Assembly (NCBI GenBank): GCA_018303075.1
Contig: JAGVYW010000042.1
Span: 1 to 51,485 of the forward strand
Origin: Candidatus Woesearchaeota archaeon
GTDB lineage: Archaea > Nanobdellota > Nanobdellia > Woesearchaeales > DSVV01
DNA: 51,485 nucleotides
Direction of reading: 5' to 3'
Positions 1 through 51,485 of the stretch are shown here, one piece after another (the stretch's first letter is position 1; each line of letters starts with the position of its first letter). The notes under the pieces are model-generated. The model had not been told where the DNA came from, did not search any database, and saw only the letters and a list, made by a program, of their open reading frames with translations. The position numbers were made by a program, and so were the translations under genes.

Positions 1-1
1 T

Positions 2-703
2 GCAAAAGGAAAAGCAATTGTTAATCTCCTTGAACTGCCTGAGAATGAAAAGATAACTGCGTTTATCCCAATCAGCAAATTTGATGACAAACATTATCTG
101 CTAATGGTTACTAAAAAAGGAATTGTAAAAAAGACTAATTTAGATGCATACAGCAATGTTAGAGCAGGTGGAATTATTGCAATTACTGTCGAAGATGGAG
201 ATGAATTAGTCACTGTATTGCTGACAGATGGAAGCAAACAAATAATCCTTGCAACTGCAGAAGGGAATGCTGTCAAGTTTGAAGAAGAAGATGCACGACC
301 AATTGGAAGATCAGGAAAAGGAGTAATTGGTATAAGATTACAAGGCAATGATTGTGTAATTGGCGCAGTTATCGCCGATGAGAACAAAACTTTGTTGACA
401 ATCACTGAAAATGGTTATGGAAAAAGAACTGATATCAGTGAATATAGACTAATTAATCGCGGCGGTTCTGGAGTCATTAATATCCAGTGCTCTGAGAGAA
501 ATGGCAAGGTAGTTGCTATAAAACCAGTTGTTGATGATGATGAAATCATGCTTATCTCTAAAGATGGAATCGTGATAAGGATATTAAGCCATGATGTTTC
601 AGTCATTGGCAGAAATACGCAGGGAATGAGAATAATGCGGCTTGATGAAAAAGATAAGGTTGTGAGTGCAGCGAAGATTATTAATGAAGGAAATGAGATA
701 TAG
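2..703 (+). CDS. gyrA: DNA gyrase subunit A, C-terminal beta-pinwheel (5'-truncated by window edge)
   Basis: Frame open from base 2 (AKGKAIVNLLEL...). Repeated blade motifs RAGGIIAI, RPIGRSGKGVIGI, TENGYGKRT, NRGGSGVI, GRNTQGMRIMRL. Confidence 0.95.
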   Translation, partial: AKGKAIVNLLELPENEKITAFIPISKFDDKHYLLMVTKKGIVKKTNLDAYSNVRAGGIIAITVEDGDELVTVLLTDGSKQIILATAEGNAVKFEEEDARPIGRSGKGVIGIRLQGNDCVIGAVIADENKTLLTITENGYGKRTDISEYRLINRGGSGVINIQCSERNGKVVAIKPVVDDDEIMLISKDGIVIRILSHDVSVIGRNTQGMRIMRLDEKDKVVSAAKIINEGNEI

Positions 704-901
704 AATGTATATACTATTTTATACATTTTATGGATTATCCAAACGCAATAATCACAAATTCAAATGATTCAATTACTGAGGTTAAACTTACATAACCAAT
801 ACTAAATGCATAGAATAATGCAAAGAAAAGCCATGTGTAGTTGACAATTTTCTTTGTTTTACTACAGAAGTTATTGAATATAAAACTGGAGCGTAACATT
901 T

Positions 902-919
902 AAATAACAGTTGTTATTT
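902..919. promoter_or_regulatory. Palindrome AAATAACA-gt-TGTTATTT overlapping a TATA-like box, candidate autoregulatory operator of the HTH-MNT gene
   Basis: 8-bp inverted repeat 11 bp upstream of ATG 931, overlapping TTTAAATA. Confidence 0.4.
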
Positions 920-930
920 TTATAATACAC

Positions 931-1584
931 ATGTCACAAAAAAAAGACAATAAAATTAATGAATCCTTTACTAGAGTAGGAGATTATCCAAGTTATATAA
1001 ATAATAGAAAAGACTATAATCAATTTAATGTATTTGCTTGTGGCTCAACAGCAGAACTTATTGAATCGAAGATATTTAATAATCCCCACCAATCGTTTCA
1101 TCTCAGAGAATTATCCAGACTTACTAATTCGTCAACTACAGCTGTATCTAAAAGTATTGAAGAATTACAAAAACAACGTATTATAAAAGTTAACCAAGAT
1201 GCTATTACAAAAGAGATTATAGCTGATCTTGAATCACCTACTTATAGATATCACAAATTGATTTACAATCTTCACGAATTATTTAAGAATAATATAATAG
1301 ATCTCTTTAAGGTACATTTTCATAATCCAGAATGCATTGTATTATTTGGAAGTTTTGCAAAAGGAGAAGATATTGAAGAAAGCGATATTGATATTCTTCT
1401 AGTTAGTTCATTAAAAGAACCAAAATATAAGGAGTTATATAATAAATTTATGAAGTCCATTGAGAAAGAATTTAACCGAAAAATAAATCTTCATATCCTT
1501 CCTTCATTGGAGAAAAGCGAGAAAGAATTCAAAAATGCTGTTGCAAACGGTATTGTACTTTATGGTTATTTGAAAGTGATTTAA
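931..1584 (+). CDS. wHTH + minimal nucleotidyltransferase (MNT) antitoxin
   Basis: FHLRELSRLT...AVSKSIEEL HTH. LFGSFAKGEDIEESDIDI is the intact GS-x10-DxD MNT motif. Directly abuts a HEPN-like ORF. Confidence 0.9.
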   Translation: MSQKKDNKINESFTRVGDYPSYINNRKDYNQFNVFACGSTAELIESKIFNNPHQSFHLRELSRLTNSSTTAVSKSIEELQKQRIIKVNQDAITKEIIADLESPTYRYHKLIYNLHELFKNNIIDLFKVHFHNPECIVLFGSFAKGEDIEESDIDILLVSSLKEPKYKELYNKFMKSIEKEFNRKINLHILPSLEKSEKEFKNAVANGIVLYGYLKVI

Positions 1585-1836
1585 ATGCTGGACAAATTTG
1601 AGCGGTATGTTGAATTAGGAAAAGTAAAGAAAAAAACACCTGATAGTGAAGAGGCAAGTAGTTTATTTAAAAAAGCTGAAAAAAGATTAAAATATATCAG
1701 AGTATTAAACGAAGATACTGCTGATTTAGTATTTGAAGATGCATATGAAGCAACACGAGAAGCTGCACGTAAATGTTCGCTGTTTTCTCAGCAGTTTGTT
1801 GAAAAGATTAGAGAAATTATGAAGGAGAAAAAATGA
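1585..1836 (+). pseudogene. HEPN-domain toxin with probable internal in-frame deletion
   Basis: HEPN-like N-terminus (KKTPDSEEASSLFKKAEKRL...AYEATREAA) joins directly to a C-terminal helix (RKCSLFSQQFVEKIRE). Only 83 aa and no R-x4-6-H/Y segment. Confidence 0.65.
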
Positions 1837-2072
1837 ACCAGCAACAATTAGCAACACTTGGAATTTTAGTTATATTTATAGGTGCAGCTATAATCATCAT
1901 CAGCAGTTTTCTTGGCAATAAAGATAAAGAAAGTACAAGCAAAGTAAGTGTTGTTGGGTTTATTGGATTTATCCCTTTTGGATTTGGCAATAACAAGAAA
2001 TGGCTGTATGTTGGAATCATTTTGACTGTCTTGTTTATGGTTGTGAGTTATTGGTTATTTTATAGAAGATAA
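1833..2072 (+). CDS. DUF131/TIGR00304-like small archaeal membrane protein
   Basis: Hydrophobic N- and C-terminal helices flanking the VVGFIGFIPFGFG motif. ATGA overlap with upstream gene. Confidence 0.75.
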   Translation: MNQQQLATLGILVIFIGAAIIIISSFLGNKDKESTSKVSVVGFIGFIPFGFGNNKKWLYVGIILTVLFMVVSYWLFYRR

Positions 2073-2121
2073 AAATTAATGAATATAATTATCTTTTTGT
2101 ACATTTAATCACCTATTTTTA

Positions 2122-2994
2122 TCAACATACAACTTCAATTGCATTCTCAACAACTTCAATCTTTACTGGAGTTGAGCCAATGATCTCTGCATCTGCATGA
2201 AGCATTACTTTCTCATCTGAAAATATCTCTAATTTCTTTGTCTTGAGAAATTTAACGTCGTCAAATCTTATATGCTGTTTTGTAAGAATGCCCAGCAAAT
2301 ATTTGAACTGAGAAATGATATCTTTTTTTGTGAATAATAATACATCAAGATAACCATTATTATAAGATGATTTCTTTACAAGCTCTAAAAAATGCGTAAA
2401 TTTTACTGTATTAAGCACCAGCACATAGTATGCTTTTTCTTCATGATTATCTGTCTTAACAAGCAATTCTTTTGGCTCATAATTAAAGATAGTCTTGATG
2501 AAGGAGATAGGATATGCAATCTCTCCAAAAATCTTTTTTATCTTTGGCTCTACGTTTTTGTAAGCGACTGCATCTAACCCAATGCCGCAGCCTATTGTAA
2601 AATAACGCTTTCTTTCATCTGAGATAAAACCAAGGTCTAAATCTTTTCTTCTATTCTCTGCAATTATATGAATTGCCTTTTGTATATTCTTTGGAATTCT
2701 TAAACTTCGTGCAAGCATATTTGATGTACCTATTGGAATTATTGCTAGCCTTGGTTTTATTGTTTTGTTTGACATGATCCCATTAATAACTTCATTAATT
2801 GTGCCATCGCCACCTAAAACTATAATTGTTTTTTTCTCTGCAGTTTGAGCAAAGTGCTGTGCATCTCCTGCTTTTGTCGTGTATCTTATATGATATTGCT
2901 TGTTATGTTCATCCAGCATTGAGGTTAATCTATTGGTTATGGATTTATGCTCCTTGTTGCCAGCATGAGGATTTACGATGATGAGGTAGGACAT
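2122..2994 (-). CDS. Diacylglycerol kinase family lipid kinase (YegS/BmrU-like)
   Basis: IVNPHAG, GGDGTINEVING, IPIGTSN and GIGLDA motifs. Likely start MSYLII at 2994. Confidence 0.92.
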   Translation of the reverse strand: MSYLIIVNPHAGNKEHKSITNRLTSMLDEHNKQYHIRYTTKAGDAQHFAQTAEKKTIIVLGGDGTINEVINGIMSNKTIKPRLAIIPIGTSNMLARSLRIPKNIQKAIHIIAENRRKDLDLGFISDERKRYFTIGCGIGLDAVAYKNVEPKIKKIFGEIAYPISFIKTIFNYEPKELLVKTDNHEEKAYYVLVLNTVKFTHFLELVKKSSYNNGYLDVLLFTKKDIISQFKYLLGILTKQHIRFDDVKFLKTKKLEIFSDEKVMLHADAEIIGSTPVKIEVVENAIEVVC

Positions 2995-3038
2995 ATTACA
3001 TTTTAGAATGATTAGATTTATATATTTATTCACATCCC

Positions 3039-3087
3039 GTATGTGTTTAGCTCTCGACGAGAGTATCGTCGAGAGCTAAACACATAC
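3039..3087. repeat. Perfect 22-bp inverted repeat with 5-nt loop (REP-like hairpin)
   Basis: GTATGTGTTTAGCTCTCGACGA-gagta-TCGTCGAGAGCTAAACACATAC. Confidence 0.95.
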
Positions 3088-3150
3088 TGATTTTCTAAAA
3101 AGAGAATATTTTCCAGCAACAATAGAGAAATAAATATACTGAGAATAAGC

Positions 3151-4506
3151 TTATAACCCTGCAATCATTGCTTTGTTAAATCTTACTGCTTTTGGGCCAT
3201 TGTATCCGTCGGTAATCATTGTTTCTTTTGAAAGTGTTACATCTTGAAGAAGTGTGAATATATTGCCTGTAAACATGCCTCCACGAAATGGTTTTTTTAT
3301 GAGTTTTCCATTATTGTTTTTTATGATATAACCCAGTCTAATCTCTGCTGAGAAATCTCCTGAGATATAGTTTGGTGCAAATGAAGCAAAAGAAACAATC
3401 TCATAGCATTCTTGTTTGTTTAAATAAATCTCAGCTTCAGATATTTTTCCAGGCTTAACCTCTATTGAGCCTAATGCACCTGTTGGAAGAATATTCAGAT
3501 ATTGCGCATATCTGTTTGCAGCAAAATAATCTTTGAACAAATTGTCTTCTATCAGAATAATCTTTTTTGAGATTATACCATCACCATCGAATAACTGTGA
3601 TGAGAGATTGTTGTTCAAAAATGGATTTGATACTATTGTCAACTTGTCTCCTTTTACGTGATTTATTATAGGAGAATCTTTTTTATAAACTGATAAATCC
3701 ATGTACTTTAAGCGTGCAGAAGCATGAGCTATCAATGGATTTAATGATAAATGAGGAGCAAAGAATTCTTTCAATGCTTTCTGTGTAAGAATGACCTTCC
3801 TAATAACTGCTTTCGGAGATTCTGCTTGTAAAAGATCATTAACTGCAGAAACATTCTCTTTAATTATTTCAGGAATATTAATATCATCAAAGTTTATTAC
3901 GTCAAGTTCAAACAGAAATTCGTTTTCTACAAAATCTTTTTTTGCTGTGATTACACATTCAACATGGATATGCGACTTATTTTGTTCAAGATTGATACCA
4001 TTGCTGTTGAGAACAATGCAATTTGTCTTTTCTGTAAGAAACTCTAACCCATTCAGAAAGATATTGCTGTATCTTTTTAGATTTTGCTGGACTTGTGCAA
4101 ATAATTCTTCTATCTTCTGCTTTACTTTCAGCTGATCATCAAATATCGGATCATAGATATTTACTTTCTTGTATTCTTCTGAAAGATTTTCTGGAGATGG
4201 CAGCGAATAATACTTTTTCTTTGCATATTCACAAACAATTAATTGTTCTGCGATTTTTTTATTTACAGCTTCTTCTGTAATCTCATCAATAAGCATTGAA
4301 AAAGCTGCATCACCTATCTCTTTCTTGAATCTTTTGTAGATTGTAATCTCTATATTAACTCTCTTGCTCATCAAATGGCTTTCTTTCTCAAACTGTTTTG
4401 AACAATAAAGATTGTTTTTCTCACTCGATTGCAGATTGATCTTCCAGCCATCAAGCTGTTTGCAATTGTTTAATGTTTTTTTTAGCAACTCTATTTCTTT
4501 CATCAT
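3151..4506 (-). CDS. TldE/PmbA-like metalloprotease partner subunit
   Basis: FDGDG..S, SGDFSAEIRLGY, GGMFTGNIF and GPKAVRF motifs. No HExxxH. Downstream of tldD, with GAGGT SD at 4511-4515. Confidence 0.85.
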   Translation of the reverse strand: MMKEIELLKKTLNNCKQLDGWKINLQSSEKNNLYCSKQFEKESHLMSKRVNIEITIYKRFKKEIGDAAFSMLIDEITEEAVNKKIAEQLIVCEYAKKKYYSLPSPENLSEEYKKVNIYDPIFDDQLKVKQKIEELFAQVQQNLKRYSNIFLNGLEFLTEKTNCIVLNSNGINLEQNKSHIHVECVITAKKDFVENEFLFELDVINFDDINIPEIIKENVSAVNDLLQAESPKAVIRKVILTQKALKEFFAPHLSLNPLIAHASARLKYMDLSVYKKDSPIINHVKGDKLTIVSNPFLNNNLSSQLFDGDGIISKKIILIEDNLFKDYFAANRYAQYLNILPTGALGSIEVKPGKISEAEIYLNKQECYEIVSFASFAPNYISGDFSAEIRLGYIIKNNNGKLIKKPFRGGMFTGNIFTLLQDVTLSKETMITDGYNGPKAVRFNKAMIAGL

Positions 4507-4515
4507 AAAAACCTC

Positions 4516-4546
4516 TAACAAAAACTCCCTTCGGTCGTTTTTGTTA
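4516..4546. repeat. Hairpin, 10-bp perfect stem with TC-CC-TTC-GG-TC core
   Basis: TAACAAAAAC-TCCCTTCGGTC-GTTTTTGTTA. Confidence 0.9.
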
Positions 4547-4582
4547 ATACACAGTACTACGATTTTTGCTCAGTTATACGAA

Positions 4583-4654
4583 CTATGATAAATTTACATC
4601 CTTAACCAGCAGATATTGACCGCCTTCACTTACTCTTACCCATTCTTTGTGCCC
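4583..4654 (-). repeat. Diverged duplicate of the last 24 codons of tldD
   Basis: Encodes GHKEWVRVSEGGQYLLVKDVNLS* versus gene GHKEWVRVSEGGPYLLVKDVNLS*. 13 of 72 nt differ, with a 31-nt identical core. Confidence 0.95.
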
Positions 4655-4686
4655 CAATTCTTTCGCCAATTGGAAGCGATGCTTAA

Positions 4687-4714
4687 GTAAGGCATTCACT
4701 TCGTTCAGCCTTAC
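4687..4714. repeat. Hairpin with TC-AC-TTC-GT-TC core
   Basis: GTAAGGC(a)T-TCACTTCGTTC-AGCCTTAC, one bulged base. Confidence 0.85.
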
Positions 4715-4719
4715 GAATC

Positions 4720-6120
4720 TCACGAAAGATTCACATCTTTTACTAACAGATAAGGACCGCCTTCACTTACTCTTACCCATTCTTTATGCCCTTTGCCGCA
4801 GATGCCTGTACCTGGAACTTCGAATTCTTGTGATACTTCTTGAATATTGCCTAATAATTCAGGAAGATAGCCTGTCATACCTATCTCGTAAAATAATTCT
4901 CCTGTTAATCTGCCATCCTTGATTTTTTCTGCAACAATGCCTTGCACTTGAATACCCCAACCTTTTGGATCTTCCATACCTCCTGAGGGATAATGCAGGA
5001 AAAAACCATCTTTTATATTTTTCAACATATCAACTTTATTTGATTTGCCTGCTGCGAAATATGTATTGGACATTCTTGCATAAACTTTGTGATCATATGA
5101 TTCTGCTCTTGCATTTCCTGAACGAAGCATTTTTAAACGAGAAGCTGAAAAAGAATCAGTTATTGGATGATTTACAATACCCTCTTTTATTAAGTATGTT
5201 GATGATGTTATAAAACCTTCATCATCAAAAAAGAAACTGCCATTTCTCTTTGGAAAAGATGGATTATCAAGGATATTTATATAATCTGGAGCTATACTCT
5301 TTCCAAGATACTCTTGAGCTTTTGCCCTGCCTTTGTAGATAGTATCTGATTCCATACCATGTCCAAAACTCTCATGAGCCAATAATCCTGTAACGTCTGG
5401 CGAAAATAAACAAAGATATCTGCCAGGAATAATTTTATCTGCTTTTGCTATTTTTTTTGTAAAAGATATTATATCAATAATCTCTTTTTTTGAGATTTTT
5501 TGTTTTGCTTCATAGCCATTTGCGAAAAACGCCTTGTAATGATATCGAATATCACCATGGTCTGATTTTATGTAAGGTGAGATTATAAATATACAGCTCT
5601 GTATCCTTTGAGATAACTGCTTATATTTGTTAACAAAGATCCTTATTTCTGTTGATTCATCATAACGTATCCTGCAATTGGCAATCGCTGGCTCTTTTTT
5701 AAGTATCGCATTCATTATATTTTCAGTATCCTCTATTTTCTGAGATAAATCAATTGAATCTGCTGCAATTTCTGATTCTGATTCAAAATGTTTATTGATT
5801 TTCTGAGTATCTATTGCTAATGGAAAAATTAATCCAGCATCTTTCTTATCAAATGACTGTAATAATATATTTGCAGCTTCTATTATTTTTTCTTTGTTAA
5901 AACCTGTAATACCATATTCATGAAATTGTGCACCATCATAAGCTCTTAGTTTTACTCCATCACCTTTCCCTGAAGATATCTCTTTGTTTGCCTTGTCTAA
6001 ACCAATCTCTTGTGAAGAATCATAATAATATAAACAATCAGCATAAACAGCTTTTTGCTCTAATAATGCTGTAATTTCTGCAAAGAACTGCTTGATTTCA
6101 TCAATTTTATTTTTTTGCAT
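4720..6120 (-). CDS. tldD: TldD family metalloprotease
   Basis: GLLAHESFGHGMESD (HExxxH), FFDDEG, GNARAESY, RMSNTYF and CGKGH..VRVSEGGP motifs. Confidence 0.93.
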   Translation of the reverse strand: MQKNKIDEIKQFFAEITALLEQKAVYADCLYYYDSSQEIGLDKANKEISSGKGDGVKLRAYDGAQFHEYGITGFNKEKIIEAANILLQSFDKKDAGLIFPLAIDTQKINKHFESESEIAADSIDLSQKIEDTENIMNAILKKEPAIANCRIRYDESTEIRIFVNKYKQLSQRIQSCIFIISPYIKSDHGDIRYHYKAFFANGYEAKQKISKKEIIDIISFTKKIAKADKIIPGRYLCLFSPDVTGLLAHESFGHGMESDTIYKGRAKAQEYLGKSIAPDYINILDNPSFPKRNGSFFFDDEGFITSSTYLIKEGIVNHPITDSFSASRLKMLRSGNARAESYDHKVYARMSNTYFAAGKSNKVDMLKNIKDGFFLHYPSGGMEDPKGWGIQVQGIVAEKIKDGRLTGELFYEIGMTGYLPELLGNIQEVSQEFEVPGTGICGKGHKEWVRVSEGGPYLLVKDVNLS

Positions 6121-6153
6121 GATTTTTTAGAATAAGTGCATGTTTTTAAATTT

Positions 6154-6264
6154 TTACATTTCTTTGAAGATTTTCTCATATTTCTTAATAAAATTACGAT
6201 AGAGAAAATAAACAAGTATAATAAGAACTACTACAATAATACTAATAATTATGCCAATACCCAT
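6154..6264 (-). CDS. 36-aa single-TM small protein (below ORF-track cutoff)
   Basis: MGIGIIISIIVVVLIILVYFLYRNFIKKYEKIFKEM*, preceded by AGGTGG SD. Confidence 0.55.
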   Translation of the reverse strand: MGIGIIISIIVVVLIILVYFLYRNFIKKYEKIFKEM

Positions 6265-6273
6265 ATGCCACCT

Positions 6274-6420
6274 TTATGCAATCCATAATACAAGCAATAC
6301 TATTAATGTAATTACTACTATTGCTATGACCGAATATAATGCATCTTTGTCATGCATAAATGAAACAAGCATTGAATTATCTTTTACTTTCTGCTGCTTT
6401 TTAACATTCTTTTTTGCCAT
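6274..6420 (-). CDS. 48-aa small protein with C-terminal TM helix (below ORF-track cutoff)
   Basis: MAKKNVKKQQKVKDNSMLVSFMHDKDALYSVIAIVVITLIVLLVLWIA*, preceded by AGGTGTGA SD. Confidence 0.6.
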   Translation of the reverse strand: MAKKNVKKQQKVKDNSMLVSFMHDKDALYSVIAIVVITLIVLLVLWIA

Positions 6421-6594
6421 AATTCACACCTACTGCTTTTTCTGAATATATTTGTTGATGAAGAACTATATAAATTTATCTGTTCAGTTTTATTCTTGTT
6501 CAATTTCACGATAATGAAAATTGAAAATAGAAAGTATTATATATACAAATTAAATTATCTAAACAATTTTAATAGTACTGTGAGGTGAATAACT

Positions 6595-6642
6595 ATGTAT
6601 TGGTTTAATTATGGCGATGACGATGATGATGATATGGATTAG
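6595..6642 (+). CDS. 15-aa Asp-rich upstream micro-ORF
   Basis: MYWFNYGDDDDDDMD*, with perfect GAGGTGA SD at 6582-6588. Confidence 0.35.
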   Translation: MYWFNYGDDDDDDMD

Positions 6643-6689
6643 CAAGAAAATATATTAGAATTAGATTCTAGTAGAAAAAAGGTGTTTTT

Positions 6690-6998
6690 ATGAATAACAG
6701 AGAAAATTATGTTCGAAAAGAAAGAGCATCTTTTGTTGGTGAAGGAAAGTCTAGCAAAAACTCTTCCCAAAGAAGAAGCCATCTTCCAGTATTTGCTGTA
6801 GGAAATGATATAGAAGTAACAATTAAAGAAATAGGAAAGCAAGGAGATGGTATAGGATATACTGATGGATGTACAATAATCGTACCAAATGCTAATATCA
6901 ATGAAACTGTTAAAGTTAAGATTGAGAAAGCAATTAACACTAATACTTTTAAAGCAAAAAGATTAGGTGAGATTAATAAAACAAAGGTATTTAGGTGA
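6690..6998 (+). CDS. Stand-alone TRAM-domain protein (archaeal RNA chaperone type)
   Basis: VGNDIEVTIKEIGKQGDGIGYTDGCTIIVPNANINETVKVKIEK. Confidence 0.9.
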   Translation: MNNRENYVRKERASFVGEGKSSKNSSQRRSHLPVFAVGNDIEVTIKEIGKQGDGIGYTDGCTIIVPNANINETVKVKIEKAINTNTFKAKRLGEINKTKVFR

Positions 6999-7004
6999 AG
7001 AAAT

Positions 7005-7229
7005 ATGTATTATTATATCAAATATAAAAAACCAACAAGTTCAAAAACATTGTTGTTTAGAAGAAATGCAAGAATAGTTGTTTTCTCTAAAGATAATGCA
7101 GCTAAAACTGCTAAAAAAGAATTGGAAGAAAATGGAATGTTTAGTGTGAAAGTGCTACACTGCAACCATTCACCTGCAACAAGAGACTGCCAGCTTTTTG
7201 GAAGAAAATTTGAAAAAGTAGGATGGTAG
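7005..7229 (+). CDS. Hypothetical protein
   Basis: 74-aa ORF with AGGTGA SD, co-oriented directly after the TRAM gene. Confidence 0.55.
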   Translation: MYYYIKYKKPTSSKTLLFRRNARIVVFSKDNAAKTAKKELEENGMFSVKVLHCNHSPATRDCQLFGRKFEKVGW

Positions 7230-7344
7230 AATCAACTAATTGCTTATTTTTTTATTAAACTTATATTTTATTTATTGATTATATACTTTTTCTAAACATT
7301 TATATATTCAACAGCTAACCTTAATTTTAAAAAAAAGAGGCACT

Positions 7345-9084
7345 ATGGAATTTGATTTAGTAACATTAGGTATATTATTTGTGTTTGCGCTATTTGGAGG
7401 AATAATCTCTGCTAAAACAAAGCAGCCTTTAGTCATAGGATTACTGGTTGTTGGAGCTTTGATTGGACCTAGTCTGCTTAATCTTGTAAATAGTCCTGAA
7501 CTAACTGATTTTATGATTGAAATGGGAGCGATTCTGCTGCTGTTTATAACAGGATTAGAATTTGAAGTAAGCAAATTATTTAAGATTGGAATTAAAGCTA
7601 TTATCACTACATTGCTGAAAGTAGGCATTGTCTTTTTTCTTGGATTTTTAGTAACTGTAATGCTTGGCTATAGCACAGGTGTTGGTATATTTATTGGTGT
7701 AATCATCTCTTTTTCAAGCACTGTTGTAATCTTGAAAGTGCTGCAAGAAAAGCAGATGATTGAGAGAAATGAAATTCCATTTTTAGTTGCAGTGCTTATT
7801 ATTGAGGATATTATTGCTGTAGCATTCTTAACATTTTTCTATGCATTGCAAAATAACTCATCTGGAATTAATGTTGCGAGTGTTGTAAATAATATTGTTG
7901 TTTCGATTATTATCTTAATCATTGTATATGCTGTTTGTCTGCGTATTATAAAGCCAATCATAGCTTGGGTGTTAAAGAATACTGCTGAAGATACTATTAT
8001 TTTCATTGATCTTGGAATAATGGTTGGATTTAGTTATTTAGCGTATTATCTAAACCTTTCAACAGCGCTTGGAGCATTTCTTGCAGGAAGTTTAGTTGCA
8101 TCATTGCCAAATGCAAAGCTTTTTGAAAAGACAATCACGCCATTTACTTTGATGTTCTCTTCTTTGTTCTTCATCAGTATAGGAACATTAATTGATTTTC
8201 GAGCGATTATTGAAAATTGGTTGTTAGTTATTGTTTTACTTGTTGTAACTGTCATCTCAAGATTCATAGGTATTGGATTAATAACAAATATTTTTGCAAA
8301 CTTTCAGAAAGAACAGATATTCTTCTCCAGCATTGCGATGTTTTCAGTTGGAGAATTTGCACTGCTTGTTGCAAGAGAAAGCAGAGGATTTAATCTAGGT
8401 GTTGATTTGGTGAGCATATCATCTGTCGTTATATTTGTCTCTGCATTGTTAATGTCACTTGCTATCAGAAAATATACACAAAGCTATGAATTTGTAAAGG
8501 CTGCAACACCATGGAGATTAAGGAAAATAAATATGAAGATGGAAAGCATCTCTAATTTTATCCATCTTGCATTTCAAGAGATTGATACTGAAAATGCACA
8601 TACAATACGATTGAAGAAATCAACAATTACAGCATTGCTCTCAATAATTAATGTTATCTTTGTGCATTATTTCTGGACGAAAATAGCTTATACATTACAC
8701 GGAACTGAATATTATGCTGCTTTTGGAATGTTTTTATTAATAGAGATAATATTAATCTATTTATTGTATGTCCACACAAGAATTGCTATAAGGACACTGC
8801 TTATTGTTTTTGTTAACATGAATCTGAGGGGCACATTGAAGAAAAGCAAACATTTGCTTTGGCATTTGTTTTTGTTTTTTGTGTTTTCAATCTCTGCTTT
8901 GTATTCGCCATTGCTGCTCTTTTTATTTGATCTACAACTCAAGTTATTAATAATCCCTGGTTTATTTATCCTATTAAGTATTTTTCTTCTAATTAAGATC
9001 ATTAAAGAGATTCATTCTGGATTTACTTATACGGGTGTTACAAATTATGCTCATTTTCAAAGGCTGAAAAGCAGAAATTTCTGA
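7345..9084 (+). CDS. Cation:proton antiporter (CPA2/Kef-type) with extra C-terminal TM domain
   Basis: LLFITGLEF, SFSSTVVILKVL, LIIEDI, LGAFLAG and GEFALLVA motifs, many TM helices. Confidence 0.9.
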   Translation: MEFDLVTLGILFVFALFGGIISAKTKQPLVIGLLVVGALIGPSLLNLVNSPELTDFMIEMGAILLLFITGLEFEVSKLFKIGIKAIITTLLKVGIVFFLGFLVTVMLGYSTGVGIFIGVIISFSSTVVILKVLQEKQMIERNEIPFLVAVLIIEDIIAVAFLTFFYALQNNSSGINVASVVNNIVVSIIILIIVYAVCLRIIKPIIAWVLKNTAEDTIIFIDLGIMVGFSYLAYYLNLSTALGAFLAGSLVASLPNAKLFEKTITPFTLMFSSLFFISIGTLIDFRAIIENWLLVIVLLVVTVISRFIGIGLITNIFANFQKEQIFFSSIAMFSVGEFALLVARESRGFNLGVDLVSISSVVIFVSALLMSLAIRKYTQSYEFVKAATPWRLRKINMKMESISNFIHLAFQEIDTENAHTIRLKKSTITALLSIINVIFVHYFWTKIAYTLHGTEYYAAFGMFLLIEIILIYLLYVHTRIAIRTLLIVFVNMNLRGTLKKSKHLLWHLFLFFVFSISALYSPLLLFLFDLQLKLLIIPGLFILLSIFLLIKIIKEIHSGFTYTGVTNYAHFQRLKSRNF

Positions 9085-9103
9085 TCAGATAGCTTAAAGA
9101 AGA

Positions 9104-9715
9104 TCAAATTATTTTATTTTTATCTATCTGCTTCTCTACTCTTAACTTTTGTATATAATGGTAAATAGCAGAACATAATCGTAAAAGCCATTCTATCATA
9201 ACTGCAAATAACAGATATTTTATAGTCGATGGAAGCTCTTTGCTGAATAAAACTGCTGTTGATTTTATTGTTATAAATGTGATTGATGTTGGATTTAATA
9301 ATAATATTGAAATCAATGTTAATGGCAATAATTTTGCAAGATCCTCTGAGAATTTCTCACTGATGTAACTTGCAACCCTAATCACTGAAACAAGAACTAT
9401 ACTGAAAAAGAAAATATCTGCTATCTTATAATCTTTAGACAATATTGCCAAAGAAAATGCAAAGATTAAGAACCAAATAAAAGTAAACAATGGAAATAAG
9501 ATTAAATATTTGAGAGTATAAGAAAGCTTATATAATCTAATCTTTGATTTTGAAAAATAATCTGCAATCTCCAAGTGAAATAAATCTCTTTTTGATAAAG
9601 AGATGTACATAATCCATGTTATTAATGCTATGCTGAAAAATGTAAGAGTTGTATAAAGCAATGTTAAGTATTGCTTATCTACAAAAAAGGTCTTTAATGA
9701 AATTATGTCAATCAT
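9104..9715 (-). CDS. Hypothetical multi-pass membrane protein
   Basis: 203-aa ORF with about 5 hydrophobic segments. Confidence 0.75.
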   Translation of the reverse strand: MIDIISLKTFFVDKQYLTLLYTTLTFFSIALITWIMYISLSKRDLFHLEIADYFSKSKIRLYKLSYTLKYLILFPLFTFIWFLIFAFSLAILSKDYKIADIFFFSIVLVSVIRVASYISEKFSEDLAKLLPLTLISILLLNPTSITFITIKSTAVLFSKELPSTIKYLLFAVMIEWLLRLCSAIYHYIQKLRVEKQIDKNKII

Positions 9716-9767
9716 AAGCAGATTAGAAACACAATACTTTATATAAGTTTACTTATTCTAAGTGGTT

Positions 9768-11108
9768 ATGACAGTGAATAAGAAGAATCATGATGAAAAA
9801 TCAAAAGAAACAGCTGAAACAGTTACAGAAGGAGATTTAGTTAGAGTAGAGATACTAGGATTAGCGGCAACAGGAAAAGGAGTTGCTGCTATGAAAAAAG
9901 GAGAGTTTACTGCGCCAGTTTTTGTTGAATATAGCTGTCCAGGCGATGTTATTAATGCAAGAATAATCAAAAAAGAAAAAAAATATTATGAAGCTGAGAT
10001 TGCGAACTTCGTTCAGCAATCTCAGCAAAGAGTAATTGCGAAATGCAAGCATTATCAAATATGTGGTGCTTGCAACTTATTGCATATCAATTATGCTGCG
10101 CAGATTAGTGAAAAAGTAAAAATCCTGCGATTTCTGCTTGAGAAAAAAGAGATTGGTTTCTCTACAATCAAAACAATAATTGATGATAAACAATATAATT
10201 ATAAGGATAAAGCCAGATTTTATCTTAGAATAGATAATGGAAAATCATTATGCGGATTTATGAAACGAAAAAGCAATGAGATAGTTAAAGTTGAAGAGTG
10301 TCTTATTGTGAATAAAAAAATCCTTGCATTAATTCAGCTATTAAATATAACTGCTTTTGACAAACAAATCAATGATGCTGTTGAGATAAGCGCAGCAGAA
10401 GATATGATTGAACATAAACTTGTACTGCATTTTTCTTTGGAAAGCGGAAGTTATCTGCTTACCAATGCTTTTGAGCATTTTTTTGATGAGAATAAAGAAT
10501 TAATTAAAGGAGTGAATATTCAGGTTAAGAAAAAAACAAAGAGAATTGGTGATTATAGCTGTAAGTACAAATATAATAATATCACTTATTCTTTTCTTCC
10601 TGAAACATTCAGCCAAGGAAATTTTCAGACAAATCAGAAACTTGTTTCAGTTGTTTCTGAGCTATGTGGAAAAGGCAAAGAATTACTTGAGTTATATGCT
10701 GGATTTGGAAATTTCACACTGCAGCTTGCTAAGCATTTTGAGAGAATCACTGCAGTTGAAGGAGAATATAAAAGCGTGCATTTTGGATTGGAGAATATTG
10801 AATTAAACAAAATTAAAAATGTGAAATTTGTGAATAAAGATGTTGAGACTTTCTTAGAGAGTAAGTTTGGACAATCTAACTGCATATTACTAGATCCACC
10901 AAGAGACGGATGCAGCAGCTTTGTGCTGGATAAGATAAGCAAGCATACAGAACGGATTGTTTATGTGTCATGCAATCCTACTGCATTAGCAAGGGATTTG
11001 CTGCATCTTAATAAAAACAATTTTTTTGTGAGCGAGATTTATCTGGTTGATATGTTTGCACAGACCAATCATTTTGAGATTGTTGTGAAGATGGAGAAGA
11101 AGAAATAG
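9768..11108 (+). CDS. RlmD/TrmA-family RNA m5U methyltransferase (TRAM + Fe-S + SAM domains)
   Basis: N-terminal TRAM, CKHYQICGAC, FSQGN, LELYAGFGNF, LDPPRDG, YVSCNPTALARDL and DMFAQTNHFE motifs. Confidence 0.93.
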   Translation: MTVNKKNHDEKSKETAETVTEGDLVRVEILGLAATGKGVAAMKKGEFTAPVFVEYSCPGDVINARIIKKEKKYYEAEIANFVQQSQQRVIAKCKHYQICGACNLLHINYAAQISEKVKILRFLLEKKEIGFSTIKTIIDDKQYNYKDKARFYLRIDNGKSLCGFMKRKSNEIVKVEECLIVNKKILALIQLLNITAFDKQINDAVEISAAEDMIEHKLVLHFSLESGSYLLTNAFEHFFDENKELIKGVNIQVKKKTKRIGDYSCKYKYNNITYSFLPETFSQGNFQTNQKLVSVVSELCGKGKELLELYAGFGNFTLQLAKHFERITAVEGEYKSVHFGLENIELNKIKNVKFVNKDVETFLESKFGQSNCILLDPPRDGCSSFVLDKISKHTERIVYVSCNPTALARDLLHLNKNNFFVSEIYLVDMFAQTNHFEIVVKMEKKK

Positions 11109-11131
11109 AATATTGGCCAACAATCATATTT

Positions 11132-12448
11132 CTATTCAGGCATCACTTTATTTTTAGATAATTTAAATATAAATCTCTTTTGAACTTTCATTTTTTCAAA
11201 ATAACCTAGTTTTGTCAAATAAAGCAAATCATTTCTTGCAGTATCATAAGCAACACCATAAGTATTTATGATTTCATTAAGAACAAATGATTTATCTGGA
11301 TATTTTATAAATTCTTTCAAAATTTCAGCTTGTCTTAAATTAATATCTTTAATAGTTCTAATTAATCTAAGAGCATCAGATTGTTCTTTTTGTTTTCTTG
11401 TTATGTAATTCTCCATGTCGTGAAGTGCTTCTTCAATAGCAATCAGAATATAATCAATAAAATAAGTCAAATCATTTTCATCTGTTTCTGTGTATAGATA
11501 GGCTAAACCATATTTAGTTTTTGAACGTAGTATTATTCTAGAGATTGCCATATATTCAAACAACCAATATCCTTTTGAGAGTACATACCAATAAAAAATT
11601 GTTCTCGCAGTTCTTCCATTTCCATCTTCGAATGGATGGATGTAGCCAATCATGAAATGAAGCATAATGCCTTTAATTATTGGATGAATGAATTCCTCAG
11701 TCTCTGAATTAGCAAAAGCACATAATTCTTTAATTAATTCAGAAACCTCCTTGTAATCGGGAGGTTGATGATATATTCTTTCTGCTAATAATGGATCTCC
11801 AACTACAACTTCATTATTATCTCTAAATCTGCCTTCATATTTTTTATCTTTTAATGTGTCTTCAGTTATTTCACGATGAAGTTCTAAAATCATGTCTGGT
11901 GTAATGATCTTTTCTTTCATTGACACTATCTTCTGAATGGTCTTATATCCATTTACAATCATGTGTTCAGAATAGTTTTGGGGTTTCTTCTTGAAACGAA
12001 GCAATTCTTTAGCAACTTTTCGAGTTGTTGCAGCACCTTCTAATTGACTTGATGCAATGGCTTCTTCCATTAAAGAACTAATTATATGCCTTTCTCTTCC
12101 ACCAATGTTTATAGAATCTAAACTTGAATCTAATCTTCCAGCAGCACCTTTATCTAATATATGCAACTTTTTTTGAAACTCATCTAATAAAACATATTGA
12201 AATCCCCACTTACCAAATTTCAACATTCGATATTGACTAGCTCTAAATAATTTCATCAACACCCAAACATATTCTGGTTTTGAATCTCTAGGAATTTTTT
12301 TATATATTAATTCATCCCAATGAACATAATCTTTATTGCATTTTGCAACAAACTTCATAACTTCCTCATCTTTTAGAAGTTTAAGTACTTCAGAGGATTC
12401 TTTCTTCATAATCTCGTTTACATTTTTTGGTTTTTGTGGGATACGCAT
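11132..12448 (-). CDS. Fic family protein with C-terminal wHTH
   Basis: Canonical HPFEDGNGRTAR motif, SSQLEG inhibitory motif, C-terminal YGVAYDTARNDLLYL HTH. Confidence 0.93.
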   Translation of the reverse strand: MRIPQKPKNVNEIMKKESSEVLKLLKDEEVMKFVAKCNKDYVHWDELIYKKIPRDSKPEYVWVLMKLFRASQYRMLKFGKWGFQYVLLDEFQKKLHILDKGAAGRLDSSLDSINIGGRERHIISSLMEEAIASSQLEGAATTRKVAKELLRFKKKPQNYSEHMIVNGYKTIQKIVSMKEKIITPDMILELHREITEDTLKDKKYEGRFRDNNEVVVGDPLLAERIYHQPPDYKEVSELIKELCAFANSETEEFIHPIIKGIMLHFMIGYIHPFEDGNGRTARTIFYWYVLSKGYWLFEYMAISRIILRSKTKYGLAYLYTETDENDLTYFIDYILIAIEEALHDMENYITRKQKEQSDALRLIRTIKDINLRQAEILKEFIKYPDKSFVLNEIINTYGVAYDTARNDLLYLTKLGYFEKMKVQKRFIFKLSKNKVMPE

Positions 12449-12454
12449 CGTAAT

Positions 12455-12535
12455 TACCAATTCGTTAGATGTTGGTAGATATTGGTAGGAAGAAGTAGTT
12501 TATAAAGCTTTCTACCAAATTGGTAGATATTGGTA
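12455..12535 (-). promoter_or_regulatory. Fic promoter: TTTATAAA box flanked by six TTGGTA/TACCAA sites
   Basis: TTGGTA at 12472, 12482, 12520, 12530. TACCAA at 12455, 12513. TATA at 12499-12506. Confidence 0.6.
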
Positions 12536-12565
12536 ATTAGATTTAAATCTGATTGTATTGCTTGT

Positions 12566-13312
12566 CTAATCATTCTCCACTCTTGGCGCTAGAATAAATG
12601 TGATCATTACTTTGTCTATTGCTTTATACTCAAGCTTAAGCGGATAATCCTTGTTGAATTGTATCTTTACATTTGGTGCTATCTTGCTGCCTTCAATCAT
12701 CTTTTTGAGATATTCAATAGAATATTTTGCCTTGATCCTGTCCTTTGTTTCTGTGATAATCTTGATCTCTTCAGACTCTTCAATCGCAATTGTTGCTTCT
12801 GTTAAATCTCCCTCTGCAGACACAATGAACTTGCCATTGTCAACTGCAAATGAAACAGATTCACCAACAATATCAACATCACCAATTGCATCGTTTAATA
12901 CATCAGATGGAACTGCGATAATTATAGGAAATTGCAAGTCTGGAATTCTTTGTTCTTTTTCTTCTAAGTCAATGATTGGCAGTGAAAAAGTTCTTTTTGT
13001 GTTTCCTGTCAATGTTATCTGGAGCTTGTTTTTTGCAGTAAGTTCCAGTGAAAGAACATCATTTGGTTTTACCCTTTTCATGATCTGCTTGAAATTGTTC
13101 AAATTAATTGCGATCTCAACATCTTTTTCCAGTTGATACTCGACAAATGCACTTGAGAGAAGCTTAAAGATAACCATTGCAACATTTGCAGGATCCATTG
13201 CAATCAATTCAATTGCATTTGATGTTATTTTAAATCTAGCTTCTGTAACTAATTCAGAAATAATAGAAATACTGTCTTTGATATACTTTGGTTCTGCTAA
13301 TGTTAATTTCAT
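12566..13312 (-). CDS. pcn: PCNA DNA polymerase sliding clamp
   Basis: AMDPANVAMV, KYSIEYLKKM, DYPLKLEY and FILAPRVE motifs, 248 aa. Confidence 0.97.
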   Translation of the reverse strand: MKLTLAEPKYIKDSISIISELVTEARFKITSNAIELIAMDPANVAMVIFKLLSSAFVEYQLEKDVEIAINLNNFKQIMKRVKPNDVLSLELTAKNKLQITLTGNTKRTFSLPIIDLEEKEQRIPDLQFPIIIAVPSDVLNDAIGDVDIVGESVSFAVDNGKFIVSAEGDLTEATIAIEESEEIKIITETKDRIKAKYSIEYLKKMIEGSKIAPNVKIQFNKDYPLKLEYKAIDKVMITFILAPRVEND

Positions 13313-13379
13313 AAAAATCCTCCTTTGAATTGTTTCTTACTTAAAGAGTGAAAACTATTTTGTTTATAAAAGCTTCGAT

Positions 13380-13416
13380 TAAAATTTTGTATTTTTTATA
13401 AAAATACAAAATTTTA
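13380..13416. promoter_or_regulatory. 17-bp inverted repeat containing TTGTATTTTT-N3-AAAAATACAA
   Basis: TAAAATTTTGTATTTTT-tat-AAAAATACAAAATTTTA between rnj and pcn. Confidence 0.6.
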
Positions 13417-13463
13417 TGATAAGAAAGTAATGAAAAGGAAAAAATAATATTTCGTTCAATTAG

Positions 13464-14789
13464 TTATTTCAATTCTAACATCGAACCATCTCCCATCTGA
13501 TATAGATTAATACCTTGAATATAACCCATCTCCACAGCTAATGTTACCAAACCATCTGATAAAGATTTATTGCAATGGGAAGGAATGATGTTTTTTGGAT
13601 TAGTAAAGAGAATTAAATCTCGAATGTCTTCTTTTCCAGCATGGCCTGAGACGTGAATATCTTTAAAAATTCTGATATTCTTTTTTTGCAATAATGCTTC
13701 GAGCAATTCTCTGTTCTTCTTGTTCTCTGGTGTTGGAATCACTGTTGATGAGAATATAACAGCATCATTTGGCTGGAACTTGAATGCATAGGTGTCATTA
13801 GCAATCTTGCTTAATACTGACTTTGGCTCTCCTTGATGACCTGTGACAACCAGCAGATATTTTTCTTTATTACCTTCAACCAGCTTTAATGCTTTCTGCA
13901 CTTCATTAGGATATTTTGCCTGTTTAATATTCTTCGAGAATTCAACAAGTTTAATTAACTCTGCTGCTTCTACATATTTTGCCAATGAACGTCCTAAGAA
14001 AATTACTTTTCTGTTCATTTTTTTAGCAAGTTCTACTATTGTTTTTAATCGTGCAATATGAGAAGAAAATGTTGTTACAATAATTGCATTATTCTCTAAG
14101 TGAGAACCCTCTAAAATATCAGTAAGCATTTGTTTTGCAATTTGTTCTGATGGTGTTTTTTTTAGGTCTAAGCAACGAGTAGAATCACAGAATAATAATT
14201 TGATGTCTTTTAATGCCTGCAATTTCTTGACATCTGTTTTTTTACCTAACACAGGATATTGGTCAAATTTGAAATCATTTGTATACATCACTTGCCCTTC
14301 TGGTGTATGCAAGATTACGAAAACAGATTGCGGTGTTGAGTGAGTAACTGCAATGAATTCAATTGTAATGTTGTCATCAATCTTGTACTTTGTATTCGGC
14401 GATAGAGATTTTATTGTATTTGGCAGCTTGATTTTTTCATCTGTTAGAATTGCTTCAAGCACTGCTTTTGTAAATGGTGTACAGATGATTTCTGCATCAT
14501 AATTCTTTGCTAGAAAAGGTATTGCACCAATATGATCAAGATGAGCATGCGTTGGAATAATTGCTTTAACTTCATCTTTCCAATATTCTATTACCTTGTC
14601 ATTAGGGATGGCGCCTTGATAGATTAATTCCTGCAATGGAAATTTGTGGATATCGTCTTCATCAGCTAATTTGATGTAATTGCTTAAGTGAATGCCCATA
14701 TCTAAAATAACAGCAGTATCATTTACTTTTATTGCAGTCATGTTTCTTCCTATGTCTGAAAATCCTCCAACTGTGCAAATTTGAATCAT
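13464..14789 (-). CDS. rnj: Archaeal RNase J (beta-CASP metallo-beta-lactamase)
   Basis: GGFSDIGRNMT, THAHLDHIGA, THSTP, DFKFD, GHQGEP, HVSGHA and IPSH motifs. Confidence 0.95.
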   Translation of the reverse strand: MIQICTVGGFSDIGRNMTAIKVNDTAVILDMGIHLSNYIKLADEDDIHKFPLQELIYQGAIPNDKVIEYWKDEVKAIIPTHAHLDHIGAIPFLAKNYDAEIICTPFTKAVLEAILTDEKIKLPNTIKSLSPNTKYKIDDNITIEFIAVTHSTPQSVFVILHTPEGQVMYTNDFKFDQYPVLGKKTDVKKLQALKDIKLLFCDSTRCLDLKKTPSEQIAKQMLTDILEGSHLENNAIIVTTFSSHIARLKTIVELAKKMNRKVIFLGRSLAKYVEAAELIKLVEFSKNIKQAKYPNEVQKALKLVEGNKEKYLLVVTGHQGEPKSVLSKIANDTYAFKFQPNDAVIFSSTVIPTPENKKNRELLEALLQKKNIRIFKDIHVSGHAGKEDIRDLILFTNPKNIIPSHCNKSLSDGLVTLAVEMGYIQGINLYQMGDGSMLELK

Positions 14790-14803
14790 AATATCAATTC
14801 TCT

Positions 14804-15136
14804 TTAACCTACAATTACCTGAAATCTTTTTTTATCAAGAGGTTCAATAATAACTTGCTGGCCTTTTTTAATGTTTAAAAATTCAATAATCACTTTTGGA
14901 ATCTTTACATCTAAGGAATTTCCTGAAGTACCTATTGTTGTTTTTGCTGCAATACCCCATACACCTTGCTGCTTTGCCTTCTTTTCAATTTCTACCATTG
15001 TTTTTCCATCAAATATCGTTTCACCGCAATTTGCGCATACAAAAGCATCAAACTTTCCAAGATTAACACCAAGCACTTCATAATCTACTTTCTTTTTCTC
15101 TACTATACCTTTATTGCATTCATCACATTTTTCCAT
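14804..15136 (-). CDS. YgiT/MqsA-type zinc ribbon fused to AbrB-type DNA-binding domain (antitoxin-like)
   Basis: CDEC...CANCGE followed by IGTSGNSLDVKIPK...IKKGQQVIIEP. GGTGA SD. Confidence 0.8.
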   Translation of the reverse strand: MEKCDECNKGIVEKKKVDYEVLGVNLGKFDAFVCANCGETIFDGKTMVEIEKKAKQQGVWGIAAKTTIGTSGNSLDVKIPKVIIEFLNIKKGQQVIIEPLDKKRFQVIVG

Positions 15137-15146
15137 GAGTATCACC

Positions 15147-15368
15147 TTATTTGTTTGTAAATACTGTTTTTATTTTATATTTCTCTCCAATTTTTTTATA
15201 AGCTATTGAAAAATAGGAATAAACACATAAATACCCATCTGTTTGTTGGAATCTTGAACCTTGTTCAAGCACTCTACTGATCTGAGCTACTGATATTCCT
15301 TCAACAACCATCTTGTTTGCTGCATGAGTTGTTATCCATAAATCTTCTTCATGAATCAAGTAGAACAC
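15147..15368 (-). CDS. DUF4258-like (RelE/BrnT-fold) putative toxin
   Basis: ITTHAANKMVVEGIS..QI..VL..G and terminal IKTVF. Upstream of the Zn-ribbon antitoxin. Confidence 0.7.
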   Translation of the reverse strand: MFYLIHEEDLWITTHAANKMVVEGISVAQISRVLEQGSRFQQTDGYLCVYSYFSIAYKKIGEKYKIKTVFTNK

Positions 15369-15463
15369 CTTAGTATAAGTACGAACAAGTACTATTTAAA
15401 TTTATCTAGTTATTTTAGCATTTCAACAAATTTATAAATAATTCTCAACTTTTGCTAAATTGC

Positions 15464-15547
15464 GCGGAGATTCCAGAGCGGTCAAATGGAAACGCCTCAA
15501 GAGCGTTTGGCTTAGTGCCTTCGCAGGTTCGATTCCTGCTCTCCGCA
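15464..15547 (+). tRNA. tRNA-Leu(CAA), no intron, CCA not encoded
   Basis: Acceptor GCGGAGA/TCTCCGC, anticodon arm AACGC-CTCAAGA-GCGTT, long variable arm, T arm GCAGG-TTCGATT-CCTGC. TTTATAAA box at 15431. Confidence 0.97.
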
Positions 15548-15584
15548 TTTTTTACTTGTTCGTTTCACTCACAATGTAAAAAAT
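15547..15584. repeat. Hairpin with TC-GT-TTC-AC-TC core directly after tRNA
   Basis: ATTTTTTACTTGT-TCGTTTCACTC-ACAA(t)GTAAAAAAT. Confidence 0.85.
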
Positions 15585-15604
15585 TAATTAGAATAACTTA
15601 GAAT

Positions 15605-15967
15605 CTAAAATCCTCTCAACCTATCTTCAATTTCACCAATTGCTTTCTGCAAGTCTTTTAATTGGTTCATGTAATTTGGATTCATCTGCGATGCAGAATT
15701 TGAAGAAGATGATTGCTGCTGTGCTGTTGCCTGCTTTTCAATCCTTACTCTTGGAAGCGCGTGCTTTAACTGCGTATTCATTGTATTTATCTCCTTGAGA
15801 AGCAGTTTGACATTGTCTAGTGTTTGCTTTTTCTGCAATCGTAATGTCTTAATCTTTTCTGTTCGTTTTAATAAGAGAATTAAATCGTTTGATGTTGTCA
15901 ATACATCTTCTCGAATCTCCAATGGTCTTTTTACATTGATAAAATAATCAACAACATCTCTTGGCAT
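15605..15967 (-). CDS. Hypothetical coiled-coil protein
   Basis: Start MPRD after GAGGT SD. YFINV strand followed by long helices. Confidence 0.75.
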   Translation of the reverse strand: MPRDVVDYFINVKRPLEIREDVLTTSNDLILLLKRTEKIKTLRLQKKQTLDNVKLLLKEINTMNTQLKHALPRVRIEKQATAQQQSSSSNSASQMNPNYMNQLKDLQKAIGEIEDRLRGF

Positions 15968-15971
15968 TGTC

Positions 15972-16211
15972 CTAACCTCTGCCTGACTCAAATAATGTCT
16001 TGTTAATATCAGAAATCTTTGATTCGATATCTTTCAAAGTTTTATCCCAGATATCAAGCTCAGCATCTTCCTCTGCTTTCATGTCATTGAGTTTGTTTAA
16101 CAAATCTTTTGCATCATCAACTTTGTTTTTCATCTTTGTCAAGATAGTAAGAACTTCCTTGTACTCTTCTAATCTTATAAACATTGCATTGTCATTTGTT
16201 TGCGGCTGCAT
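15972..16211 (-). CDS. Hypothetical coiled-coil protein
   Basis: Start MQPQ after GAGTGA SD. MFIRLEEY then helical hairpin ending WDKTL...NKTLF. Confidence 0.8.
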   Translation of the reverse strand: MQPQTNDNAMFIRLEEYKEVLTILTKMKNKVDDAKDLLNKLNDMKAEEDAELDIWDKTLKDIESKISDINKTLFESGRG

Positions 16212-16318
16212 AGTATCACTCTTTTTAATAGAATTTTGTGGTAATTGCTCTGCAATTAATTTACCCGCAAAATTCTCTAATCTTGGCAATCCGGACAAGC
16301 GATATTTGGTAAATTAAT

Positions 16319-16774
16319 TTAACTGTACCTGAATAATGCTTTATCCAAATCTACCATATCTTCCTGCAAATGGTCTAATGTTCTTTGCCATTGTATATAA
16401 CACTGATCCATATCAGCATATAATTGAAAAAACCTGTAAATTGTATCACCTGCAATTGTAACATCATTGTATAATGTTTCTACATTATTCATTGCTCTTT
16501 TCACTTGCATTAATGAAACAAACATTGGCTTGTTTGGCAATCTTTGCATTGGCTGCTGTATAAACACCCTTATATCTGGAAAAGTCATTGAATGAACATC
16601 CATCTGCTGTGAAGTACTTTTCTGTATTGATTGCATCGATTGCTGCGATTGTAATGAAGGAATAGGCGGAAGATCTAAGTCTAAAGGTATAACTGGATTT
16701 GTCTGCATCTGCATTGGAGGAGGTGTATCTAATATAGAAGTATCTTTCTTCTTAAAAACTGATAATATTCCCAT
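16319..16774 (-). CDS. Hypothetical protein: Pro/Gln-rich N-terminus + coiled-coil paralogous to downstream gene
   Basis: PMFVSL...WQRTL...DKALF parallels MFIRL...WDKTL...NKTLF. Confidence 0.75.
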   Translation of the reverse strand: MGILSVFKKKDTSILDTPPPMQMQTNPVIPLDLDLPPIPSLQSQQSMQSIQKSTSQQMDVHSMTFPDIRVFIQQPMQRLPNKPMFVSLMQVKRAMNNVETLYNDVTIAGDTIYRFFQLYADMDQCYIQWQRTLDHLQEDMVDLDKALFRYS

Positions 16775-16833
16775 TATGTTACCCCCAATTGTTTTATTCT
16801 TGTAATAGAGAGTATTAAAACTTTTTGTACTAC

Positions 16834-16907
16834 TAAAAAGTTGTATTTTTTGAAAAAATACAATTTTTAAATAACAAACTATTTAAATAAAGTATAAGTT
16901 ATACTTT
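16834..16907. promoter_or_regulatory. Divergent promoter region with two palindromes flanking the carA TATA box
   Basis: TTGTATTTTT-tga-AAAAATACAA (16841-16863), TTTAAATA (16882-16889), AAAGTATAA-g-TTATACTTT (16889-16907). Confidence 0.55.
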
Positions 16908-16915
16908 TTTTTGAT

Positions 16916-18082
16916 ATGTTTAAATCTGAAAAATCTGCAAAGCTGGTATTGGAGGATGGTTCAGAATTCTTTGGTATTTCTTTTGGAGCAGATGTAAGCA
17001 AAGCTGGAGAGGTTGTATTTAATACAGGTATGGTCGGATATCCAGAAACATTAACTGATCCAAGCTATAGAGGACAGATCCTTATTCTGACTTATCCACT
17101 TATAGGAAATTATGGCATCCCTTTTGATAAAATGCTAGACAAATTATTAATTGATTTTGAGTCTGCTGAGATTCATGTACAAGGTTTGGTAATAGCAGAC
17201 TATGCTATGCAGTATAATCATTGGAATAGTGTCAAATCACTTGGAGAATGGCTGCAATTACATAATATTCCTGCATTGTGTGATATTGATACTAGAGCAT
17301 TAACTAAAAAGATACGAGAAAAAGGAGTAATGCTTGGCAAGATTGTTGTAAATAATAATGATATACCTTTTGATGATCCTAATAAAAGAAATCTTGCTGC
17401 TGAAGTAAGCTGTAAAGAAGTAATTGAATATTCAAAAAATAATGTAAATAATGAAGCTAATGAAATTATAAATACAAATAAGAAAAAAATTCTGCTTGTC
17501 GATTGCGGTGTGAAAAATAATATTATCAGAAATCTTGTGGCCAGAAATCTGCATGTTATTCGAGTGCCATTGGATTATGATTTTTTAAAAGAAGAGTTTG
17601 ATGCTGTATTCTTAACAAACGGACCAGGAGATCCAAAGATGTGCGATATTACAATCAAGAATGTGAAAAAAGCACTGCAGCAGGATATAACTACATTTGG
17701 AATATGTTTAGGAAATCAACTGCTTGCATTAGCTGCAGGAGCAAATACTTACAAACTTAAATATGGTCATAGAGGACAAAATCAACCTTGCAATCTGATT
17801 GGAAGCAAGCGATGTTTTATTACTTCACAGAATCATGGCTTTGCTGTTGATGACGCAACATTGCCAGAAGGATGGAAAGCTTGGTTTGTAAATGCAAATG
17901 ACGGCAGCAATGAAGGAATTATTCATGATTCTGGATTGTTTAAATCAGTACAGTTTCATCCTGAAGCAGCACCTGGACCAACAGATACACAATTTTTATT
18001 TGATGAATTTTGTCAGATACTACAAGAGAAAAGAATTCAACCAGAAATCCTGCAGAAATTTGACAGAAATAGAGGTGATTAG
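16916..18082 (+). CDS. carA: Carbamoyl-phosphate synthase small subunit
   Basis: GEVVFNTGMVGYPETLTDPSY, NGPGDP, GICLGNQ, SQNHGFAV and QFHPEAAPGP motifs. Confidence 0.97.
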   Translation: MFKSEKSAKLVLEDGSEFFGISFGADVSKAGEVVFNTGMVGYPETLTDPSYRGQILILTYPLIGNYGIPFDKMLDKLLIDFESAEIHVQGLVIADYAMQYNHWNSVKSLGEWLQLHNIPALCDIDTRALTKKIREKGVMLGKIVVNNNDIPFDDPNKRNLAAEVSCKEVIEYSKNNVNNEANEIINTNKKKILLVDCGVKNNIIRNLVARNLHVIRVPLDYDFLKEEFDAVFLTNGPGDPKMCDITIKNVKKALQQDITTFGICLGNQLLALAAGANTYKLKYGHRGQNQPCNLIGSKRCFITSQNHGFAVDDATLPEGWKAWFVNANDGSNEGIIHDSGLFKSVQFHPEAAPGPTDTQFLFDEFCQILQEKRIQPEILQKFDRNRGD

Positions 18083-18412
18083 ATGGATGCACCAGAAATA
18101 GATAAAACTGAATACCTTGATGTTGTTGATAATAATGATAAAGTTCTGTATCAGGAAAAAAGAACAGTCATTGACGAGAAAAAGTTATTACATCGATCAG
18201 TATTGTGTTTTGTTATGAACTCAAATAAAAAAATATTTGTGCATGTGAAACATGATGGAAAGATGAAACTGCAGAAAGAAGAAATTATTGACGGCAGATT
18301 TATGAGTATTGCAGAAATCGATGCAATGATTGCAAAAGGAGAGAAGTTTTGTCCTGATGAATTACAAATTTTTGAAAAATTTAAGATGATGATAAAAGAA
18401 GGAAAGGTATAA
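18083..18412 (+). pseudogene. Nudix hydrolase (IDI/YfcD-like) lacking the Nudix box through probable in-frame deletion
   Basis: EYLDVVDNND...LLHRSVLCFVMNS..KIFVH joins directly to DGKMKLQKEEI...F.P. No G-x5-E-x7-REUxEE. Confidence 0.7.
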
Positions 18413-18438
18413 AGAAGTATTGAGAATAAGTGAACACT

Positions 18439-21400
18439 ATGCAGAAACCTAAAAAAATATTAGTAATTGGCAGCGGAGCATTGATGATAGGACAAGCAGG
18501 AGAATTTGATTTTTCTGCATCACAATGTTTAAAATCACTTAAAGAAGAGCAAATTGAAACAGTTTTAATCAACCCTAATATTGCTACTATCCAAACTAGC
18601 GAGGGAATGGCTGATAAAATATATTTTCTTCCAATAACGCCATACTTTGTTGAGAAAATTATCGAAAAAGAAAAACCAGAAGGGATTCTTCTAAGTTTTG
18701 GCGGGCAAACTGCATTGAACTGCGGATTAGATCTAGATAAAGCTGGAGTGTTTGCAAGATATGGCGTGCAAGTACTTGGCACTCCTGTTAAAAGTATCCG
18801 TGACACTGAAGATAGAGAATTATTTGTAAAAAAGCTACAAGAAATCAATGTAAAGACAGCAAAAAGCTTTGCCGTGAGAAATGTTGCTGATGCATTAAAA
18901 GCTGCACAACAAATAGGATATCCAGTTATGGTGCGATCGGGGTTTTCACTTGGTGGAAGAGGATCAGGTGTTGTTTATGATGAAACAGAGATATTTGAAA
19001 CCAGCCAAAAAGCATTAGCTAATGTTGAACAGATCTTAATTGAAGAATATCTAGGCAGCTGGAAAGAGATAGAATATGAAGTAGTCAGAGATTGTTATGA
19101 TAACTGCATCACTGTATGCAATATGGAAAATTTTGATCCTATGGGAATACATACAGGAGAAAGCATTGTTGTTGCGCCTTCACAGACATTAGATAATAAT
19201 GAATATCATATGCTGAGGGAGATTTCCCTTAAAGTGATACGCCATCTTGGCATCATTGGCGAATGCAATATCCAATATGCACTGCATCCTGAATCAAGAG
19301 AGTATAGAGTAATTGAGGTAAATGCAAGGCTTTCACGAAGTTCTGCACTTGCTTCTAAAGCAACAGGGTATCCATTAGCTTTTGTTGCTGCAAAATTAGC
19401 ATTAGGATATTCGCTGCTTGAGATAAAAAATAATATCACAAAAATAACAACTGCATGCTTTGAGCCTGCATTGGATTATATTGTTGTTAAAATCCCGCGC
19501 TGGGATCTAAAAAAGTTTAAAGATGTTGACAAGAGAATCGGAAGCGAGATGAAATCTGTCGGCGAAGTTATGGCTATAGGAAGATGCTTTGAAGAAACAA
19601 TCCAGAAAGCTATCAGAATGCTGAACATACAAGCAGAAGGATTGGTTTGCAATGGAAATGAATTTACTGAATTTAATGATATAAAGGATATAAGGAATGC
19701 ATTGAAACATCCTACAGATAGAAGAATCTTTGCGATTGTCGAAGCAATGAAACAAGAAATTCCTATCGATGAGATTGCATTATTGACTGGAATCGATAAA
19801 TTTTTTCTATATAAGATAATGAATATCATTAAGATGGAAAAGAGATTGTGTGAGGATATATTAACTCCTGAATTATTGATGCAAGCAAAAAAAATAGGAT
19901 TTAGTGATAAACAAATCGGAATATTGCTGCATAAAGAAGAAGCAGAGATCTGTACATATAGGATGCAGCACAAGATAATGCCATTTATCAAGCAAATAGA
20001 TACATTGGCTGCTGAATATCCCGCACAAACAAATTATCTTTATCTGACTTATAATGCTAACGAACATGATATTACACCATCTTCAGGGACTAATAATAAT
20101 TCTGTTCTTGTGCTTGGAAGCGGCGCATATAGAATAGGATCAAGCGTAGAATTTGATTGGTGCTGTGTAAGCTGTGTAAAAGCATTGAAAAAAATAGGTA
20201 AAGAAACAATAATGATAAACTGCAATCCAGAAACAGTGTCAACTGATTATGATGAATGTGATAGGCTTTATTTTGAAGAACTAACACTAGAAACAGTAAT
20301 GCAGATCCATTATTTTGAAAAACCTTATTGTGTTATTATATCAATGGGAGGGCAAATACCTAATAATTTAGCAATTGACCTTTATAAAAATAATATACAT
20401 ATTCTAGGAACTTCAGCTGAAAACATCGACTGTGCTGAAGATAGACATAAATTTTCAAAACTGCTTGATAGATTACAGATTGAACAACCACAATGGATTG
20501 AAACAGCATCGATAACTGAAGCTAAGAAGTTTGCAGAAGCAGTAACATATCCAATATTGATCAGACCAAGCTATGTATTGAGCGGAGCTGCAATGAATGT
20601 ATTGTATAATGAGGAATATCTTGATATTTATCTAAGAGAAGCAGTTGCACTTAATCCAAAACATCCTGTTGTGATAACAAAATTCATCGAACATGCAAAA
20701 GAGATTGAAATAGATGCAGTTGCACAGAATGGAGAAATAATCATCTTTGCAATAAGCGAGCATATTGAACATGCTGGAGTACATTCTGGTGATGCAACAA
20801 TGGTGCTGCCATGCCAAAAGATCTATGTTGAAACTTCCAGAAAAATAGAGGATTATGCAAGGAAGATCGCAAAAGCATTAGAAATCACAGGACCATTTAA
20901 TATCCAGTTTCTTGCACAGGATAATTATGTCAAGGTTATCGAATGTAATCTGCGAGCATCAAGGAGTTTTCCATTCTGCTCAAAGGTAACAAATTATAAT
21001 TTTATAGATATTGCTACTAAAGTAATGCTTAGAGAATTTGGTATGAATGTTGAATATATTGGAGATGCTACGAAAGACATAAATTATGTTGGTGTAAAAG
21101 CAGCACAATTCTCTTTTTCTAGGCTAAAGAAAACAGATCCTGTTGTTGGAGTAGAGATGCGCTCAACTGGAGAAGCTGCATGCTTTGGAAATGATATTGA
21201 TGAAGCATTGTTGAAATCATTAGCAGCAACTGGATTTTCAATACCGCAAAAAAGCATATTAGTCAGCATTTCTGGAGATAAAAATAGGTTTAGACTTATT
21301 AATGAATTAAGAAGGTTGTATGAGAATGGATATTTGCTGTATGCAACAGAACATACATCAGCATTTTTAACTGCAAATGGAATTGCAAATTACAGACTTT

Positions 21401-21675
21401 ATAAAATACAGGATAAGATAGAACCAAATGTGTTAAGCTATATCCGACAGCAAAGGGTTGATCTTGTAATCAGTATGCCTGAAGAGAGCGAAGGAGAACT
21501 AAAAACAGATAGTTTCATCATCAGAAGAACTGCAATTGATTTTTCTGTGCCTTTAATCAATAATGTACAGCTTGCAAAAGCAGTCATTGATGCAATACTT
21601 CGGAAAAAACAAGAGGAATTACTGCCATTGGCATTAGATGAATATGTTCCAAAAAGAACTATTGTGAATAATTGA
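18439..21675 (+). CDS. carB: Carbamoyl-phosphate synthase large subunit
   Basis: IGQAGEFDFS, GIHTGESIVVAP, EVNARLSRSSALASKATGYP, NPETVSTDYD, GVHSGDA and MGS-like C-terminus. Confidence 0.98.
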   Translation: MQKPKKILVIGSGALMIGQAGEFDFSASQCLKSLKEEQIETVLINPNIATIQTSEGMADKIYFLPITPYFVEKIIEKEKPEGILLSFGGQTALNCGLDLDKAGVFARYGVQVLGTPVKSIRDTEDRELFVKKLQEINVKTAKSFAVRNVADALKAAQQIGYPVMVRSGFSLGGRGSGVVYDETEIFETSQKALANVEQILIEEYLGSWKEIEYEVVRDCYDNCITVCNMENFDPMGIHTGESIVVAPSQTLDNNEYHMLREISLKVIRHLGIIGECNIQYALHPESREYRVIEVNARLSRSSALASKATGYPLAFVAAKLALGYSLLEIKNNITKITTACFEPALDYIVVKIPRWDLKKFKDVDKRIGSEMKSVGEVMAIGRCFEETIQKAIRMLNIQAEGLVCNGNEFTEFNDIKDIRNALKHPTDRRIFAIVEAMKQEIPIDEIALLTGIDKFFLYKIMNIIKMEKRLCEDILTPELLMQAKKIGFSDKQIGILLHKEEAEICTYRMQHKIMPFIKQIDTLAAEYPAQTNYLYLTYNANEHDITPSSGTNNNSVLVLGSGAYRIGSSVEFDWCCVSCVKALKKIGKETIMINCNPETVSTDYDECDRLYFEELTLETVMQIHYFEKPYCVIISMGGQIPNNLAIDLYKNNIHILGTSAENIDCAEDRHKFSKLLDRLQIEQPQWIETASITEAKKFAEAVTYPILIRPSYVLSGAAMNVLYNEEYLDIYLREAVALNPKHPVVITKFIEHAKEIEIDAVAQNGEIIIFAISEHIEHAGVHSGDATMVLPCQKIYVETSRKIEDYARKIAKALEITGPFNIQFLAQDNYVKVIECNLRASRSFPFCSKVTNYNFIDIATKVMLREFGMNVEYIGDATKDINYVGVKAAQFSFSRLKKTDPVVGVEMRSTGEAACFGNDIDEALLKSLAATGFSIPQKSILVSISGDKNRFRLINELRRLYENGYLLYATEHTSAFLTANGIANYRLYKIQDKIEPNVLSYIRQQRVDLVISMPEESEGELKTDSFIIRRTAIDFSVPLINNVQLAKAVIDAILRKKQEELLPLALDEYVPKRTIVNN

Positions 21676-21732
21676 ATATAAATAAATACGAATAATATGA
21701 ATAATTAAAATAACTAAAGAAGTGGTGATTGC

Positions 21733-21876
21733 ATGAACTTTATCAATAGAGACGTAATATCAATTAGTGATTTTTCAAAAGAAGAGATTCTTTTTATCTT
21801 AGAAACTGCAGAAAAAATCGAAAAGCAAGAAAGATTTGCAGACAGAAATGAATATGAAAAAGAGATTACAAAATAA
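21733..21876 (+). pseudogene. pyrB: Collapsed aspartate carbamoyltransferase (pyrB, possibly pyrB-pyrI) relic, 47 aa
   Basis: GGTGA SD, then MNFINRDVISISDFSKEEILFILETAEKIEK (PyrB N-terminus), QERFADRNEYEK (PyrB 240s-loop-like) and EITK*. Confidence 0.85.
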
Positions 21877-21897
21877 ATTTATTTAGATGTGAAAAAG

Positions 21898-22845
21898 ATG
21901 AATGAAATAAAAAATAAATTTAAGACAAGTATTGCAGGATTTCAATTACATAATTATTTGTTTAATGCATCTGGACCAAGATGCATGACATTGGAAGAAT
22001 TAATTGCATTAGGAGAATCAAGAAGCAGTGTAATACTTTCAAAATCATGCACACTGCTTCCAAGAGAAGGTAATCCTGAGCCGCGATATTTTGATCTACC
22101 ACTTGGTTCAATCAATTCAATGGGCTTGCCAAATCTTGGATATAAGAAATATGTAGAGTTTGCTCCTCTGCTGAGAAGATATAATAAACCTTATTTTGTA
22201 AGTGTTTCTGGTTTGAGTTTAGCTGATAATATCACAATGATTTCTGAGCTATCTGAAGTTCCAGAGATAGATGCGTTTGAATTAAATCTTTCCTGTCCAA
22301 ATGTTATCGGAAAACCACAAATAGGATATGATTTTGAACAAACTAAGCAAGTATTAGATGAAGTTATGAAAATCACAAAAAAACCATTTGGTGTAAAACT
22401 GCCGCCGTATTTTGATTTTGTGCATTTTGAAGAAATGGCAAAGATACTTAATAAACATAATATAGCTTTTGTCACATGCATCAATTCAATAGGAAACGGG
22501 CTTTTTGTTGATGCTGATACTGAAAAAGCAGTAATAAAACCAAAAGGAGGATTTGGTGGATTAGGAGGAGAATACGTTAAGCCAACTGCATTAGCAAATG
22601 TAAAGAAATTTTATGAATTGCTACGAAAAGATATTGCAATTATTGGTGTAGGAGGCATTGCTAGTGGAATGGATGCGTTTGAATTTTTATTATGCGGGGC
22701 AAGCGCTGTGCAGATTGCAACTGCATATCAAAAAGAAGGAACTGCTGTATTTGCAAGAATTGAAAAAGAATTTATCGAGTTTTTAGAGAAGAAAGAATAC
22801 AATAGTCTTAGTGAAGCAAAAGGAAAGCTGAAGATTTACGAATGA
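21898..22845 (+). CDS. pyrD: Dihydroorotate dehydrogenase, class 1A-like
   Basis: NASG, GNPEPRY, SINSMGLPNLG, LNLSCPNV, VKLPPY and GFGGLGGEYVKPTALANV motifs. Confidence 0.95.
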   Translation: MNEIKNKFKTSIAGFQLHNYLFNASGPRCMTLEELIALGESRSSVILSKSCTLLPREGNPEPRYFDLPLGSINSMGLPNLGYKKYVEFAPLLRRYNKPYFVSVSGLSLADNITMISELSEVPEIDAFELNLSCPNVIGKPQIGYDFEQTKQVLDEVMKITKKPFGVKLPPYFDFVHFEEMAKILNKHNIAFVTCINSIGNGLFVDADTEKAVIKPKGGFGGLGGEYVKPTALANVKKFYELLRKDIAIIGVGGIASGMDAFEFLLCGASAVQIATAYQKEGTAVFARIEKEFIEFLEKKEYNSLSEAKGKLKIYE

Positions 22846-22859
22846 TTTGGGGTAACTCA

Positions 22860-24818
22860 ATGGAAAATGATACAAGATTATTATTAGAGAATTGCACAGT
22901 TGTAAATACAGACGGAATGTTTTCAAAGAAAAATATCTTTATTGAAAATGGAAAGATTACAAAGATTGAAAGTAATAATTTTGTCAATAATGTTTCGTAT
23001 AAAGTTATTGACTGTACTGGGAAACTTGTACTGCCTGGATTAATCGACTGCCATGTACACTTTCGTGATCCTGGATTTCCAGAAAAAGAAGATTTTTTTA
23101 CTGGAAGCTCTGCTGCAGCTGCAGGAGGAGTAACTTCTGTGTTAGAAATGCCAAATACATCTCCTACGACGTTTAATCGAGAATTGCTTCAACAAAAGAG
23201 AGATATCGCAAACCATAAAAGTGCTGTGAATTATGGTTTTTACATAGGAGCAGCAGCTGATAATCTTGAAGAGCTACTGCTGGCTGAGAATATTGCCGGG
23301 ATAAAAGTGTATATGAATCTTACAACAGGAAAATTAATAATAGAAAATGATGCTAATCTGCAGAAAATATTTTCTCTAAACAATAAACTTTTTGCCGTGC
23401 ATGCTGAAGGAAAAACATTTGCAAAAGCATTATCTTTATTCCATGGAAATAATTCATCTAAATTATACTTGTGCCATACTTCTTTACAATCAGAAATTGA
23501 GATGATTAGAAAAGAGAAAGCAGCTGGAAAAATGGTTTATGGTGAGGTTTGTCCGCATCATCTTATTTTCACAAAAGATGATTTGACTAGACTTGGTGGA
23601 TATGGCGTTATGAAGCCTGCATTGGCAACTAATGTCGACAGAAATGCTCTTTGGGCAGCAATAAATGATGGCACAATTGATGTGCTCGCAACTGACCATG
23701 CACCGCATACAAGAGCTGAGAAGAATTGTGATAATCCTGCGTTTGGAGTTATTGGGATTGAATTATTGCTGCCATTAGCATTGACATGGTATCATGAAGG
23801 AAGATTAAGCCTTAGAAAAATAATAGAATTGTGCTGCGAGAATCCTTGCAGAATCTTTGAGATAAAAAACAAAGGTTATCTTAGAGAAGGATATGATGCT
23901 GATATTGTCATTGTTGATCTAGCTGCTGAGAAGATTGTCAATGATGAACTTCTTTTTTCAAAAGCAAAAGGTTCTCCATATAATTGGATGAAATTAAAAG
24001 GATTGCCTGTGATAACAATTGTTAATGGCAATATTGTGTTTGAAGACGGCAGAATCAATGAATCAATAAAAGGAAAAGAATTGATTTTTGAACAAGATGA
24101 AACTGAAAAAGAAAATAAAACTAGGGTAAAAAGCGATTCAAATGTAGATATTGGAGAGAGTATTGCAGTTGGAGAAGATATAACTGAAAAGACTGCAGAG
24201 ATATTATTAGATACAAAAGCAATAATTGTCAATGCAGAAAAACCATATAGATATGTATCTGGAATACTAAGCCCTATCTATTGCGATAATAGAATCCTGC
24301 TGTCTTATCCTGACAAAAGAAAAATTATAGTTGAGAGCTATCTTGCATTGCTTGAAAGAGAAGATGTACAATTTGATGTTGTTGCCGGGGTTGCAACTGC
24401 AGGAATACCTTGGGCAGCAATGATAGCAAACAGATTGGATAAGCCATTGATATATGTCAGAGCTGAGAAGAAAGAACATGGAAAGCAGAATGCAATAGAG
24501 GGTGAGTTGGGAATCGGACAAAGAGTATTGGTTGTTGAAGATTTGATATCTACTGGAGGAAGCAGCTTGAAAGCAGTGCAGCAGATTAGAGATGCACAAG
24601 GCATTGTTGACAATTGTATTGCAATAATGAATTATGAATTTGAGGATAGCAGAAATAAATTTAATGAGAAAGGCTGTACTTTGCTGTCATTAACTAATTT
24701 CTCTGCTCTCAGCAAAAAGGTATTGGATAGAAAATATATTAATCTAGCTGACTATAACAAAATAAAAGAATGGAATACAATACCAAAAGAATGGGGAAAG
24801 AAATTTGGGTTTGAATGA
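22860..24818 (+). CDS. Dihydroorotase - orotate phosphoribosyltransferase fusion (PyrC-PyrE)
   Basis: DCHVHFRDPG, IKVYM, VHAE and ATDHAPH, then a linker, then SGILSPIYCDNR, YVRAEKKEHG and VVEDLISTGGS, all in one frame. Confidence 0.93.
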   Translation: MENDTRLLLENCTVVNTDGMFSKKNIFIENGKITKIESNNFVNNVSYKVIDCTGKLVLPGLIDCHVHFRDPGFPEKEDFFTGSSAAAAGGVTSVLEMPNTSPTTFNRELLQQKRDIANHKSAVNYGFYIGAAADNLEELLLAENIAGIKVYMNLTTGKLIIENDANLQKIFSLNNKLFAVHAEGKTFAKALSLFHGNNSSKLYLCHTSLQSEIEMIRKEKAAGKMVYGEVCPHHLIFTKDDLTRLGGYGVMKPALATNVDRNALWAAINDGTIDVLATDHAPHTRAEKNCDNPAFGVIGIELLLPLALTWYHEGRLSLRKIIELCCENPCRIFEIKNKGYLREGYDADIVIVDLAAEKIVNDELLFSKAKGSPYNWMKLKGLPVITIVNGNIVFEDGRINESIKGKELIFEQDETEKENKTRVKSDSNVDIGESIAVGEDITEKTAEILLDTKAIIVNAEKPYRYVSGILSPIYCDNRILLSYPDKRKIIVESYLALLEREDVQFDVVAGVATAGIPWAAMIANRLDKPLIYVRAEKKEHGKQNAIEGELGIGQRVLVVEDLISTGGSSLKAVQQIRDAQGIVDNCIAIMNYEFEDSRNKFNEKGCTLLSLTNFSALSKKVLDRKYINLADYNKIKEWNTIPKEWGKKFGFE

Positions 24819-24833
24819 GAGTGTCAAAGCAAA

Positions 24834-25223
24834 TTATTTTATCAGTATAACCTCTTTCAAAATCTTAAAATAATAATCTCCTGTGACTATCTTTGCGCCT
24901 ATCTTCTTTGCAGTTAGAATTATAAAAACATCTGCTAAACTTATTTTTTTATTTAACCCTCTCATCTGAAGGTATAATTCTCCAATTTCATCTGCAAATG
25001 CCAAATCAGGATAATAAATTGCTGAGAGCGAGATAATCACTTTTCTGGCTTCACTAAACATCACTTTTTTCCTCTTAAAATGACATGAAAGTTCTGCAAT
25101 AGTAATTATATTTGTATAAATTACATTATTATTGCTTTCAACAATTGACTTTACTCTTTCACCTGCTTCTGTTCCAGAAAAATATTCAACCCATGCACTT
25201 GCATCTATGACAAAGTTATTCAT
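24834..25223 (-). CDS. vapC: VapC/PIN-domain toxin
   Basis: VIDASAWVE, TIAEL, SLADVFI and IVTGD acidic PIN motifs. Confidence 0.9.
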   Translation of the reverse strand: MNNFVIDASAWVEYFSGTEAGERVKSIVESNNNVIYTNIITIAELSCHFKRKKVMFSEARKVIISLSAIYYPDLAFADEIGELYLQMRGLNKKISLADVFIILTAKKIGAKIVTGDYYFKILKEVILIK

Positions 25224-25423
25224 TTTTCCAATTGCCCCTTAAATGCATCTTCTTTAGTAAAAGGTACTAAACCTTTGTGTAAACCAAAGCCACTCTTTCT
25301 TATTTTTTCTATTTCTATCTTTATTATCTGATTTTCTATTAATCCTTCTTTCTCTACAATATTTCTTGGAATAGTAACCATTAATGAACCGCCTATCTTC
25401 CTTGTTTTAGTAATTGCTTCCAT
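25220..25423 (-). CDS. AbrB/MazE-type antitoxin
   Basis: TRKIGGSLMVTIPRNIV..EGL. 4-nt overlap with vapC. Confidence 0.88.
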   Translation of the reverse strand: MEAITKTRKIGGSLMVTIPRNIVEKEGLIENQIIKIEIEKIRKSGFGLHKGLVPFTKEDAFKGQLEK

Positions 25424-25519
25424 ATAATATTAAATATAATTAAGTTATATATAAAGTTTTCTCTTGTTTATTTGCAAATATTTTTATACACCTGCCTGTT
25501 TCTTTAATTAGGTGATTAT

Positions 25520-26395
25520 ATGACTCAACAAGAAACTTATGCTGAAAAATTAACACGATTAGCAAAAGAAAGAAAAAGCATCATCTGTGTTGGGTTAGAT
25601 CCTGAGATTGATAAGATTCCTTTGCATGGAGAGATTGAAGATGTTGTGTTTACATTCTACAGAAATATTCTTCAGGCAATGATTGATGAGAATGTAAAGC
25701 CAGCGATTGTCAAGCCAAATTATGCTTTTTATTTTCAGCATGGCTTTGAAGGATTAAAAGCATTGCAAAGGATTGTTGGATTCTGCCATGAGAATGATAT
25801 CCCTATAATATTAGATGCAAAAGTTGGTGACATAAATAAAACAGCACAAGCTTATGCAAAAGGAATATTTGACTGGTTGAAAGTAGACGCTGTTACTGTT
25901 AATGCTTATATGGGCAGAGATGTGCTTGAGCCATTTTTTCCATATTGCAGAGAAGGAAAAGGAGTATATGGATTATTGAAAACATCAAATGAAAGTTCCG
26001 GAGAATTACAAGATTTAGAGTTGAAAGACGGCAAAAAGGTTTATCTGGCAGCTGCTGATATTCTTGCTGGAATTTATTCAAAAAAAGAGGTTACTTCTGG
26101 ATCATTAGGGGGTGTTGTTGGAGCAACTTATCCTATTCAGCTGCAAGAATTGAATGATTATTTTGTTTCTCGGAATGTTGTTGTACCACTACTGATTCCA
26201 GGTGTAGGAAAACAAGGTGGAAGTGCTGCAGATGTTGTTCAAGCACTTGGCGGAAAAAAGAATGAAAATATCTGGATGCATAGAATAAATGTTTCTTCTG
26301 GATTTAGTGAAGCATACATTGCACAGAAAACAACAGATTATGCTGGAGCTGCTGTGAAAGAATTGAAGCGATTGAATAAAGAAGTTGGGCCGTAA
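25520..26395 (+). CDS. pyrF: Orotidine-5'-phosphate decarboxylase
   Basis: CVGLDP, KPNYAFY, LDAKVGDI, KTSN, VVGATYP and LIPGVGKQGG motifs. Confidence 0.95.
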   Translation: MTQQETYAEKLTRLAKERKSIICVGLDPEIDKIPLHGEIEDVVFTFYRNILQAMIDENVKPAIVKPNYAFYFQHGFEGLKALQRIVGFCHENDIPIILDAKVGDINKTAQAYAKGIFDWLKVDAVTVNAYMGRDVLEPFFPYCREGKGVYGLLKTSNESSGELQDLELKDGKKVYLAAADILAGIYSKKEVTSGSLGGVVGATYPIQLQELNDYFVSRNVVVPLLIPGVGKQGGSAADVVQALGGKKNENIWMHRINVSSGFSEAYIAQKTTDYAGAAVKELKRLNKEVGP

Positions 26396-26426
26396 GAAGA
26401 GAAAAATAAAAAAAATAAAAAAATGT

Positions 26427-29400
26427 TTATTTTTGTTTCTTTTTATAATATACTACTCCTACAATAATCACAACAATCAGTACAAGTACAACTAATGCAC
26501 CCATTCCTGAACCTGCTCCTCCAAATAATTGGTCAAATGCTTTTCCAGCTAAATCTCTTTTTGTTTTTTTGTCAACTTTCTTTGCAGTTTCTCTTGTCTC
26601 TCTTCTCTCTGCTTTTACAGAAGTTTCAGTTGTTGTTTCTGCTACAACTGAAGCAGGTGTAGTTTCTTTAGCTACTTCTTTTTTAGGTGTTGGTTCAGCT
26701 GGCACTGCAGGTGCTACTGGAGTTGCTACAGGAGGTGTTACTATAGGAGTACTGCTTCCTCCACCGCTACCTCCATTGTTGTTATCTCCTCCACCTGAAT
26801 ATACATTTATATAATGTCCTGAGTAACCAATAGATGTTGGAATCTTACATTCTGTTTCTGTTGTGTTTCCTGTGCAATTTACATAAGCTGTGCTGTCTGT
26901 ACAATCAGAGATGTTATCTTCATCACAATGCTTAAATATATTGTTTGCATTGTATGCAACTGGAAATTCTTCAATTATATAATCATTAGCTCCACCCATA
27001 CCAAAACTAAACAAGTTTTCTGACCATGCTTCTTCATCTGAATCCATACCAATCATTTTTTGGGTAGTATTACATACTAATTTATTTTGCAAGTCAATGT
27101 CTTGCGGCTGTGTAATATCTACTCCAACAAAAGTCATGTCATAATTGCCATCGTCACATTCAATTGTCATATTACAGTTTTTTGTTATAGATGTATTTAC
27201 TTTAATTGCATAACTTCCATTCCAATTTGTTTTATTATATCCATTGCACATCAAGTCAACTTCATAACCTGCGTCTAAATCCAAATCAAATAAAACTTTT
27301 TTAGTTTCTGTTTTTGTTGTAAAATTCAAACATGCACTTTTTGCTGTATTATTAGATGGATCAATTACTCTTGTCTTAAAGAAATAATCAGTTCCTGTTT
27401 GTAATGAATAACCAAGAATGTTATAGTCCAGATTTATTCCATGAAATGGTTTGTAGTCATCAAAAGTAAATGATGGATCTCCTAAATCATCTAATGTTGC
27501 GTTTACTGTAACACATGAAGAGTCATTGAAATAAAACAATACTGCTCCTTTTGCCGGCTCATCTGTATCAAATTTAATAAATGCACCATCTGACCATTCA
27601 TCAACCATCTGGAATAATACCATTGGTGATTTCTTATCATTTGCATTAGCTATAAAATTAAATGAACCTCCGCATTTAGGCATTGGTGTACAGATTGGGT
27701 CATCACAGTCAACTAAATCATCATTATTGTCATCTTTATTATTAAAGCAGTCTTCAAATGACATAAATCCTTTATCCTTGATAAACGCACATTCTTCATC
27801 TGTACTTGCAGGTTTTCCATCTCCATCTATATCAGGATCTCCTGGACAGAAACAACACTCTGGTTTCCAATCAACTGTGCCTTTTGTATAATAACCAGGT
27901 CCAGCAGAATCTGTGATAAATGTAGCATTATGCCCTGATATAACAAATACCCTCATAACTTCACTTGCATTGTACATTGTTGTGTAACTCTCTAAATCTT
28001 CATAACTAACAGCGATACCAGCACCACCAACCATCTGACATGAAATTCCCCTATCAACATATAATGCCACACTTGTTGGCGACCAGCTTCCACCTGAACA
28101 TTTATAGAATGTTTTTGTATCAGTTGTCTTGTTTTGTGTTGACCATTGCTCTAAATAATTTATCATAAACTCAAAACCTTGCAATTTATTTCCGTCTTGG
28201 TCAGTTGCATTACAGTTATTTGATGAGTTTCCATCAGTATCTAAATACCAAATAAATCTTGTAGTATTAGTTCCATTGTTTACTGCAGTAGGCAAACCCA
28301 TTTCATTATAAAAATGAGTTGGTTTTCCATTACACATAGCTGCTTTTTTTGTTTGTGTTACTCCAATTCCAAAACCAAGTTCTTGTCCTAAATCCTTAAT
28401 ACCAAAATATCTTATATCTACTGCTTCTAATGTATCATTTTGCTCTGTTGTACTTGTTCCCCAACCTGTTGGTGTATTCCAGTCTTGTTTACCTGGCTCA
28501 GAAGGAATTGGCCCAACATCAGTATCATCTCCTAAATGGAAAAACTCCATGTTATTAAAAATTCCTTGTGCATTTTGAATAGGCCCCATCATTATTCCCC
28601 CACCAAAAGGATTTGCTGCTCCGCCTCCACCAAAACCAGCACCCGCAAATTTATCCCCTCCTGATTTTGGGTCACAAAGCTCTTCTCCTGTACTATTATA
28701 ATATTGACAAGATGGTTTTTCTTCACAAGCTGTTATATTTCCATCATAGTCTGCGCAATCTGCATAGAATGAAGGATCACATGCAGTTTCTACCCATTCA
28801 CACATAGGTTTACTATCAACACATCCTGTACTGTTAAAATTAGAGTTGAAACAATTTGGCTCACAATGTCCACCCATTCCTTCCATCATTGGCCCCATAA
28901 AATCATTTGACCATGTACAATTTCCATTAGCACTACAACTTGATGAGTTCCATAATTGATGACATTGTGTAAAGATTGAAAAATCACAAAATCCTGGTCC
29001 TCCACCAACACCATCTGGATCACTCCAACTACAATATTGGTTTTGACTACAATTTGTAGTATTTAACCCATTACATACTTTTCCAGTTGATTTCTTTACA
29101 TCACACCATCCAGCGCCTGGTCCGTCTTCTACTGTTAAATTAACCCATCTACAACCAGATGTAGCATTACACATTACTTCATTTTCTTCAAATGACCAGC
29201 ATTGCTCTCCTGGATTTGCACATCTTAATGAATTTGACCAAGTATCAGATATCCATGTACAATTATAGTTCTGCCCAGCTAATATTACTTGTCCATTAGC
29301 GCATGTAGCATTGGAATTATATTGTCCACAATTTCCAAATGAATCTCCTCCGCATGCTTTATCAAATGAGCAATCTTTATCATTACAATCAGTGCTATCA

Positions 29401-31370
29401 TCTCCGTCATTATCTATACCATCAAAGCAAACCTCTCCATCAAATCCAGTAGGTTTACAATAATAATATGTGCTGTCCCATGTACAAGATAAAGGATTTG
29501 ATAAATTAGCTGTGTTTAAACAATCAGTTTCAGTTGGGCATGACATACAATCTTGACTGCAGACTTTCTTTGAATTACCTACACAAAAACCACCATAAGA
29601 ATCAGTAATCCATTTACAACCTGCATTACTTTGCTCGCATTTTTCCTGTTGAATATTAACATCAGTTGAGACTATGCCACAACTTTTACAGTCAGTATTA
29701 CAATCTCCTCCACCAAACTTAAATTGCTGTGGCGGAAGACAAGTTCCGTATCCATTTGCAGCATTTGTATTATTTTGATACTGACAGTATCCTAAACTAG
29801 AAGCAAGACAAGCTATCTGAGCATCACTAACTGAGCTAACTTCTGTACCATTTTGATAAAACCATTCGCATGCTCCGCAAAAACTATTACAGTTTTCAAA
29901 CATTCCTCCACCTGATGTTGTACCTTGTTTACAGAAACAATCATTTTTAATACTGCCATCGAAATCTTCATATTGCTCACATGACCATATTCCTTTTGCA
30001 GCTTGACAAGCACTTTCTCCCCCATTAGTATTATCAATCTCCCAGAAATCTCCAATTGGACCTCCTTTAAACACAGAGTCAAACATAAATTTACATTTGT
30101 TTGATGTATTATCCCAGTTACAAGGCATATTAAATGTAGTTGCCAGCCATGTACAGTTATCTGCAGTCGTAATCTTTGAATCTTCACAAAACTTTATCTC
30201 TTCACCTCCTATTTTTGGTGTACATATTGACATTTCATCTGTTGTTTTAGTTCTATTTATTTTTTGACAATAATTACCAGTTAATGCAGAAGAATTGCCC
30301 CATTTACATCCAGGAAATGGCCCGCAATCACAAGAATTTTTTACTCTTACATCACTGCATTCTATATTATCAGTTGCCAATGTAACATTAAAATATGTTT
30401 TGCTTGCAGTAAATTCTATACCTGAAGCATCTGATTGATGACCTTCACAATACCCTTCTGGTTTATTATAACAAAAACTAGTGCTTTTGCTTATATTTCC
30501 TCCTCCATTTTGAACATTTATTAATCCATTAGTATTCGAACAATAAACACATCCACTGACATTCATACAAACACCAGGATTCATATCTGCAAACCAGCAA
30601 TGCTCTGCTCCTCCACCTTCACCAACAAAATCAGAAGAAGGCGGCATACAACCACCATTGCTTGGATTATAATTACAGCCATTGCCTAAACAATCATTTG
30701 AATTATTATTATATAACTCACAACCAGCTGCTCCACAAGTTTGTGAGCCATTGTTCCAATTACATGGAAACATCAATGATTCAGCTGTCTTGCATTTGCT
30801 TTGATTTCCATTAAAATTATTACATGGCGGGACAACGCAGCATCCAACTGAATCCATACACCAAGGATCATAATCTAATTGATTAGATGCGTTCTTATGA
30901 TGCCATTCACAGATTCCATTTAGATAAGTTGGGTCTTCGCAATAAGTTTCATTTGTGCTGTCTCTATTCCAACAACCCTGCATCTGACAACAACCAACAT
31001 CACTAATATTATCTATTTGTCCAGAAGGACTCCAATCTCCAACTGATTTAAAAGGACACCATGAATTTTGATTTTTATCATTTGCTTCCCATCCACAAGT
31101 TAAGTTATAAGTAGAAACAGCATTATTACATCCACTTTGATCTCCATCAAAATTCCAACAATTTAATTGATCACAACAACCTACAGAATCCATACACCAT
31201 GTATTATTCTCTGCAGGTTTCCATAAACATTTGCCACTCTGCGCATTACACTGCGACTGATTTCCTTGATACTGCCAGCAATTGACAAATTCATCTGCTG
31301 CAACAATTCCAGCAAGAGATAGACAGATTAATAAACTTAACACTAACAAAACAGACCTTTTTGATTCCAT
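26427..31370 (-). CDS. Giant Cys-rich membrane-anchored surface protein (1647 aa)
   Basis: Sec signal peptide, many C-x5-6-C-x-W modules, two CFDGIDNDGD..DC.D..C Ca-binding-like motifs, Pro/Thr linker, C-terminal TM + KKKQK. Confidence 0.9.
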   Translation of the reverse strand: MESKRSVLLVLSLLICLSLAGIVAADEFVNCWQYQGNQSQCNAQSGKCLWKPAENNTWCMDSVGCCDQLNCWNFDGDQSGCNNAVSTYNLTCGWEANDKNQNSWCPFKSVGDWSPSGQIDNISDVGCCQMQGCWNRDSTNETYCEDPTYLNGICEWHHKNASNQLDYDPWCMDSVGCCVVPPCNNFNGNQSKCKTAESLMFPCNWNNGSQTCGAAGCELYNNNSNDCLGNGCNYNPSNGGCMPPSSDFVGEGGGAEHCWFADMNPGVCMNVSGCVYCSNTNGLINVQNGGGNISKSTSFCYNKPEGYCEGHQSDASGIEFTASKTYFNVTLATDNIECSDVRVKNSCDCGPFPGCKWGNSSALTGNYCQKINRTKTTDEMSICTPKIGGEEIKFCEDSKITTADNCTWLATTFNMPCNWDNTSNKCKFMFDSVFKGGPIGDFWEIDNTNGGESACQAAKGIWSCEQYEDFDGSIKNDCFCKQGTTSGGGMFENCNSFCGACEWFYQNGTEVSSVSDAQIACLASSLGYCQYQNNTNAANGYGTCLPPQQFKFGGGDCNTDCKSCGIVSTDVNIQQEKCEQSNAGCKWITDSYGGFCVGNSKKVCSQDCMSCPTETDCLNTANLSNPLSCTWDSTYYYCKPTGFDGEVCFDGIDNDGDDSTDCNDKDCSFDKACGGDSFGNCGQYNSNATCANGQVILAGQNYNCTWISDTWSNSLRCANPGEQCWSFEENEVMCNATSGCRWVNLTVEDGPGAGWCDVKKSTGKVCNGLNTTNCSQNQYCSWSDPDGVGGGPGFCDFSIFTQCHQLWNSSSCSANGNCTWSNDFMGPMMEGMGGHCEPNCFNSNFNSTGCVDSKPMCEWVETACDPSFYADCADYDGNITACEEKPSCQYYNSTGEELCDPKSGGDKFAGAGFGGGGAANPFGGGIMMGPIQNAQGIFNNMEFFHLGDDTDVGPIPSEPGKQDWNTPTGWGTSTTEQNDTLEAVDIRYFGIKDLGQELGFGIGVTQTKKAAMCNGKPTHFYNEMGLPTAVNNGTNTTRFIWYLDTDGNSSNNCNATDQDGNKLQGFEFMINYLEQWSTQNKTTDTKTFYKCSGGSWSPTSVALYVDRGISCQMVGGAGIAVSYEDLESYTTMYNASEVMRVFVISGHNATFITDSAGPGYYTKGTVDWKPECCFCPGDPDIDGDGKPASTDEECAFIKDKGFMSFEDCFNNKDDNNDDLVDCDDPICTPMPKCGGSFNFIANANDKKSPMVLFQMVDEWSDGAFIKFDTDEPAKGAVLFYFNDSSCVTVNATLDDLGDPSFTFDDYKPFHGINLDYNILGYSLQTGTDYFFKTRVIDPSNNTAKSACLNFTTKTETKKVLFDLDLDAGYEVDLMCNGYNKTNWNGSYAIKVNTSITKNCNMTIECDDGNYDMTFVGVDITQPQDIDLQNKLVCNTTQKMIGMDSDEEAWSENLFSFGMGGANDYIIEEFPVAYNANNIFKHCDEDNISDCTDSTAYVNCTGNTTETECKIPTSIGYSGHYINVYSGGGDNNNGGSGGGSSTPIVTPPVATPVAPAVPAEPTPKKEVAKETTPASVVAETTTETSVKAERRETRETAKKVDKKTKRDLAGKAFDQLFGGAGSGMGALVVLVLIVVIIVGVVYYKKKQK

Positions 31371-31509
31371 TTTCCTACACCCTTTTTTAATCTCATCTTA
31401 TTTAAAAAACAATCAAAAAGCAGATTAATTAGAACAAAAACTAAAATTTGCTTTAATAAAATTGTTTTTTATATTTTATATCATAACTTATATTTAAATA
31501 TTTATAATT

Positions 31510-34500
31510 TCATCCCCTATTATACACCAAACTATAACTGTTTTTGCTTGGACGTATCTCATAACCTTCTCCTGGTTCAAAGCAGGCAAAGTTGCCTGAC
31601 CATAATCCTGCTGCTGAGCTGTACTGCACATACACATAACTTGCAGAGGTTGTGTTGTACTTGTAGATCCTGTCACCTGAAGCTGGAGATGCTGATGAGA
31701 TGAAAATAGTCGAGAAATTACATTGTTGTATTGCAGAGAAATAACCAAACATATTTATTTCAGCTGATGTTGTGTTTCCTGCTGAATTTGTTGCAGCTGT
31801 GATTGAAACTGTGTAATTGTTTAATGGAACTTCTCCAACTAATGTAATATTATATGCAGCTGAAACTGGCGAAAAGATGTATGATCTTCCATATTCAAAT
31901 AATGCAAAATCACCCAACCAGCCACTGCTTGAAAAAAACTGCACTAACATTGATGTCTTTGAGGTTGTATTGTATGAATAAATAATATCATTTTCTGCAG
32001 GTGATGTTAAATTTGATATGTTAAGATCATTGACTATAACTGGCAAAGAGATGAGATTTAACTGCACTCCTGCTGTTGGGTTTCCAGAAGCTGCTTTGAT
32101 CAATAAATTGAATTTTGAAACAGTTATATCTGTGAGATTATAATTTGTGCCATTTGCTGCTGCAATACGATAAAATCTTTTGTCAACATTTATTGCATTA
32201 TTATCAATGTAATATAACTGTGTTGTTGTTGCATTTGCCGTCGGAAGTGCTGCTGAGGAAAGAACGAGAATATAAGATGCATTGTCTGAAAAAAATAAAT
32301 CATATTGCGAAGCATCTTTAGCTGAATCCCATGAAATGTTTATTGAATTGTTTGCAAGTTTCTTAATTGAGAGATTGCCTGGCATAGATGGCTGTACATT
32401 TGTTGAGTTGAAAATAGTCGTTGTATTTGTTAGAGTTTGATTGATGAAATTTGTTTCATTGCAAGTAATGTTATAATTGTAGGTTGCAGCTGCAGCAAAT
32501 GTCCTTGTGTATTCAAACAATGCTTTTGTCGTGTTGTAGATTAAGCTTGCTGTGCTGTCTGTAAATTTGATGCTGCAATTTGCAGCTGTAACTGTAGTTT
32601 GCGAAGTTGCATTTGTGTAATTTGCAAAAAAGTTTACTTGCTGATTCTCATATGTTATACCAAGGCGATAAGGCACAGAATCATCTGTTGAATCCCAGAT
32701 AACTAATGAAGAATTTTCTCGTGCAGTTATATTAGCTAGACCTATTGTGTAAAAAGTAAGGTTTGCAGCAGTTGCTGAGAGAATTGTACAGCCTGTATTT
32801 GTGCTGTTTCCTGTTTCACAAACAGAACCATTTCTTATAGGTACAGGAGCTGCATAACCTGTGTTGTATAATGAAAAGGTTATATTGCTGTTTAATGTAC
32901 TGTGAAGATGTGAGTTGTTGAAAATAATATTATTTCTGCTGATGTTTACATTTTTATCAAAATCTTGGAATGCAACTGCAACAAAATCATTAAAAATTAT
33001 TTTTCCATTTGATGTGTTTTCGAGGACAAAACTTGATGTATTGTATAATGTTGAGATGAAAAGTGGATATGTGGTGATACCATCAAATGTCTTTATCTCT
33101 GGAGAAGCGTTTAAGCCAGCTGAAATAACTAATGCAAATGGCTGTGAACCTTGTGCAATGTTATATGCTGAGATGTTTATTTTATAGCTTCCTGTCTGTG
33201 TATTGTTTGTATGAATGAGAACTTGCTCAACTGTGTTTCTGTCGTCAGAATAAGTGTTAAAAGGAAATGAAAAATCATTGCCATAAAACTCTGTTCCATT
33301 TGGTGATGTTACAATAATGTTGAGATCATTTACTAATGAAATTGCTGCATTTGATGTGCCTTTGTAATCTGTCCAGACTAAAGTTATCTTGATTGGAGCT
33401 GATGAGTTAATAACTGTAAAATTATAGACTGAAGATTGAGAAGTTGTTAATCCTGTATCATTTTCAATATAGGTAAGATATGCTGGCTCTTGAGGCATTA
33501 ATGTGTTTGTCATGTTTACTCTGCCCCAACCAGTTGTATTGCTTGGAAACCCATAACCTATCTCTTGGGCACCATTAATCAATGCTGCTTTTAATAATGC
33601 TGCTGAAACATTGCTGTAGAATTTGTTGAGCATAAAATCCTGGCGTAATAATACAAGCATACCTGCTGCAGAGGGTGTTGCCATGCTTGTACCAGAACAA
33701 TATGAGTAATAACTATTTGAAGGAAATGCTGAACTACATGATGGAGATGAAGAACTAATCACTGTTGATCTTGTTGAAACAACATTTGTACCAATAACTA
33801 CAACATCTGGCTTTGTTCTGTTGTCTGCTGCAGGACCAAGACTACTTGTCGAGGAGATTAATGCAGGATTGCCTGAGCTTCTGCTACTTTGAAGATTGCC
33901 AATAGAGATTATATTCTTTGCAGTTGCTGGATAATTGACTGTATTTGTACCTGAAAGACCTGAGTTTCCTGCTGCAAAAACAAGTAGAATATCTTTTCTG
34001 TTCCACATAAAATCATCAACTGTTACTGCAAGTGATTCATATACATTTGTATCACCACCATAGCTATTGCTATGCACCCTAACACCATCTAAATACTGAT
34101 CATGAAGAATTGTCTTGTATGTTGAAGTTGTCCCTAAATAAATTGAATGTGTACCATCATCATCTCCTGCTGCATAGAATGAAATGTTTGCTAAGTATGC
34201 CATTCCTTTAAATTGACCAGCTGATAATGTACCATTGCCAGCAGCTGAGCCTGTAACGTGAGTGCCATGACCGTTTTGATCATTTGGCGATGAACATGCT
34301 GCACCGCTCATTTGGCAAACTGAGTCATTTGTCTTAACATTAATAACACGATTATCAAAATCCAACAAAGTATCATTAAATACAGAAAGATTGTCAATGC
34401 CAGTGTCTAAACCAGTATCTAATATACCTATTATCTGATTTTTTCCATTAAGATTTAAGAAATTCCATACAGGAATTACCTCATGGTGTGTTGCTACTAA

Positions 34501-35283
34501 ATCATTTAAGACATGCACTGGTGATGGCGTATCAATTATCTGAACTTCTTCAACTGCAGAAATCTGCTGAATATTTTCTATTGCTGTCTTTACTCTGATA
34601 ACTTCATTATCAGAGTAAATTATTTTTGTACCACTTACTTTTTTTAATTCCTCGGCTATTGCTACTGCGTTTTCATTATCATATAAATAAAGATCGAGTG
34701 TTACTTTGTTATCTTTATCTGGAACAATCGCTGCAATTGTATCTGTGTTTATTTTATACTCTGGCTTGTAATTAATAATTGCTTTAACAAAATCAAATGA
34801 GCGTATTTTGTTTAAGTTTACTGCGGGTATTTTTACAATAAATGAAAACTGCGGGATGTACGAATAGAATTTGACGTCGTATGCCTGCAAAGCTTTTTTC
34901 CATGAATCTCTAACTGGAGCTGCAAATTGAAGAACATAGTATGACTCATTATAAAAGACTTCGCTTTGCTCGTCTTTTATTTGATCTATGTTCTGAAGCT
35001 GCTGTTTTTGCTGTTCTTTTTCTGATTCAGTAATTGTCTGCGACTTAAAATAGATATTTGTATCTGCTTTTTTGTATTCTTCTGGATGATAATCTGCAAG
35101 AGCTGTTTTGACTGAGTTATATTGATGTATTTCTTTTTTATATACAAAAGATAATGAAACAATGATAGTAATGAATAAGAGAACTACAACTATTGCTGCT
35201 AACCCAACTTTTTTCATTATAAAATCATTTACTGCATGAATGATTTTATATAGTTTTGTATTTTTCGAATTCGCTTTGCTCAT
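31510..35283 (-). CDS. S8 subtilase, membrane-anchored, with C-terminal beta-sandwich/FN3-like domains
   Basis: Catalytic triad ILDTG, HGTHVTG, GTSMATP. Oxyanion AAGNSG. LKAALINGA, ITLVWTD and NDLN C-terminal domain. N-terminal TM. Confidence 0.95.
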   Translation of the reverse strand: MSKANSKNTKLYKIIHAVNDFIMKKVGLAAIVVVLLFITIIVSLSFVYKKEIHQYNSVKTALADYHPEEYKKADTNIYFKSQTITESEKEQQKQQLQNIDQIKDEQSEVFYNESYYVLQFAAPVRDSWKKALQAYDVKFYSYIPQFSFIVKIPAVNLNKIRSFDFVKAIINYKPEYKINTDTIAAIVPDKDNKVTLDLYLYDNENAVAIAEELKKVSGTKIIYSDNEVIRVKTAIENIQQISAVEEVQIIDTPSPVHVLNDLVATHHEVIPVWNFLNLNGKNQIIGILDTGLDTGIDNLSVFNDTLLDFDNRVINVKTNDSVCQMSGAACSSPNDQNGHGTHVTGSAAGNGTLSAGQFKGMAYLANISFYAAGDDDGTHSIYLGTTSTYKTILHDQYLDGVRVHSNSYGGDTNVYESLAVTVDDFMWNRKDILLVFAAGNSGLSGTNTVNYPATAKNIISIGNLQSSRSSGNPALISSTSSLGPAADNRTKPDVVVIGTNVVSTRSTVISSSSPSCSSAFPSNSYYSYCSGTSMATPSAAGMLVLLRQDFMLNKFYSNVSAALLKAALINGAQEIGYGFPSNTTGWGRVNMTNTLMPQEPAYLTYIENDTGLTTSQSSVYNFTVINSSAPIKITLVWTDYKGTSNAAISLVNDLNIIVTSPNGTEFYGNDFSFPFNTYSDDRNTVEQVLIHTNNTQTGSYKINISAYNIAQGSQPFALVISAGLNASPEIKTFDGITTYPLFISTLYNTSSFVLENTSNGKIIFNDFVAVAFQDFDKNVNISRNNIIFNNSHLHSTLNSNITFSLYNTGYAAPVPIRNGSVCETGNSTNTGCTILSATAANLTFYTIGLANITARENSSLVIWDSTDDSVPYRLGITYENQQVNFFANYTNATSQTTVTAANCSIKFTDSTASLIYNTTKALFEYTRTFAAAATYNYNITCNETNFINQTLTNTTTIFNSTNVQPSMPGNLSIKKLANNSINISWDSAKDASQYDLFFSDNASYILVLSSAALPTANATTTQLYYIDNNAINVDKRFYRIAAANGTNYNLTDITVSKFNLLIKAASGNPTAGVQLNLISLPVIVNDLNISNLTSPAENDIIYSYNTTSKTSMLVQFFSSSGWLGDFALFEYGRSYIFSPVSAAYNITLVGEVPLNNYTVSITAATNSAGNTTSAEINMFGYFSAIQQCNFSTIFISSASPASGDRIYKYNTTSASYVYVQYSSAAGLWSGNFACFEPGEGYEIRPSKNSYSLVYNRG

Positions 35284-35337
35284 TCAGAAAAATACACTTG
35301 TAAAGATTTATATACTAGTGGAAGCTAAAATTGATAG

Positions 35338-35853
35338 ATGGAAGCAAAAGTTGCCATATTAGAACCTTTTTTTCAGAAACCAAGAGAGGCATTTCATATA
35401 AGAGAAGCTGCAAAACTTACAAGCATAAACCATACAACTGTCAGAAAATATCTGCAGGAGATGGTTAAAGAAGGGATATTAACAATCAAAGAGGATAAGT
35501 TATATGATATGTATATGGCAGCTGATTCTCCTGCATTTCGTAATATACATTTATATTATACTCTTGAAATAATACGAAAATCAAAGTTTCTTGCAGAAAT
35601 TGAGAAAAATGATAAAGATGCAGCTGTTGTGCTTTCTGCTTTTACAGAATCTATAGAATTATGCATGATCTATCAGAAAAAGAAAGAATATCCTACTCAG
35701 GAATTAGAGAAAGCTTTTGGAAAGAATATTGCTGTACAATATTATGATATTAAAAAGCTGCAAAATTGTCTGAAAAAGGATGCATTGCTGTTTCAGAAAA
35801 TTATTAATGGCATTGTTATCAATGGTAAGATTACAGTTACTGATTTTTTATGA
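35338..35853 (+). CDS. wHTH protein with degenerate MNT-like domain
   Basis: FHIREAAKLTSINHTTVRKYL HTH. Same overall layout as 931-1584 (ends INGIVING) but the GS/DxD motif is absent. Confidence 0.75.
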   Translation: MEAKVAILEPFFQKPREAFHIREAAKLTSINHTTVRKYLQEMVKEGILTIKEDKLYDMYMAADSPAFRNIHLYYTLEIIRKSKFLAEIEKNDKDAAVVLSAFTESIELCMIYQKKKEYPTQELEKAFGKNIAVQYYDIKKLQNCLKKDALLFQKIINGIVINGKITVTDFL

Positions 35854-35869
35854 ACGGAGTGTAAAAAAT

Positions 35870-37027
35870 ATGAATAAGAAAGCAATTAAATTAACAAGCG
35901 AGGCATTGATTGAAGCAGTATTGATTACAATTGTAATCATAGCATTTGCCTTTTATATCAGCTCATTAAAAGAAGACACACTAATTGAAAAAACAGCAAT
36001 TATCAGAGAATTGTCAATGCTTGCAAATACTGTACAAACAAGCCCACAGGATGTGATAGTGATATATAATAAAAATAATCTGAACAAATATCATTTTTCA
36101 TTTAAGGAGAATTATGTACAGATTAAACAACAGGATTATGCAACTGTGCTGTATCCTTATTACACAGATATGATGCTTTTAATGATGCTGCAAGAGATTG
36201 ATAAAAAAGAGCAAATTGTACTTTCAAGCTTCAAAGATAGTTTTGTTGTTTCTCCTGAAACAATTGTCGGCTTTGCTTCTCAGAGAGGATACAGTTTTAA
36301 TCCTATAAGCGCAGGAGGTAATGGAGTTGTTCAGAACAATGGTCTACAGAAAAATGCACAATCAGCACTTAGCCTTATTAACTGCCCACTTGCAAAGTCA
36401 ACAGCTGCATTGACTACAATTGTACTTGATGCTGGCAAAGGAGATTATGCTGCAATGCCTGATGAGAATGAGCAAGAGATTTTTGTGCTTGATACTGGTG
36501 CAGAGAATAAAGCATTAGGTATCAAGGAACATGAACTTACCATAAAAACAGCGATCATGCTTGAGACAGCACTGCGATTAAAGATTAAGAATGCATTTAT
36601 CAAAAAAACAAGAACACAAAATGAAGATGAAAGTTTTACTTATTATGAAAGACTGCAAAGATTTAGTGCAGATGATAATCTTGTGATTAGCATTCGTATG
36701 TATCAGGCAGAAGAGAATGAAAACAAAATAATTTTGTATATCTTATCTGGAAAAAATGAGCTGCAGAACCAAAAGATTGCATGCCTGCTAATGAATGAAC
36801 TACAAACAAAGGTATCAGGATTAACACATAAAGTTGAGATAAGATACTTGCCTAAAACTGATGATTATTACCCAATATTAGAAAAGAACAGCAAAGAAAA
36901 TGATAATCTAGCTGTTTTATTAGAGCTTGGAAATATTAACAATAAAGACAATGCTTTGTACAGCCAACCAGATGCTACGGTGGATGCAATAGCTGCAGCA
37001 ACTGCTGCATATAATGAGGATAGGTAA
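35870..37027 (+). CDS. Class III signal-peptide (pilin-like) protein with C-terminal Amidase_3-like domain, Zn-ligand His residues lost
   Basis: MNKKA + hydrophobic helix. IVLDAGKG (cf. DAGHG), KEHELT, KKTR, ISIRM (cf. SIHA), AVLLELGNINN. Confidence 0.8.
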   Translation: MNKKAIKLTSEALIEAVLITIVIIAFAFYISSLKEDTLIEKTAIIRELSMLANTVQTSPQDVIVIYNKNNLNKYHFSFKENYVQIKQQDYATVLYPYYTDMMLLMMLQEIDKKEQIVLSSFKDSFVVSPETIVGFASQRGYSFNPISAGGNGVVQNNGLQKNAQSALSLINCPLAKSTAALTTIVLDAGKGDYAAMPDENEQEIFVLDTGAENKALGIKEHELTIKTAIMLETALRLKIKNAFIKKTRTQNEDESFTYYERLQRFSADDNLVISIRMYQAEENENKIILYILSGKNELQNQKIACLLMNELQTKVSGLTHKVEIRYLPKTDDYYPILEKNSKENDNLAVLLELGNINNKDNALYSQPDATVDAIAAATAAYNEDR

Positions 37028-37645
37028 ATGAAAAAAACAAAAATAACTCATTTTTTTTTACAAAAAAATAAAAAAAAAGGTTTTGCCTATTTTCAGATCA
37101 TCTTTGCTTTTTACAGAGCGTTTGTGCTGATGCTTGTTGTATTATCAATCATAATGATAACGAAATTGTTTATCAAAGTAACATTTGATACACAAAAAGC
37201 AGAGATGGAACTGTTTAAAGAACAATTGTTATACTCTAAAGACGGAATTTCGCTGTATGACAGAGAAACGCAGCTGCTTTATCCAGGAGTTATTGATTAT
37301 AACCTCTTAAAGAATAAAGCATTGTTTGAAAGCAAACTTCTGCAAGGATTTTATTTTAAAGATAAACCCCTTGTAGCTGCAAAGCTTGAATTTTCCCTTC
37401 CTACTGAAATTATTGAACTAACTGATCCTACTTATGAAATATTTGAACCAATATTTTATCATGAAGATTATTTTAAAGAGCTAGCTGTGCTTGCAAATAC
37501 AAAGTTGATAGGAGCAGGAGGAGCAAAGATGATCAAACGAGAAACTCCTGTGTTAATTAAGAAAATTATTGTAGAAAATAATCTTGCAGTTGAAAAATAT
37601 ATTCCTGCATATCTGACAATCACGATTGTAAGTTCAAATAGTTGA
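37028..37645 (+). CDS. Class III signal-peptide (pilin-like) protein
   Basis: KKNKKKG/FAYFQIIFAFYRAFVLMLVVLSIIMI. ATG directly follows upstream TAA. Confidence 0.75.
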   Translation: MKKTKITHFFLQKNKKKGFAYFQIIFAFYRAFVLMLVVLSIIMITKLFIKVTFDTQKAEMELFKEQLLYSKDGISLYDRETQLLYPGVIDYNLLKNKALFESKLLQGFYFKDKPLVAAKLEFSLPTEIIELTDPTYEIFEPIFYHEDYFKELAVLANTKLIGAGGAKMIKRETPVLIKKIIVENNLAVEKYIPAYLTITIVSSNS

Positions 37646-37664
37646 TCAGAAAATAATTGATGGT

Positions 37665-38243
37665 ATGAAAAAGATGAATAAAAATAATCAGTTTAAAAAT
37701 AGAATATCGAATAAAAAAGCTGCGACACCATCACAGATATTAATAGACTTTTGGGCAACATTGGTTATTGTAATCATCTTAGCAATATTCTTTTTTATCT
37801 TATATATATCACAAGACAATAGAGAGATTGCAATCAAAGCACAAGCAGCTGAGTTTGAGGTTAATGATGAATTACTCCATCTGCTGCAATATCCTGTTAT
37901 TATTGACGGAAAGACGATGAGCTTTTCTGAAGCAATTGCTGTTTCTGTTCAGAAAGATGATTTTACTGAACTTGAACAAGCATTTGTCAAAGTAAAATCA
38001 TTAATCCAAACAAGATTATATTTTCAATCTAATGGATGTATTGAAATAAATATTGAATATTCTGGTGGAAAAAGAACAATTCCTGCTACTATTAATTGTG
38101 AAGAATACAGCAAATATGAACGTAGTACTGAAAAGATATACAAAAGTAAGGTAGAAATACCATCTTTTGAAGGTGAAAGCATCAGTGTTACTTATTCAGC
38201 AAGTAAAATTACCAATGAAGTTAAACGGAAGTATGAATCATAA
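37665..38243 (+). CDS. Class III signal-peptide (pilin-like) protein
   Basis: SNKKA/ATPSQILIDFWATLVIVIILAIFFFIL. Confidence 0.75.
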   Translation: MKKMNKNNQFKNRISNKKAATPSQILIDFWATLVIVIILAIFFFILYISQDNREIAIKAQAAEFEVNDELLHLLQYPVIIDGKTMSFSEAIAVSVQKDDFTELEQAFVKVKSLIQTRLYFQSNGCIEINIEYSGGKRTIPATINCEEYSKYERSTEKIYKSKVEIPSFEGESISVTYSASKITNEVKRKYES

Positions 38244-38299
38244 GTAGAATAATGAGTCATAAGTAAAATAATATATATGAATAATAGGTAGGAATAAAC

Positions 38300-40480
38300 A
38301 TGGAAATAGAAATCAGAGAAACAACAAAAAGAAGAAGAATAAACAAGAAATCACAGATATTCATGATGTTATTAGTCTTTGTTACTCTAACAACTATAAT
38401 TTCTATCTATTTTGTACTTTCTGAAAAAAGAGCAAATGTTAAAAATGATTTTGGAAAAGAAAGCATGAATCTTATAAGTGGATATCAAGAAGAACAGAAA
38501 TTACTGCATACAATCCAACTGCAAGCTAAATTTGCATATTATCAATCAGTATATGACCTTGGATTGTCTGGAGGAGTTGGGATTGAAAATAATTGCGGTA
38601 AATACAGAGGATTTATCAATTATTATAATGATCCTGAACTTCAGCAATGTTTACCTTTGACTCCAGAAAAAGAATTGGCTGCGCTGATGAATAAAGAGAT
38701 GAGATTTGTTGAAGAAGGAATTGATGGAAACAAAGTAAGTGTATTTTATAATACTGAACTGAAAGATAATTATATAATTGGAAAGGCAAATGGATCAATT
38801 GCATATACATATGATAGTACAAATCAAGTATTAAATCTTGGTTCAATTGAAGTCAAACAATTATCTCCAGATGAATATGCACAGTTATACCATCCTAATA
38901 CAATTGGAAGTCCAAGCGGCAGTGGTGTTAAACAATTTCCAACTTGCGATAAAACAGAAGATGTAATCATTGAGCTTTCTAATGAAAAAGAAAAGCCAGA
39001 AAACCAAGTGAATTATGGAAGAATATGGATTCCAGCTGAAGCTTTGTGCGGAGGAGAATTTCCATTGCTAATAATGCTGCACGGACATTCACGACCAGAA
39101 ATTGCTTATATTGGAGAAAAGGCAGGATACCGTGTTGATAAAGATGTAAGGATATTAATAAACGAAAGGAAGATTTATCCTGTAATCCTTGCTGCACCTC
39201 TTGGAATAAAAACAACTAAAGGCACTCCTTGGCCAGCTGGACAATTAGATATTGACAAATATATTGCAAGAATACAAGAAGAAGTAAAAAAACATAATCC
39301 TAAAATTGCAATAAGCAAAGTTGGAATGACAGGACATAGTGCTGCAAATTGTTATACAAATACGGCATTACAATATTATCCCGCAAAATATAATTTTTAT
39401 TTTGTTGGTTCTGCAGATGGAACATGCGGTAATTTTAAGAATGCAGTTGGAACTGATAATTATGCACAGGAGATCACACAAAAGATTGGAAAAAAGGATA
39501 CAATATATGTTTTAATGCATCGCAATAGCGAGAGAGGAGACCAATCATCAGAAGCATTTATGACAGAAAACAGCGCTGATGATTCAGCTGATAGTATTGC
39601 AAAAGATAATTATGTTTCTGTTGTAAAGAAAAATAATAGGGAATATTATAGATATCTGCTAGACCCACAGAAATATAGACATGATACTGTACCAAAAATT
39701 ATGATAATTGAGATTTTGCAGAGGTTTTTTACATTAGAAAAGGTTGGTAGCATTGCTCCTTATGCTGCTGTTTATCAGGATATACAATTAGGAAGTTTGG
39801 GATGTAAGAGAACACAATATAATATAAATAGTGAATCAATTGGTACACCTAATTGCGGTGCTTTGAAGAATGCAGTTTTGTTTGTAAGGAATACAGATTA
39901 TTATAAATCTGATCACGACACTAAAAAAGCATATGCAACTGTTGAATTAGTTAATATTATTGAGGATATTGGCTGTGTGCTGACTGCAAAAAGTAACTAT
40001 GGGCCGCAAGGAAAAGTTGCTGTTGGACAAACAAGCTATGAATATGGAGGAAAATTATATGCTCATTCGTCGCATCAGAGCGGAAGGGATGCCGATATTG
40101 GATTTTTCTTCAGAGATAAAAAACAGCAATTGGTTAGTATGCAGACTGTGATGGTTAATACAAAGACAAATGCTGTTGATCCACGTTTTGACTTAGAAGC
40201 TAATTGGCTGTTCGTAAGAGAATTTTTTAAACATGATTTAGCAGAGAGTATTTTTATTTATGGTGCATTAGAAGACGCACTTATTGCTTATGCAGAACAA
40301 CATAATGAAGATAAATCATTGATTGAAAAAGCTAAACAAAAAATGGTTGGCGGGTATGAAGAATTAGGTCATGATCATAGAGATCATTATCATATCAGGA
40401 TTAAATGCCCACACGGAGATAATTTATGTAAAACTAAATATAAGAAATGTGATAATTATTATATTGCTCAGGCGAAATGA
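38300..40480 (+). CDS. Pilin-like protein with alpha/beta-hydrolase-like domain and C-terminal MepA-type murein endopeptidase
   Basis: INKKS/QIFMMLLVFVTL. FPLLIMLHG and TGHSAA. YATVELV, HSSHQSGRDAD (H-x6-D) and HRDHYHIRIKCP (HxH). Confidence 0.85.
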   Translation: MEIEIRETTKRRRINKKSQIFMMLLVFVTLTTIISIYFVLSEKRANVKNDFGKESMNLISGYQEEQKLLHTIQLQAKFAYYQSVYDLGLSGGVGIENNCGKYRGFINYYNDPELQQCLPLTPEKELAALMNKEMRFVEEGIDGNKVSVFYNTELKDNYIIGKANGSIAYTYDSTNQVLNLGSIEVKQLSPDEYAQLYHPNTIGSPSGSGVKQFPTCDKTEDVIIELSNEKEKPENQVNYGRIWIPAEALCGGEFPLLIMLHGHSRPEIAYIGEKAGYRVDKDVRILINERKIYPVILAAPLGIKTTKGTPWPAGQLDIDKYIARIQEEVKKHNPKIAISKVGMTGHSAANCYTNTALQYYPAKYNFYFVGSADGTCGNFKNAVGTDNYAQEITQKIGKKDTIYVLMHRNSERGDQSSEAFMTENSADDSADSIAKDNYVSVVKKNNREYYRYLLDPQKYRHDTVPKIMIIEILQRFFTLEKVGSIAPYAAVYQDIQLGSLGCKRTQYNINSESIGTPNCGALKNAVLFVRNTDYYKSDHDTKKAYATVELVNIIEDIGCVLTAKSNYGPQGKVAVGQTSYEYGGKLYAHSSHQSGRDADIGFFFRDKKQQLVSMQTVMVNTKTNAVDPRFDLEANWLFVREFFKHDLAESIFIYGALEDALIAYAEQHNEDKSLIEKAKQKMVGGYEELGHDHRDHYHIRIKCPHGDNLCKTKYKKCDNYYIAQAK

Positions 40481-41586
40481 AAATGAAAAAAAACAACCAG
40501 AAAAAAAGAATAAGCAGGCATATCACACTATTGTCAATTATACTTCTCTTCCCTATGACTCTGTTTTTATCTCATATTGTTTCTGCTGAACCACAACTGT
40601 TAATTAGCATTGATAATGATAATCATCTTGAAGATTTCCAAGTAATTGCAAACAATGATTATTATGGAGAAAAATATTATCCTTTGCTTGCTGAAGAATA
40701 TGGTGAGGAGATTTTAGTAGAGCCTAAGAAATTTCATTATAGAGCAAGATTAAACAATGTAGAATTTTCTCAACTAAATAACAGATTTGCATTATCATTA
40801 AATCCGAAAACAACAACCATAAAAATATTTGATGATAATCTTGTTGTGAGTAATAATGATAATAATAAGAATGCAATTTTCATCAAACAAATCTCTTTCT
40901 GCAACAACAATAATATTTGTGAACCTTGCGAAGGTGTTGATTGTAATCTAATGGAATCTTCTTTGACGTGCAGTGATTGTAAAACAGGGGAGAAAGATTT
41001 AGTTTGTGATTTAATATATGATGGAATATGTGATCCGGATTGTGAAGATAAGGATAAAGACTGCAGCAGCTGCAATGAGAATGAAAATAATTGCTATGAA
41101 TATAACGAAGAAACACAATGCTCTGAAGAATATAATGGAAAAACATGTTTTTTTGGAAAAAGCTGCGCTGAAGGAGATGGTGTAACAATTGGAGATACTT
41201 TGTGCTGTCCAAACAGTTATTGTATAACTTCTTTTTTTTCAATGAATGAAAAAAAAGAGATTGAGAAAACAGAAGAAAAACAAAATGAAGAAAAAGAGAT
41301 ACAATTTACAGATCAAACTGCAATAAATAAAAAACAATCATTTATTGTTTATTTTGTGCTTATTGGAGTGTTAATTGCTGCAGTATTATCATTATCCATC
41401 TATTTTATCAGAAAGCTGTACAAATCAAAAATGCTAGTGATTGAGATTCAACGATTGAAAAATATAAACAGATATAGTTATGCAGAGATTAAAGTATATC
41501 TAGAGAAGCAAGGATATAAAAAAGGAGATATTGATTTAGCAATACAACAACATTATCTGTATGATAAGAATGTTAAGAATCACTAA
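40477..41586 (+). CDS. Exported Cys-rich protein with C-terminal TM anchor and cytoplasmic tail
   Basis: Signal peptide, CNNNNICEP...DGICDPDC..DKDC, TM FIVYFVLIGVLIAAVLSLSIYFI. ATGA overlap with upstream gene. Confidence 0.8.
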   Translation: MKMKKNNQKKRISRHITLLSIILLFPMTLFLSHIVSAEPQLLISIDNDNHLEDFQVIANNDYYGEKYYPLLAEEYGEEILVEPKKFHYRARLNNVEFSQLNNRFALSLNPKTTTIKIFDDNLVVSNNDNNKNAIFIKQISFCNNNNICEPCEGVDCNLMESSLTCSDCKTGEKDLVCDLIYDGICDPDCEDKDKDCSSCNENENNCYEYNEETQCSEEYNGKTCFFGKSCAEGDGVTIGDTLCCPNSYCITSFFSMNEKKEIEKTEEKQNEEKEIQFTDQTAINKKQSFIVYFVLIGVLIAAVLSLSIYFIRKLYKSKMLVIEIQRLKNINRYSYAEIKVYLEKQGYKKGDIDLAIQQHYLYDKNVKNH

Positions 41587-41625
41587 TCGTGCTTTTTAAC
41601 ATTACTTTGAAAAAGGACCGAAAAC

Positions 41626-44600
41626 ATGAAATATAGCTTTGAGACAAATAGCTTCAAGACAAAAACAAGAAAAATACTGCAATTTTTGTTAGCTACTGCT
41701 TTCCTGCTATTATGTACTGCTTTTGCCATAGCAGATGATTTTAATTTTGCTGTAATTACAGATACAAATATTGGTATAGGAAGTATTGTATTAGCTAAAC
41801 AAAGTGATGCAGTTGTCAGTTCTATTATTCATTCTCCACAAAAGATTGATTTTGTCATTCACTTAGGCAATATGGTTGCTGGAAGCAGCAGTACAACAGC
41901 AGAAGATGCTGAGAAGATGTGGCAGGAATATAATCAAAAAATTGTTTCACAACTTTCTGATAAACAAATAGGAATATTGCTTATCGCTAATCAACAAGAC
42001 AAAGCAAATGTAGCATCAGAAAATAATTATATCAATATGTTTAAGTCAACAAAACATGATTTTGCATCCTCAGCAGCTGTAAAAGAGAATTACGCATTTG
42101 TGTATAAGGATAATTTATTTATTGTCTTACAATATGATAAGAATATTGACAAAAGCTGGCTGAAAGAGCAACTAGAAAAGAATTATCAAACAGTTGATCA
42201 TGTGTTTGTATTCTCTGTAAATGAATTTGCTGCAATTGCAAAAGAAAAAACAGCTGCTATTAGCTGCAATAACTGCAATGAGCTATTTGCTGCACTTGAC
42301 AGCTATAGCAATAAATATGGCAATAAAATAACCTTGTTTACATCATCATCTCAAGTATATTTTAAAGGAGATTACAAAGGATATGATGTTGTCTCTGTCG
42401 GAGCAATTGATGAACCACACACAATAATTGGTGTCAATGAACGGCAGAAAGCTGTGTATAGTGTTGTTGCTGTCAATGATAAGAATAAAATTATCTATGG
42501 TGTTGAAGAACCATTTGACCATTGGTTTTATGAATGCAGAAATCTGCCATTAATACAGCCAAAAGGATATGATAAATTTAATGGGATTATCACTGGATGC
42601 CAGCAGATTGAAGGAGAAAGTGAGGATGGAAAAGGAATCAATAAAAAATATGGTTTGACACAGTCACCATGCATTATTCCACCACAATTTGAGGGATATG
42701 AAGAATATACCAGAAAAAGAGGATTGAACATAAACAGCTTTAATGAAAAACATCCTGAATATGATGCAATTATATTAGAGGCATCACAGAAATTTAATGT
42801 ACCTTTTGAATTGATCAAAGCAATCATAATGGAAGAATCTGGAGGAAATCCATTTCCATCAAAAGAATCTCTTGGTGGAAAAATATGCAATAAGAATGGA
42901 TGCTTATGCAATGAACAAGGATATTGTGGATTGATGGGAACTGGATTAGATTATGTTTGCTTGACTCAAGCAGAATGTAATAAAGAAGCATTTATCAAAG
43001 GAAGTGTTAAAGACCAGATTTTTGCAGGAACAGCAATCCTTCAAAGAATAATAAAGAAAAAAAGCTGCAAACTTGATAATAAAAATCTGCTTGAAGATAT
43101 TAATAACCCGCAATATATTATGCATTTATTTGGATGCTATGGAAAAGGTATTGCTGATAATAAAGAATATTGTGAAAGAGAAAAAAAGCCGTGCGGTTAT
43201 CCTGTTTTCCTTCGCAGAGCAATGCAAAAAAACGGTAAACCTTTGGAAAAGATTACTCCAATAGATATTGCCACTGTAACAACAACTGCAAATGCTATTG
43301 TGCATAGTTACATAAAAGAGATCAAATTAGACCTATGTAAAAAAGGAGTTATCAATGATCAAATAACACATCCTATTAATCAGAATCTTATTGCAGTACA
43401 AGGCCAGTCCGCATTAGCTAAGGTAGGAGTAGCAAAAGGAGTTTCAACTGTGTATTATCTAACACCAAACTTTAGAATTCCTATTGATAATTCACTTAAT
43501 GATTATAAAACAATACGAGAGGCAGCAACTCAGCTAGTAACTGAAATCAATGACTGCAGAAGCCATGGTAATAATGTTGAGAATTGTTTTAGTATAAGCA
43601 TCAATAATCAAAAATATAAAACACTTGGAATTACAGCTGACAATCTACTATGTAAAGAGAATAAACTTGACAAATTCATCTATGATTCAATCGAGAATAT
43701 GAAAACATGCTCTAAATTAATTAATAAAAAGTGCTCTATAAATATTCCTTTACAATATCCTGGGGATGCAAAACTTGATGAAAATGAAATTGCATTTGTT
43801 TTTTCATCAGCAGATGAAAAAACAACTCTTGTTTCTGTGTTTGTCAATAATATTCTATATACTACTGATAAAATAAGCGGAAGTTTGGCTTTGTTTGAAG
43901 ACTTAATTGCACAACCTGAGTTTAAAGATGTAAAAAATGCAACAATATTATTGCAGTATGATAAATATCAATTTAAGAGAAGTATATTAGCATTTACTTT
44001 TGAAAATAAAAATACTAATCTTGATGAGAATAAAGAAGAGAATAAAGATTATAATTATCAGTTTGCTCTTCGAGACAAAATAATCTCATTTGTTTTTGAT
44101 CAAGATAATAAATTGAGTTTCTTTAGTGATAAACTGACACAACCATATATTGCTTTTGCTGAAGCACAACAGCAAGAAATTGAAGAGCTACAAAATCTAA
44201 AGAAAGGATTTAAGTTATGCTATTTGAGCAGAAATACAATGTATGCAAATAGTATGTTTGATGCTACTGCTGAAGATACTGCTTATTATGAAAAGAATCT
44301 ACGCTATCCTACAAGACTAAGAAATCTTGTGTACAGATTTGCACTGCTGTTTGATATTTCACAAGCAATTCCACATACAAGTATTGTTGTAAGTGATCTG
44401 CAAAAAGCAGAAAAAACTGTGCTTGTGAAGTTTAATAAACCTAGTACTCCTGTCAAATATTATACATTGTTTTTTTCTGCTGATAAAAATAGTTTAGAGC
44501 TGCCTACTAATGAATTGATGAAAAAAGATAGTGTTATGAAGATTATTCTTGATCCAAGCACAGCAAAAACAGCAAGCGTTGATGATTATACTTTGCCTGG

Positions 44601-45207
44601 AAATGAAATCATTGCTGGCAGATTGTATTATAATTTTATAGAGAATATGTATTTCATTGCAATTACTGTTGATGATGAATCCAAACAATATTATTTTGCT
44701 GTTGCTGGAATGAGTGTTAATAATAAAGAACCAAATAATGTTGATGCTGATCAAAAACTTGAGATTGTTGAAGGAAGTTCTGCTGATGACTTAGCACCAA
44801 TGCCTCCTGAAGTTGTTGTAATTGAAGGAAATATTGCTGCAGATGAATATGAAGAACAAGAGGAAGAACAGGAGGAGATTAACAGTAATATTATAATTGC
44901 TGCTCCAATGCAAGGAAAGATTACAGCTGCTTTGGATAGTGTTATAGATAATAGCAATCCTAACTATCTGCTTACTGATTTAGATGGATATTTTGCTGTG
45001 ATATATGAAAATAAAGCTGATGCTTCATTGAAGCTTACTAAAGAAAATTGTAATACTGAAAATAACTGCCAATTAGTCTCTGCTGTGCTGCCTGAAAATA
45101 AAGATAGATTTGAGATAGAATTTAATGGATTAAATGATGATACTAAATATATGGTTGTTGTGTATGCTGTTGATACTTCTGGAAATTATTTAGAGATTGC
45201 TAAATAA
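41626..45207 (+). CDS. Secreted multidomain protein: degenerate metallophosphoesterase + SLT lytic transglycosylase + FN3-like C-terminus
   Basis: Sec signal. FAVITDTN, HLGNMV and ANQQD (degenerate). YDAIILEASQKFNVPFELIKAIIMEESGGNP, GLMG and QIFAGTAIL. YYFAVAG and YMVVVYAVDTSGN. Confidence 0.8.
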   Translation: MKYSFETNSFKTKTRKILQFLLATAFLLLCTAFAIADDFNFAVITDTNIGIGSIVLAKQSDAVVSSIIHSPQKIDFVIHLGNMVAGSSSTTAEDAEKMWQEYNQKIVSQLSDKQIGILLIANQQDKANVASENNYINMFKSTKHDFASSAAVKENYAFVYKDNLFIVLQYDKNIDKSWLKEQLEKNYQTVDHVFVFSVNEFAAIAKEKTAAISCNNCNELFAALDSYSNKYGNKITLFTSSSQVYFKGDYKGYDVVSVGAIDEPHTIIGVNERQKAVYSVVAVNDKNKIIYGVEEPFDHWFYECRNLPLIQPKGYDKFNGIITGCQQIEGESEDGKGINKKYGLTQSPCIIPPQFEGYEEYTRKRGLNINSFNEKHPEYDAIILEASQKFNVPFELIKAIIMEESGGNPFPSKESLGGKICNKNGCLCNEQGYCGLMGTGLDYVCLTQAECNKEAFIKGSVKDQIFAGTAILQRIIKKKSCKLDNKNLLEDINNPQYIMHLFGCYGKGIADNKEYCEREKKPCGYPVFLRRAMQKNGKPLEKITPIDIATVTTTANAIVHSYIKEIKLDLCKKGVINDQITHPINQNLIAVQGQSALAKVGVAKGVSTVYYLTPNFRIPIDNSLNDYKTIREAATQLVTEINDCRSHGNNVENCFSISINNQKYKTLGITADNLLCKENKLDKFIYDSIENMKTCSKLINKKCSINIPLQYPGDAKLDENEIAFVFSSADEKTTLVSVFVNNILYTTDKISGSLALFEDLIAQPEFKDVKNATILLQYDKYQFKRSILAFTFENKNTNLDENKEENKDYNYQFALRDKIISFVFDQDNKLSFFSDKLTQPYIAFAEAQQQEIEELQNLKKGFKLCYLSRNTMYANSMFDATAEDTAYYEKNLRYPTRLRNLVYRFALLFDISQAIPHTSIVVSDLQKAEKTVLVKFNKPSTPVKYYTLFFSADKNSLELPTNELMKKDSVMKIILDPSTAKTASVDDYTLPGNEIIAGRLYYNFIENMYFIAITVDDESKQYYFAVAGMSVNNKEPNNVDADQKLEIVEGSSADDLAPMPPEVVVIEGNIAADEYEEQEEEQEEINSNIIIAAPMQGKITAALDSVIDNSNPNYLLTDLDGYFAVIYENKADASLKLTKENCNTENNCQLVSAVLPENKDRFEIEFNGLNDDTKYMVVVYAVDTSGNYLEIAK

Positions 45208-45266
45208 GAATTGATAAAGCAACTAGAATCTGAATATTACAATAAACATGTGTTTTGAATAACATA

Positions 45267-45320
45267 ATAAAAAACTCCCTTCGGTCGTTTTTTATCAGTA
45301 AAATGAGCGAAGCGTGATTT
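45267..45320. repeat. Two adjacent hairpins of the TC-NN-TTC-N'N'-TC family in opposite orientation
   Basis: ATAAAAAAC-TCCCTTCGGTC-GTTTTTTAT (45267-45295) and AAAT-GAGCGAAGCGT(g)-ATTT (45301-45320), between convergent genes. Confidence 0.85.
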
Positions 45321-45334
45321 CTTATATTCTTATC

Positions 45335-46384
45335 TTATAGATTAGTAATTGAAGGCATATTAGGGATATTGTTTGGCATAGATTGTAATTCTTTTTCGAG
45401 CTTTTTCATCTCATCCTCAGGATTAATATCTGTGAAAACAAAATTGCTGATAAATTCCAGACGATCAAACATCATGTTCTTTGAGGTTTTGCCTACCACT
45501 TTAATCATCTCACCCAGCAGATCATTCTTTACTTTTGCAAATGATTCAGGAGATTCTTTGAATAAAAGAATCTCCTCTTCCTCTTTTTTGAGAAGCTTTT
45601 TTACCTGATTTTTAAAAAAAACAACCCTGATATTATCTGTACCATCATCAAGGAAAAGATTAACAACATAGGAATACCCGTGCTGTACTGTACCATGTTC
45701 ATTACAGACAAAACCAGATTCTTTTGCTGAAACTTTTTTGCCACAATTAGGACATATCTCAAAAAACTTTATATCAAACACCTGTACAATAGTACCAACC
45801 AACTCAATATTTGTTTCATTTTCTTTTAGATCATGTATCCTTTTCCTTGTAAAATCATACTTCTTTTGCTGCTGCTGCGAAAGCTGAGCAACTGCCACAT
45901 TTGGTGGATTGATAAAAAGCTTGCTTTTTTCATTGAGATGCAGTTCTTTAAAGCCATTGTTCTCTTTAATATAACCTGAAAGCAATTTGATTACATCATT
46001 TTCCTTAAGAACATCAAAGTCTTTTGTAAGAGCATGCCAAAGAACTACTCTTATCTGACCTGTTTCATCTGCTGCAAGAAAACTTGCAACTTTGCCTTGT
46101 ATCTCTCCTCTTTGGAATTCCCTTAAAGTATATTTCTTTGCTACACGAGCATTTAATTCAATGTTACGCATACCTGCAACAAGATCTTTTATCTTGATTG
46201 CGCCAGATGCTTGAACTAGACGTATACCTAAGTCATTTGCAACAATATGTGCAGCACCTTCTTCAGAAATTAAACCAGCCAATTGTGTCATCTTTTGCTT
46301 GATTTTTTCACGAATCTCATCTTCTGAAAGCTGTGATTTTTCCTTAATCTTTTCAATAATTGTATGTAAAGGCATCGATGTCAT
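45335..46384 (-). CDS. Replication protein A-like ssDNA-binding protein (OB folds + Zn ribbon)
   Basis: GLISEEGAAHIVA N-terminus, DETGQIRVVLW, CPNCGKKV..CNEHG, LDDGTDNIRVVFF. Confidence 0.9.
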   Translation of the reverse strand: MTSMPLHTIIEKIKEKSQLSEDEIREKIKQKMTQLAGLISEEGAAHIVANDLGIRLVQASGAIKIKDLVAGMRNIELNARVAKKYTLREFQRGEIQGKVASFLAADETGQIRVVLWHALTKDFDVLKENDVIKLLSGYIKENNGFKELHLNEKSKLFINPPNVAVAQLSQQQQKKYDFTRKRIHDLKENETNIELVGTIVQVFDIKFFEICPNCGKKVSAKESGFVCNEHGTVQHGYSYVVNLFLDDGTDNIRVVFFKNQVKKLLKKEEEEILLFKESPESFAKVKNDLLGEMIKVVGKTSKNMMFDRLEFISNFVFTDINPEDEMKKLEKELQSMPNNIPNMPSITNL

Positions 46385-46452
46385 AGTAAAGCACTTTTTC
46401 AAATTTATTTCAATTGTATAAAAGTAGAATTCTTGGAATGTTTATATAGTTT

Positions 46453-46534
46453 ATTAATTTTGAGCAAGAGCCATAATTTGGTAAGACAAATTAATTTTGA
46501 GCAAGAGCCATAATTTGGTAAGACAAATTAATTT
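46453..46534. repeat. Exact 37-bp tandem duplication plus 8-bp partial third copy
   Basis: (ATTAATTTTGAGCAAGAGCCATAATTTGGTAAGACAA)x2 + ATTAATTT. Confidence 0.95.
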
Positions 46535-46998
46535 ACGGCTTCTTCAACTTCTGCTTTTATATGATGTACTATTTGTTTTAGGTGCTGGCAAAGCTGCAAT
46601 GCCTGCTCAGTATCATCCTGCTTATTAGCTTCAATTTCCTGGATTAATGCATTAGACTGCTTGAGCTTTGCCATGAGATCGTCTTTGTTAAGAGATTTCT
46701 TATCATAGATTGCAGCAATCTCGTCATATTGCTTTGAAATTGCTGCGAGCATTGCATTTGCTTCATCAAGAACATCATCAATATCTGATGCTAATAACTT
46801 TCTTACTTTCTTTTCCTCTTGCTCTGCTTTTTTATAGTCTTCTTTTTTTATCTGTTTTTTTATTATATCATCTTCTTTTTCATACTGAGAATTGTTTTTT
46901 GCAAGATTCTCATCTTTCTCCTGCTTTTCTAATTTTTTTAAACGTTCTTCTTCCTCTTTGAGCTTCTCTTTTTTACTGAATATGCTGAAAATGCCCAT
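46528..46998 (-). CDS. Hypothetical charged coiled-coil protein
   Basis: 156-aa ORF beginning MGIFSIFSKK, similar to the MGILSVFKKK start of 16319-16774. Confidence 0.7.
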   Translation of the reverse strand: MGIFSIFSKKEKLKEEEERLKKLEKQEKDENLAKNNSQYEKEDDIIKKQIKKEDYKKAEQEEKKVRKLLASDIDDVLDEANAMLAAISKQYDEIAAIYDKKSLNKDDLMAKLKQSNALIQEIEANKQDDTEQALQLCQHLKQIVHHIKAEVEEAVN

Positions 46999-47019
46999 AT
47001 TGAAGATACCCTTATATTT

Positions 47020-47490
47020 CTATCTAATTAAATAATATCTATTCTTGACAAATAAGTATGATATTAATCCATAGAGTATAATTATCATCAATTGAGTTAT
47101 CAAGAAAAGGTTTGCTATCTGATCAATTGAAAGCAGAGCTGAAAATGACTGCAAGTAATAGTGCTTTATATTGAATATAACTTCATTCTTTAATATAAAA
47201 TAACTTATTAATGAAAGGATAGTATTTATTCCTAGAACAATAAAAAGATAATTTGCAAAATAAGCTAGTTTATTTTTTTGCAATATCAAATAAATGGAAA
47301 TTAATAATAATGCTGTTAAAACATAAATAATCGCTGAAGCTGTGAATCCTTTATAAAAGATAATTCCAGCAAAAATGAAAAAAGGGGATCTTAATAGATG
47401 AAGAAAGATTATAACTGCTATGAAAAGCAAAAATATCAATAATTTTGTTTCTTTGGGAATCTTTTTATCTGAATTGAATAATTTCATCAT
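47020..47490 (-). CDS. Hypothetical membrane protein (about 4 TM)
   Basis: Hydrophobic 156-aa ORF overlapping the upstream stop (ATGA). Confidence 0.65.
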   Translation of the reverse strand: MMKLFNSDKKIPKETKLLIFLLFIAVIIFLHLLRSPFFIFAGIIFYKGFTASAIIYVLTALLLISIYLILQKNKLAYFANYLFIVLGINTILSLISYFILKNEVIFNIKHYYLQSFSALLSIDQIANLFLITQLMIIILYGLISYLFVKNRYYLIR

Positions 47491-48050
47491 ATAATCATAT
47501 ATTTATCCTGCTCTTTTTTAATCTTTTGCTCTTCTATCAACTTTTCAAGGAAAAATGTTATCTGACTTTGCGGAACACCTAAAGCAAGTTCTAACTCATC
47601 AATTGTCTTTGGAGCATTTCTTAACTCTATCTTTATGAAATTCCTTAGAAGAATTGTGAGATTTTTCTTAAACAATTCATTCTCAACCTTGTATTTCTTA
47701 TAAAGCATGTCTAAGGTATGCAGTTTTGTGAGAATCTCATTAAAGAAACTTGTTACATCACGAGCCTGGAAAGCAAGCTCTTCTGGCTCAACAACTTCAA
47801 CAGAAGCAGGCATATAATCATAACAAAACCAGATTAATTTGTCTAGTTTTTCAACTTTTAATTCTAGCTCGACAAAAGTTGAATACAGCTCATCTTTAAG
47901 TATAGGCTCCTCATATTTTTCTGAAACTACTGTAATCTCTTTTTCAGTCTTTAACCTATCAATATAACCATGCAATGTTTCCATCAAATGTTCTTTAGGA
48001 TTGCCTAACATCTCAATGATTGCACGTACAATAATGGTTTGTTTTGCCAT
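47487..48050 (-). CDS. Conserved archaeal hypothetical protein with C-terminal wHTH
   Basis: IIEMLGNPKEHL, YSTFVELEL and YMPASVEVVEP, with C-terminal TIDELELALGV...FLEKLIEEQKI. Likely start MAKQ. Confidence 0.8.
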   Translation of the reverse strand: MAKQTIIVRAIIEMLGNPKEHLMETLHGYIDRLKTEKEITVVSEKYEEPILKDELYSTFVELELKVEKLDKLIWFCYDYMPASVEVVEPEELAFQARDVTSFFNEILTKLHTLDMLYKKYKVENELFKKNLTILLRNFIKIELRNAPKTIDELELALGVPQSQITFFLEKLIEEQKIKKEQDKYMII

Positions 48051-48072
48051 AGCCGTAAGAAAAATGCTTTGT

Positions 48073-48990
48073 TTAAAAAGGTAATTGTTTTTTGTAATAA
48101 CTGAAAAAAACAACTGCAATGATTATTACAAATAAAATAAGAATATAAGGTATTACTGCTGAGATCTTCTTTGTTTTTGATTGATAGATGATTGTATTGT
48201 TTTGTATTTGTAAATCTATGTCTTTTTTATCTATTGAACTATCTGTTGGTTTTATATAATTTTCAGCAGGATTAGATGGATTATTATCAATAATAACAGA
48301 CAACTTCTGCTTTTTTTCAGGCTCTGTTATCTTTTTAGTTGAAATGTTTTTTGCAGAAAGTTTTTCTTTGGGATTATTCTGCGGAAGAAATTGTTGAACA
48401 TTGTCTTTATCTTTATCAGTTAGTTTTTTTATAGCTGGTTCATTTTTTGTTTTGCTTTTTTCTGTTATTGGATTGCTGGCTACTTCATCTTTAGTGATTT
48501 TTGCGCGTAATGCTTCTGTATCTATGATTATAGGAAGCAACACAGTGATTCCGCAGCCAGATATAACAAATGTAAAACTGCTTTGAGATTGAGCTGCTTT
48601 GTTTTTCTTAATATCATCCCATGTGATAGAAATATTCAATTGGTGGGAAACTACTATATTCTTACCACGAATATGAATTGTCTGTTTTTTCTTGATTACC
48701 TTATTGTTAATATCAGCAATATAATAATAAAACGCATATTTGGTTGTATTGAATTTTGTAATGGTTGTATTTACTGCGAATGTACAATTATCAGAGATGT
48801 CATTGAATTTACAATGCTGCTGTTCTTTATTATTTATCTCTATAGTACATAAAACAGTATTGGTAATATTTTCATCAGTTTCATCAATAGCTGCAATTAC
48901 AAGGCTTGAAGAGAATATTATGCTTGAAATCATAACTAAAATAAATATAAACATTGATATAATCATTGACAGCATTATCGGCTTTTCCAT
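48073..48990 (-). CDS. Hypothetical exported protein with C-terminal TM anchor
   Basis: N-terminal hydrophobic signal, low-complexity linker, IIYQSK then TM + KK. Confidence 0.7.
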   Translation of the reverse strand: MEKPIMLSMIISMFIFILVMISSIIFSSSLVIAAIDETDENITNTVLCTIEINNKEQQHCKFNDISDNCTFAVNTTITKFNTTKYAFYYYIADINNKVIKKKQTIHIRGKNIVVSHQLNISITWDDIKKNKAAQSQSSFTFVISGCGITVLLPIIIDTEALRAKITKDEVASNPITEKSKTKNEPAIKKLTDKDKDNVQQFLPQNNPKEKLSAKNISTKKITEPEKKQKLSVIIDNNPSNPAENYIKPTDSSIDKKDIDLQIQNNTIIYQSKTKKISAVIPYILILFVIIIAVVFFSYYKKQLPF

Positions 48991-49093
48991 AAAATTATTA
49001 TGCCATTTTTCTTAAAAAGTGTTTCCTAGAAAAATAGAGAAGATTTTCGGAGCTATTGGAGAGATATCCGGAAATAATGAAAAAAAGAAGGAT

Positions 49094-49546
49094 TTATTCC
49101 AATTCTTTGTATTTTCCTTTGTATTTATCGAAATATATTGGGTGGGTTTCTATAAACTGGCGAAAACCTGGCGGCAGCTGCTCATCTTTTTCAAGATCTT
49201 TGCAAACAATTTTTGTACCATCTAGATATTTTCCTTCATTAATCCACTTTATGGTACTGTTGTATAAAGAATTGTCAGTATTCAACTCAGGTTTTACAAA
49301 CCAGCCGCCTGTTTCAATATTGCGCTTAAAGATTGCAAAATCTGAATAGATATACTCTCCACTATCTGGCGGAGGATTTGAGAAATAGATGAAACCATCT
49401 TTTATGTATTGTATTTTTTTACTAACAATATCGCATTGTTTTAAAGAAGAAGGTAATTTTGTAGTTTGTGTAGAAATGTAATTATAACCAACTACAGATA
49501 CTACAATAATTGCAATAAGCAATACTAACACAAAGATTTTTTTCAT
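49094..49546 (-). CDS. Hypothetical protein with N-terminal signal/TM
   Basis: MKKIFVLVLLIAIIVVSVVGY, AAGGTG SD. Confidence 0.7.
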   Translation of the reverse strand: MKKIFVLVLLIAIIVVSVVGYNYISTQTTKLPSSLKQCDIVSKKIQYIKDGFIYFSNPPPDSGEYIYSDFAIFKRNIETGGWFVKPELNTDNSLYNSTIKWINEGKYLDGTKIVCKDLEKDEQLPPGFRQFIETHPIYFDKYKGKYKELE

Positions 49547-49646
49547 GATTATGCACCTTAGAATTGATTGGAGTATTGATTATTTTATAAAGATTATGGA
49601 ACTATTTGCGAATTGTACTAAGAAGATTATGAGGTATCATAAAAGA

Positions 49647-49796
49647 TCATTCCTCCAAACCAAGACATTTCACTATCTCATGCTTGCATTTATTACACTG
49701 AGAAACAAAATATTCCACATCACCTGAAAAACGAGAGCCTTTGTTTTCAAGTATCCCATCACATTTCGGGCATTTCTTTTTTATTTCAAGATCCAT
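49647..49796 (-). CDS. 49-aa zinc-ribbon microprotein (below ORF-track cutoff)
   Basis: MDLEIKKKCPKCDGILENKGSRFSGDVEYFVSQCNKCKHEIVKCLGLEE*, two CxxC motifs. Confidence 0.7.
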   Translation of the reverse strand: MDLEIKKKCPKCDGILENKGSRFSGDVEYFVSQCNKCKHEIVKCLGLEE

Positions 49797-49940
49797 ATGA
49801 AATGGGAATAATCGTGTATTAATAAATATTTTGCATTATCTTAATATACATACAAAGATATTTAAATATAAAAAACTATTTATGAGATATATTTAAAAAT
49901 TGAGCATTTATTTAGAACATTTATCAAAAAAGAGGTCATT

Positions 49941-51158
49941 ATGAGCACACTAATCATCATATTACTTTGTCTGTTTTTGGCATATATATTCTCTAATCTA
50001 TGCAGACATCTAAATATACCTAGAGTAATCGGACAGATTGCAGTAGGTTTACTGCTTGGAATACCTGTTATAAAAACAATGATGTTTGATAATACTTCAC
50101 TTTCAATGATTGAAAGTTTAGCACAAATTGGGGTAATATTATTGTTCTTTTTCATTGGATTGGAGATTGATATGGGTATCTTTAAAAGAGATTTTAAGGA
50201 AGCAAGCTATATCTCCTTGTTTAATACAACACTTCCATTACTGCTTGGTTTTGTTGTGTGTAACTTTCTGCTCGGTTTTTCTGTAACTGCAAGCTTAGTT
50301 ATAGCGATATCATTATCTGTCAGCGCACAAAGTGTCAGTATTGATTTTCTTGAAGAATTACGACTATTGAAAACAAGAATAGGAAATCTTATAATTACAG
50401 GCGGAGCTGTTGATGATATCTTTGAGCTTTTGTTAATCAGTATTGTTTTTTTGTTTATTGAAGGAACAACTTCACAATATGGGTTTCTCAAGCTGATAGT
50501 TGAATTATTTATATTTACAATAATAATCCTTATCTTTAAGATATATGTTATTCCAATGATTCTTCATTCTGCAGAAAGCGAGAAATCAACTGCTACATTG
50601 TTTATGGGAGCTTTGATAATTGTATTATTAATGGCAGCATTAGCTGAATTTCTTCATGTCGGTGCATTGGTTGGAGCATTGTTTGCTGGACTGACTGTCA
50701 GAAGAATCCTATTAGATGGCAAAGATAAAAAACCATGGGAAGAACATTTGATTTCTAATACTATCCATATTATCGCATTTGGATTTCTCGTACCTATGTT
50801 TTTTATCTGGATTGGATTAACAACAGATGTTCCATCAATTATTGATAATATCTGGTTAGCAATAATATTCTTTGCAATTGCCTGTGTTGGAACAATAGGC
50901 GGCACAATACTTGGAGTAATGCGCGCAAAAGGAAGCTTTAATGAAGGATTATTAATTGGAATTGGACTAAACCCAAAAGGAGATGTTGAATTAGTACTTG
51001 CTGCGTTTGCATTGCAAGCTGGAATCATCTCAAAAGGTGTGTTTTCAGCATTGGTATTAATGGCAATTGCTACTACGCTGATTTCACCTGTTTTATTCCG
51101 CTATATAATTATGAAAGAGCATATATTAAAGAAGATTAAAGCAGGATTGAAATTGTAA
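49941..51158 (+). CDS. Cation:proton antiporter (CPA2/NapA-like)
   Basis: IPRVIGQIAVG, LFFFIGLEID, GAVDDI, GALFAGL and LNPKGDVELV motifs. Confidence 0.92.
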   Translation: MSTLIIILLCLFLAYIFSNLCRHLNIPRVIGQIAVGLLLGIPVIKTMMFDNTSLSMIESLAQIGVILLFFFIGLEIDMGIFKRDFKEASYISLFNTTLPLLLGFVVCNFLLGFSVTASLVIAISLSVSAQSVSIDFLEELRLLKTRIGNLIITGGAVDDIFELLLISIVFLFIEGTTSQYGFLKLIVELFIFTIIILIFKIYVIPMILHSAESEKSTATLFMGALIIVLLMAALAEFLHVGALVGALFAGLTVRRILLDGKDKKPWEEHLISNTIHIIAFGFLVPMFFIWIGLTTDVPSIIDNIWLAIIFFAIACVGTIGGTILGVMRAKGSFNEGLLIGIGLNPKGDVELVLAAFALQAGIISKGVFSALVLMAIATTLISPVLFRYIIMKEHILKKIKAGLKL

Positions 51159-51472
51159 AATGCTGATACCTACTAACGCTAAAAAAGTATTCTCCTGATA
51201 TTACTTTAATGTCTGGCAGTGGAAGCAAGTTTTGATGAATTTCTACAGCTATGCAGGAATCCAGCGTTTGCTGCACCTAATAAATTAATATTTAGGATGT
51301 ATGAATGTTTAATTGATAAGAAGAAGAAAGAAGAATTTAGAAAAAAGATATTTGGATAGTGTATTTGAATAAAAGATTTAAAAAATTCAGCCTGTCCCAC
51401 AATTCGTAAGATATAAATACTTGTTCTCGTCAGTAAATTGATAGTTTCTCGTCGTTAGAAGAGGTGATTATT

Positions 51473-51485
51473 GTGGCATATAAAC
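51473..51485 (+). CDS. Probable start of a gene truncated by window edge
   Basis: GAGGTGA SD at 51461-51467, then GTG GCA TAT AAA. Confidence 0.35.

Follow-up and report, generated by a model that had tools for sequence, protein, structure and literature searches.

Type IV pilins that carry a functional module are known from bacteria, where PilB (vWA module) and PilC (lectin module) of Streptococcus sanguinis belong to them, and many further architectures exist, one with a peptidase module being listed in the survey (PMC8179133). The tip of bacterial type IVa pili comprises four conserved minor pilins and the large non-pilin adhesin PilY1/PilC (PMC8179133). In archaea, substrate-binding proteins bearing class III signals are known, as is the Sulfolobales bindosome (PMC13705601, citing Zolghadr 2007 and 2011), and these proteins have been proposed to functionalise the base of a type IV filament at the cell surface; the T4F genes of DPANN archaea are described in the same source as scattered, with an unclear function (PMC13705601). 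Large SLT proteins of Woesearchaeota have already been published (PMC8204110, PMC9723730), GH23 genes being reported from Lake A Woesearchaeota (PMC9723730), and an attack on, or attachment to, the bacterial wall has already been inferred for such GH23 proteins (PMC8204110, PMC9723730).

The window, i.e., the whole stretch of DNA analysed (51,485 nucleotides of contig JAGVYW010000042.1), comes from a small groundwater archaeon. According to its ORF list, positions 35870–45207 hold six co-oriented plus-strand genes (G1–G6), separated from G1 to G6 by 0, 19, 56, −4, and 39 bases. The sequence-only reading of this DNA had counted these six genes, which are real, but a seventh co-oriented gene (G0) precedes G1 by 16 bases. 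G0 may regulate the locus; in the set of 36 loci it occupies the equivalent place only in the same-genus relative, and its orthologue in L015 is 71% identical, the other fetched loci giving no match. The flanks of the cluster are archaeal (RPA with DUF2240, RNase J). The proposed DPANN origin is borne out by the related named loci, 5/5 of which are titled Candidatus Woesearchaeota (all MAGs; the G2 of one is 84% identical). The contig is Woesearchaeal, and the locus is a genuine operon, passed on vertically, of an archaeon of the Woesearchaeota (DPANN). The genes are as follows:

G0, 35338..35853, plus strand: 171-aa winged-helix (HTH) protein with weak Pfam Mnd1/IclR/SelB-wing HTH matches.
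G1, 35870..37027, plus strand: 385 aa, class-III-signal-like NKKA followed by IKLTSEALIEAVLI..., pilin-like N-module and Amidase_3-derived C-terminal domain; its start is an internal ATG of ORF 35780-37027.
G2, 37028..37645, plus strand: 205 aa, class-III-signal-like KKKG followed by FAYFQ..., without known domain.
G3, 37665..38243, plus strand: 192 aa, class-III-signal-like NKKA followed by ATPSQ..., without known domain.
G4, 38300..40480, plus strand: 726 aa, class-III-signal-like carrier NKKS followed by QIFMM..., in three parts.
G5, 40477..41586, plus strand: 369 aa, Sec signal VSA/E, Cys-rich ectodomain.
G6, 41626..45207, plus strand: 1193 aa, secreted, Sec signal AIA/D.

The main result is a conserved quartet (G1–G4), pilin-like by sequence, one member of which carries interchangeable predicted murein hydrolases. 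The synteny survey across Woesearchaeota that had been suggested revealed a kept order: the G2 and G4 families were present in 36/36 loci, the G1 N-module stood 5′ of G2 in 34/36, a G3-family ORF lay between G2 and G4 in 34/36, and RPA followed the cluster in 24/36. The G2 family occurred in 36/41 relatives (24/24 of the family, 11/16 in other families of the order), and G2 belongs to the core genes of the order. Neither G2 nor G3 matched a Pfam or NCBIfam family, and the Atlas neighbours of G2 are hypothetical proteins of Woesearchaeota/Nanobdellota. The reading that we favour, and regard as reasonably probable, is that carriers bearing a class III signal keep murein hydrolases on the surface of the cell or on a pilus, directed against bacterial walls.

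Archaeal proteins of the type IV pilin-like kind are marked by the class III (prepilin-peptidase) signal, in which a KK[GAS]-type leader precedes a hydrophobic helix; a plain signal anchor likewise consists of a basic stretch and a helix. The N-termini of G1–G4 (NKKA, KKKG, NKKA, and NKKSQ, with a hydrophobic helix after the motif in every case) read exactly as had been claimed. Of the genome's 1072 non-overlapping ORFs of at least 100 aa, a hydrophobic window at the N-terminus occurs in 230 and is directly preceded by [KR][KR][GAS] in 39 of these; four adjacent motif-bearing genes are unlikely to have arisen by chance. The motif is kept in 35/37 orthologues of G1, 32/35 of G2, 31/36 of G3, and 33/35 of G4. 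Neither Pfam (at E ≤ 1) nor NCBIfam yielded a match of a pilin or class-III-signal model to G1–G4, and a pilin-like fold is supported for the G1 N-module only, the support coming from a predicted model and from Atlas neighbours below the Atlas's own naming bar. In the AF2 model this module forms helices (2–34, 38–57) and then strands (62–128), with a block pLDDT mostly of 84–96; the Atlas proteins nearest to it in structure are small and archaeal (TM 0.61–0.71), and in two of their clusters 99% of members are annotated DUF7266 or 30% Class_IIIsignal. This likeness to class III proteins may serve as a lead only.

The strongest rival, although we judge it rather unlikely, takes the motif and helix as an uncleaved signal anchor, so that G1–G4 would be plain type II membrane ectoenzymes outside any filament, and the hydrolases would obtain amino sugars and amino acids by breaking down dead bacteria or free fragments of murein. 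Besides the unmatched pilin models, the ordinary Sec signals of G5 and G6, which are devoid of the KK[GAS] motif, speak for it, and a small genome suggests a need for scavenged building blocks (general DPANN knowledge and PMC9723730). The prepilin peptidase and pilus machinery whose presence was to be checked were all found in the genome, namely a Peptidase_A24 protein (43–45 bits), a T2SSE ATPase (39.3 bits) that an intein interrupts, and two T2SSF genes, which encode the platform protein in split form. However, the ATPase and platform genes lie on contigs other than that of the cluster, and do not adjoin it in the complete relative G040 either, which also fits plain ectoenzymes. Against these stands the small residue after the basic pair, which is kept in the four families order-wide; moreover, [KR][GAS] precedes the helix in 138 of the 149 database relatives, among the matches listed, in which a helix was detectable. 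This conservation counts against a signal anchor because the positive-inside rule alone would not require such a residue. In several relatives (L017, L018, L019, L021, and L023 among others) the quartet is, in addition, located directly 3′ of small pilin-like genes, e.g., 'KKAQGLSLNMVA...', whose counterparts in this genome are found on contig C41, among them two ORFs in tandem (96 and 99 aa). The predicted helix and sheet of the G1 N-module, resembling small archaeal class III proteins, point in the same direction. The signal motif and the gene neighbourhood suggest that the quartet may be displayed on a pilus.

The protein to which a carrier function may be ascribed is G4, composed of the following parts:

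G4 N-module, 38300..38869, plus strand: residues 1–190, conserved carrier module, based on alignment.
G4 middle domain, 39002..39739, plus strand: about residues 235–480, alpha/beta-hydrolase (esterase-like) fold by Foldseek.
G4 Peptidase_M74, 39815..40444, plus strand: residues about 506–715, C-terminal MepA-type LAS metallopeptidase by Pfam, phmmer, and Foldseek.

In the N-module, Gly52 is invariant and a Cys pair is conserved in the alignment; the model, of moderate overall confidence (pLDDT 65.4), shows the helix broken at Gly52 (helices 16–46 and 53–89), which counts against the favoured reading. A search of 1.84 billion proteins returned 2075 cluster representatives related to this module at E ≤ 0.001, and it was N-terminal in 150/150 among the matches listed. 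It was found in 124/151 genomes of the class, sampled over the phylum, mostly in one copy. The middle domain has no Pfam match; Foldseek relates it to S9 peptidases, cutinases, and PETases (E 1e-4 to 1e-3; model pLDDT 45–88 there), with 'GHSAA' at the expected position of the nucleophile elbow, and the domain also occurs within the G6 orthologue of L019 (BLASTP, 30% over 255 aa). The claimed MepA/LAS peptidase is well founded: Pfam Peptidase_M74 scores 59.6 bits (cut-off 25; residues 513–713), and the metal motifs H592-x-D597/D599 and H696-x-H698 are present. In the phmmer alignment with E. coli MepA (1tzp), HSSHQSGRDAD falls on HASHQTGLDVD and HRDHYH on HRAHMH, and the best Foldseek matches are 1tzp/1u10 (E 5.9e-7, TM by target 0.59).

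The cargo of the carrier changes from lineage to lineage. Scanned singly, 23 of 28 G4 orthologues contain a murein-hydrolase family (22 above the Pfam cut-off) and five contain none; the tally over 36 orthologues is M23 8, SLT 7, NlpC/P60 7, M74 5, M15_4 3, and Amidase_2 2. Among the 150 listed database relatives, the 107 best gave M23 22, SLT 13, VanY 11, M15 10, NlpC/P60 9, and three each of Amidase_2, M15_4, M74, and Lysozyme_like, along with the non-murein modules fn3 (8), GDSL (1), and single weak matches of Biotin_lipoyl_2, DUF4945, and Ig_RIMBP2. Proteins with KK[GAS], helix, and murein-hydrolase domain, reported for this locus by the sequence-only reading, are thus an order-wide pattern.

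The two other enzyme-related proteins of the cluster are G1 and G6, with these parts:

G1 N-module, 35870..36274, plus strand: residues 1–135, long N-terminal helices, then beta-sheet.
G1 Amidase_3 fold, 36407..37024, plus strand: residues 180–385, degenerate metal site.
G6 SLT/GH23, 42733..43185, plus strand: residues about 370–520, catalytic Glu404 in 'IIMEESGGNP'.

The Amidase_3 assignment of G1 holds as to fold (Pfam 30.8 bits, cut-off 27, residues 184–379; Foldseek match CwlD 7rag_B, E 2.5e-6; VIA-align Z 18.3, rmsd 3.0 over 173 residues) but not as to the metal site, in which K190 and R276 replace two zinc His and Glu352 is retained. Since two of the three zinc ligands are lost, the domain probably binds murein rather than cuts it; amide cleavage is doubtful, and the alleged full toolkit for all three bond types does not stand. 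G6 comprises a degenerate metallophosphoesterase-like N-domain, the GH23 lytic transglycosylase, a long C-terminal region, and an fn3-like end. Its own Pfam SLT score is below the cut-off (14.9 vs. 21.3 bits, residues 383–410); however, a profile of seven orthologous segments matches the lytic transglycosylases MltC (9vi7_A, E 2.4e-7) and EmtA, which rescues the SLT claim. The catalytic Glu-Ser motif is invariant in 7/7 segments, and orthologues score 54.5, 33.7, 27.5, 25.1, and 18.4 bits. The description of the hydrolases as pilin-fused applies to G1 and G4 and fails for G6, owing to its Sec signal. G5, without a Pfam or NCBIfam family, has by its sequence a membrane helix in its C-terminal part, starting at residue 289, plus a short tail on the cytoplasmic side; its orthologues occur in the closest loci only (eight jackhmmer hits).

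The sequence observations of the earlier reading were on the whole confirmed by ORFs, Pfam, PDB sequence matches, and predicted folds, while its interpretation is supported in part. Its premise that archaea do not make murein agrees with 0 matches for Transpeptidase and FtsW/RodA in a genome that is 95% complete, for which reason the substrate is taken as foreign, i.e., the bacterial wall. It could be argued instead that the cluster belongs to a core surface or division apparatus, whose hydrolases remodel the archaeon's own wall polymer or open a passage for the pilus. The near-universal, mostly single-copy quartet, syntenic beside the replication gene RPA, would suit such housekeeping, and the G4 frame of the class's other orders (≤292 aa) is, judged by length alone, too short for a large hydrolase domain. 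These short frames indicate that murein attack was not the ancestral role of the quartet; like the 5/28 orthologues lacking a hydrolase, they count against the favoured reading. One Mur_ligase_M match (C38, 417-aa ORF) might also be cited, but the family matches in Haloferax and Methanocaldococcus as well and is thus not murein-specific. The unmatched synthesis families make housekeeping quite improbable, as do the Pfam descriptions of SLT, Amidase_2, M74, M23, NlpC/P60, and VanY as bacterial-murein-specific; moreover, murein is not known from archaea.

Equally to be weighed are secreted antibacterial weapons, the hydrolase domains being released to kill competitors at a distance and the N-modules serving for export or anchoring only. 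Bacteria-killing archaeal peptidoglycan hydrolases are documented (PMC12352652), and the S8 subtilase gene directly 5′ of the cluster could free the domains; nevertheless, a carrier with three partner genes in fixed order favours a built structure over simple export, and a release site is not evident, so that we give this idea very little credence. Lastly, bacterial murein-hydrolase genes mis-joined to an archaeal contig, a notion to which only the bacterial type of the domains (Pfam) lends itself, are refuted as far as sequence data allow and have practically no chance of being the explanation: the gene order recurs in 36 loci from many assemblies and is identical in a same-genus genome (63–84% protein identity), contigs from another study's run cover 35811–38249, 39753–41152, and 41736–46482 with 0–1 differences and bridge G4–G5 and G6–RPA (the last running from G6 into RPA), GC is even along the window (0.29–0.37), and the hydrolase domains share reading frames with Woesearchaeota-specific N-modules.

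In the favoured reading of surface- or pilus-held hydrolases, the PibD-type peptidase of the genome would trim the leaders of G1–G4, and the helices would keep these proteins in the membrane or place them in the base or tip of a type IV filament made by the ATPase and the split platform protein. G4 would act as the carrier, its N-module presenting a lineage-variable cargo, almost always a murein hydrolase. In this genome the cargo comprises the esterase-like alpha/beta-hydrolase and a D,D-endopeptidase of the MepA type whose LAS metal motifs are intact. The Amidase_3-derived domain of G1 would more likely grip murein than cut it, and G6, exported by the Sec route, may contribute the GH23 lytic transglycosylase against the glycan strand. 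The target would be the bacterial wall, the archaeon attaching to such cells, breaching them, killing them, or scavenging them. An archaeon without a bacterial-type wall that keeps murein cutters points to bacteria as hosts, prey, or food.

Compared with the type IVa tip, the likeness lies in gene arrangement: four fixed-order pilin-like genes adjoin the large secreted non-pilin G6, and in relatives the quartet is 3′ of major pilin genes, but there is no sequence relation and no beta-propeller. E. coli MepA (PDB 1tzp, 1u10) is a penicillin-insensitive murein D,D-endopeptidase. The M74 domain of G4 belongs to the same Pfam family, with aligned LAS motifs and MepA as its best structural match; however, identity is 18%, the score (64.8 bits) is far under the NCBIfam equivalog cut-off of 272, and the domain, here in an archaeon, is fused C-terminally to an esterase-like domain and a carrier module. 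Modular pilins and the carrier described here alike join a small N-terminal pilin module bearing a class III signal to a grafted functional module (PMC8179133). That survey concerns bacterial IPR012902 pilins, the word 'archaea' being absent from its main text (PMC8179133), whereas the G4 carrier module is archaeal, has no InterPro or Pfam signature, and belongs to one of four fixed-order genes, with murein hydrolases as its cargo in nearly all cases. The bindosome is similar in that functional non-pilin proteins have a class III signal and pilin-like processing; its cargo, in contrast, consists of solute-binding proteins linked to ABC transporters instead of wall-cutting enzymes, and the main text of that paper makes no mention of peptidoglycan, hydrolases, or enzymes (PMC13705601). 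Archaea encoding murein hydrolases aimed at bacteria are also the subject of PMC12352652, whose passages refer to DPANN and Woesearchaeota in passing only; its main text is without the words pilin, class III, M74, or operon. G6 and its orthologues match the published Woesearchaeal kind, i.e., large secreted SLT/GH23 proteins (PMC8204110, PMC9723730). The murein passages of these two reports deal with lytic transglycosylases only, mention of pili, amidase, or endopeptidase not being found in the main text; what is new in relation to them is the quartet of pilin-like proteins, its carrier module, and the exchange of at least six hydrolase families.

Six co-oriented ORFs stand close together in the window, and a seventh co-oriented gene, for a short winged-helix protein, precedes them.

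35338-35853 (+): G0, winged-helix protein of 171 aa, ending 16 bases 5' of G1
35870-45207 (+): G1-G6 cluster, six ORFs with intergenic gaps of 0, 19, 56, -4 and 39 bases; proteins of 385 aa (G1), 205 aa (G2), 192 aa (G3), 726 aa (G4), 369 aa (G5) and 1193 aa (G6)

As the sequence-only reading of this DNA had described, four of the proteins begin with KK[A/G/S] and a hydrophobic helix. The N-termini are NKKA in G1, KKKG in G2, NKKA in G3 and NKKS, followed by Q, in G4, and the helix comes directly after each. This corresponds to the class III signal as FlaFind defines it, in which a hydrophobic helix some 20 residues long directly follows a short basic leader with [KR][GAS] at its end. The pilin-like signal was found in G1-G4 only; G5 and G6 carry Sec-type signals (VSA before E and AIA before D, respectively), and G5 has additionally a C-terminal membrane helix. 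Within the families, [KR][GAS] directly precedes the helix in 35/37 members for G1, 32/35 for G2, 31/36 for G3 and 33/35 for G4, some of the misses being start-codon miscalls that result from crude ORF calling. The same motif was present in 138 of the best 149 database relatives of G4 with a detectable helix.

The conservation of gene order is a further characteristic of this region. BLASTP against eight fetched relatives gave the same order, G1-G2-G3-G4(-G5-G6)-RPA. The synteny survey across Woesearchaeota comprised 36 loci (the window, these eight relatives and 27 more loci fetched around G2 matches, with ORFs labelled by jackhmmer), and both G2 and the N-terminal carrier module of G4 (N-module, residues 1-190) were found in 36/36 of them. 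A G3-family ORF lay between G2 and G4 in 34/36 loci, G1 was located upstream in 34/36, the remaining two loci starting at G2, and RPA was found 3' of the cluster within the fetched stretch in 24/36. G5, with 8 jackhmmer matches, and G6 are limited to the closest relatives. The G2 family occurred in 36/41 relatives (24/24 genomes of the family and 11/16 from other families of the order), and the G4 N-module was detected in 124/151 high-quality genomes sampled over the phylum, almost always as a single copy. At several loci of relatives (e.g. L017, L018, L019, L021 and L023), G1 is immediately preceded by three to ten further small genes of class III type, among them pilin-like ORFs about 95-130 aa long, e.g. 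KKAQGLSLNMVA…. In the genome to which the window belongs (G000), their counterparts are placed on another contig, C41.

C41:1-9025 (locus L060) (-): cluster of at least 8 class-III-type ORFs, counterparts of the small genes near G1 elsewhere
C41:5245-5544 and 5620-5910 (-): two major-pilin candidates in tandem (99 and 96 aa); at least 6 more class-III-type ORFs share the 9 kb

The complete relative G040 has a cluster of the C41 type contiguous with G1-G4; in the window's genus the two groups lie apart.

No pilin or class-III-signal model of Pfam (e.g. PF04021, PF07790) matched G1-G4 at E<=1, and NCBIfam assigned them to no pilin family. Short and divergent pilin models frequently miss true pilins, and the missing match therefore weakens a claim of family membership, not a claim that these proteins work in a similar way. 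The G1 model, with high pLDDT, contains two helices (2-34 and 38-57) and a sheet (62-128). The nearest structures to an Atlas model of G1 residues 1-140 were small archaeal proteins (131-162 aa, TM 0.61-0.71); one neighbouring cluster is 99% DUF7266 and another has Class_IIIsignal in 30% of its members, all of them under the naming bar. The Atlas likeness of G2 to DUF7287 and DUF7288 (scores 0.83 and 0.78) was also under the bar of 0.9. In the model of the G4 N-module, a membrane helix (16-46) and a second long helix (53-89) stand on either side of the invariant Gly52; a small helix-sheet unit, in which two Cys are conserved, comes next. The Foldseek lists for the full-length G1 and G4 models were taken up by the enzyme domains, and a complex prediction combining the mature G1 N-module (residues 1-135), G2, G3 and the G4 N-module scored 0.39 against 0.26 for the control, which is evidence neither way. 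Because of the motif conservation, the neighbourhood and the modelled G1 fold, the carriers are likely to be pilin-like.

The positions that the sequence-only reading assigned to its three enzyme domains all fall within the boundaries determined here.

36407-37024 (+): Amidase_3 fold of G1, residues 180-385 (Pfam, Foldseek, VIA-align)
39815-40444 (+): Peptidase_M74 domain of G4, residues 506-715 (Pfam, phmmer, Foldseek)
42733-43185 (+): SLT/GH23 domain of G6, residues ~370-520 (7-segment profile, catalytic Glu404)

The M74/MepA domain proposed for G4 was recovered by family profile, alignment and predicted fold. Pfam gave Peptidase_M74 at 59.6 bits (cut-off 25), and phmmer aligned residues 511-708 with E. 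coli MepA (1tzp), placing HSSHQSGRDAD over HASHQTGLDVD and HRDHYH over HRAHMH, so that the LAS motifs H-x(3-6)-D and H-x-H are represented by H592...D597/D599 and H696-Y-H698. The best five Foldseek matches of the AlphaFold model, whose mean pLDDT is 65.4 overall and higher in the M74 domain, were MepA chains (E 5.9e-7 to 3.1e-6). Against the NCBIfam equivalog NF006947 (E. coli MepA), G4 scored 64.8 bits, below the cut-off of 272; judged from this score, its M74 domain is a distant member of the family and no MepA equivalog. The middle region, between the N-module and M74, is modelled as an alpha/beta-hydrolase with likeness to S9 peptidases and cutinase/PETase-type esterases (E 1e-4 to 1e-3), and has no Pfam match.

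For G1, the profile and the fold of an amidase held up, and an amide-cutting role is doubtful. Amidase_3 scored 30.8 bits (cut-off 27), Foldseek retrieved CwlD, CwlV and LytH at E 2.5e-6 to 5.4e-6, and VIA-align of the model gave Z 18.3 and an rmsd of 3.0 Å over 173 residues; phmmer against PDB sequences returned nothing useful, only chance RPB9 matches. The zinc ligands of Amidase_3 are His-Glu-His, with a catalytic Glu, in the motifs DxGHGG, SxHxN and xLxExGF. In G1, Lys190 (LDAGKGD) and Arg276 (ISIRMY) occupy the two His positions and Glu352 (LLELGN) is retained, an assignment made from alignment columns and these family motifs rather than from superposed side chains. Since Lys and Arg replace two His ligands and only Glu is left, the domain is probably a degenerate amidase, predicted to serve as a binding or structural module. 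Of 33 G1 orthologues, six matched Amidase_3 at E<=0.001 and one has M15_4 instead, and IDPGHGEE, ILSIHIG and LELGN occur together in a single one (L048). A database search with the amidase region matched only G1 itself and its same-genus orthologue.

The lytic transglycosylase proposed for G6 has the catalytic E-S motif. The Pfam SLT score of the window protein alone, 14.9 bits, is below the cut-off of 21.3; phmmer against PDB sequences gave no match. The profile built from G6 and six orthologous segments matched MltC (9vi7_A) at E 2.4e-7 and EmtA at E ~6e-4. Glu404-Ser405 (IIMEESGGNP) is invariant in 7/7 segments and aligned with the IESS motif of MltC, and the G-L-M-Q-like and Y-x-x-G motifs are partly retained (GLMG, CYGKG). 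When six orthologues were scanned, SLT was found at E<=0.01 in five (54.5, 33.7, 27.5, 25.1 and 18.4 bits), four of them above the cut-off and the one at 18.4 bits below it; the sixth had fn3 only. Other domains occur on orthologues of this protein: Metallophos and NAGPA (phosphodiester glycosidase) in L018 (genome G012), and a GDSL/SGNH esterase beside SLT in L019 (genome G002), for which murein de-O-acetylation before transglycosylase action would be a guess. In the groundwater runs X3 and X4, contigs of a variant strain lack 15 bases and differ by three substitutions at the very start of G6 (41618-41654); the length change (41633 region) is in frame and the depth is low (3.3).

Further comparative results concern the cargo, i.e. 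the domains C-terminal to the G4 N-module. Among 28 G4 orthologues scanned singly, a murein-hydrolase family was present in 23 at E<=0.001 and in 22 above the Pfam cut-off (VanY in L052 reached 24.5 bits against 25), and none was found in L035, L040, L048, L050 and L055. Eight further orthologues were scanned within the group tally only, which over all 36 comprised M23 (8), SLT (7), NlpC/P60 (7), M74 (5), M15_4 (3), Amidase_2 (2) and one each of VanY, M15, Lysozyme_like, PGA_cap and fn3. The PGA_cap (CapA-like) domain belongs to the orthologue in L017 (genome G019). Searched against 1.84 billion proteins, the N-module profile matched 2075 cluster representatives at E<=0.001 and 1450 at 1e-10, and the module was N-terminal in 150/150 of the matches listed. 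The best 107 of the 150 relatives listed carried M23 (22), SLT (13), VanY (11), M15 (10), NlpC/P60 (9), Amidase_2, M15_4, M74 and Lysozyme_like (3 each), Phage_lysozyme2 and SLT_2 (2 each), Glucosaminidase, CHAP, M15_3, M15_2 and SLT_4 (one each), and, outside these families, fn3 (8), GDSL (1) and three single weak matches; the cargo tallies are given without an overall percentage, since a single protein can match more than one family and many of the database sequences are incomplete. We see the best case for murein as the true substrate in the fact that a single conserved carrier bears seven or more unrelated folds, every one of them murein-cutting. In 23 matching genomes from other orders of the class, the frame containing the G4 N-module is 150-292 aa long, which leaves no room for an enzyme domain of large size, and in the window's own order it reaches 1860 aa. 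Because frames in the other orders do not exceed 292 aa, their content being judged by frame length alone, the quartet seems to predate its enzyme cargo, and the hydrolase fusion would be an elaboration within Woesearchaeales.

The prepilin peptidase, ATPase and platform that the sequence-only reading had proposed to look for were located in the genome, the Peptidase_A24 match lying on contig C16 (43-45 bits) and the other components on two further contigs.

C36:3032-12643 (locus L025): T2SSF platform genes side by side (272 and 352 aa)
C29:56547-60389 (L024:548-4387): T2SSE-type ATPase, ORF of 1280 aa

The platform pair lies directly 3' of a gene for a 2529-aa signal-peptide protein, with no ATPase alongside. 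Apart from the C29 protein, no type II/IV secretion-family ATPase was found in the genome. The C29 gene is split by an intein with LAGLIDADG (Intein_splicing 93.7 bits, LAGLIDADG_3 50.4 bits). Because the intein interrupts the gene, its T2SSE match remained under the cut-off in the whole-genome scan (22.8 bits) and reached 39.3 bits as a whole ORF (cut-off 24.9). A 737-aa ORF without known family is located 3' of it. Neither ATPase, platform nor peptidase stands beside the cluster in the window, or in the 37 kb covered in G040. This agrees with the scattering of DPANN T4F genes described in the accessible text of PMC13705601.

Taken together, these results favour, with reasonable though far from full confidence, a reading in which processed class-III-signal carriers place murein-acting domains against bacterial walls. 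The A24 peptidase would trim the carriers, whose helices would then keep them in place, be it at the membrane or as part of a type IV filament or pseudopilus. The M74 endopeptidase, the esterase-like domain and the dead amidase, which may grip murein, would thus be brought to the contact with the bacterial wall, and the Sec-exported G6 transglycosylase would assist. Uncleaved, anchored ectoenzymes used for scavenging form an unlikely alternative that still has to be reckoned with, and it should be read beside the lack of a Pfam or NCBIfam pilin match for G1-G4 on the one side and the conserved signal motif on the other. Remodelling of the archaeon's own envelope is very improbable; the genome, which is 95% complete, has 0 matches to the Transpeptidase and FtsW/RodA families, and Mur_ligase_M, which it matches once, is a family with matches in Haloferax and Methanocaldococcus as well. 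Bacteria-killing archaeal murein hydrolases are described in the accessible part of PMC12352652, and the release of the present proteins as antibacterial weapons is hardly to be expected. A bacterial/archaeal chimera is practically negligible as an explanation, given that GC across the window is even (0.29-0.37), the genes around the cluster are of archaeal housekeeping type (RNase J, TrmB-like regulators, a pyrimidine-synthesis cluster and an RPA bearing Rep_fac-A_C and DUF2240), the window (contig C12) comes from a genome of 1.24 Mb with 95% completeness and 0.4% contamination, the related loci from the named genome collection are 5/5 Candidatus Woesearchaeota (6-row G2 alignment search), and contigs of a run from a different study span 35811-38249, 38303-39614, 39753-41152 and 41736-46482 with 0-1 differences, the last joining G6 to the RPA gene.

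Several other genes of the window deserve mention. The pyrimidine cluster (16916-26395) consists of carA, carB, pyrD, a 658-aa ORF and pyrF; this ORF (22842-24818, +) combines Amidohydro_1 (dihydroorotase-like) and phosphoribosyltransferase domains and looks like a PyrC-PyrE-type fusion. Divergently upstream of G1-G6 are encoded an S8 subtilase of 1257 aa that begins with a membrane helix (31510-35283, -), found in the same place in the same-genus relative at 80% identity, and a 1647-aa signal-peptide surface protein without Pfam family (26427-31370, -). A 442-aa Fic/DOC-domain protein with a DeoR-like HTH at its C-terminus is encoded at 11132-12460 (-).

Woesearchaeales are among the most widespread DPANN lineages, and no cultured host pair is known for them. 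As a more specific and tentative form of the favoured reading, Woesearchaeales may use exchangeable murein hydrolases, mounted on the tip or base complex of a type IV filament, to breach the wall of bacterial cells, dock onto them and open them; on balance we consider this rather doubtful. If true, the swapped cargo (M74, M23, M15/VanY, NlpC/P60, SLT, Amidase_2) would track host wall chemistry in each lineage, and the carrier gene would be a genomic read-out of host range. The marker gene family, with its 2075 cluster representatives in public data, would offer a handle for predicting the bacteria targeted by each lineage, which bears on the hosts and lifestyle of Woesearchaeota. The proposed mechanism is testable at the level of prepilin-peptidase processing, surface or filament display, and wall cleavage.

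Large SLT proteins in Woesearchaeota and Pacearchaeota, and the idea of a bacterial host or prey, are already present in the accessible portions of PMC8204110, which cites Rinke 2013 and Castelle 2015, and PMC9723730. Earlier genome surveys deduced bacterial contact from single large transglycosylase genes. Beyond these, the present analysis describes a defined, conserved apparatus of four pilin-like genes in fixed order that occurs throughout the class. G4 contributes a carrier module, and in Woesearchaeales the cargo on this module is nearly always a murein hydrolase, the family varying. In the open full-text literature, which leaves subscription journals and supplements outside, the quartet, the carrier module and the exchange of murein-hydrolase cargo were not found, and the same literature, supplements excluded, yielded no paper tying pilin-like proteins of DPANN or Woesearchaeota to murein hydrolases. 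Modular pilins are established in bacteria, as far as the available text of PMC8179133 shows, and class-III-signal cargo proteins (the bindosome) in archaea, according to the available text of PMC13705601. The likeness to the bindosome consists here in the signal motif and the presence of the machinery, and the split platform resembles the two-gene platform of 'system 1', attributed in that same text to methanogens and some DPANN. The carriers described here would extend modular pilins, surveyed so far in bacteria, and the archaeal bindosome to wall-degrading enzymes directed at another domain of life.
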